31,297 nt of DNA from Treponema sp. Lineage in GTDB: Bacteria > Spirochaetota > Spirochaetia > Treponematales > Treponemataceae. Position numbers and translations under genes: made by a program. This document shows positions 1 to 31,297 of this stretch, one piece after another. Within the stretch, counting starts at the first letter, position 1. The number at the start of each line of letters is the position of its first letter. The notes under the pieces were generated by a model. The model did no database searches. It was given only the letters and a program-made list of their open reading frames with translations, and had not been told where the DNA came from. Where the stretch lies: assembly GCA_031290005.1 (NCBI GenBank), contig JAITOJ010000053.1:1-31297 (forward strand), in the 5' to 3' direction.

Positions 1-49
1 TAAAATCGTTGGATATTTCATTTGCCCGTACCGCCAATGCCCCATTCAT
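1..49 (-). CDS. 5' fragment of a small gene running off the window (MNGALAVRANEISNDF...), possibly a Phd/YefM-type antitoxin
   Basis: ATG at 49 preceded by AGGAGG and its own promoter; only 16 codons are visible, so the family call rests on loose resemblance to Phd/YefM N-termini. Confidence 0.35.
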   Translation of the reverse strand, partial: MNGALAVRANEISNDF

Positions 50-108
50 AACCTTCACCTCCTGTAGATTTCCTTTCGGGCTGACAGCCCGGAAAACAAC
101 ATGCGGTG

Positions 109-138
109 AGTATAGCAAAACAGGGGAGCGGGTGTCAA
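109..138 (-). promoter_or_regulatory. sigma70-type promoter TTGACA-N18-TATACT for the gene starting at 49
   Basis: near-consensus -35 and -10 boxes read on the minus strand. Confidence 0.7.
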
Positions 139-169
139 GAGGGCGGCGTGAATTGCGAATTGCTGGTAT

Positions 170-1267
170 CTAACCTTCTAACACCACCGCGTCGCGCTGG
201 GCAATCAGGCTCAGTTCCGCTGCTTTGAAAGCGTGTTCCTGGGTCATGGCGTTTTCCGTGCGGTTCAGGCAGTCCAGAATCAACTGACCGAAATAGGGAT
301 ACCCCACTTTGCCGTTCACGTTGTAATACGCCTCTTCCTTGCCGTTCGCCAGAAACACATGCCCGCCGCCAGAATCTTTGATGCCCAGGTTCATATACTT
401 GCGCTGTTCGATAAATCCCTCAGTTCCCAGGATAAAGAGCCTGCCGTCCCCCCACATTTGAAGGCCCTCCGGGGTGAACCAGTCCACCCGGAAGTAACCC
501 GTGGCGTTGTTGTCCAGCACGATTTCCGCGTCCCCGAAATCATCCAGTTCAGGATACTGGGGGTGATTATAATTGGCAATATGACTCCGCGCCACCTTGC
601 CGTCTTTCGCGCCGGTATAATAGAGGATTTGTTCCACGTTATGACTGCCGATGTCGCAGAGGATGCCTCCGTAGTTCTTCTTGATAAAGAACCACTCGGG
701 CCGGCCGCCTCCAAAGCGTACTGACGAACCCAGACGATGAGGCCCGAACCCGATAACCTGTATGACCCTGCCGATAGCCCCCTGCTCAATAAGCTGACCG
801 GCGAACACCGCGGACTCCACGTGAATCCGCTCGCTGTAATAGACCGCGTACTTCTTGCCGGTTTTCTCCGCCATGTCCCGCGCCTGGGAAAGCTGTTCCA
901 GAGTGGTCAGGGGCGCTTTGTCGGTAAAATAATCCTTGCCCGCGGCCATGACCCTCAAACCAAGGGCGCAGCGCTCACTGGTCATAGTTGCCCCGGCAAC
1001 CAGCAAGACTTCCGGGTCATTCAAAACCGCTGCCTCGCTTGCAACGGGTTTTGCGCCCGGAAACGCCTTGGCAAAGTTTTGCATATAGTGCGGGTCAGGG
1101 TCATAGTAGCTTTTAAGCACTCCCCCGGCCTCGATTAACCCATTGCACATACCGTAGATGTGCCCGTGATACAAGCCGACCGCCGCGAATATAAATTCGC
1201 CGGGTTTCACCACCGGGGCAGGTTTCCCCTTGGGCGCGTAAGTCGAACCGTCGCTCACAACTGCCAT
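170..1267 (-). CDS. Gfo/Idh/MocA family oxidoreductase
   Basis: Rossmann-like N-terminus (FAAVGLYHGH), TDKAP motif, GGILCDIGSH; start moved to MAVVSDG (1267), which has an AAGGAG RBS and lies 1 nt after the upstream stop. Confidence 0.88.
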   Translation of the reverse strand: MAVVSDGSTYAPKGKPAPVVKPGEFIFAAVGLYHGHIYGMCNGLIEAGGVLKSYYDPDPHYMQNFAKAFPGAKPVASEAAVLNDPEVLLVAGATMTSERCALGLRVMAAGKDYFTDKAPLTTLEQLSQARDMAEKTGKKYAVYYSERIHVESAVFAGQLIEQGAIGRVIQVIGFGPHRLGSSVRFGGGRPEWFFIKKNYGGILCDIGSHNVEQILYYTGAKDGKVARSHIANYNHPQYPELDDFGDAEIVLDNNATGYFRVDWFTPEGLQMWGDGRLFILGTEGFIEQRKYMNLGIKDSGGGHVFLANGKEEAYYNVNGKVGYPYFGQLILDCLNRTENAMTQEHAFKAAELSLIAQRDAVVLEG

Positions 1268-1268
1268 A

Positions 1269-2444
1269 TTATTTCTCCTTTTTATAGTCAGCGCCGGTGG
1301 TAATTTCACCGGAAAAATCTGTTACAGAAGCGGATTTCTCATAAAACCGCGGAACATTCGCCAGGATTCCCTTTACGGTATAAAAGGAGTCGTCTTTTTT
1401 GAGCGGCAGCTTCACGGTACTTTCAGTCGTCCCGGATTTATATATCGCGGTAATCAGTTCCACGGTATTGCGCCCGTCCCAGCCCGTAATCGCGGGACGA
1501 CCGCCGGTTTCCAGTGCGGCCAGCACGTTTTCAATCTCGCCTGTATGCACCGTATAGCGCAGGGGCGGGATGGCTTCCACGAAATCAGTGAGCCGCTTCT
1601 CCAGAGCTTCGTCGTGTTCCTTGAGCGGGAAAGCGTTTTGCCCCGCCACATTGGCGCAGACCTTCCAGGGAGCGGAAATCCGCGCCTTTTCACCCTGAAA
1701 AATAAGCTGCTGCTCCTCGCCGTGGTGAATCACCGAACTGGTAATCTGGGCAAGGGCGCCTTTCGGATATTGCAGCACCGCCACAGACACATCCTCCACC
1801 TCGGCATTGTGGTGCGCCGCGTTACTGATGACCGCGGTCACCTTTTCGGGCATACCCATCATCCAGATGAGCATGTCTATATGATGCACCGCGTGATTCA
1901 GCGTACAGCCGCCGCCTTCGGTTTCCCACTTGCCCCGCCACCACAAATCATAGTAATGCAGGCCCCGCCACCAGAAAGAATCCACCTGGGCATGAAGCAC
2001 CCGGCCAATCATGCCCGAGTCAAGCGCCTTTTTGACCGCCGCAATGGGGTCGCGGAAACGGTTTTGGGCAATACAGGCCAGGGTTTTGCCGCTCGCTTTT
2101 TCGGCGGCCAGCATAGCGTCGCATTCTTCCAGGCTTGCGGCCATGGGTTTTTCCACAATCACACTGCATCCCGCTTCCAGGCAGTCAATGGCGATTTGCG
2201 CATGGCAGTACGGGGGCGTGCAGACACTCACCACGTCGATTTGCCCCTTCATGGCTTCCAGCATGGCGGTGTGATTGTCAAAAACCCGCGCGCCCTCAAG
2301 AGCGAATTTTGCTTTTTGTTCTTCAGCTTTCGCGGGAACAATGTCACACAGCGCCACAATCCGGCACCGTTCAGGAAAGCCCGCATAGGCTTCCGTATGG
2401 AGATGGGAAATATTACCGGTTCCCACAATCGCGACACGAATCAT
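1269..2444 (-). CDS. Gfo/Idh/MocA family oxidoreductase
   Basis: VAIVGTGNIS, VEKPMA, GGGCTLNHAVHHID motifs; the second Met (2444) follows GGAGG. Confidence 0.92.
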   Translation of the reverse strand: MIRVAIVGTGNISHLHTEAYAGFPERCRIVALCDIVPAKAEEQKAKFALEGARVFDNHTAMLEAMKGQIDVVSVCTPPYCHAQIAIDCLEAGCSVIVEKPMAASLEECDAMLAAEKASGKTLACIAQNRFRDPIAAVKKALDSGMIGRVLHAQVDSFWWRGLHYYDLWWRGKWETEGGGCTLNHAVHHIDMLIWMMGMPEKVTAVISNAAHHNAEVEDVSVAVLQYPKGALAQITSSVIHHGEEQQLIFQGEKARISAPWKVCANVAGQNAFPLKEHDEALEKRLTDFVEAIPPLRYTVHTGEIENVLAALETGGRPAITGWDGRNTVELITAIYKSGTTESTVKLPLKKDDSFYTVKGILANVPRFYEKSASVTDFSGEITTGADYKKEK

Positions 2445-2460
2445 TTTTTCCTCCATGAAT

Positions 2461-4404
2461 CTATAAATCTATCTGTTTAACGGCTCTGCCGTCCGGTTCT
2501 ATCGTCCCGCCGGGTATTTCGCGTCTGAACGGAGACGCCGGAAGCCCCTCGCTGTTATACAACTGCCGGTCAGCCGGATTGTCCGCCCAGGCGTATAAAA
2601 TCTTTTTCGAGCCGGGGAAGCCGCCCAAATCTACCACAAGCCGGTTCGGGGTCTCAATCCGTGCCAAGAGCCGCGTTGGCATCCCCGTTTCAGAGATAAC
2701 GCTCACAAACACGGGATATTCAGGGGAAACAAGCCCCGTCTCATTCCGCGCGGTCAGCCCCGCGCCGCAGTTATCGAACTCAAGAATCAGGGTATCCTTC
2801 CGCCGCCAAAGGCTCCGCAGCGTCGGCCCCGGCGAGGTGTTTGTGCCGTGGTACGCCGTTTTTTCCGCGGCCAGGGCAAGGCGCTCCCCCACCCCTTTTT
2901 TATTTACCGGATGCAGGTCATTCCATTCCCCCAAGTCAAGGCCCGTTGCCATGCCCGTCGCAGGAAGAGCCAGCGCTTCTTGCTGGGCTTCCCGCACCTG
3001 GGCCCAGGTGCTTGTTTCGGTATTTTCCCCAGGTTTTCCGAAAAGGGGAAGCTGGACAAACAAAAACGGCAGAGCCGGATTCTTTGCCCAGACACGCCAG
3101 TCTTTTATCAGAGAAACAAAAAGCGCGGCGTAATCGGCGGAGTTTTTGTCGTTGGACTCCCCCTGATACCAGATAACGCCCGCAAAGGGATACTCCAGAA
3201 GGGGCGCAATCATGCCGTTAAAAAGCCCCATGGGCTGCCAGTGAAAGAAAAAATCTTTGGGGCGGGTCACCGTCCGCATACCAATTTTGTATTTCCATTG
3301 TCCCGCCAATTCCACCGCCCCCCAGATGGAAAAGAGCCGGAAGGGTTTGTCTGTGGTGATTCCCCCGTCCCCGCCGCCTGAGACCACCCGGATGGTAATC
3401 TGATTCTCCCCTTCCCGGAGCAGTCCGGCGGGAATTGCATATTTCCGGGGCGGATAGCGGTAACCCGTACTTCCAATCTCCACGCCGTTAATGTACGCCT
3501 GGTCGGAATCCACAATCGTGCCGAGCCAGAGCCCGGCTTCCTTCCCGCCGCATCCTTGGGGGACAATAAACCGGCGGCGGAGCCAGAGGGCACCGCAAAA
3601 GCCTTCCAAGCCGTTGGTGCGCGCGAAATCTCCGGGCAGACCGATTTCCCTCCAATCCGAATCATCCATGGCGGAGGAAGCCCAGCTTTCCGCCAACCCT
3701 TTGTCGTTGTTCCGCACACACCTTTCCCATTCACATATGTCCGCCGCGGCTTTTGTAAGAATTTCCTCCCGCAGCCCGGAATCGGCATATTGTTCACCCA
3801 GAGCAACAGTCCGGGGAAATTCCGCCAGAGCTTCCCGGCTCATAAAAGCTTCCGCCGGAGCGCCTCCTACCGCGGCGACCATGAGTCCCACAGGAACGCC
3901 CTGCTTTTCGGCAATCTTTTTTGCGAAAAACCACGCGGTTCCGGAAAAATTCAGAAGGCTTTGGGCATCCGCCTGAACCCAGGGGACTTTGGGCGCTGCT
4001 GTTCGCGGCCCGGAAAAATCCCAGGTATACGGCAGCATATACTGGCGGATACAGGGGAACGAAGGGGCAGTCAGTTCTTCGGGAAAATCATCTTTCAGGC
4101 GCGTTATGGGCAATTCCATATTGGACTGCCCGGCGCACAGCCACACATCTCCCACATAGACGTCCTCCAGGCGAGCCGTATCCGCGCCGTCAGAACCAAC
4201 AGCTTCCAGAACAAAAGGCCCGCCAGATGCCGCGCTCTCCAGGAGAATGTACCAGACGCCGTCCGGGTCTGTTTGGGTTCGGTATGTTTTACTCAAAAAG
4301 GAAAGGGTAAGCCCGGTCGAGGGAAGATACTTCCCCCGCACCGGAAACCGCGCCCCCCGCTGAATTACCATCCCCTCAGCGACAGGGGCGAAAAACTCAA
4401 TCAT
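2461..4404 (-). CDS. sialate O-acetylesterase-like (SASA/SGNH) carbohydrate esterase with an inserted galactose-binding-like domain
   Basis: WLCAGQSNME (catalytic Ser), VIWYQGESN, DLHPVNK (DxH). Confidence 0.88.
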   Translation of the reverse strand: MIEFFAPVAEGMVIQRGARFPVRGKYLPSTGLTLSFLSKTYRTQTDPDGVWYILLESAASGGPFVLEAVGSDGADTARLEDVYVGDVWLCAGQSNMELPITRLKDDFPEELTAPSFPCIRQYMLPYTWDFSGPRTAAPKVPWVQADAQSLLNFSGTAWFFAKKIAEKQGVPVGLMVAAVGGAPAEAFMSREALAEFPRTVALGEQYADSGLREEILTKAAADICEWERCVRNNDKGLAESWASSAMDDSDWREIGLPGDFARTNGLEGFCGALWLRRRFIVPQGCGGKEAGLWLGTIVDSDQAYINGVEIGSTGYRYPPRKYAIPAGLLREGENQITIRVVSGGGDGGITTDKPFRLFSIWGAVELAGQWKYKIGMRTVTRPKDFFFHWQPMGLFNGMIAPLLEYPFAGVIWYQGESNDKNSADYAALFVSLIKDWRVWAKNPALPFLFVQLPLFGKPGENTETSTWAQVREAQQEALALPATGMATGLDLGEWNDLHPVNKKGVGERLALAAEKTAYHGTNTSPGPTLRSLWRRKDTLILEFDNCGAGLTARNETGLVSPEYPVFVSVISETGMPTRLLARIETPNRLVVDLGGFPGSKKILYAWADNPADRQLYNSEGLPASPFRREIPGGTIEPDGRAVKQIDL

Positions 4405-4413
4405 AGTAAACTA

Positions 4414-6000
4414 TTACGGCTCAAAATATTTTTCCGCCTTCTCGTTGATTACGAGCTGTGCGCCCGAAGCGAGCCAGTCTTTAAGCGCGTCATCGTATGT
4501 TTTGTCAAAATTCGCGGGCGCGCAGGTGACGCTTGAAGCCATGAGAGTGACGCCTTTTTCAACCAGGGTCTGGGTCACCGCGCCGCCGGCGGTCAGGGCC
4601 ACGGGAACCACCGGGCCGGGCGCCGCGTTGGTCATGGCGATATTGTAGGCATTGGCAATCATGTCAGCGGGCCAGGAATAGGCGTTGGCAAGAGCGCGGG
4701 CAGTCAAATCCGGGTCGTTCAAATCAAGGCCGTTGATATGAATGGTATAGTCGATGTTTTGGGCGCTGTTCTGAATCCAGAGGCCCGAGGTCGACTTAAT
4801 CTTGGGGATACCGTCAATCACGTCATGGGTAGTGCCCTCTGGCCCGATTTGCAGGAAATTATAATTTTCATACCGGGCAAGCCAGTTGATATACCGCATG
4901 GCGGCGTCAGTGTCTTTGCAGGAAGCGGGAATAAAATAGTTCACCCCCGCGGCGTCATAGGCGATTTTGCGAGTCAGGCCGTCGGAACTGACCATGCAGT
5001 CCACAGGCACCAGTTCAGCGCCGGGCACGTTTTTCACCAAATCCGCCAGAGCGCCGGGGCTTTCCCGGTAAATGTGATCCCAGTTGTGCCCCAGAGCGCC
5101 GACAAAACCGGCCTTCACCTGATTAAAGAAATCATCGTCGGACTTATACAGGGGGAAATCCCGGTCAATCAAGCCGGCGTGATACATTCTGTTCAGGAAC
5201 CGGAAACCTTCCTTGTAGCCAGGAAGCAGGAAATACCGGTCGGCGGCGGTAGTAACCCAGTAATCCCGGGCGCTGATGTCCGGGTCGATGAAAGACTCCA
5301 GGATGATACCGGCTGTCCAGCGGATGTCGTTGGTCATGCTGAAAGGAATCACCTTATCCTTGCCTACGTTGCCGGGGTCTTTTTCCTTGAAGGCAACTAG
5401 GGCGTCATAAAACTCCTGGGGAGTGGTGGGCAGGGGCAGGCCCAGCTTGTCCAGCCAGTCCTTGCGCATAAACAGATTAAGCCGCGCGGTATTCATGCGC
5501 CGGGCGGGCAGGGAAAATACCTTGCCGGTTGCGGTGTCCTGATTGCGCCGGATAAAATCCCGTCCGGGAAGCGCCTTGTCCGGCCCCAGAAAGACTTTCA
5601 GGTCTCTGAGGGTGGTGTCAAGATACGGGCCCATGTCAAAAAGCCCGCCCAAATCACGGTAGTTTCCAATTAACTCACCGGAATAGGAAAGGCACACATC
5701 CGGGGGATTCCCGGCAGCCATCAGGTTATTGAGAGCGGTATTTTCGTCCCACCGGGACACAGAAACAAAAGTGACCTTGATGTTTTCATCTTTCAGAATC
5801 TTTTCCTGAATCCACTTTGTCCAATTATTGTTGGTGGGGTCAGACTTGCCGCCGTCGGTTCCCCGGTCAAAAATTTCCACAGTGATTTCCGCCGGTTTTC
5901 CCGAGCCGGGACCAGCGGAATTTTTTCCCTTGCAGCCAACAGCAAAGACCAACAGTCCTGCCAGCAGAGATGCAAAAACAATTACAGTGATTTTTTTCAT
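4414..6000 (-). CDS. sugar ABC transporter substrate-binding lipoprotein (LplA-like)
   Basis: lipobox AVGC; MRKDWLDKLGLPLPTTPQEFYDALVAFKEKDP motif typical of LplA-like SBPs; ATG 6000 follows GGAGG. Confidence 0.9.
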   Translation of the reverse strand: MKKITVIVFASLLAGLLVFAVGCKGKNSAGPGSGKPAEITVEIFDRGTDGGKSDPTNNNWTKWIQEKILKDENIKVTFVSVSRWDENTALNNLMAAGNPPDVCLSYSGELIGNYRDLGGLFDMGPYLDTTLRDLKVFLGPDKALPGRDFIRRNQDTATGKVFSLPARRMNTARLNLFMRKDWLDKLGLPLPTTPQEFYDALVAFKEKDPGNVGKDKVIPFSMTNDIRWTAGIILESFIDPDISARDYWVTTAADRYFLLPGYKEGFRFLNRMYHAGLIDRDFPLYKSDDDFFNQVKAGFVGALGHNWDHIYRESPGALADLVKNVPGAELVPVDCMVSSDGLTRKIAYDAAGVNYFIPASCKDTDAAMRYINWLARYENYNFLQIGPEGTTHDVIDGIPKIKSTSGLWIQNSAQNIDYTIHINGLDLNDPDLTARALANAYSWPADMIANAYNIAMTNAAPGPVVPVALTAGGAVTQTLVEKGVTLMASSVTCAPANFDKTYDDALKDWLASGAQLVINEKAEKYFEP

Positions 6001-6145
6001 ACGTTCCTCCATAGTACAGAGATAAATTAATGTTATTTTACTTCACTATCGGGAGTAACCGCAATGGCAAAACACAAGAAATAAAGTACAAATTACAGAT
6101 GAAACACTCAAATTCAAAACTTGAAATTGAACTAAACCACATTCT

Positions 6146-8257
6146 TCACAGAGCGTTGATTGCCGAAGCAAACCAGATCACGCGGCTGGAAAACCAGTTT
6201 TTAACTTTGTTCACCGCTTCCTGATAGGTCGCCGGGTAGGTGTTGACCGGAAAATATCCTCCGCTCGAAGAAAGCGGCGCTTCAAAGCTCCACACCGGGG
6301 TATTGGCCTTGAGAATATCCCATTTCTGGAAATTCTTCTGCTGCGCTCCCCCGTTCAAATAGGCGGCGCGGGTGTCGATAAAGCCGCCGGAAACGTACAG
6401 GGCCTCCACTTCCGCTTTTTTGGCGTTCCACCGGGCCTTCACCGCGTCCACAAAGGCGGGGTCTTCAAAGAACCGGTTTATCCAGACCGCGCCCTGGGCG
6501 GCGGCGCCCAATCCCCAGCCCGGCAGCCAGGGCCAGGGATTACTGCTTGCGGGCGCGGCTTTTATCCAAAAACCTTCGGCTGTGTCGCAGGTGTCGTAGT
6601 TGATGTTTCCAAAGGCCATATCAAAATCCCAGAGGGGGCCAAAAAAGTATTTACCCGCATCGGGTTTGTAGTAAACATAGACGCTGCTGTAGAAATTGGC
6701 GTCGTGATTTTTGGTGATTTCATTCACCAGATACCAGTCGACGATGGAATCCACGTCAAAGTATTTCCGGTATCCCTCAGGGCCGGCAAAGTTCGCGGCG
6801 TAGAGGGCATTTTCCGCGGCCTGTACATCGGCTTGAACCTTCTGCCAGACCGTTTTGCTGGTCTCTTCAATGACCGTATCCAGGGCCTCGTCGGGGTCGG
6901 AGCAGGAAAAAACGACCTTTTTTGTGGTGGTAAAATTAAACAGTTCCCCTTTCCGCTGGTCAACTTCGATAACATAGCCGCCGCCGGGATTATCCGCCGC
7001 GATTTCATCCCCCACGCTCACCCGGTTTTCATCAAGTTTAATAGCCTCTGTAAGCTGATACAGCCCTTGATACACACCGTTCATATACAGGTCAACCGCT
7101 TGCGAACGGGGCGTCCAGGCCAGTCTGTCAAAAATTTCCCCCATTTTGAAGGCAATTTCCGTGCGGAGCAGGCTTTTATCCGAGTGGTTTGCCAGAAGAT
7201 TCCAGCGTTTATGACTGGGCATACCAAGGATGGATTTTTTTGAATTTAGTTTGAGGGCAAAGGGTTTTTTGTTAAAGGAAGTCCAGGTGCTGTTTCCCCG
7301 GCCCTTAATATCGGTGGTTCCAGACAGCAGCAGCTCCCCGGCGGTGTCAAAAAGCTGATAGCCTTTTCCCACAATCCAGGTCTCGGTGTTGGTAACGGAT
7401 TCTTTTACGATGTCAAGCGCCACAACTGGCAGTCCTGTCAAAGTGACATAAGACGGAAGGTCATTCGCCGGTTCCTCAGGCGCCGCCGGATCTTTGACAA
7501 CCACCGGATTCCAGGTTCCGGCGGCGCTGTTCCGGGGCCGGTATAACGCCAGTTCCTCATCGGTGACGCCTTTATCCGGGGCGCGGTAGTCTATGCCCTC
7601 AAAATCAGCCGCGTTGTTATCCGTGTCAACAAGGCTGATTCGCCGGGCAGCTTTCTGTTTGGAGAGCAAAAAGGGAAATTCGGTTTCATAGCCGTCAATA
7701 GCGAGTTTTTTCGGGTCACCGGCTTCCAAATCTTTTGAGTCGTTATCCGCGGAACCGAACATATCGGTATACCCCGCGGCTGTTGTTCCGTCCCCGTCGG
7801 TATTAAAAGGATTCGCCACAGTGAAGGCTGTGGTATTTTTTACCACGCAGACCTTGAATGTTTTGTTGCTGAAAATCTTGTCAGCCCAGGTTATGTCCGC
7901 CTTGCCGGCCAGGTCGAGCCGGGGAGCCGTATTTGTTGGCGCGCCCAGAATCAGGAAAGAAGATTTCGCGGGAATGGTTTCCCCGGACAAATCCAGCGCT
8001 TCCCATTCGGTTCCGCCCTCGCTGTATTGCAGGGAATATCCCGTAAGGTCAACCGGAGAATCAGTGTTGTTATACAATTCAACAAACGAATGAGACACCG
8101 CTCCATCGGTCTTGTCCCCAGTGCCATAGGCTTGCAGGATGAGTAATTTCCCCGCCTCTTTCGTGTCCGGATCTGTTGTGATATCGCAGCCTGCGCACAG
8201 TATTCCGAACGCCAGCGCCGCAAAGAAGATACCCGCAAAAAATCGGTTGTGTTTCAT
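6146..8257 (-). CDS. lipoprotein with N-terminal lamin-tail-like domain and CotH kinase domain
   Basis: signal ending CAGC; FVELYNNTDSPVDLTGYSLQY (LTD); IKGRGNSTW, WNLLANHSDKSLLR, GPLWDFDMAFGN (CotH); AAGGAG before ATG 8257. Confidence 0.88.
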   Translation of the reverse strand: MKHNRFFAGIFFAALAFGILCAGCDITTDPDTKEAGKLLILQAYGTGDKTDGAVSHSFVELYNNTDSPVDLTGYSLQYSEGGTEWEALDLSGETIPAKSSFLILGAPTNTAPRLDLAGKADITWADKIFSNKTFKVCVVKNTTAFTVANPFNTDGDGTTAAGYTDMFGSADNDSKDLEAGDPKKLAIDGYETEFPFLLSKQKAARRISLVDTDNNAADFEGIDYRAPDKGVTDEELALYRPRNSAAGTWNPVVVKDPAAPEEPANDLPSYVTLTGLPVVALDIVKESVTNTETWIVGKGYQLFDTAGELLLSGTTDIKGRGNSTWTSFNKKPFALKLNSKKSILGMPSHKRWNLLANHSDKSLLRTEIAFKMGEIFDRLAWTPRSQAVDLYMNGVYQGLYQLTEAIKLDENRVSVGDEIAADNPGGGYVIEVDQRKGELFNFTTTKKVVFSCSDPDEALDTVIEETSKTVWQKVQADVQAAENALYAANFAGPEGYRKYFDVDSIVDWYLVNEITKNHDANFYSSVYVYYKPDAGKYFFGPLWDFDMAFGNINYDTCDTAEGFWIKAAPASSNPWPWLPGWGLGAAAQGAVWINRFFEDPAFVDAVKARWNAKKAEVEALYVSGGFIDTRAAYLNGGAQQKNFQKWDILKANTPVWSFEAPLSSSGGYFPVNTYPATYQEAVNKVKNWFSSRVIWFASAINAL

Positions 8258-8390
8258 GTATGACTCCTTGGGCTTAGAGTATCGAGAAATAATACCATAC
8301 ACAATGGAGAAAAAAAAGAAACATAGTGTAAATTACCGGCTTTTTTGAAAAAAAACCAGAAGCCTTGATTTACACATCAAAACTCCTTCT

Positions 8391-9560
8391 TCAAAATGAT
8401 ACAGATAGTATCTGGCCTAATCCTCGCTCGCCTATTTCCAGGATAAAAACATCAGGTTCCTGAGATAAAATATAATTGTAATTTTTTTTGCCGCCCTCAT
8501 CCCAAACATATTCAGCAGCAGAAAAAATACAAGAAGTAAAAGGCTCAAGAGTCAGAAAGAAAGAATCTCGGAAAATAAGCGCTTTAGGCAGACGGTTATC
8601 CAGGTTTAGCGTACTTGCACTGAACCTCCCCGGTTCAATATCCGCCCGCGCGGCAGTTTCTTCCGCAGTCCGCTTCTCGGTTTTTTTAATATATCTATAG
8701 TGACTTTCCCAACCGTCAAAGGGTTCAATTTTTAGTAATTCAGCAGGATGTATATCTTTTTCCTTAAGAGAAAGATATGCTATACTATCCTCACCGGTGT
8801 CCCGATAAACACTATATTTATATTCTATGTCAGGAATGTTTGGAAAATCCGGTTTTAGTATATTGTATAACAATTGATATACATAATACGCTCCAAGCTC
8901 ATTCCAGTGGGTTCCGTTAGGATAATACAATGGCTGTTCATGCTCAGGTTTTTTTGAAACAAGATAATCTCTGGGGTACATTACTTTTCCCCTCAAATAT
9001 TCAGGCAAGGCATTTATTACCTGATCAGCTTGCGTATTTCCTTCTGGTCTGGGAAACGGATACTTTTCAGGATAAATCGAGTGTTTTTCAGGGGCAATCA
9101 AAAATAAAAATCTAATACCGTGGCTGTCGCAAAAATAATCAATTTCCACGATTTTATCTATTGTCGTCTGCAATTGTTTATCCGTTAGAAGATTTTGTTT
9201 AAGAAAATCAGAAAGGCTATCACCGTTTCGTTTGTTTATGTAAAACAACCAATTGTCTTTTCCCACAAACACATCGTCATTATGTTTATTTTGCAATACA
9301 TAATAACTAAAATTATTCATCATGGTAATATATTGGTCTCTAAAACCAAACCGGTCGTTCAGATATTTATCAATATATCCCGGCATCTTCATAATGGATT
9401 TTACATTTAATTTGCCGTCCGCGACAAGAGAAACAGGGGGAATACTTGCAAGCACTCGTTTTTCCGTCTCCGATATTGTACTTTTTCTATCCATCAAAAT
9501 GAGGGGAACTATAATAATACCAATGAATAAAAATATAAAAATGATGCGCAAAATTTTCAT
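8391..9560 (-). CDS. AlgJ/AlgX/DHHW-like SGNH O-acyltransferase
   Basis: N-terminal TM anchor; VFVGKDNWLFY, APEKHSIYPE, THWNELGAY, IFRDSF; directly downstream of an MBOAT gene. Confidence 0.8.
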   Translation of the reverse strand: MKILRIIFIFLFIGIIIVPLILMDRKSTISETEKRVLASIPPVSLVADGKLNVKSIMKMPGYIDKYLNDRFGFRDQYITMMNNFSYYVLQNKHNDDVFVGKDNWLFYINKRNGDSLSDFLKQNLLTDKQLQTTIDKIVEIDYFCDSHGIRFLFLIAPEKHSIYPEKYPFPRPEGNTQADQVINALPEYLRGKVMYPRDYLVSKKPEHEQPLYYPNGTHWNELGAYYVYQLLYNILKPDFPNIPDIEYKYSVYRDTGEDSIAYLSLKEKDIHPAELLKIEPFDGWESHYRYIKKTEKRTAEETAARADIEPGRFSASTLNLDNRLPKALIFRDSFFLTLEPFTSCIFSAAEYVWDEGGKKNYNYILSQEPDVFILEIGERGLGQILSVSF

Positions 9561-9575
9561 ACCGCCTCCGATCTA

Positions 9576-11021
9576 TCAGAACCTGAAATACAGGAATGGA
9601 TTATATGCATCCACCGCCAGCCTGCCAATGGATAAAAGAAGCAAAGCAATTAAAAGCGTATATTTAACCGCGCTTGTAAATATATTTACCGGGATACGCA
9701 GTTTTCCCCACCAGGGAAAAGCGAAAATCAGGCCGCAGCCCAGGAAAATATAGAACTGGGTGTTGGCTAAAAGAAGCAATTCCACTGATGCCTGGGCTGC
9801 TCTGGTAAAATTCAACAAGCTGGAATAAAATACTAAACTTTCTTTAAGAGTCAGATTAAAGAGCATAAATTCAAAAATTATGAGTATGAAAATAAATACC
9901 CGTTGTAGAATCGTTTTCAGGATAAAGACCGTCTTTCCTTTATTATCAAAGAAGGAGCTTACCTTGCCGCCAACTGCTTTTTCCAGAATAAGCGTTGTGC
10001 CGCAAATCAGGCCAAAAATGATAAAATGATATTCAGCCCCATGCCATAAGCCTATTAAAGCATATACGATAACCAGGTTTACCATCTGCCTGACTTTACC
10101 GCACCGGCTGCCTCCCAGAGGGATGTAAAGATAATCTCTGAACCAGGTGGTAAGGGATATATGCCACCGCCGCCAGAATTCGGTAAACGACTTTGAAGCA
10201 AGAGGATAGTTAAAATTTTCCATTATGTGAAACCCGAACATTTTACCCATTCCGATTGCCATATCAGAGTAGCCGGAGAAATCATAGTAAAGCTGCAATA
10301 AGCTGGATATTACTTCCAAAAGCAGATAGATCGACGGCACACTGGCAAAAGGAAGCGTCAAAACATAATCCACATATTCCGCTAAAATGTTAGCGATCAG
10401 TACTTTTTTTGCAAACCCGATTATAAACCGCTCAATGCCCTGGGTAAATAATTCGGGACTATGCTTACGCTCCCTGATTTGCATGTTTATATCGTGATAT
10501 CTGACAATCGGCCCCGCAATTAACTGGGGGAAAAATGAAATAAATAAACCAAGACTCAGGATATTCCTTTGAACCAGTTCAGGCTTTCTGTATACATCCA
10601 CAAGGTATGAAATTGACTGGAATGTATAGAAGGAAATGCCCAGGGGCAATACAATTTTTGAAACGGTAACCTGAAATTCCGGTACATGAACAATTTTAAG
10701 TATTGAATTCAGTATCTGAGCGGAAAACCCCAAATACTTAAAACAGAACAGCAGCAGTAAATTGATGCTGACCCCTAAGGCAAGGGAAAACTTTCTTTTT
10801 GAAACTGAAAAAAAAGTATTCCCTATCAATAAACCTATATCATAATTCAAGATGATAGAACAGACCATGACAAGAACAAATTTCGGTTCTCCCCAAGCAT
10901 AAAATAGCAAACTTGCGATAAGCAGAATGATGTTTTTCGCCTTTATAAACGGACAGCAATAGTAAACAAGCAGCGTTAAGGGTAAAAAGAGGATAATAAA
11001 GGTTATAGAACTAAAAAGCAT
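9576..11021 (-). CDS. MBOAT family O-acyltransferase (AlgI/PatA type)
   Basis: LPLGISFYTFQ, DFSGYSDMAIG, FWRRWHISL, GLWHG (catalytic His), C-terminal YNPFLYFRF. Confidence 0.95.
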   Translation of the reverse strand: MLFSSITFIILFLPLTLLVYYCCPFIKAKNIILLIASLLFYAWGEPKFVLVMVCSIILNYDIGLLIGNTFFSVSKRKFSLALGVSINLLLLFCFKYLGFSAQILNSILKIVHVPEFQVTVSKIVLPLGISFYTFQSISYLVDVYRKPELVQRNILSLGLFISFFPQLIAGPIVRYHDINMQIRERKHSPELFTQGIERFIIGFAKKVLIANILAEYVDYVLTLPFASVPSIYLLLEVISSLLQLYYDFSGYSDMAIGMGKMFGFHIMENFNYPLASKSFTEFWRRWHISLTTWFRDYLYIPLGGSRCGKVRQMVNLVIVYALIGLWHGAEYHFIIFGLICGTTLILEKAVGGKVSSFFDNKGKTVFILKTILQRVFIFILIIFEFMLFNLTLKESLVFYSSLLNFTRAAQASVELLLLANTQFYIFLGCGLIFAFPWWGKLRIPVNIFTSAVKYTLLIALLLLSIGRLAVDAYNPFLYFRF

Positions 11022-11033
11022 TCAATTTCAACC

Positions 11034-12683
11034 TCATGTAGCAAGACTCTTTGCCTGTACTTCTTTTAACCCCAATTCGCTGAGTTTAAATTTCTGCACC
11101 TTTCCGCTGGGGGTAATGGGGAATGAATCCACAAAAAAAACATATTTTGGAATTTTAAAAAAACTGATTTTGTCGCGGCAAAAGTCTACAATATCTTTTT
11201 CACTGATTGATGCGCCCTCTTTCAAAATAATAAAAGCGCCAATTTCTTCGCCGTATTTTTTTGACGGAATACCCACCGCCTGCACATCCTTTATACCAGG
11301 CATGGTATGTAAAAGATTTTCTACTTCTTTGGGATACACATTTTCACCGCCCCGGATGATTAATTCTTTGATACGCCCCTCTATCACCAGATAACCATCG
11401 GGCAGCAAGGATCCTAAGTCGCCCGTATGGAACCAGCCGTTTGTATCAATGGCATCCCCGGTGGCTTCTTCCATTTTGTAATAGCCTTGCATAACACTAT
11501 AGCCTTTTACACAAATTTCACCCCTTGTATTGACCGGGCATTCGGCGTTCTCTGCGTCACGAATGCTTACCGCGATACCCGGAATGGGGATGCCTATGGT
11601 TTTAAGTTTTTGATCCGAAGGGTCATTTACAAAAGAATTGCAAATAAGCGGAGATGTTTCTGTGAGGCCGTAACCGATAGACAGCCATTCCAAATGCATT
11701 TTTTCTATGAGGTTTTTCGCTAATTCCGGCGGACATAAGGCGCCGCCCATATAGCCGTATTTAAGCTGTGTCGTGCTGAATGTATTAAACAGAGGATGAT
11801 TCAGCATCGCTATATACATAGTCGGCACCGCATATATCATAGTACAGTTCTCTTTTTGAATGGCGGTAAGGCATATAAGCGGATCAAAATTTTCCATAAC
11901 AATTGCTTTGGCCCCGAATAATAAAATCTCAATAATTCCATCGGTAAGCGACATAATATGGAATAAGGGCAGGGGATTCAAAACAACCGCATCTTCATTA
12001 ACATGCGCCATGGTATTGGCATGGCAGGCATTATTGATAATGCTCCGATGGGTAAGCATTGCGCCCTTGGGGTTTCCGGTTGTACCGGAAGTATACATGA
12101 TACAAAGAATATCAGTATGGTGAACTAATGATTCAGCTTTGTTTAGGTCGCCGCCGGCAATCTGCTTCCCCATTTCCAAAAGATTTTTCAGTGTATACAT
12201 TCCAGCGTGAGATGTATCATCGATATTTGCTATCATTTTTAAACAGGGAAATTTATTTGATATAAGATCCCCGGGTTCGGCGTTTTTTAGTTCGGGAATC
12301 AACTGGTATACCATCTCTGTATAATCCAGATCCCGGTGCCGGTCAATGATAAAAAGACCTTTTAGATCCGCCTGGCTGATAACGTACTCAACCTCATTGC
12401 GTTTATAACTTGAATTTATCGGGACAACCACAACTCCTATTCGGGCGGCGGCAAAGAACACCGTAGTCCACTCAGGCACATTGTTTGCCCAAATGCCGAT
12501 ATGGTCTCCTTTCTTAAAACCCGCCGCAAGCAGTCCTTTGGCAAGAGCGTCGGCTTTTTTATCCACATCGCCAAAGGTAAACCGTATGCCCCGATTCGGG
12601 AATACCAGAAATTCTTTGCCGCCGCGTGTTGCGGCCTGTTCCCGCAACGCGGCGCTCAAAGTGATTTCAAGTAATGTATTCAT
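11034..12683 (-). CDS. acyl-CoA synthetase / AMP-binding ligase
   Basis: YTSGTTGNPKG, GYGLTETSP, GWFHTGDLG, IIRGGENVYPKEVE, TPSGKVQKF. Confidence 0.93.
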   Translation of the reverse strand: MNTLLEITLSAALREQAATRGGKEFLVFPNRGIRFTFGDVDKKADALAKGLLAAGFKKGDHIGIWANNVPEWTTVFFAAARIGVVVVPINSSYKRNEVEYVISQADLKGLFIIDRHRDLDYTEMVYQLIPELKNAEPGDLISNKFPCLKMIANIDDTSHAGMYTLKNLLEMGKQIAGGDLNKAESLVHHTDILCIMYTSGTTGNPKGAMLTHRSIINNACHANTMAHVNEDAVVLNPLPLFHIMSLTDGIIEILLFGAKAIVMENFDPLICLTAIQKENCTMIYAVPTMYIAMLNHPLFNTFSTTQLKYGYMGGALCPPELAKNLIEKMHLEWLSIGYGLTETSPLICNSFVNDPSDQKLKTIGIPIPGIAVSIRDAENAECPVNTRGEICVKGYSVMQGYYKMEEATGDAIDTNGWFHTGDLGSLLPDGYLVIEGRIKELIIRGGENVYPKEVENLLHTMPGIKDVQAVGIPSKKYGEEIGAFIILKEGASISEKDIVDFCRDKISFFKIPKYVFFVDSFPITPSGKVQKFKLSELGLKEVQAKSLAT

Positions 12684-12693
12684 ATAATTCTCC

Positions 12694-13002
12694 TTATTTT
12701 AGCCTCTTAAAAGTCATCACATGGACATAATCTTCCTGGTTTATTTGCAGCGTATCACCTTTTATAGAAAACGAAGCCGGCGCCTCCCGTCCCAGTACCA
12801 GTTTATTATCCCCGGTTACAAAATAATTCATAAAAATTTCGTTATTAACATTTAACTCATTGTTTTTTAGAAAAGAAAAATAAACAGTCTGTCCATTTGA
12901 AACGGTTGCCCATGTCCCCAATAATTTATCTTCAGGTTGTGCGCACCCGGTAAAAAAAATCATGGGCAGCGTTAAAAACAACAAAATTGTAACTTTCGTA
13001 AT
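12694..13002 (-). CDS. small hypothetical lipoprotein
   Basis: lipobox FTGC followed by KLLGTW; the track start is TTG 12984, but an SD-positioned in-frame ATT lies at 13002. Confidence 0.65.
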   Translation of the reverse strand: MTKVTILLFLTLPMIFFTGCAQPEDKLLGTWATVSNGQTVYFSFLKNNELNVNNEIFMNYFVTGDNKLVLGREAPASFSIKGDTLQINQEDYVHVMTFKRLK

Positions 13003-13036
13003 CCTATCCTCCGGTTATCAAGATGAACACTATATA

Positions 13037-15274
13037 TTAACGCAAATGATACCAATAGTAAAGCTGCGTAGCGGTAATCGTGTTCCCAAAATATGACGGC
13101 GCCCAAGGCCACATGGCTATATGCGGGAATATATCCGTAAGGAGTTCCTGGGATCCAACACTCGCAACAGAACCGTCGGCCATGGATGTATAGGTCTCAA
13201 AACCCCGGGGGAAAATTTCTTTCAGATGCCCGGTATTAAGCATAAAAGAGAATTTACCATAGGGTGCATCGTTATCTCCCACAACATCGTCCTGCCGACC
13301 GCGCCTGTCTATTGCCTTGGTAACAAGGTTTTTTTTGCCGGTATAGACCGGGTCATAACTCGCCGCCTTATTTTCATACCACTCAATTTGCCACAACTGG
13401 GGCGCTTCGCCGCCCATTTCGGTTGCAAAGAGATTCTGCAATGAGAAGACACCGGGTGTGAAGAATTGGGCCAAGTCAAGACCGTATATCTTAACCTCAG
13501 CAGTATCGAGTGTCGTTGACACAGGCCAATCCCAGCCCGGAGAAGGCCACACCCAATCCGGATCAATAAAGGTATCGGGGATCTTGTTGGGAAAATAGAA
13601 TACGCCGTTGCCCTCAACTGCCGCTTTCACCTGGACAATGCCGTTCTTCGCCCAGTTGTTCTTACTGGCGGCCGCAGGAGACCACGAGCTGGAACCGCTG
13701 CTATTACTGCCGGTTCCATACCAGTGGGACAGAGAATCGTTTATCATGCCAAAGGCCTTGGTAAAGTCCGATTTAGCCCTGGGCAAGGCGGAAGCGTTTC
13801 GTACCCTGAGAAAATTATTCCTGAAGGGCAGCATATTGATAACCGTCGGGTAATCCTTCCAGAGATTCTCCCTGGCTCCGTTCTTAGCCGCAGTATCGAA
13901 CATTTTTTGGAGCACTTCGTCAAGACCATCTTCCGGCACAATCTGTGTAATGAGCCAATTTCGCAAATCTATGGTCAAATCGTAGGCGGAAAGATATTCA
14001 ACCGCGGCCTTAATCGCCTCCAAAGTACCAAAGATGTAATCAAGTTCCGCCTTTCCAACGTAGGTCGTTTCCGGCCCGTAGTAGTCGTCCAGTTCAAACC
14101 GGGTTTTAAGGCCGGAGTGCAATTCAACCTTCGCGTTTGCCGGAAAAGACGCGGCGCGGCTGACAATGGCCTCATAATCCTTGCCGAAGATATCCCGCTG
14201 AATTTTTTCCACCAGAGGATTGAAGCCCACGGTATTGGAAGCAATAATCCCCCAGAAAAGGTGGTTTTTAAGGGTCTGAATATGGGCCGGTTCATGAGAA
14301 ATGGGAAAATCGCTGTAGGGCGTCACAAACCCCCAGCTTGCGGGACTTTGTTTCGGGACGGTAATGTCCCTTCCCTCATAGCTGGTTTTCCCTATGGTAT
14401 AGGTCCCGCTATAGGTTCCCCACCATTTTTCTCCCTCCGTATACCCGTCACAAATCCAATCATCCAGAGTACCAGGGGTTGGAATATGGAAGGTACCCAG
14501 GAGGCTGCGGACATCCGGGTCAATAAGAAGATTGGCTAGTTTTGCCAGGGAAGAATAAAATATGGCTTCCGGGTCCTGGGGATTCTTTTTCCAGGCCTCC
14601 TCATAAAAAACAGACGCCGTATCGTACTGTTTGGCAGTGAGGTAATTCCAGCCGCTTGTCTTGAGTTCGTCAAAATCTTTTGCCACAAATTCAGCCTTCA
14701 CTTCCACATTTTCGGCGGGCATGGTAAAGGTATAGGGCGGAGTATCCGAAAGCGCCGTTTGGTTTACAAAAAGCGTTCCCGCCTTCAGGTCAAACCCGGG
14801 TTCCGGCACCAGAGTCAGGGTAATCGAGGTTCCGGTGGCGGCGGAAAGGGGATTGGAAAAAATGACGCCGTTTTCCAGGCCGGAATCAATATGAATCGAA
14901 TGCTGTCCCTCTGTTACCGGTACAAAAGCCGCAGTGATACGGGTATTGCTCCCAATTGAAGTCTGGTACCGGGTGCCTTTGATATAGAATGTTTTGCCCA
15001 TCAAGTCCGGGGCGTCTTCATTGAAGGATGTAAGGCTGTTCGCTTGCAGGGTATAGCCAGGGTCCGGGTTAATATACACCGTAATCCAGTCTCCGGAGAT
15101 AACGTACTGTTCGCTCAATTTGAGGGAGCCGTTTTGGGGGTTTGGATAGATACGTACCGTATAGACGGATTTGGCGTCCAGCGCCTTCATTGAAATATTC
15201 GAGCAGGCAACAATAACAATAACAACAAGCAGGGCCAGTATCCCACCGCAGGCAATAAGTAGTTTTTTATGCAT
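13037..15274 (-). CDS. large lipoprotein with two InlB-B/bacterial-repeat-like domains and a TPR-like motif
   Basis: signal ending IVAC; two repeats with ITxxxxPxPGY/F; YTFTMPAENVEVKAEF; TPR-like YDTASVFYEEAWKKNPQDPEAIFY. Confidence 0.7.
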   Translation of the reverse strand: MHKKLLIACGGILALLVVIVIVACSNISMKALDAKSVYTVRIYPNPQNGSLKLSEQYVISGDWITVYINPDPGYTLQANSLTSFNEDAPDLMGKTFYIKGTRYQTSIGSNTRITAAFVPVTEGQHSIHIDSGLENGVIFSNPLSAATGTSITLTLVPEPGFDLKAGTLFVNQTALSDTPPYTFTMPAENVEVKAEFVAKDFDELKTSGWNYLTAKQYDTASVFYEEAWKKNPQDPEAIFYSSLAKLANLLIDPDVRSLLGTFHIPTPGTLDDWICDGYTEGEKWWGTYSGTYTIGKTSYEGRDITVPKQSPASWGFVTPYSDFPISHEPAHIQTLKNHLFWGIIASNTVGFNPLVEKIQRDIFGKDYEAIVSRAASFPANAKVELHSGLKTRFELDDYYGPETTYVGKAELDYIFGTLEAIKAAVEYLSAYDLTIDLRNWLITQIVPEDGLDEVLQKMFDTAAKNGARENLWKDYPTVINMLPFRNNFLRVRNASALPRAKSDFTKAFGMINDSLSHWYGTGSNSSGSSSWSPAAASKNNWAKNGIVQVKAAVEGNGVFYFPNKIPDTFIDPDWVWPSPGWDWPVSTTLDTAEVKIYGLDLAQFFTPGVFSLQNLFATEMGGEAPQLWQIEWYENKAASYDPVYTGKKNLVTKAIDRRGRQDDVVGDNDAPYGKFSFMLNTGHLKEIFPRGFETYTSMADGSVASVGSQELLTDIFPHIAMWPWAPSYFGNTITATQLYYWYHLR

Positions 15275-15285
15275 ACATACACCCT

Positions 15286-16791
15286 TTATAAGCTGTAGGT
15301 AAAGGAAATGGGGATGGCAATAACCGGGTCGCCTGTGTATTTGGGCGAATATTTGTATGTCGCGGAGCTGGCGTTATAGCTGTAACGATCACTTCCCGGA
15401 AACATCATGGAGCATCCCATCCTCATCCTTCCGCCGGCGAATCCAAGCTCCCCCCAAAAGGCGAGTCCGAAATCGGTAAATTCACTGACATCGGTAACGG
15501 CCTTATTGGGATTGACGCCTTTCTGAGTCAGCTTGTCCTTCCCGTGAGTTTCCAAGCCGAAATCCACGCCGGCTTTCCAAACGCCTATAGTATAAGAAGG
15601 CATAAGCCAAAAATTCAAATCATATCCTGTTTCCGCTGTTTTATCGGAACTTTCTTTTTTGCCGCCAAAGGAAAAGTCCGCGCGGGCCGTGAGATTGAGA
15701 GCAGACAAGAAAACCGGCGTCCAGGAACCGGCAAGAGCGATAACAAAGGGATCCTGAATTTCATATTCGTTTTTATTCTGATTCGTGATAGGCTCATAAG
15801 CCTTGCCGTCGGTACCCACAACACGAGGATACACTTCAAGATTTATGGATTTTGTGGTATATGCAAAGGGAATCGTTGCGCCCAGATCTATCCTTACCGC
15901 CTTAAACCGGTCAAAGAGAAAAGCCGCCTGGATTACATCGCTGTCCCTGTTTGTATTCAGTCCAATGGCAAGCTTCTTTTCGACATTTACTACGGCTGCT
16001 GAATTTCCTATTTCACTCCATCTAAACACAGCCCGGTTGTTTCCGATGAACTGCACCCGGGCAAGGCCGGCATCAGGAATTTTCCAGCCGACGGCCACCT
16101 GAATGGCCTTATATACGTCAAGGGCGCTCGGAACACGGTCTCCGTCATATTCGGAATAGCTTTCATCATACTTGGTGGAAAGGGTGCTGTTGTCTTCGTT
16201 ATTAAACAAATTGAGAATAGCCCGCATATTGCTTCCCGGCGTCCCCGGCGCGCTTGAACCGAAAGCGCCCTGTACGGTAAATCCCTGGAACAGCGGCAGA
16301 CTGTCAAAAGTAACAAAAGGTTCTATTTTAAAATACGCGCCGGCAAAAGCGTCAAATCGCTGGAAGATATTGTCTTCCCCCTTGCCGCCGTTGGGAAGTA
16401 TCCAGGCGTTGAATTCGGAAGCGCCGAATTTTCCCCGGAGATCTTCCTCCTTGAAGAAACCCGCGGTTAAAGTGAAGGGCTTGAAAGGCCGGACCCAAAC
16501 TTTCGCGTTGTCCCCGATTCCCGCGGTTATCGCGCTGCCCGCATAGTTGTAGCCCCCGGAAAGGTCTATCTTGAAACCGATTTTTTCAGAAGGGGCTATT
16601 CCGTTCACGGTAAAGCCGATGCTGGGGTTGTCGGATGAAGTGTAGGTAATGGCCGAGACAGCCGAATGATCTCCGGAAAAGGCGATGGGAGTCACAACCC
16701 CGCGGCCCCAGGCCGAAAAATGTATTTCCCCATACAAAGAAGACGCAAGGGTAATAAAACAAAAAAATAATACATACCGGATATGTTTCAT
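15286..16791 (-). CDS. putative outer-membrane beta-barrel protein
   Basis: Sec signal without lipobox; alternating hydrophobic strands (GFTVNG, IGFKIDLSG, VWVRPF, FTLTAGFF); C-terminal strand IPISFTYSL. Confidence 0.6.
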   Translation of the reverse strand: MKHIRYVLFFCFITLASSLYGEIHFSAWGRGVVTPIAFSGDHSAVSAITYTSSDNPSIGFTVNGIAPSEKIGFKIDLSGGYNYAGSAITAGIGDNAKVWVRPFKPFTLTAGFFKEEDLRGKFGASEFNAWILPNGGKGEDNIFQRFDAFAGAYFKIEPFVTFDSLPLFQGFTVQGAFGSSAPGTPGSNMRAILNLFNNEDNSTLSTKYDESYSEYDGDRVPSALDVYKAIQVAVGWKIPDAGLARVQFIGNNRAVFRWSEIGNSAAVVNVEKKLAIGLNTNRDSDVIQAAFLFDRFKAVRIDLGATIPFAYTTKSINLEVYPRVVGTDGKAYEPITNQNKNEYEIQDPFVIALAGSWTPVFLSALNLTARADFSFGGKKESSDKTAETGYDLNFWLMPSYTIGVWKAGVDFGLETHGKDKLTQKGVNPNKAVTDVSEFTDFGLAFWGELGFAGGRMRMGCSMMFPGSDRYSYNASSATYKYSPKYTGDPVIAIPISFTYSL

Positions 16792-16808
16792 GCTATGTTC
16801 CTCATCTT

Positions 16809-16857
16809 AAAAAAAATAAAACAGAAAACAGGGAACGAATTTCTCCGTTCCCTGTTT
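16809..16857 (-). terminator. intrinsic terminator after the CE15-like gene
   Basis: 12-bp stem aaacagggaacg/cgttccctgttt (16826-16837/16846-16857) followed on the minus strand by a T-rich tract. Confidence 0.75.
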
Positions 16858-16887
16858 CTTACTTCGTAATACAACCAAAAGGCACTA

Positions 16888-19023
16888 TTACAGCGCTTCT
16901 GGTGTGTCGATTAAGCCTCTCCAGTCCATGGGTTTGAACCGGGGAACAGTAGGCGCCGCCGCCGGAGTTTTCCAGCCGGTATAGGTAACCGTTACCGACG
17001 AAGGAATCGTGGTACCATCGCCGGTTACAGGCGGATTGGGAACCGTCACTCTATCGCTGCTGGTATTGTATTGGGCTCCGCCATAGGTCCAGGGCTTGGG
17101 CCGGTTCACTTCGTCCGCTTCATAGGCGGCGATAAGCGCGTCCGGCAGCCTGCTCTTTACACGATCCGCGACAGAGGGATGGTTGGGTCTTCCCCAATTC
17201 ACGCGGTAATAGTCAAAACGTCCAAGGGGGTCATCCACATGGTATGCGGGATCCCTGAACTTGAAGAGGTTGTAGTCACTGGGAGCAACAGTACCGCTGT
17301 CGGGCAGAGCCTCGCCGCCGGCGATACCGGCCTTGGCGTCCATGTCCGCAAAAATCTTGCTCGCATGGTAGTTCCGGTCAGGCGCTTCGTTCCCAGTGTT
17401 CGATCCATGGGTTCCCCAAGTGAATATCGCGCCGTTTCGCCAGATATATTTGTACTCGTTCCCTTCCACTTCGCCGAGGAACTTGTACACATCATCAATA
17501 ATGACCCAGTTGGCAAACTGAGAGTCTGGATTGTTCCGGGGAACGCCAAGACCGTCCTGGAACAGGATGCCCCGGGGCGCCATGAGCGCGGAAAGATAAT
17601 GCTGGTCAAAGGGGATGGTGCAGAGAATGCCATAGGGAGACCTGAATTCGTTCCCCGTTACGTGGTCCATATCAAGACCGTAGTGCAGGTCCTGGAATTC
17701 CCGGAAACGTACCGAGAACCAGCCGGGGGTCTCGTTACGGCCTTCGGAAAGGCTCTGAATGCCGCCCCAGTAGCCATTGTTGCCTGAATACCATGAACTT
17801 GGGCACTGCCATCCCACATAGGGGGTGTTATCTTCGTTGTTTCCCAGGAATGGGGACCGTTCATAGCTTTCAAAATACGGGGACCAGCCGCGTACCGTCC
17901 GGTATCGGAAATTGTCGGCATTTCCGGCTGAAGGCACAACCGCAGGGCCGTTGCCCGGGGTTTCCTGACCATCCAGCACTTTTTTGACATACCAAGCCTT
18001 GCCCTGTAGTTGGGAATAATCCATAACCCCGGGCGCGTTCAGCGGAAGCGGGTCAGCGGGAAGATTGTTTTCCCGGTAACCGGAGGGAGAAATAAAGCGT
18101 TCCAGGGCGGGGCCGCCGGAACCGGCTGAACCGATTGCCACATGGCCCACCTTTGCGCCGCCCCTGCCTTCCGCGAAAGACGCGATACACTCAGCGGCTT
18201 TTCCGCCTCGGGAATACCCGGTAATACCAACCTTGTTCGGGTCGTACCAGCCCCGGAAGGCTTTTTCGGTTTCCGCGTCAATCGTGCCGTCCCCATTCGA
18301 ATCTATCCCTTCCATACCGGTCAGGACAACGCTCATGCCCCAGGCATAGGACATATTGCCCGAAGGCGCGTTCGTATCGGTATGGTTAATACCAAAAAGG
18401 GTGCATACTGGGCCGGAACCATCGCTTTCAGAGGCAAAGGTGGCGTTATTAAAGGTGCCGGTTCCGCCGGTCCAGTTCGTGCCGCTGGAACCGAAATACA
18501 GCCCCAGGTGTCCGCGATCCTCATCGGCCTTGGTTCCAGGAAGGGTCGTGTTGATGGTAAACTCAAAAGACCGCGTCTGGTACGTTACGGTGAAGGTTGT
18601 ATTGGCATCCCCCGAGTTTGACAAGGTAATATGGACCCCGTCTTCTTCCCTCAGAGAGGGCATAGGGCCGTATTCATAGTATTGCAGGATGCGGGAGATC
18701 TCCTTCCGTCGTTCTTCCCAGTCTTCCTTGGTAACAACCTTGTTGCCGTTGGCAAAGTGGAACAGGTCCGGAAACGCGTGCTGGTGCCCCAGCGCGTTCC
18801 ACACCGCTGTTGTAGGCATTGCCTCAAAGCTGGAAGCGTCAAAGCGGTAACCCGTGTAGCTGGGGTCAGGAACCCCAAAATTGCCGCCCAATGACCCGCC
18901 GCCCGGTATTCCGCCCTTGGGTGTATAAATACCGCTGGGAGTCGCCGCCTCGTTTTCGCAGGCGGTAAAAAAGACAAGCGCCGCCATAAGGGCGCAAGCC
19001 ACAAACATGAATTTCTTCATCAT
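16888..19023 (-). CDS. CE15 glucuronoyl-esterase-like lipoprotein (divergent)
   Basis: lipobox FTAC; PDLFHFANG..V.TKEDWEERRKEI, GITGYSRGGKAA (nucleophile), GWFS..F, PFDQHYLSALMAPR, GTH; GGAGG before ATG 19023. Confidence 0.78.
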   Translation of the reverse strand: MMKKFMFVACALMAALVFFTACENEAATPSGIYTPKGGIPGGGSLGGNFGVPDPSYTGYRFDASSFEAMPTTAVWNALGHQHAFPDLFHFANGNKVVTKEDWEERRKEISRILQYYEYGPMPSLREEDGVHITLSNSGDANTTFTVTYQTRSFEFTINTTLPGTKADEDRGHLGLYFGSSGTNWTGGTGTFNNATFASESDGSGPVCTLFGINHTDTNAPSGNMSYAWGMSVVLTGMEGIDSNGDGTIDAETEKAFRGWYDPNKVGITGYSRGGKAAECIASFAEGRGGAKVGHVAIGSAGSGGPALERFISPSGYRENNLPADPLPLNAPGVMDYSQLQGKAWYVKKVLDGQETPGNGPAVVPSAGNADNFRYRTVRGWSPYFESYERSPFLGNNEDNTPYVGWQCPSSWYSGNNGYWGGIQSLSEGRNETPGWFSVRFREFQDLHYGLDMDHVTGNEFRSPYGILCTIPFDQHYLSALMAPRGILFQDGLGVPRNNPDSQFANWVIIDDVYKFLGEVEGNEYKYIWRNGAIFTWGTHGSNTGNEAPDRNYHASKIFADMDAKAGIAGGEALPDSGTVAPSDYNLFKFRDPAYHVDDPLGRFDYYRVNWGRPNHPSVADRVKSRLPDALIAAYEADEVNRPKPWTYGGAQYNTSSDRVTVPNPPVTGDGTTIPSSVTVTYTGWKTPAAAPTVPRFKPMDWRGLIDTPEAL

Positions 19024-19051
19024 AATCAAAAACCTCCAAAAGTTTTTTGTA

Positions 19052-19080
19052 CGGGTTCCCGCGATTTCCGCGGGAACCCG
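19052..19080. other. perfect 12-bp GC-rich stem-loop between two lipoprotein genes
   Basis: cgggttcccgcg-atttc-cgcgggaacccg; no U-tract on the transcribed minus strand. Confidence 0.7.
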
Positions 19081-19105
19081 GTTGCGCAATTCAATTTTGA
19101 ATTAC

Positions 19106-21055
19106 TCAGTTGACAGTCACCTTGATCAGGTAATATCGGATCAGACCGCTTTCCTCCGGAGTTATCCGGACAGCAAGGAAATTATTTCTATAAACATCAG
19201 TTTCCACAGGGAACCCATTGGTTATAGCGCCCGTGCCCTGCCATGCAGCAGGCATGTGCCAGTTCCATGCCTCAAAGCCCGGGGATGAGCCCGACCATTC
19301 TTCGTAGGCAATGCCATATTCCGCTGTCGCACCACTTGACAGACCCTGGAGTATAATTTCTCCAGCGCTTTGTGCACCAGTAAGGGTAATCGCGCCGTTG
19401 CCTTCGGTAGGCGGAGCATCGGGAGCAGCTAATTTGGGTGTTCCAACACTGGATGACGCAACCCCGCCTACAGTAACGCCGGTAATTTCAGCGGCATCGT
19501 TCCCGTAGACTAGAGCAACCTTGTAGTATTGAGCAGGTCCCTGATCATCTTGAGTTAGCCGGACATACACAAACTGAGCGGAGGCAATATTTGCAAGCTC
19601 ACCAGAAGTATTGGTCCAGTTGGTAACATTCGTGTTAGCCGCGAGAGCAATCGCATAGGCGATACCTGTTGTCCCACTCGAGACTGTCGCATTGACCGTC
19701 GGACTCCAGGGGCCTGCCGCTGACATGGTATATATAACCGCGGTTGTACCGGTTACGGCGAGATTGGCATCAGGCAATGGGGTTACGGTACCCCCGGACA
19801 GAGTCAGGCCAGTAAGAGCGGCCACGCCTCCTACTCTTATCTGGAACGAGTACCAGTTTTTGTCGAGAAGCCCGTTGGTAACCTCAACCGCTATAAATTC
19901 GTTGGTGGGAAGGTTTTGGAAACTAGGACTTGTCTGATAGACCAGGGTGGTGTGTCCGGTAGATTCAACATCTTCCTGCGCCGCGTTCCAATCGGTGTGG
20001 CCATAGCGGACGGTCGCTCCCGGGGCCACTGTCCCGATAGCCACCGTCGCGTTAACGCTTGCAGCGCCAACCGTGGAAAGGATGTTTTTGTAACCGTTGC
20101 CATCCGCCGCAAGGTTCGCGGCATTACCTCTGTTCTCACCGCCGCCAAAACCATTGGTTCCCGCAGCGCCGACCGTAAAGGGAACGGGAGTTCCGCTGTT
20201 CCCCTGAATGGTTACATCACCAATCGCAAAGCTGGTGGTTTTTTGAACAAGTTTTACCTTGTAGTAGACGGTCTCGCCATTTACCGAATCGGCACTCGTC
20301 GCTTTAATGTACAGGTAATTGCCGTCAACCGGAGTAATCGTTTCCGGATTGGTGTATCCAGCGGGGAAGAGGGTGGCGGCGGAAGCGCCCGGGGCGCCAA
20401 GAGCTACCAGGACGGTAGAATCGGGGTCTTCGGGGGTGGCCGCAAGCGCCAAGGCTGTTGAGGCCTGATTATCCCCAAACCAGATTTCGCCTTCCGTGGC
20501 TTGGGCCAGATCGGTGTGGTAATTGCCAAGCCCCGTTCCGTATTGCAGGATAGGCCGCCCGTTTGCGAGTGTGCCGCCCACAGAGGATCTGCCGCCCAGG
20601 GTAAGGTCCTGAACCACCGGGGTGGTTGTCCGTACCTGAATGGCGTAGAGTTTGTAGGCATCGTGATTTTCAGAGAAAACTTCCACCCAAAGGTAATCAA
20701 GCACATCGAAGCTGAATGTTGTGGTAGTATCAACAAAATCCGGCATCACAGACGGCTTTGCGGCCGCAAGATAGACTTTCTGCCCATCCTGGCCTTTGTT
20801 TACCACAACCGTGGCGCCAGTCATCGAAGCGGCAGGCACAAAAACCGTGCCGGCATTTTCCGATTCCTTTGCTTCCATCCAGTCCATTGTGGGGGTACCC
20901 AAGACTACGGTCTTCCCCGCGACAGTCACAGACGCAACTTCGGCATTACTGGACAGCTCTTCCGCGTCCTGCGAGCAGCCAACAGCAACAAGACCAACCA
21001 CAGCCGCCGCTATCAGCAGCAACGCTATGCCGTTCTTCGCGTTTTTCAGTTTCAT
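19106..21055 (-). CDS. surface lipoprotein with about five tandem cadherin-like beta-sandwich domains
   Basis: lipobox AVGC; repeated domain ends YAIQV, YYKVKLV, WYSFQIRV, YYKVALV, YYLIKVTV; repeated starts AEVASVTV, LTGLTL, AEITGVTV. Confidence 0.7.
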   Translation of the reverse strand: MKLKNAKNGIALLLIAAAVVGLVAVGCSQDAEELSSNAEVASVTVAGKTVVLGTPTMDWMEAKESENAGTVFVPAASMTGATVVVNKGQDGQKVYLAAAKPSVMPDFVDTTTTFSFDVLDYLWVEVFSENHDAYKLYAIQVRTTTPVVQDLTLGGRSSVGGTLANGRPILQYGTGLGNYHTDLAQATEGEIWFGDNQASTALALAATPEDPDSTVLVALGAPGASAATLFPAGYTNPETITPVDGNYLYIKATSADSVNGETVYYKVKLVQKTTSFAIGDVTIQGNSGTPVPFTVGAAGTNGFGGGENRGNAANLAADGNGYKNILSTVGAASVNATVAIGTVAPGATVRYGHTDWNAAQEDVESTGHTTLVYQTSPSFQNLPTNEFIAVEVTNGLLDKNWYSFQIRVGGVAALTGLTLSGGTVTPLPDANLAVTGTTAVIYTMSAAGPWSPTVNATVSSGTTGIAYAIALAANTNVTNWTNTSGELANIASAQFVYVRLTQDDQGPAQYYKVALVYGNDAAEITGVTVGGVASSSVGTPKLAAPDAPPTEGNGAITLTGAQSAGEIILQGLSSGATAEYGIAYEEWSGSSPGFEAWNWHMPAAWQGTGAITNGFPVETDVYRNNFLAVRITPEESGLIRYYLIKVTVN

Positions 21056-21153
21056 GCTTGCCTCCTAAACGCCGCTGTTCCATTTTCACAACCAACGACC
21101 AAAAGATCGAATGCCGATAAAACACCGAACATTCCCAAAACCCGTTTTTTCAT
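21052..21153 (-). CDS. 33-aa ORF that is essentially a lipoprotein signal peptide (MKKRVLGMFGVLSAFDLLVVGCENGTAAFRRQA); relic or micro-lipopeptide
   Basis: AGGAGG RBS, ATG 21153, lipobox VVGC; its TGA overlaps the ATG of the next gene (ATGA); not in the ORF track. Confidence 0.6.
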   Translation of the reverse strand: MKKRVLGMFGVLSAFDLLVVGCENGTAAFRRQA

Positions 21154-21307
21154 ATTTCCTCCTGAAAGATGAGTTGTTTTCCCATATACTGATATGGTAG
21201 GATTATGGTAATTCCGAAAAACGGACTATCACAGAGAATAAATCGCTGAAACATTGTATGAATTCATGATAAAATTCGTAAATGTAATGAAGTTCCTCGC
21301 CGCTTTG

Positions 21308-21337
21308 TTGACAGCGGATTTTTTTCTGTGCTAGACT
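21308..21337 (+). promoter_or_regulatory. promoter TTGACA-N18-TAGACT for the AraC gene
   Basis: near-consensus boxes upstream of AAGGAG and the GTG start. Confidence 0.65.
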
Positions 21338-21370
21338 CAACCTTCAAGCGGAAATAAAAGGAGTGGCGCC

Positions 21371-22171
21371 GTGCTGACTGAAATCAACGGAGAGCTGATA
21401 CCTCAAATAGAGTACGTGGTTTTCAGAAAATGTACTCCCGCCTGGCGGATGCCCCGGCATATATTGACAGCCTGGGATATAACCTATGTTGCGGAAGGCC
21501 GTGCGCAGTACAGTATCGACGAGGAAGAATACAACCTGACCGCGGGGGATTTGATATGTCTGCCTCCCCGCACGCGCCGGGAAGGCGTCACCGTGCCGGA
21601 CCACCTGATGCAGTGTTTTTCCGTGAATTTCCGCCTGACCAATCTGAAAGGCGAAAACGTCCGGCTCCCCTTCCCCATCCAGAGCCATATCGGTCTGGCA
21701 AAAGATGTTATCCATCTGTTCCACGACCTTTCTTTTGTCTGGCTGGATAAACAGCCGGGCTACGCCCTCAAAACCCGGGGCATCTTTCTGCTGATTTTGC
21801 ACCGTCTGTTTGAGCTGGCCTCAAGCATCCCGTCCGGTTCGGGAGAAACCGACGCCCGAATCCAGAAAATAACCAGATACATCGCGAAACATTATGCTGA
21901 AAGGATTTTGGTGAAAAACATGGCCGCCCTGGTGGGCCTGCACACGGGTTATTTCGGAGCGCTCTTCCACCAGGAAACCGGCGTCACCATGAACCAGTAC
22001 ATTATCCGCACCCGGGTCCGCAACGCGGAAAATATGCTCCGCAGCGGGGAATACAAGGTCAAGGAAGTGGCCGAAGCCTGCGGCTACTGCGACGACCTGC
22101 ACTTCTTCAAACAATTCAAGGCGGTTATGGGAATGCCGCCGTCGGCCTGCATCCCCAAACGCAACAATTAG
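21371..22171 (+). CDS. AraC family transcriptional regulator
   Basis: N-terminal cupin-like domain; C-terminal double HTH (YFGALFHQETG; KVKEVAEACGYCDDLHFFKQFK). Confidence 0.95.
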   Translation: MLTEINGELIPQIEYVVFRKCTPAWRMPRHILTAWDITYVAEGRAQYSIDEEEYNLTAGDLICLPPRTRREGVTVPDHLMQCFSVNFRLTNLKGENVRLPFPIQSHIGLAKDVIHLFHDLSFVWLDKQPGYALKTRGIFLLILHRLFELASSIPSGSGETDARIQKITRYIAKHYAERILVKNMAALVGLHTGYFGALFHQETGVTMNQYIIRTRVRNAENMLRSGEYKVKEVAEACGYCDDLHFFKQFKAVMGMPPSACIPKRNN

Positions 22172-22200
22172 CCCTTCACCGCGCCGATGGTCACGCCGGC
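22165..22200 (+). repeat. 36-bp direct repeat, copy 1 (duplicate of the permease 3' end)
   Basis: caattagcccttcaccgcgccgatggtcacgccggc; 35/36 identical to 22534-22569. Confidence 0.95.
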
Positions 22201-22289
22201 TTTTCGGGCCGCTTAGCCATAAATACAGCAATAAGACCAAAAATAAAAAACGGAATGCCAATAATTCCACTGACAATTAAAATTTCCAT
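22191..22289 (-). CDS. 32-aa single-TM micropeptide (MEILIVSGIIGIPFFIFGLIAVFMAKRPEKPA)
   Basis: AAGGAG RBS at the end of the upstream ORF, ATG 3 nt after its stop, hydrophobic core and charged tail; not in the ORF track. Confidence 0.65.
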   Translation of the reverse strand: MEILIVSGIIGIPFFIFGLIAVFMAKRPEKPA

Positions 22290-22292
22290 TGC

Positions 22293-22496
22293 TTACTCCT
22301 TTGTTATAATGACTAACATGAGACCTATTACCAACAATAGCCCCGTAGCGATTACCCCGCCTATAAAAAGTCGTGATTGGTCTATTGAGCCTCTGAGCAT
22401 AGTACCCAGCACCAGACTCCCAAACACAAGCTTTCCCAAATCAAACAGCATTTTCCCAACACTTTCACCTGCAAAAAGCCATTTCTTTTTATCCAA
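22293..22496 (-). CDS. 67-aa two-TM small membrane protein (DUF6722-like)
   Basis: TTG start with GGAGG; GKMLFDLGKLVFG motif; extended -10 (TGcTATAGT) at 22519-22527. Confidence 0.7.
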   Translation of the reverse strand: MDKKKWLFAGESVGKMLFDLGKLVFGSLVLGTMLRGSIDQSRLFIGGVIATGLLLVIGLMLVIITKE

Positions 22497-22533
22497 ACTT
22501 TGTACCTCCGCTTACTTTACTATAGCACACCGG

Positions 22534-22569
22534 CAATTAGCCCTTCACCGCGCCGATGGTCACACCGGC
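22534..22569 (+). repeat. 36-bp direct repeat, copy 2 (native permease 3' end)
   Basis: caattagcccttcaccgcgccgatggtcacaccggc. Confidence 0.95.
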
Positions 22570-23412
22570 AATAAAATACCGTTGGAGCCAGGGATACACC
22601 ACCAGAATCGGCACCGTGGCGAACATGACCGCCGCGGCCTTCATACCTTCGCTTGCCTGGGGCACGCCTCCGGCGATACCTTCCTGGGTGGCGATTTCTA
22701 TTGAAGAAAGATTGTTGATGATGTTATAGAGTTTGAGCTGAATGGGATGGAAATCCGGCTTGGTGAGATACAAAAGGGCGTCGGAAAAACCGTTCCACCG
22801 GCCCACCGCGTAAAACAGGGCCAGCGTCGCCAGCACCGGGGCCGACAGGGGCAGATAAATCCGCACCAGCACCGTGAACGGATTTGCCCCGTCCAGTTCC
22901 GCTGATTCCCGAAGGCTGTCCGGCACACTGTAGAAAAAGCTCCGCAGAATAATCATGTTGAACACCGAAAGGCAGCCCGGCAGAATGAGCACCAGGGGAT
23001 TGTTAATCAGGCCCAGGTCTTTTATCAGAATATAGTTCGGGATGGTTCCGGCGTTGAAATACATGGTAAAGATAATCAGGGTGTTGAGGAGCTTGCGGCC
23101 TTTCAGCCCGTCGTAGATAAGGGGATAGGCGCACAGGATGGTGATGACCAGGGAAAAAACCGTACAAATCACCGTGAGCATCGCGGTCCAGCCCATGGAG
23201 CGGGAAAACGACGGGTCTTTGAACACGTAGCGGTAGGAATCCAGCGATGGGTCAACCGGCAGAAACGTTACCTGGCGGTTCACAATCGCCAGAGGCGAAC
23301 TCAGGGAACGGGCCAGAATATTGAGCATGGGCATGAGGCACACGAAAATAACCAGCAGACAAACAACGGCGATACTGATGTCGCCCACTTTGGTAAACTT
23401 TGATTTAATCAT
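22537..23412 (-). CDS. carbohydrate ABC transporter permease (LplC-like)
   Basis: EAA motif SLRESAELDGAN; YAVGRWNGF; YPWLQRYFIAGVTIGAVKG. Confidence 0.95.
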   Translation of the reverse strand: MIKSKFTKVGDISIAVVCLLVIFVCLMPMLNILARSLSSPLAIVNRQVTFLPVDPSLDSYRYVFKDPSFSRSMGWTAMLTVICTVFSLVITILCAYPLIYDGLKGRKLLNTLIIFTMYFNAGTIPNYILIKDLGLINNPLVLILPGCLSVFNMIILRSFFYSVPDSLRESAELDGANPFTVLVRIYLPLSAPVLATLALFYAVGRWNGFSDALLYLTKPDFHPIQLKLYNIINNLSSIEIATQEGIAGGVPQASEGMKAAAVMFATVPILVVYPWLQRYFIAGVTIGAVKG

Positions 23413-23430
23413 ACATTCCTCCTTACTACC

Positions 23431-24336
23431 TTACCAAATACCGCGTTCGCCGAAACGCTTTGCCAGAGCGTTCGCGGCCAGCAGGAAAATAACGCAGATA
23501 ACCGACTGGAACAGCCCAATCGCCGCGGTATAGGAAAACTGGAATGACCGGATACCCACCCGGTACACCAGGGTGCTGATAACGTCCGACACCTGGATAA
23601 CCAGACTGTTGCCCAGCGTATAGGGCCGGTCGAACTCGCTGCCCAGGATCCGCCCGATGTTCATGATGAGCAGGGTGACGATGGTGGGGCGCAGTCCCGG
23701 CAGGGTAACGTGCCAGATTTTGCGCCATCTGCCCGCGCCGTCCACCTCGGCCGCCTCGTACACTTCCGGGTTGATGCCCGTGATTGCCGCCAGGTAGATA
23801 ATCGTGCCCCACCCCATTTCTTTCCACACCCCCAGGCCCACATAGGTGGCCACCCAGAGGTTTTTGTCCATCAGAAAGTCGATGGGGCCGATGCCGAATT
23901 TGCGGAGGGCAATGTTCACAATCCCCGCGCCGGGGGCAAAAAGCTGGGAGGCGATACCGCTGATGATAATCCACGACAGGAAGTGGGGCAGATACACCAC
24001 GGTCTGGGTGAACTTTTTGTACCAGAAAAAGGTCAGTTCGTTCAGCAGAATCGCCAGAATAATGGGCGCGGGAAAGCCTATAATCAAGTCAAGAAAGTTG
24101 AGCGTCAGGGTGTTCCGCAGGGCATTGTAAAAATCCCGGGAATGAAAAGCCTGGTCAAACCACTTTGCCCCCACCCAGTCCGAAGACCACACGCCTTTGA
24201 ACATATTGTAGTCCTTAAAGGCGATCACAATGTTGGTCATGGGCACATACCGGAACACCACGAAAAACGCCAAAGGCAGCGCCAGCATGGCATACAGCAT
24301 CCAGGTACGCTTGAAGTACGTTATCCGATTTGTCAT
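23431..24336 (-). CDS. carbohydrate ABC transporter permease (LplB-like)
   Basis: EAA motif EVYEAAEVDGAGRW; YLPHFLSW; WKEMGWGTIIYLAAI. Confidence 0.95.
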   Translation of the reverse strand: MTNRITYFKRTWMLYAMLALPLAFFVVFRYVPMTNIVIAFKDYNMFKGVWSSDWVGAKWFDQAFHSRDFYNALRNTLTLNFLDLIIGFPAPIILAILLNELTFFWYKKFTQTVVYLPHFLSWIIISGIASQLFAPGAGIVNIALRKFGIGPIDFLMDKNLWVATYVGLGVWKEMGWGTIIYLAAITGINPEVYEAAEVDGAGRWRKIWHVTLPGLRPTIVTLLIMNIGRILGSEFDRPYTLGNSLVIQVSDVISTLVYRVGIRSFQFSYTAAIGLFQSVICVIFLLAANALAKRFGERGIW

Positions 24337-24366
24337 ACCTTCTCCTTTATTCTCTGAAATCGGCCT

Positions 24367-24395
24367 ATTATAACTGCTGACCGCCTTTTACGCAA
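24367..24395 (-). promoter_or_regulatory. promoter TTGCGT-N17-TATAAT for the permease operon
   Basis: consensus -10, 17-bp spacer, AAGGAG RBS downstream. Confidence 0.75.
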
Positions 24396-24485
24396 TACTT
24401 AAAATACAGATACCTGGTATAAATTCAAGGCGACGTTATCAGTATGCAGCAATTCGGGTAAAGGAACAAAGCCCGCAAACGGCCA

Positions 24486-24663
24486 TCTCTAGGTGCTTCT
24501 ACCGTAGGGTAGAAGGGTCTTCAATCGTGGCGTAGAAGGGTCTTCAATCGTGGAGTAGAAGGGTCTTCTTCCCCACGGTAGAAGGGTCTTCTACCCCTCG
24601 ATTGAAGGTGCTTCTACCGTGGGGTAGAAGGGTCTTCTACCGCTGTGTAGAAGGCGCTTCTAC
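24486..24663. repeat. intergenic tandem array of eight 17-bp palindromic units (GTAGAAG-N3-CTTCTAC) with 6-bp spacers, 23-bp period
   Basis: units start at 24486 (degenerate), 24509, 24532, 24555, 24578, 24601, 24624, 24647. Confidence 0.92.
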
Positions 24664-24680
24664 AAGCGGTATCTTTTGGG

Positions 24681-26546
24681 CTAGACTTCCACAAAGGTAA
24701 AGCTGAGTTCCGGCAGGTTGATTTTGCCCGCCTTGACGGTCAGGGTGTCGTTCAGGTTGGGCTTCCGGGAGGTGATAAGCGTGGTCTGCCGGGCCAGGGC
24801 GGGAATCAGCACCGTGGCCTGATAGCCCCGGAGTTCCACCACCACCGCCTCGCCCGTCCAGTCCGGGTGTTCCAGCAGGTACACCAGAGTCCAGTGCAGG
24901 TTGGTCTCCCGTTCCGCTCTGGTGGCGGCCACTGCGGCGGCGTCCCCCTGGGAAATGCGTTCCAGCACCGCGGCAGTATCCAGCAGGGGCCCGCGGTCAA
25001 TGAACGCCCGGAGCTGCTGATGGGCCACCAGGTCGCCGTAGCGGCGGAGCGGGCTGGTCACCTGACTGTACATGGCAAGCCCCAGGCCGCTGTGCGGGGC
25101 GGGAATCGTGCCGATGCTCCGGGGGTGCATGGTCTTTACCATGCAGAACTGCCCGGCCAGCCCGTCGGGAATGTCCGTGGGGAGTTCCGGGGCGTCCTGG
25201 CTGGCATAGGGAAAGGGGATTTTGTTCTTGAAGGCAAACCGGGCCGCCCCTTCCCCGGCAAGGAGCATCATCTCCCGCACCATGTCCTGGGCGGCCGTGC
25301 CGGCCACGCGCTCAATGGAGACTTCGCCGTCCCGCGCGGCGATGTGGACTTCCGGCAGGACGATGTTGAGCGCCCCGGCCAGCTCCCGGCGGCGGCTGTT
25401 CTTCCGGGCGATTTCAAACAGGGGGGCGAACTCCGGCTCGTCCCTGCGGGCGTCCGCTTCCTGATAGGTGCGGCGCTGGACCTTCACCAGGGTCTTGAGC
25501 GTTGCGCAGTCCTCGACGCCGCCCTGAGCATTCAGGGTGATTTTGAAGGACAGGGCGCGGGACACCGGAGACAGGCCCAGGGCGTAGTCCTCCAGGGATT
25601 CCTCGGAGAGCATCCGGGCCGCCCCTTCGGGCAGATACAGGGTGGACCCCCGGGCCCGGGCGGCGAGGTCGATGGCGGAGTCCGGGGTGACCACCGAAGC
25701 CGGGTCGGCGATGTGCACCCACAGATATTCGCCGTCAAAAAAGACCGCGTCGTCCGGGTCATTGCTCCAGGCATTGTCGATGGCAAAGGCGGTGTGGTCC
25801 AGGACAATCCGCTCCTCTTCCGGGGGTTTGCACAGGCTTTCCCGGTTCGACCGGGACGACAGGCCCCAGCGGGCGGGATAGGGATTCCGATACCTGGTCC
25901 AGACGCCGGTGTCCAAAAGCAGCTTGTGGGCTTTGGCGGGCTCCACGGGGATTCCCGCGTCGGTCATGACCCGGGATTTTGCCGCCTGACCCAGCGCGGC
26001 CGCCTCCACTTCCTGCATAAACTGGGCGTCCCCGGGCAAGTCGAGTGTCCCGGCCTTGAGCCGCCCGATAAAGGCCCGCCGGGTTTCTTCGTCCTTCTCT
26101 TTGCCCGCTTCCTTCTCCCGCAGCCGGGCCGCCTGGTCCCGGGTCCGCAGGGTGAACCCCCCGGCGTCCGGGATTTCCGCGAACAGGGGACAAAGCCGCA
26201 CCGCCTCATAATACGCCCAGGCCGATTCCGCGGACACCGGCCCAAAGGCAAGCTCCGCGATTTCCGCCAAGGGCACGGTCAGGCTTTCCCCGTCAACGGC
26301 AAGCAGTTCATAGGCTTCTTCCAGCCGGGCAGGGGTATCCCGCTGGTCCGCGAACTTCCGGGCAAAGGCGAGCGCCTTGTCCAGGGACTCCAGGGGACCC
26401 GGATGCAGGGGGATGATGTCCTTTTCCCGCACCCGCTGGGTTTCTTTCTTACCCTGGGCCCGGTATTCTATGGTGAATTTGTCGTCCTTTGCGGTGACCA
26501 GCGCGGGCTCCCGCTTGTACAGTACCAGCGAATGTGTGCCTATCAT
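24681..26546 (-). CDS. rnb: RNB-domain exoribonuclease (RNase II family)
   Basis: AIDNAWSNDPDDA four-Asp catalytic motif; VHIADP; QVTSPLRRYGDLVAHQQL. Confidence 0.9.
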   Translation of the reverse strand: MIGTHSLVLYKREPALVTAKDDKFTIEYRAQGKKETQRVREKDIIPLHPGPLESLDKALAFARKFADQRDTPARLEEAYELLAVDGESLTVPLAEIAELAFGPVSAESAWAYYEAVRLCPLFAEIPDAGGFTLRTRDQAARLREKEAGKEKDEETRRAFIGRLKAGTLDLPGDAQFMQEVEAAALGQAAKSRVMTDAGIPVEPAKAHKLLLDTGVWTRYRNPYPARWGLSSRSNRESLCKPPEEERIVLDHTAFAIDNAWSNDPDDAVFFDGEYLWVHIADPASVVTPDSAIDLAARARGSTLYLPEGAARMLSEESLEDYALGLSPVSRALSFKITLNAQGGVEDCATLKTLVKVQRRTYQEADARRDEPEFAPLFEIARKNSRRRELAGALNIVLPEVHIAARDGEVSIERVAGTAAQDMVREMMLLAGEGAARFAFKNKIPFPYASQDAPELPTDIPDGLAGQFCMVKTMHPRSIGTIPAPHSGLGLAMYSQVTSPLRRYGDLVAHQQLRAFIDRGPLLDTAAVLERISQGDAAAVAATRAERETNLHWTLVYLLEHPDWTGEAVVVELRGYQATVLIPALARQTTLITSRKPNLNDTLTVKAGKINLPELSFTFVEV

Positions 26547-26552
26547 GGGGAC

Positions 26553-26586
26553 ACTATAGCGGAAACAGCGGAGCGGGGCAAGGTAT
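26553..26586 (-). repeat. repeat R1 (34 bp) containing promoter TTGCCC-N17-TATAGT of rnb
   Basis: actatagcggaaacagcggagcggggcaaggtat; 33/34 identical to R2. Confidence 0.9.
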
Positions 26587-27404
26587 TAATGACGGGCAAC
26601 GTGGGCAATCATCCGCCGGACATCTTCCGCGCAATTAACCGGCGCCAGGCGGACTGTTGGATGAGCGTTTGCGAATACCCTGAACACCTCGTCCGCGAAC
26701 CCCTGTCCAATGAACGGGACGTCCGAAAAATCCAATACCACTTCAATAAAACGGTCAAACCGGGTGATAAGCCGCTTGGCCTGCGAGCGGGACATGAGGT
26801 CTTCTCCGTCGTATTTCAGCAGCCGCACCGGAATAACGGTCTTATAAAACCCCGGCTGCTTGTCCGGGTCGGCGTATTCGTTAAATATGGCGGACAAAGA
26901 AACAGGCGAATCTGTGCGTATTTCCATCAGTATCACGGTTCCCGTGACGGTATCGTGGGCAGCCGGACGGTCATAATTATTATTTCCCAAAAACGCAAGA
27001 TTGTCTGAAAATATCGCAAAATAATCAAAAACCCGGGAGGTGAAAAAAATCCCTTCCCTGGAATGGTTCTGCGGGTCAGAAGTATATTTACCCTTTGCCA
27101 GTTCCAGAATAGCGTGCCGGGGGTCATCAAGCTGCAAATCACTCTTGATTTTGTTAAAAATTCCGACTCCCTGGTCGATAATTTTAAATTGTATTGCCTT
27201 ATCGCCCGCTGTGATAACAACCTGAAATTTTTCAGAACCCGAATGGTCAATCACATTATTCATCATTTCGGAAAACCCGTATTGACAGACCCGCAATACA
27301 TTCTCCGGAATGCCTGTCAAGTGCGGCGCGATGTCTTTTCTCCAGATACTGTCTTCACCCGGTGAGTTGAATAACGAATAGGAAAACTCATGTGTTTGGG
27401 CCAT
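26586..27404 (-). CDS. HATPase-like plus STAS-like (DUF4325) protein
   Basis: FSEMMNNVIDHSGS and IIDQGVGIF (HATPase boxes); SRSQAKRL..RF..F.EVVLDFSDV..IGQGFADEVFRVF (DUF4325); the track start 27425 abuts the -10 box, so Met 27404 is preferred. Confidence 0.85.
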   Translation of the reverse strand: MAQTHEFSYSLFNSPGEDSIWRKDIAPHLTGIPENVLRVCQYGFSEMMNNVIDHSGSEKFQVVITAGDKAIQFKIIDQGVGIFNKIKSDLQLDDPRHAILELAKGKYTSDPQNHSREGIFFTSRVFDYFAIFSDNLAFLGNNNYDRPAAHDTVTGTVILMEIRTDSPVSLSAIFNEYADPDKQPGFYKTVIPVRLLKYDGEDLMSRSQAKRLITRFDRFIEVVLDFSDVPFIGQGFADEVFRVFANAHPTVRLAPVNCAEDVRRMIAHVARH

Positions 27405-27425
27405 AGTTGTTTCCTGCCTGAACAT

Positions 27426-27459
27426 ACTATAGCGGAAACAGCGGCGCGGGGCAAGGTAT
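27426..27459 (-). repeat. repeat R2 (34 bp), second copy of the promoter-containing repeat
   Basis: actatagcggaaacagcggcgcggggcaaggtat. Confidence 0.9.
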
Positions 27460-27467
27460 GGACAATT

Positions 27468-27815
27468 TTAATTCTCCGCCAGAGTTTCCCGTTCTTTGAG
27501 CAATGCAGCCATATTCAGTACGATTTTGCGGTCGGCGCTGTCAAGGTTTTCCATGGTTTGTAAAACCATACGTATGTCCGGCGCAAGGGATGAAAATTTC
27601 TGCTTGCACGGGGTTTCCTCGCCGGTAACAAGATACTCGACGGAAACCCCAAGTACACCGGCAATCTTAACCGCGGCCTCAACCGACGGCACCTTTGCCC
27701 GCGACCCTAAATAACTGGCAAGGGTTTGCTGTTTTATACCTGACAACGCGGCAAGTTGTTTTATTTGCAAATCCCTAAACTGCAATTCTGATTTCACATT
27801 TTCTTTGAAACCCAT
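27468..27815 (-). CDS. XRE family HTH transcriptional regulator
   Basis: IKQLAALSGIKQQTLASYL..RAKVPSVEAAVKIAGVLGVSVEYLVTG. Confidence 0.9.
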   Translation of the reverse strand: MGFKENVKSELQFRDLQIKQLAALSGIKQQTLASYLGSRAKVPSVEAAVKIAGVLGVSVEYLVTGEETPCKQKFSSLAPDIRMVLQTMENLDSADRKIVLNMAALLKERETLAEN

Positions 27816-27824
27816 ATAACTATT

Positions 27825-27902
27825 ATGACAAAAGTCATATTACCGGTGTTGACACAATTGACCTTAGTCAATATAGTCTGTTTTATAATGACTTTAGTCA
27901 TT
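27825..27902. promoter_or_regulatory. divergent control region: three TGAC-N4-GTCA palindromes and promoter TTGACA-N17-TATAGT (+, 27849-27877)
   Basis: atgacaaaagtcat 27825-27838, ttgaccttagtcaa 27858-27871, aatgactttagtcatt 27887-27902. Confidence 0.8.
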
Positions 27903-27979
27903 TAATCCTGAAACTAATTGACAATCGGCATTTGTGTCCGGTGTCTGTGGGGTGGAAGTCCCTGCAAAGGTATAAAACA

Positions 27980-29149
27980 ATGCGAAACAAACTTTCGGAT
28001 TCTGATTTGCAATCGAAAACCATAGCGTGGCTGCGGTTGCCTTTGGTCATCTGCGTGGTATTTATCCATAGCTTTGGGCCGCCAGAAACGGCGCATATGC
28101 GGGAAATAAATTATCTGTCGATTTCCGGTATGGATATGTACAATATCATCCGTGTTTGGGGGTCGCATGTGGTTACCTATATTTGCAATTCCTGCTTTTT
28201 TATGTTTTCCGGGTATCTTTTCTTTTTCAAGATAACCAAATGGAATAAAGAAACCTATTTCAAGAAACTAAGAAGCAGAATTACAGCATTGGTTGTTCCT
28301 TATTTGTTGTGGAATATCATACCTATACTTGCTGTTGTTTTTATTTCCATAACCGGAAGAATCATAAAACAGGATGGAGATTGGGGGCGTATTCTCGCAT
28401 TTTTTAATACTATACGTGAACGCGGAGTATGGAATATATTTTGGAATTATAATCAGTGGGGGGGGGGGGGGGATTAAAAAAATATATAAGGCTGGCCAAC
28501 CCCAGCAACAGGGCCGTTTAGTGTACCGATGTGGTTTTTGCGGGATTTGATCGTTGTGGTGGTTTTAACGCCGGTAATCTATTTAATTTGTAAACATTTG
28601 AAAATTTATGGAATAATTGCCCTGGGAATAGCCTATTATACCGGAATATGGCTTTTGGTTCCCGGTTTCAGTATCACCGCCTTTTTCTTTTTCAGTCTGG
28701 GGGCATATTTCAGTATTCACGGAAAGAATATGGTTTTAGAATTACGGAAAGGAAAAATAATGTGGGGAATTCTGGCGTGTATAACGATGATCCTCTGCGT
28801 ATATTATGACGGAACAAAAACACGGAGTTATTTTTCTCCGGTTTATGTGCTGTCCGGGGTGATAAGCGCGGTTAATATCGCGTCCTATTTATTGGAACGG
28901 GGAAAAATTACCGTTCGACCTTTGCTCTCAGAATCGACATTCTTCATTTATGCAATGCATATGGTACTCGTACTATCAATAACTGGAATGATATTTGATT
29001 TTATTTTCAGGCCGGAGCAGTGGTATCTACTGATAGTTCGGTATGTTACTGTTCCCTTGGCAGCGGCAGGAATATGTGTGTTCATATACTGGGCAATGAA
29101 AAGAGTGACCCCCAAGATTCTTGGCATACTGACCGGCGGGCGGGTGTAA
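27980..29149 (+). pseudogene. acyltransferase-3 (OafA-like) gene interrupted at a G15 tract by two in-frame TAA stops
   Basis: LRLPLVICVVFIHS, FFMFSGYLFF, VPYLLWN, PMWFLRDL, FFIYAMH; both halves are in the same frame with TAA at 28475 and 28487. Confidence 0.85.
28458..28472 (+). repeat. G15 homopolymer
   Basis: counted directly from the sequence. Confidence 0.95.
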
Positions 29150-29171
29150 CAGGGGGGGATTTTTGCCGCTT

Positions 29172-29199
29172 CGGAAACAGCAGTACGGGGCAAGGTATG
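29172..29199 (-). repeat. repeat R3, degenerate third copy lacking the -10 box
   Basis: cggaaacagcagtacggggcaaggtatg; 25/28 identical to 27433-27460. Confidence 0.85.
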
Positions 29200-29508
29200 C
29201 TATTCCGTAATGAGTTGTGGCAAATTACGTTTTTTATAAATAATGCGGTGTATTTCAATAGTCATATCTGCTACGGTATAAAACACAAGGTAATTTTTGA
29301 CCGGCAACACCCGATATTCCGTATCAATTGGTTTGGGGAATTGAAAAAGCCGGTGGGCAAAGGGAAATTGCATAAGATTCTGACACGTCTGCTCTACGGC
29401 ATCAAGTAAATCAAGCGCGGCCTTCGGCGCTTCCAGGGCAGTAGTGATGTAATCTACTATGGCCTCAAGGTCTTTTCTAAAACCAGGCAAATAACTGAGG
29501 CTATACAT
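29200..29508 (-). CDS. RelE/ParE family toxin
   Basis: DLEAIVDYI..ALEAPKAALDLLD; FP..H; YRVLPVKNYLVFYTV; IHRIIY. Confidence 0.92.
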   Translation of the reverse strand: MYSLSYLPGFRKDLEAIVDYITTALEAPKAALDLLDAVEQTCQNLMQFPFAHRLFQFPKPIDTEYRVLPVKNYLVFYTVADMTIEIHRIIYKKRNLPQLITE

Positions 29509-29776
29509 TATTTCCCATCACCCGCTCCCGTAAACCGGAAAATACTTCTTGGTGGGATAATCGTTTGGAACTTAGCCGCGCCTCTGTTTCGGCCTCTTTG
29601 AGTTTCAGGTAGATTTCATTTTCAAATTGAGTTTCTTCCCACGCCTGAATACTCATGACTACCATATCGCCGTAGCCATTTTTTGTTAGAAATACGGGTT
29701 CATTCGTTTCATGAACTTCGCGGGAAATCTCCGTAAAGTTGTTTCTTAAATCAGAAATAGGACGAATAGCGGGCAT
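29501..29776 (-). CDS. Phd/YefM family antitoxin
   Basis: IRPISDLRNNFTEIS..VHETNEPVFLTKNGYGDMVVMS; overlaps the toxin start by 8 bp. Confidence 0.93.
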   Translation of the reverse strand: MPAIRPISDLRNNFTEISREVHETNEPVFLTKNGYGDMVVMSIQAWEETQFENEIYLKLKEAETEARLSSKRLSHQEVFSGLRERVMGNNV

Positions 29777-29795
29777 TATTTGGCCTCCTTTTCAA

Positions 29796-29833
29796 ATTAT
29801 CATGATAATAGCATAATTATGATAGTTGTGCAA
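29796..29833 (-). promoter_or_regulatory. TA promoter TTGCAC-N17-TATTAT with overlapping palindromic operators
   Basis: attatcatgataat 29796-29809 and cataattatg 29812-29821. Confidence 0.75.
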
Positions 29834-29860
29834 TGCATATGGAATAGGGCTTTTCCCCGC

Positions 29861-30214
29861 TCACCTGGGGTTCAGGGTTTCCTCAACCCCGGTGCGCAAG
29901 GCGGTAAGCAGGCGGTCAGAAATATCCTGCTTCACCTGTTCCGGCAGGGCGGTTAAAAAATCATCGGTTTCAGTGATTATATCTATTGAGGATTCCTGAT
30001 TAACCCGTCCGTCTATAAAAAACCGGAATGCATCCACATTGAGGGCAGTTGCTATTTTTTCAACCATCTCTATGGAAGGGAATTTTCTGCCGATTTCAAT
30101 CTCACCGATATAGCTTGCGGCGGTGTCGCAGTATGCGGCGAGTTTCATTTGGGAAACCCCGGCCTCTTTTCTGATTCTTCGTAAATTGCGGACAAATACA
30201 TGTTTCAAATCCAT
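29861..30214 (-). CDS. XRE family HTH transcriptional regulator
   Basis: NLRRIRKEAGVSQMKLAAYCDTAASYIGEIEIGRKFPSIEMVEKIATAL. Confidence 0.92.
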   Translation of the reverse strand: MDLKHVFVRNLRRIRKEAGVSQMKLAAYCDTAASYIGEIEIGRKFPSIEMVEKIATALNVDAFRFFIDGRVNQESSIDIITETDDFLTALPEQVKQDISDRLLTALRTGVEETLNPR

Positions 30215-30249
30215 AACAGTAATAATAAGCTATTGGCTGATAAACCCTG

Positions 30250-30278
30250 TTGACAATTAGCTTGTGAATAAATACAAT
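30250..30278 (+). promoter_or_regulatory. promoter TTGACA-N17-TACAAT for the second acyltransferase
   Basis: near-consensus boxes in the divergent intergenic region. Confidence 0.7.
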
Positions 30279-30352
30279 CATCTTTAAGCTAGCGTGGCTT
30301 ATGGCTAATTATTTATAGCTATAAAGTGATTATAAAACAAAGGAAGGTGGTT

Positions 30353-31297
30353 ATGATTGCGGCAATCGACGGGCAGTTATCCAAGCGGATAAACTCATTA
30401 CGGTTTTTGCTGATTGTGTTTGTGGTGTTTATCCATAGTGGAATAACCGAAGAAGGTTTAGCGGGTAGGAATATAACGGTAGAAATTCCAATCTATGTTG
30501 CAAAAATTCAAATAATCGTATCCGATATTATTTCCCGTGTTGCGGTTCCTCTCTTTTTCCTTATATCCGGATTCTTGTTGTATGCAAAGGAACCAAAATT
30601 CAGCACGGTATTAAAAAAGAAAAGCCGGACACTGTTATTGCCATTATTATTGTGGAATTTACTGTTTGTTTTGGTTTATTTTCTTATGCAAAATTTATCT
30701 TTTACAAAAGCCTTTTTTAATAGTTCTGCGGAAGACCTTATCCATAATTATAGTTTGTTGGACTGGATAGATGTGTTCGTAGGTAAGTTTACCGCAAGAA
30801 GAGAGTATAATTTTCCATTTGATTATCCCTTGTGGTTTATACGCGATTTATATATTCTTGTCATATTGTTTATTGGCATAAAAAAAGCCATCGATAAATT
30901 CCCCTTTGGAACTTTTATTGTATTTTTTATATTATGGATAACGAATATAACTATATACATTATATCGCCGGAAGCGTTATTCTTTTTCTCATTGGGTTAT
31001 TATATCGTAAAGTATTCATTAAAAGTAAATAAAATTGATAGTATAAAAATATATGAACTATCAATAATATATATAACAACAATACTTATTGAGTTGTTTT
31101 TTAATGAATATGTACCAATAATACACAAAATCAATATCATTATAGGTTGTATGTTCTTTTTAAAAATATCATTGTATTTTGTAAAAAATGTAAAATTATA
31201 TGCTGCCCTTGTGTGGCTTGAAAAATATGAATTTATAGTATACGCGATTCATGCCTTTATTTTACCGCAATTATTGAAGTTGAGTATAAAGTTATTT
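30353..31297 (+). CDS. acyltransferase-3 (OafA-like), 3' end beyond the window
   Basis: open frame from ATG 30353 to the window end, absent from the track for lack of a stop: LRFLLIVFVVFIHS, AVPLFFLISG, PLWFIRDL, IVYAIH; very AT-rich. Confidence 0.88.
   Translation, partial: MIAAIDGQLSKRINSLRFLLIVFVVFIHSGITEEGLAGRNITVEIPIYVAKIQIIVSDIISRVAVPLFFLISGFLLYAKEPKFSTVLKKKSRTLLLPLLLWNLLFVLVYFLMQNLSFTKAFFNSSAEDLIHNYSLLDWIDVFVGKFTARREYNFPFDYPLWFIRDLYILVILFIGIKKAIDKFPFGTFIVFFILWITNITIYIISPEALFFFSLGYYIVKYSLKVNKIDSIKIYELSIIYITTILIELFFNEYVPIIHKINIIIGCMFFLKISLYFVKNVKLYAALVWLEKYEFIVYAIHAFILPQLLKLSIKLF

Follow-up and report, generated by a model that had tools for sequence, protein, structure and literature searches.

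We identified, in a 31,297-nucleotide stretch of DNA from a termite-gut Treponema (hereafter the window, meaning the whole stretch analysed), a cassette of four genes on the minus strand (13037-21055), with an AraC-family gene divergent from it. The cassette encodes a beta-sandwich lipoprotein (P0004), a CE15-family lipoprotein (P0003), an outer-membrane beta-barrel (P0002) and an InlB-B-repeat/TPR lipoprotein (P0001). ORF and family calls located every gene of the same-strand run that the original prediction had described (Table 1). Our reading, to which we give a probability of roughly 0.6, is that the cassette serves to capture and import ester-linked glucuronoxylan or lignin-carbohydrate fragments from wood, without SusC or SusD. 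CE15 is an enzyme class thought to cut the glucuronoxylan-lignin ester bonds, which contribute to the recalcitrance of wood. We regard the cassette as a form of porin-based glycan utilisation locus.

Table 1. Coordinates and strands of the features of the window, with the basis of each assignment.
Feature	Coordinates	Strand	Basis
Two GFO/IDH/MocA sugar oxidoreductases	170..2456	-	Pfam, NCBIfam
SASA-type carbohydrate esterase with GH2_N-like sugar-binding domain	2461..4404	-	Pfam SASA 3.8e-18
Family-1 extracellular solute-binding protein (SBP), 532 aa	4414..6012	-	Pfam SBP_bac_1
Small lipoprotein (96 aa), fatty-acyl-CoA-ligase-like, MBOAT, AlgX-like SGNH	8391..12984	-	Pfam, NCBIfam
P0001, lipoprotein with two InlB-B-repeat beta domains and a TPR-containing helical/mixed domain of ~550 aa	13037..15274	-	
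P0002, 501-aa outer-membrane beta-barrel, spirochaete porin family	15286..16791	-	Model, signal peptide
Hairpin, 15-bp GC-rich stem then T run, terminator/attenuator-like	16825..16858	-	CE15/barrel gap
P0003, CE15-family (glucuronoyl-esterase-like) lipoprotein	16888..19023	-	Pfam GCE_fung, PDB matches
P0004, lipoprotein with five cadherin-like beta-sandwich repeats	19106..21055	-	Lipobox AVGC, motif alignment
Divergent intergenic control region, AraC / first cassette gene	21056..21370	.	Promoter-like sites
AraC-family regulator	21371..22171	+	HTH_18 2.9e-16, AraC_binding 4e-10, HTH_AraC 1e-14
Two ABC sugar permease genes (BPD_transp_1), convergent with the AraC gene	22537..24336	-	Pfam 7e-15, 1e-17

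The expectation that these genes are conserved together was met by three complete copies of the cassette in the genome of origin (a MAG that is 52% complete), at 32-54% identity, and by about 25 cassettes elsewhere. The same genome contains a fourth CE15 gene, on contig C97. A check of spirochaete genomes for conserved neighbourhoods revealed the identical gene order in at least 14 other termite-gut spirochaete MAGs (19 complete cassettes and 6 truncated by contig ends), and this order persisted down to 26-37% identity. Such a recurrence is far beyond chance. As judged from their sequences, the components also diversify in step: for the three that aligned best (barrel, CE15 and TPR lipoprotein), the pairwise identities in 22 cassettes were correlated with Spearman coefficients of 0.88-0.94, a level reached by none of 999 permutations. 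In one cassette (L018), the beta-sandwich array and CE15 form a single fused protein. The barrel and TPR-lipoprotein genes are separated by 11 nt in the window; over all five cassettes for which gene coordinates had been called, the gap is 0-20 nt. With P0002 as the query, no cassette was found in 40 relatives of the genome, one genome of the same family (G008) giving a single weak barrel match, and a sample of 400 Spirochaetota genomes yielded only distant barrels. No RNA data set was listed as containing the cassette or the barrel gene, the only data set listed being a termite-gut metagenome from which the contig may itself derive. We found no description of the cassette in the searchable literature on CE15, porins, PULs and the outer membrane in termite spirochaetes.

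The 501-aa protein P0002 had been predicted to be a beta-barrel, and it did model confidently as one. It starts with a type-I signal peptide. No match was found in Pfam or NCBIfam at E <= 0.1 or among PDB sequences at E <= 1, and by sequence the protein does not belong to the LamB, OprD, KdgM or Alginate_exp families. Its AlphaFold2 model (pLDDT 86.7, pTM 0.82) matched porins, the best being the 18-stranded sugar channels LamB and ScrY, with 7-11% identity to the structural matches. P0002 satisfied our fold criterion for the 18-stranded porins, which asks for an outer-membrane barrel of that size together with a signal peptide and, at the C terminus, a beta-signal. Distant paralogues are encoded in the same genome, inside a GH26/GH5/CBM27 mannan locus with an SBP and a permease and beside a GH18 gene; this indicated that the barrel family marks glycan loci more generally. 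We limit this claim to the termite-gut clade, because the distant barrels of the Spirochaetota sample lay outside CAZyme contexts in all three of the loci that were examined; for the same reason we gave up the notion that the barrel superfamily as a whole is a marker of glycan loci. Just upstream of the barrel gene, a hairpin followed by a T run was present in eight of the nine cassettes that were folded, the sequences being unrelated. Given this terminator-like hairpin in the gap after the CE15 gene and before the barrel gene, the cassette may be transcribed as more than one unit.

P0001 proved to be the repeat/TPR lipoprotein that had been proposed. It has a lipobox (IVAC), a match to Flg_new_2 and a weak TPR match, and its model (pLDDT 89.3, pTM 0.86) consists of two beta domains followed by the TPR-containing helical/mixed domain. 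SusD chains were absent from the Foldseek PDB, AFDB, VIA-wide and Atlas lists obtained with the whole model. A complex prediction for the barrel and the helical domain of its partner lipoprotein (the pair from cassette L015) gave a score of 0.00, which speaks neither for nor against binding; contacts between the proteins are inferred. A general pairing of TPR lipoprotein and barrel outside the cassette could not be demonstrated: distant P0001-like proteins with Big_2 N-termini are followed by the gene for a conserved protein of 359-404 aa, which had no match to the barrel HMM.

The presence of a lipidated CE15-like protein was borne out by Pfam, PDB and profile matches and by the lipobox. The reading frame of P0003 is open up to a TTG at 19089, and its start is likely the ATG at 19023 (MMKKF). 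The protein scored 41.3 bits against Pfam GCE_fung (cut-off 27) and matched PDB entry 4g4g with an E value of 5e-15, while the family profile matched 7nn3 (1e-59) as well as 6ru2, 4g4g and 3pic (1e-34 to 1e-40). Our criterion of similarity to the CE15 catalytic domain was met, as was that of a nucleophile motif (GYSRGGK) containing the Ser and the oxyanion Arg. The lipobox Cys44, Ser293, Arg294 and Gly296 are invariant among nine cassette CE15 homologues. In a set of 20 CE15 sequences, the lipobox Cys is kept throughout; GxSRxG[K/H] is also found in 20/20, but the set was selected by this motif, so its presence there reflects the selection. All 20 sequences have a His after the core strand: long-clade members, P0003 with His561 among them, carry it in WG[TDQL]HG and short-clade members in IPHS. 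The profile put the His of the 7nn3 GSHA motif onto the short-clade column. In the MAFFT alignment the two clades are shifted by 6 columns against each other, and because this shift is bridged through an intermediate (L044, IYDQTHG), the placement of the His in P0003 is alignment-dependent. With this reservation, His561 is the probable CE15 catalytic His, and the corresponding criterion was taken as met. The column of the canonical CE15 Glu (after the PQES strand in the fungal enzymes) is Ser or Ala in all members, and 7nn3 has, by alignment, Ala at the same position. Asp512 of P0003 (FQDG, after the APRG strand), which is kept in 18/20 sequences, is a candidate for an alternative triad acid.

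The nearest solved relative of P0003 is 7nn3, the CE15 module of Caldicellulosiruptor kristjanssonii Xyn10C-GE15A. Common to both are the GxSRxGK nucleophile, the PFDQH and APR motifs, the conserved His and the absence of the fungal-type Glu. Unlike 7nn3, P0003 is lipid-anchored and extended at the C terminus; ~155 aa are inserted after its nucleophile region and before the PFDQH motif, and a Tyr instead of a Cys stands ahead of the Ser. Its esterase activity on (4-O-methyl)glucuronoyl esters is inferred.

In P0004, motif alignment resolved five repeats of ~110-138 aa, each closing with a YYxVxV-type strand. Its neighbours in the ESM Atlas were cadherin-like beta-sandwich, DUF5018 or DUF6242 proteins, and its homologues are the first gene of other cassettes (E 1e-29 to 1e-157). 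It is a putative glycan-binding or stalk protein at the surface. An AGGAGG is found 6 nt ahead of its ATG, and the intergenic region contains promoter-like sites at 21308-21337 (+) and 21282-21253 (-). A repeat search of this whole region for an AraC operator detected no direct repeats. The protein encoded on the other side met our criterion for an AraC-type regulator (an N-terminal cupin/AraC_binding domain and two C-terminal HTH motifs), and an AraC gene lies upstream of the cassette, on either strand, in four other loci (L035, L037, L047, L050) and on JGI contig L5kmDliK; that it controls the cassette is inferred. Three of the families encountered here, namely the P0002 barrel, the C-terminal domain of P0001 and the P0004 array, have no Pfam model.

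The surroundings of the cassette are catabolic. The two genes proposed to be sugar ABC permeases were confirmed by Pfam. No SBP gene adjoins them; the one in the window is 7 kb distant, on the far side of an inserted low-GC block. SBP homologues occur near the cassette in C6, L017 and L049, and SBP_bac_1 was the commonest family among 91 flanking ORFs (24 loci). The SASA gene, too, has homologues in related loci, which closely follow the cassette in L015, L037 and L5kmDliK and precede it in L043. The GFO/IDH/MocA family also flanks the GH67/GH39/CE15 locus on a 176-kb JGI contig, the only related locus in which GH67 was found, and CE4 esterases are among the recurrent neighbours in relatives. 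Because GH67, GH39, SASA, CE4, solute-binding proteins and AraC all occur in relatives, this context fits glucuronoxylan catabolism. In functional terms, the locus is probably larger than 13037-22171, reaching as far as the SBP, SASA esterase and GFO oxidoreductases at 170-6012. In agreement with the stated lack of a TonB-dependent receptor, a Pfam scan of the major ORFs of the window gave no match to TonB_dep_Rec or Plug; one weak TBDT-like ORF (28 bits) was detected elsewhere in the genome, on contig C49. No glycosyltransferase or synthase was found in the window, nor among the 25 recurring families listed for the 91 flanking ORFs from 24 loci.

The low-GC block, comprising the ligase, MBOAT and AlgX-like genes, has a GC content of 0.37-0.43, versus 0.48-0.57 in the cassette. 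The ligase gene, the MBOAT gene or both are found beside the cassette in L016, L038, L042, L043, L045 and L050; the AlgX-like assignment was confirmed for L016 and for three of the flanking ORFs. Most cassettes are without the MBOAT block. The block recurs beside the cassette and may act as an accessory module. The 96-aa gene of the block was considered as a DltC-like carrier protein, and this was rejected: the product is a small lipoprotein (lipobox FFTGC) without a PP-binding match.

The original interpretation of the locus (binding, de-esterification and import) is supported in that none of the outcomes that would have refuted it, as far as these can be tested in silico, was encountered. 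In the mechanism that we propose, the P0004 beta-sandwich and P0001 InlB/TPR lipoproteins would hold the substrate or scaffold a complex at the outer membrane, and the lipid-anchored CE15 would hydrolyse esters on (4-O-methyl)glucuronic acid side chains. The 18-strand-like porin would admit the resulting acidic xylo-oligosaccharides to the periplasm, from which the family-1 SBP and the ABC permeases would carry them into the cell. The SASA-type esterase, a GH67-type glucuronidase (in relatives) and the GFO oxidoreductases would complete the breakdown, and expression would be governed by the divergent AraC regulator. Treponema lipoproteins are often periplasmic, so the surface placement is inferred and unproven; the identity of the substrate and the direction of transport are likewise inferences.

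The same architecture might act on another ester-bearing or uronate glycan (pectin, a fungal or microbial exopolysaccharide, acylated oligosaccharides), the CE15-like enzyme having diverged. The missing canonical acid and the large insertions of the enzyme are compatible with this, as are the recurrent adjacency of the acyl-CoA ligase/MBOAT/AlgX block and the restriction of GH67 to one locus; several diverged cassette copies per genome suggest multiple specificities. Furthermore, a fungal CE15 without activity on standard substrates has been published (PMC10233622). We nevertheless consider another substrate unlikely, though worth keeping in mind, because 7nn3, which comes from a xylanase-esterase, also appears by alignment to lack the canonical Glu, and because xylan suits both the neighbours (SASA, GH39, GH67) and a host that feeds on wood.

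Other explanations give up import altogether. If the barrel and the TPR lipoprotein, whose genes adjoin, worked like AlgE/AlgK, the cassette could serve export, the MBOAT/AlgX block O-acylating a polymer that the CE15-like esterase would trim. MBOAT and AlgX-like genes do lie beside the cassette in the window and in six other loci. The block is, however, missing from most cassettes, the window and the recurring flanking families lack a glycosyltransferase or synthase, the recurrent neighbours are of the uptake or catabolic type (SBP, permeases, AraC, esterases, GH67/GH39) and barrel paralogues are found in GH26/GH5 and GH18 loci, all of which makes export improbable. It is still harder to believe that a general porin and unrelated lipoproteins are simply co-inherited without any shared function. 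Distant members of the barrel superfamily do stand alone, outside CAZyme loci, in other spirochaete genera, and the complex prediction, being without a verdict, demonstrated no contact; against this, about 25 cassettes retain the gene order at identities as low as 26-37%, as do the three paralogous copies of a single genome, two components are fused in L018, and the barrel and TPR-lipoprotein genes nearly abut wherever gene coordinates were called. Capture and import of ester-linked glucuronoxylan fragments remains our preferred reading.

In wood-feeding termites, spirochaetes rank among the principal degraders of hemicellulose (PMC6298952, PMC11481507), and we found no description, in the searchable literature, of how substrates cross the outer membrane in termite-gut spirochaetes. 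The cassette is a concrete and testable candidate for this step; if confirmed, it would also offer glucuronoyl esterases that are lipid-anchored and tuned to real lignocellulose. 'Gram-positive-type' clusters, in which CAZyme genes are associated with ABC carbohydrate transporters and regulators, have been reported in termite-gut Spirochaetes (Commun Biol 2020, PMC7264248); the passages of that paper that mention the outer membrane describe no such component for the spirochaete clusters, to which the barrel/lipoprotein cassette adds a layer.

Like the PULs of Bacteroidota, the cassette is part of a presumably co-regulated cluster in which an outer-membrane channel is combined with several lipoproteins, among them an enzyme, a protein with TPR helices and an array of beta-sandwiches, and with catabolic genes further downstream; both also occur in multiple diverged copies per genome. 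It differs from them by its porin-type barrel, with no TonB-dependent SusC and no SusD family match, by the SBP and ABC permeases at the inner membrane, by a core enzyme that is an esterase rather than a glycoside hydrolase, and by its phylum, Spirochaetota. The sugar regulons of Proteobacteria (LamB with MalE/FGK, ScrY, the ChiP chitoporin with an ABC transporter, KdgM with TogMNAB) similarly link a substrate-specific 18-strand-like porin to an ABC importer that depends on a binding protein and to a sugar-responsive regulator, but here the gene for the porin belongs to a fixed set of four, the other three encoding lipoproteins, including an enzyme; we know of nothing comparable to this lipoprotein set beside LamB or ChiP. 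AlgE/AlgK (and BcsC, PgaA, PelB) also place an 18-strand-like barrel beside a TPR-containing lipoprotein, and the likeness extends, in a minority of loci, to nearby MBOAT and AlgX-like genes; unlike these export systems, the cassette has no synthase, c-di-GMP receptor or precursor genes, and its neighbours are catabolic or serve uptake. More tentatively, the cassette could belong to a TonB-independent counterpart of SusCD in termite-gut treponemes, in which a spirochaete-specific porin paired with a TPR/InlB lipoprotein would recruit a tethered enzyme and a beta-sandwich binder, the CE15 version serving lignin-carbohydrate esters and paralogues serving mannan and chitin. If confirmed, the cassette would represent a third solution for foraging glycans across the outer membrane, beside SusCD/TonB and the stand-alone sugar porins of Proteobacteria.

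Open reading frame calls and Pfam searches recovered every element of the original prediction's gene run: four genes, an AraC gene pointing away from them, and ABC permease genes nearby. As also predicted, no TonB-dependent receptor domain was found in any major ORF of the window. The sole TonB-dependent-receptor-like ORF found in the genome (on contig C49) scored 28 bits, barely above the Pfam cut-off. The source MAG comprises 1.53 Mb in 160 contigs and is 52% complete. Homologues of the window proteins, named Treponema sp. or Spirochaetia bacterium, all came from MAGs of a single habitat, the termite gut, and the only public run containing window DNA was a termite-gut metagenome. No RNA runs were listed among the public runs searched. 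The gene for a CotH-kinase-family protein with a lamin-tail domain (LTD) lies between the acylation genes and the solute-binding-protein (SBP) gene.

Coordinates of features in the window and in other recovered contigs (C) and loci (L)
Feature	Sequence	Position	Strand	Length
P0004, repeat lipoprotein	window	19106-21055	minus	649 aa
P0003, CE15-like lipoprotein	window	16888-19089 (probable start 19023)	minus	
Hairpin and T run	window	16825-16858	minus	
P0002, barrel	window	15286-16791	minus	501 aa
P0001, TPR lipoprotein	window	13037-15274	minus	745 aa
AraC gene	window	21371-22171	divergent from cassette	
Two ABC permease genes	window	22537-24336		
Small lipoprotein, acyl-CoA-ligase-like, MBOAT, AlgX-like SGNH genes	window	8391-12984	minus	
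CotH/LTD protein	window	6146-8302	minus	718 aa
Family-1 SBP	window	4414-6012	minus	532 aa
SASA esterase	window	2461-4404	minus	
Two GFO/IDH/MocA oxidoreductases, downstream of cassette with SBP and SASA genes	window		minus	
Block genes elsewhere	L016	13611-18453		
Block genes elsewhere	L045	10967-15282		
Block genes elsewhere	L038	8333-8962		
Block genes elsewhere	L043	8817-9311		
Block genes elsewhere	L050	1519-4665		
Block genes elsewhere	L042	both ends		
Inverted duplication	L042 (BNVD01000058.1)	3-11149		
P0004-like/CE15 protein	L018	2683-6279		1198 aa
CE15 gene at contig end	C97	4932-5240		
TonB-dependent-receptor-like ORF	C49	3133-3960		716 aa
Tandem barrel paralogues, mannan locus	C105 (L012)	2089-14682		
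Barrel paralogue, GH18 locus	C42 (L013)	442-7276		
P0001 relative with Big_2	L058	1637-5236		
P0001 relative with Big_2	L059	2077-5421		
P0001 relative with Big_2	L060	265-3855		

P0003, proposed to be a CE15-like lipoprotein, indeed matched the Pfam model GCE_fung (41.3 bits, cut-off 27) and the solved CE15 structure 4g4g (E 5e-15), and a nine-sequence profile of its family matched 7nn3, the CE15 module of Caldicellulosiruptor kristjanssonii Xyn10C-GE15A (E 1e-59). Judged from these sequence matches, P0003 is a CE15 relative. Cys44 (in the lipobox), Ser293, Arg294 and Gly296 were invariant in nine homologues. The motif GxSRxG[K/H] was present in 20 of 20 CE15 sequences compared, a set chosen by that motif, and all 20 had a His after the last core strand, found as WG[TDQL]HG in a long clade (His561 of P0003) and as IPHS in a short one. 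MAFFT placed a 6-column offset between the two, bridged by an intermediate (L044, IYDQTHG). By alignment, the column of the fungal-type catalytic Glu holds Ser or Ala in the cassette proteins and Ala in 7nn3. Asp512 (FQDG), kept in 18 of the 20 sequences, is a candidate substitute for this Glu.

The five domains predicted for P0004 correspond to five repeats of 110-138 aa, which follow a lipobox and share N-terminal [VI]xx[VL]T[VLI]xG and C-terminal YYxVxV-type motifs (motif alignment). P0004 had no match in Pfam. Its ESM Atlas neighbours were cadherin-like beta-sandwich, DUF5018 and DUF6242 proteins; these are only a lead to its fold. The N-terminal ~640 aa of a CE15 protein at L018 resemble the repeats of P0004 weakly (E 1e-4 to 1e-7), making this protein a natural fusion of a beta-sandwich array with the esterase.

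The beta-barrel assignment of P0002 was borne out by the structural matches of its model to LamB (22.4; 343 residues aligned, rmsd 4.5 A), ScrY (21.9), MOMP (20.9), AlgE (20.2) and OccK2 with glucuronate (20.0), and by the C-terminus of its family (...SFTYS[F/L]), a typical beta-signal. All 115 matches of the family were unnamed proteins of termite-gut Treponema or Spirochaetia. The source genome also encodes distant paralogues (HMM E 1e-42 to 1e-97), two of them in tandem inside a mannan locus (CBM27, GH26-CBM, GH26, CIA30, GH5, SBP, permease) and one flanked by a GH18 chitinase gene on one side and by genes for unannotated proteins of 379 and 990 aa on the other. Remoter barrels of other spirochaete genera stand alone (three loci inspected), so only the termite-gut clade seems to have drawn the barrel into glycan loci.

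To follow the cassette, neighbourhoods were gathered by exact-protein look-up and a scan of species-representative genomes, and typed by tblastn. The predicted gene association was kept: 19 complete cassettes ran from the beta-sandwich lipoprotein through CE15 and the barrel to the TPR lipoprotein, and six more were cut by contig ends or varied slightly, such as by a different 423-aa lipoprotein between CE15 and barrel (L015) or the array fused to CE15 (L018). Where the contigs extend far enough, the barrel is always preceded by CE15 and directly followed by the TPR lipoprotein, the latter at a spacing of 0-20 nt in the five cassettes with called gene coordinates. The half-complete source genome itself holds three complete cassettes (the window, C6 and C117; 32-54% identity between copies). 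A fourth CE15 gene, at the end of C97, may belong to another. L042 contains a near-perfect inverted duplication, with MBOAT, TPR lipoprotein, barrel and truncated CE15 head to head with a mirror copy; this could reflect an assembly error or a genuine palindromic duplication.

In 8 of 9 cassettes (one in the window, one in L011, two in L014 and one each in L015, L016, L017 and L018), the short spacer immediately before the barrel gene held a strong, GC-rich hairpin with a stem of 11-15 bp and then a T run. The hairpins are mutually unrelated in sequence and conserved in position, pointing to an attenuator or to two transcription units. Such a terminator or attenuator would let the enzyme and binding-protein genes be expressed independently of the genes for the barrel and the TPR lipoprotein.

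Among 91 flanking ORFs from 24 loci, the recurring families were SBP_bac_1 (4 members), AraC, AMP-binding, MBOAT and AlgX (3 each), and CE4 polysaccharide deacetylase and SASA (2 each); none was a glycosyltransferase. On one 176-kb contig a cassette has as neighbours GH67 (alpha-glucuronidase) and GH39, together with a SASA esterase, a GFO oxidoreductase and a two-component system that senses sugars, and the C6 copy is followed by SBP, GH2 and a 7TMR-DISM cyclase. In the window, the ligase/MBOAT/AlgX block directly adjoins the cassette and is distinctly lower in GC (0.37-0.43). Ligase genes, MBOAT genes or both also adjoin the cassette in no fewer than six further loci, where barrel identity falls as low as 35%, and at L050 they lie on its other side and the opposite strand. 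This points to a functional link and away from a chance insertion, the role of the block perhaps being O-acylation of a glycan or envelope component. Proteins at three loci that are distantly related to the C-terminal domain of P0001 (24-27% identity) carry Big_2 Ig-like N-termini. Each is followed by a conserved unannotated protein of 359-404 aa ending ...SLY[GA]S[IL][VA]I[RH], for which the barrel HMM gave no match; a GH28 gene is present at one of the three loci.

The best-supported reading, to which we give a probability of about 0.6, is that the cassette is an outer-membrane module for capture, de-esterification and uptake of glucuronoxylan fragments, which an AraC-controlled SBP/ABC importer would then take in. 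It draws on the established hydrolysis of glucuronoyl esters by CE15 enzymes, and on the need of GH67 for a uronic acid side chain that is free and at the end of the chain; everything between binding and import is inferred. The same architecture could, unchanged, act on some other ester-bearing glycan, which is possible though rather unlikely. An AlgE/AlgK-like apparatus for export and modification would agree with the AlgE fold match of the barrel and the adjoining MBOAT/AlgX genes, but no synthase was found in the window or among the recurring flanking families, and the neighbours are catabolic; we consider it improbable. Mere synteny of the cassette genes is hardly credible to us. Across 22 cassettes (identities 26-93%), the matrices of pairwise identity for the barrel, for CE15 and for the TPR lipoprotein correlated with a Spearman coefficient of 0.88-0.94, reached by 0 of 999 permutations. 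Since the cassettes share ancestry, the correlation means that their genes have stayed linked without being shuffled, and it is no measure of independent co-evolution events; as far as sequences can tell, the cassette is inherited and diversifying as one unit.

The CAZyme clusters of termite spirochaetes have been likened to Gram-positive PULs with ABC transporters, and the passages of that study dealing with the outer membrane describe no outer-membrane component for them (PMC7264248). The system had been proposed as undescribed, and we found no published description of the cassette in the literature searched. It is alike in function to a Bacteroidota PUL but fails the defining SusC test, and no SusD chain was among the structural matches listed for the whole P0001 model. 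We know of no case in which the porins LamB, ScrY, ChiP or KdgM are locked to three lipoproteins including an enzyme, and P0002 is not a sequence member of their families; the regulons of these porins are nevertheless closer in architecture than a Bacteroidota PUL to this cassette, in which three of the protein families have no Pfam model.

Follow-up and report, generated by a model that had tools for sequence, protein, structure and literature searches.

Upstream of rnb in an uncultured termite-gut Treponema, three copies of the rnb promoter segment (R1, R2 and R3) delimit two low-GC gene modules, E1 and E2. We favour, with moderate confidence, an origin by insertion with long target duplication, which would have struck the native, leaderless rnb promoter twice in succession. 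This reading brings together the unique local copies, the ancestral character of the promoter, modules that are low in GC and carry no recombinase, and a footprint that recurs at other loci of the genome, while insertion as such is deduced from base composition and genus-level comparison only. The window referred to below is the whole stretch of DNA analysed (31,297 nt).

The rnb gene and its native promoter

24681..26546, minus strand: rnb, RNase II/R-family exoribonuclease, 621 aa, GC 0.66 (Pfam RNB, HTH_RNase_II and S1)
26553..26586, minus strand: R1, rnb core promoter TTGCCC-17-TATAGT, 6 nt from the ATG (leaderless)

The target gene rnb is a core gene, with orthologues in 40 of the 41 relatives searched. 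A TTG..TAnnnT pair located 5-7 nt ahead of the ATG precedes 15 of 21 rnb orthologues, compared with 0.4% of control ATGs. The nearest rnb relative (L061; at 64% amino acid identity the closest among 5.8 billion proteins) carries 15 identical bases, GTTTCCGCTATAGTG, around the -10 box, and also TTGCC at the same spacing as in R1. Together, the shared layout and the match with L061 establish R, at the level of sequence, as the native and ancestral promoter of rnb, in line with the first-pass annotation, which had assigned to R the -35 and -10 boxes of this gene. The conserved spacing of promoter and ATG further indicates that the rnb mRNA may be leaderless across this spirochaete family.

The rnb promoter is single-copy in all 24 related loci examined, and no promoter duplication or stack was found within 1.5-10 kb upstream of rnb in the relatives, which thus lend no support to a promoter hotspot common to the clade.

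Three local copies of the promoter segment

27426..27459, minus strand: R2, complete rnb promoter copy, positioned to drive the E1 gene and scored promoter-like
29172..29199, minus strand: R3, partial promoter copy with -35 box and spacer, lacking the -10 box

R is a segment of 27-34 nt with three local copies in the window. R1 (26553-26586) and R2 (27426-27459) are identical at 33 of 34 positions, differing solely at 26572 (A) versus 27445 (C), and their longest unbroken identity is 19 nt; R3 (29172-29199) agrees with R2 at 25 of 28 positions if one common flanking base is counted, or at 24 of 27 over the core. These values reproduce those given at first pass. A 27-nt R pattern allowing up to three mismatches returned exactly R1, R2 and R3 (shuffles expect 0.00). 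No further copy occurs in the whole 1.53-Mb assembly, where a fourth one beyond the window had been proposed as something to look for; the contig ends inside the island. An inverted partial R at 29838-29853 was dismissed as not significant, since chance expects 0.3 sites with up to three mismatches.

On the minus strand each copy closely follows a stop codon, as had been described (0-8 nt): R1 overlaps the last base of the HATPase/DUF4325 stop, R2 starts 8 nt past the XRE stop, and R3 starts 1 nt past the ParE stop. The left boundary of all three copies agrees within 1 nt, and the right boundaries of the two repeat pairs differ by 7 nt. R does not qualify as a REP/MITE-type repeat, having three local copies only and no hairpin. 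Rfam returned nothing on R, the only hits being meaningless sub-threshold miRNA matches on a palindrome array.

Module E1

26586..27404, minus strand: E1 gene, 272 aa, for a HATPase_c + DUF4325 (STAS-like) protein of the short form (Pfam)
27405..27425, minus strand: E1 leader, with an AGGAAA ribosome-binding site and without a promoter of its own

The E1 insert is 839 nt long and lacks terminal inverted repeats, and its GC of 0.48 compares with 0.66 for rnb and 0.535 for the genome. It was originally described as a single open reading frame running from the ATG that abuts R2 (27425); there is indeed one reading frame between R1 and R2, but its start is more likely the ATG at 27404, preceded by the AGGAAA Shine-Dalgarno sequence. 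A homologue of the same length (272 aa, 81% identical) adjoins uvrB in the termite-metagenome contig L048, where it has its own TTGACA..TACTGT promoter. Homology between the two loci extends only from ∼15 nt ahead of the ATG through the stop codon, and the L048 promoter is missing here. E1 therefore appears to be a promoterless unit of ribosome-binding site and reading frame to which R2, presumably active, supplies the promoter. This comparison upholds the earlier proposal that each step keeps a complete rnb promoter in place and that R2 equips the DUF4325 gene with one.

The homologues in L048 and in two other termite-metagenome contigs (L064 and L065) have no flanking direct repeats, and the idea of E1 as a recurrent cargo of such insertions was set aside. 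In PADLOC, neither E1 nor the acyltransferases nor ParE/Phd matched a defence system, and the XRE proteins gave generic HTH matches only.

Module E2 and the upstream flank

27468..27815, minus strand: XRE1, HTH_3 regulator (Pfam; capH/C-protein-like HTH in PADLOC)
27849..27877, plus strand: acyltransferase promoter, TTGACA-17-TATAGT, 11 of 12 consensus positions
27980..29149, plus strand: AT1, Acyl_transf_3 membrane acyltransferase (Pfam on both halves)
29200..29776, minus strand: operon of ParE toxin and Phd/YefM antitoxin (Pfam ParE and PhdYeFM), GC 0.42, either flank or older module
29861-30214, minus strand: second XRE gene (Pfam), forming a divergent pair (GC 0.34) with the next gene
30353 to the contig end (31297), plus strand: second Acyl_transf_3 gene (Pfam), with which the island runs off the contig

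The E2 insert (1705 nt, GC 0.42) also lacks terminal inverted repeats and consists of a divergent gene pair under promoters of its own. Its bracketing by R3 and R2, and its content of an XRE regulator and an acyltransferase, agree with the original description, Pfam giving HTH_3 and Acyl_transf_3 for the two genes. R3, which lacks the -10 box, would be the upstream scar of the E2 insertion, a non-functional promoter stump. A poly-G run at 28460-28472 and two in-frame stops in AT1 are probably assembly artefacts, since with the letters of a Logan contig the gene reads as one open 387-aa frame. The second XRE/acyltransferase pair is not a recent duplicate of E2, as the two pairs share 27-35% identity over short stretches only.

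The structure of R3 bears on the possibility that only a short promoter segment was copied, ahead of the DUF4325 gene and again further upstream, within a pre-existing, contiguous island. Promoter reuse has been described (PMC3575422), and this genome contains a dispersed, highly conserved promoter element of ∼40 nt, with at least 10 copies ahead of unrelated genes, which R loosely resembles in CTGTTTC(C)GCTATA. R itself, however, has no copy outside this locus, and R3, without a -10 box and facing the acyltransferase in antisense, promotes nothing useful. In addition, the other events described below duplicate gene 3' ends, not promoters, and there is no known mechanism for copying 34 nt alone, all of which makes this origin very unlikely.

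Recombinases and the integron comparison

No recombinase was found by Pfam on the reading frames of 26587-31297 (4.7 kb of a low-GC island that continues to the contig end), and none of the reading frames in E1 or E2 matches an integrase, transposase or prophage family. Together with the fold test and Rfam, this agrees with the first-pass annotation, which had seen neither recombinase nor attC in the visible part. The genome-wide search for recombinases and RAYT proteins that it had proposed yielded an Xer-type recombinase adjoining ftsZ, a generic 421-aa tyrosine integrase on another contig (C125) and seven Y1_Tnp genes without a link to R.

Integron-like accretion had been put forward for this locus. 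Treponema species do carry chromosomal integrons (PMC3607928), and the cargo (toxin-antitoxin, XRE, acyltransferase), with repeats directly past the stop codons, resembles a cassette array, of which the locus could represent the distal end with R as a degenerate attC. This is nevertheless highly improbable. R1 and R2 with their flanks do not fold as single strands (minimum free energies of -0.6 to -2.2 kcal/mol, z-scores of +0.8 to +1.9), and the R''/R' core motifs are absent, with no GTTRRRY/RYYYAAC pair in R. No protein of the 52%-complete assembly reaches the integron-integrase cut-off, both recombinases lying far below it. Moreover, E2 consists of two divergent genes in two orientations and has its own promoters, R is the native promoter of rnb, and the repeat sequence differs from event to event.

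The same footprint at other loci

22165..22569, no strand assigned: second event in the window, a 333-nt low-GC insert with two small membrane reading frames between 36-nt repeats
Contig C81: repeats of 38 nt, MNT-HEPN cargo
Contig C108: repeats of 115 nt, cargo of XRE and small reading frames, 3' end of a LacI-type gene duplicated
Contig C120: repeats of 121 nt, cargo of a MazF pair (MazEF), comEC promoter and first codons duplicated
Contig C66: repeats of ∼156 nt

The repeats at 22165 and 22534, already recognized at first pass as a duplicated target, are identical at 35 of 36 positions and duplicate the 3' ends of the AraC and ABC-permease genes, which overlap each other. At least four more low-GC inserts lie between duplications of 36-156 nt in this metagenome-assembled genome. 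All of these other inserts have a GC below that of their flanks and contain no recombinase, and their repeats are unrelated local sequences with no common motif. The C81 insert initially looked like a mid-gene disruption, its removal giving a 362-aa frame. That reading was rejected: orthologues end 1-12 residues past the repeat and the 112-aa frame running through the repeat copy into the tail has no homologue in 25 relatives, which places the insert right at the 3' end of that gene.

A general trans-acting mechanism had been suggested from the two events in the window. The footprint itself does recur, both within the window and on four or more further contigs, but repeats without a common motif do not fit a single site-specific enzyme. 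Of the earlier interpretation, the promoter duplication and the recurrent footprint are supported, and the integron analogy and a single trans-acting site-specific enzyme are not.

Integrative elements are well known to line up in tandem at att sites, and R might be such a site, overlapping the rnb promoter, where integrase-less (CIME/IME-like) islands accumulated through tandem accretion, joined by a tyrosine or serine recombinase encoded beyond the contig end or elsewhere in the genome. Each element would then bring a promoter copy and keep rnb expressed. The left boundary fixed within 1 nt in three copies, repeats in the 28-34 nt range that is usual for att identity blocks, the continuation of the low-GC island to the contig end and the generic integrase on C125 all fit such a site. 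We nevertheless consider it unlikely, because R is the host's own ancestral promoter, no recombinase lies in 4.7 kb of island, no fourth R exists in the assembly, and the right boundaries of the two events are 7 nt apart. The at least four other inserts, with their unrelated repeats and no integrase, would in addition require that several integrases were lost.

Evidence from independent contigs

The locus occurs in only one sequencing run, and strain variation is present in that run. Exact-protein look-ups gave no match for rnb, the DUF4325 protein or XRE1, and for ParE the only match was a Logan contig from the source run. In metagenome_contigs a degenerate R pattern hit 8 loci, none similar to the window, which were discarded as chance or unrelated matches. 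R3 and the sequence on either side of it lie within one independent Logan contig; a second continues from rnb into R1 and ends at 26571, 1 nt before the difference between R1 and R2.

These contigs weigh against an assembly artefact, in which strain variants would have been threaded in tandem by the metagenome assembler. In its favour, AT1 contains a poly-G run and false stops, other contigs end in poly-G, and the sequencing run shows strain variation. As reads and the usual final k-mer are both longer than R, however, each junction must have been carried by reads spanning R and its flanks, and with R3 and the entry into R1 recovered independently we give the artefact next to no credence.

The contig end at 26571 also suggests that both letters of the R1/R2 difference follow the rnb flank in the population, and module loss by recombination between the repeats is hinted at by this end only. 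The 15 joints listed from contigs of the source run and of two further runs in its study include no R1-to-R2 or R2-to-R3 joint and no circle, a comparison at contig level that cannot show rare forms. The same contig end might reflect homology-driven re-entry, by which modules that carry R on both sides in sibling cells leave as R-bearing circles, or are taken up as linear R-module-R DNA, and recombine into a resident R (Campbell-type). Re-entry would explain why the second event reused the same segment and boundary, and stacking would follow automatically. ComEC and DprA are present, and an 'invade, amplify, release' cycle has been proposed for long-repeat-flanked units by Furuta et al. We regard re-entry as decidedly unlikely, since it leaves the origin of the first duplication unexplained, neither circle nor deletion junction appears among the listed joints, and the repeats offer little homology. 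An unbroken identity of 19 nt, as between R1 and R2, is short for RecA-dependent exchange.

Probable order of events and choice of target

Under the favoured reading of two insertions with target duplication, E2 probably entered first, duplicating 28 nt that begin ∼5 nt ahead of the -35 box and stop just short of the -10 box, with R3 left behind as a promoter stump. E1 would have followed, duplicating 34 nt from the -35 box through the -10 box, so that rnb retained the full promoter R1 while R2 came to drive E1. The host itself may have performed the joining, through DNA uptake, repair or recombination, with no dedicated enzyme involved. The competence genes ComEC and DprA are encoded in the genome; no Ku turned up, an absence that carries no information at an assembly completeness of 52%.

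The breakpoints count against this reading. Two independent hits on one 35-nt segment, their breakpoints differing by 1 nt on the left and by 7 nt on the right, are unlikely for random staggered breaks and would fit a site-specific or homology-driven process better. Moreover, all module ends lie 0-21 nt from stop codons, which is tighter than random breakage predicts. The rnb promoter could be a preferred landing pad, with the breakpoints set by the promoter complex itself, a suggestion that we hold to be improbable. Counted from the leaderless start, the duplicated stretch begins near -41 and ends near -13 or -6, which is roughly the part held by the sigma factor, and long target duplications might arise from breaks at both edges of protein-protected or melted DNA. 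If true, the stacked events would give a first mechanistic handle on how recombinase-less cassettes come into genomes and gain a promoter in doing so.

Comparison with known systems

To our knowledge, no mechanism has been established for insertion with long target duplication. This type of insertion was reportedly described by Nobusato et al. in 2000 (Gene 259:99). The class is defined by repeats of more than 30 bp and of variable length, without another mobile element, mostly in naturally competent species (Furuta 2010, PMC2853133). By these measures, R derives from a target confined to one locus in the assembly, and the inserts of 839 and 1705 nt are well within the 20-kb limit and carry no other mobile element; R1/R2 (34 nt) exceeds the 30-bp threshold, and R2/R3 (28 nt with 3 mismatches) falls just below it. 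The locus further resembles the class in its foreign units of less than 20 kb between direct repeats (∼30-400 bp) of an otherwise unique target, often a gene 3' end, in the varying repeat length, in inserts without transposase or integrase whose GC is unlike that of the host, and in a host with DNA-uptake genes. It differs in its cargo (toxin-antitoxin, XRE/acyltransferase and HATPase/DUF4325 rather than restriction-modification), in the stacking of two events on one target with near-identical breakpoints, and in a target that is a complete leaderless promoter, passed on to a promoterless cargo gene.

Insertion with long target duplication is an entry route for small selfish or accessory units without an enzyme of their own. 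These findings extend the footprint to spirochaetes and to cargo other than restriction-modification systems, with at least 6 events in half a genome. Here the duplication would leave the function of the target untouched and benefit the cargo, as rnb keeps its promoter and a promoterless incomer gains a copy. The stacking and the near-coincident breakpoints (left ±1 nt, right 7 nt) are unusual among such insertions; two events on the same 35 nt argue against random target choice and could guide experiments on the mechanism.

Arrays at att sites (ICE/IME/CIME and tRNA-gene islands) likewise consist of foreign modules delimited by serial direct repeats beside a preserved conserved gene, whereas here no integrase is visible, the repeats are a host promoter, and the footprint appears at many unrelated sites of the genome. 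Integron arrays, such as the Treponema chromosomal integrons (PMC3607928), share the compact modules, a promoterless cassette under an upstream promoter and repeats past stop codons; they differ in attC structures, IntI and attI, none of which is seen here, while one module of the present locus has its own promoters and genes in both orientations, and the repeat here is a copy of the target, not a site that the cassettes bring along. As in promoter reuse by putative mobile promoters (PMC3575422), one promoter sequence stands ahead of two genes that are not homologous, here rnb and the DUF4325 gene, but the copies at this locus are adjacent and explicable as target duplications, and the third would be a non-functional stump.

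Promoter repeats and modules upstream of rnb

The window is one complete contig of 31,297 nt (C143 of the assembly), found in one public run only, a termite-gut metagenome; the MAG comprises 160 contigs, is 52% complete and has an average GC of 0.535, and the protein homologues carry the names Treponema or Spirochaetia. Upstream of rnb, three direct repeats (R1, R2 and R3, from the repeat search) delimit two modules, E1 and E2, among genes assigned through Pfam:

24681-26546, minus: rnb (GC 0.66)
26553-26586: R1, between rnb and the HATPase_c/DUF4325 gene
26586-27404, minus: short HATPase_c/DUF4325 gene (E1, GC 0.48)
27426-27459: R2, between the HATPase_c/DUF4325 gene and XRE1
27468-27815, minus: XRE1 (E2, GC 0.42)
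27980-29149, plus: AT1, Acyl_transf_3 (E2)
29172-29199: R3, between AT1 and ParE-Phd
29200-29776, minus: ParE and Phd (GC 0.42)
beyond ParE-Phd, running off the contig: second XRE and Acyl_transf_3 pair (GC 0.34)

The three copies listed in the first-pass annotation were recovered exactly by repeat finding and by a mismatch-tolerant pattern search, with a chance expectation of 0.00 from shuffles. R1 and R2 are identical at 33/34 positions (sole mismatch 26572, A, versus 27445, C), R3 matches R2 at 25/28 over 29172-29199, and the copies start 0, 8 and 1 nt past minus-strand stops, as had been described. No further copy occurs in the rest of the assembly, even at 8 mismatches or with half-sites; R4 is absent from the assembly, whose contig ends inside the island. 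R as a dispersed REP- or MITE-type element is rejected. An assembly artefact is an unlikely source of the stack, since a read is longer than R, and R3 with both flanks and the passage from rnb into R1 are covered by independent Logan contigs. The position 26572/27445/29184 carries three different letters (A/C/T in R1/R2/R3). In the source run, one Logan contig breaks off at 26571, one base before the R1/R2 difference, as would be expected were both letters present after the rnb flank in the population; this could reflect polymorphism, gene conversion or an E1-less allele, among which the contigs cannot distinguish.

R as the native rnb promoter

On the minus strand, R1 reads ATACC-TTGCCC-17 nt-TATAGT, and the rnb ATG comes after a further GTCCCC. 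That R contains the -35/-10 promoter of rnb is borne out by a consensus scan, in which R1 and R2 score as promoter-like, and more strongly by comparison of orthologues. A TTG-N19-21-TAnnnT element ending 5-7 nt before the ATG is found in 15/21 rnb orthologues of the family (versus 0.4% of all other ATGs in the same orthologous loci), and at least a -10 box at that distance in 18/21 (versus 4.7%). With this layout kept, rnb appears to be leaderless across the spirochaete family (26546 in the window; orthologous loci L005-L023, L061 and L063). The closest rnb anywhere (64% amino acid identity; L061, a JGI termite contig) is preceded by TTGCC and an identical 15-nt stretch, GTTTCCGCTATAGTG, positioned as in R1. 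Together with the orthologue layout, these shared bases show R1 to be the ancestral rnb promoter, and R2 and R3 to be its copies rather than an imported site. R3 contains the -35 box and spacer and lacks the -10 box, and is thus a promoter stump.

Contents of the modules

E1 (839 nt) consists of a single gene and nothing else. Its protein family is large and spans several phyla, most members measuring 341-355 aa and carrying a winged-helix domain at the N terminus; the short form (270-290 aa) without this domain, to which the E1 protein belongs, is a minority, also found elsewhere. On other termite-gut contigs the gene for the short form is surrounded by sugar-nucleotide genes and has AAA_14/DUF4143 or SLFN/AlbA_2 genes next to it. 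An 81% identical homologue (L048) sits directly upstream of uvrB behind its own TTGACA-17-TACTGT promoter, and DNA similarity runs from ∼15 nt before the ATG up to the stop codon, which makes E1 a promoterless RBS and ORF. The R2 TATAGT lies 21 nt before the E1 ATG, with room for a short leader containing AGGAAA, and R2 is a predicted promoter, consistent with the earlier proposal that the DUF4325 gene receives a promoter copy.

E2 (1705 nt) comprises XRE and acyltransferase genes in divergent orientation and has a near-consensus promoter of its own, both module ends lying within 8-21 nt of stop codons. The XRE/acyltransferase pair further upstream shares 27-35% identity with it, over short stretches only, a distant likeness that makes it a separate acquisition. 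In AT1, a poly-G run and two in-frame stops (28460-28480) split the acyltransferase frame; a Logan contig from the source run has other letters and 6 fewer bases here, giving one open 387-aa frame, and the poly-G and stops apparently arose as an artefact of sequencing or assembly. Contigs C159, C96, C93 and C155 have poly-G or poly-C at their start or end.

The rnb neighbourhood in relatives

The gene upstream of rnb varies across genus-level relatives (AAA_14/DUF4143, PfkB, DUF3786, Na/Ala symporter, lysC-dapB). None of them has a duplicated promoter, so the promoter hotspot suggested in the first-pass annotation lacks support at the level of the clade. In two related genera lysC-dapB is divergently upstream of rnb; in the MAG it lies at the start of another contig (C159:1-2289), and the pair may therefore flank the island on its far side. 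A conserved 370-aa gene is the neighbour of rnb in four genera, on the downstream side in three, and is found at a contig end in the MAG (C105:3-956). With both on other contigs, the rnb neighbourhood has either undergone rearrangement or is broken up by the island.

Similar inserts and other repeats in the genome

A scan of the MAG for isolated direct repeats (24-130 nt, spaced 150-6000 nt) recovered R1/R2, a 36-nt pair at 22165/22534, and at least four further inserts with GC below their flanks, bounded by duplicated local sequence.

Additional inserts bounded by direct repeats
C81:1796-2667; 38 nt, 100% identical; 3' end of a conserved gene; MNT-HEPN pair
C108:1688-5110; 115 nt, 97%; duplicated 3' end of a LacI-type gene; 3.2-kb insert with XRE and small ORFs
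C120:64-919; 121 nt, 98%; comEC promoter and first 19 codons; MazF/PemK pair (MazF and antitoxin)
C66:2789-3748; ∼156 nt, promoter inside; 122-aa ORF

No motif is common to these repeats, and none of the inserts has terminal inverted repeats, an integrase-sized ORF or a recombinase. At 22165/22534, two convergent genes overlap at their stops, and the 36-nt duplication keeps both stops intact. The MAG encodes ComEC and DprA.

The integron-like character previously proposed is not supported: R1 and R2 show no single-strand folding (z-scores +0.8 to +1.9), R has no attC core motifs, and Rfam gave no match to R. By Pfam, E1 and E2 encode no recombinase, in agreement with the earlier observation that no integrase or transposase is visible. 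Recombinases, suggested as a target for a genome search along with RAYT, are present in the assembled half-genome (a Xer-type recombinase beside ftsZ, a generic 421-aa integrase on C125, and seven IS200/RAYT-like Y1_Tnp genes); none is linked to R, and none reaches the integron-integrase threshold.

Directly downstream of rnb (24468-24684), GTAGAAG-N3-CTTCTAC palindromes recur every 23 nt, and arrays of the same period with different units occur on C74, C109, C106 and C145; together with the Y1_Tnp genes, these possibly constitute a REP/BIME-like system. Separately, a promoter element of ∼40 nt (CTTGACAC..CCCTGyTTTGCTATACTC..CATG), highly conserved including its spacer, has at least 10 dispersed copies followed by unrelated sequences (window 98-138, minus; C59, C71, C96, C105, C106, C134, C144, C152, C159). 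Many copies lie within 100-300 nt of contig ends and several then share a ∼30-nt leader; promoter reuse or mobility could account for the element, or it could form the head of something present in multiple copies.

Proposed history of the locus

That promoter copies delimit stacked cassettes, as first described, is confirmed. Judging from repeat divergence only, E2 most likely preceded E1. E2 would have entered the rnb promoter with duplication of 28 nt, R3 having since diverged at 3/28 positions and never having contained the -10 box; E1 would later have entered the rnb-proximal copy with duplication of 34 nt, one difference arising since. Both duplications would leave the rnb promoter intact, and the second would also hand E1 a promoter.

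The breakpoints of the two events lie 1 nt apart on the left and 7 nt apart on the right, and the ends of all modules are close to stop codons. Random staggered breaks would rarely give such near-coincident breakpoints; an att-type process, re-entry of R-bearing units through homology, and a structural hotspot set by the promoter complex are all realistic alternatives. The best reading of the locus is a newly found case of insertion with long target duplication, notable because a single leaderless promoter took two stacked events and because a cargo gene with no promoter of its own captured one.
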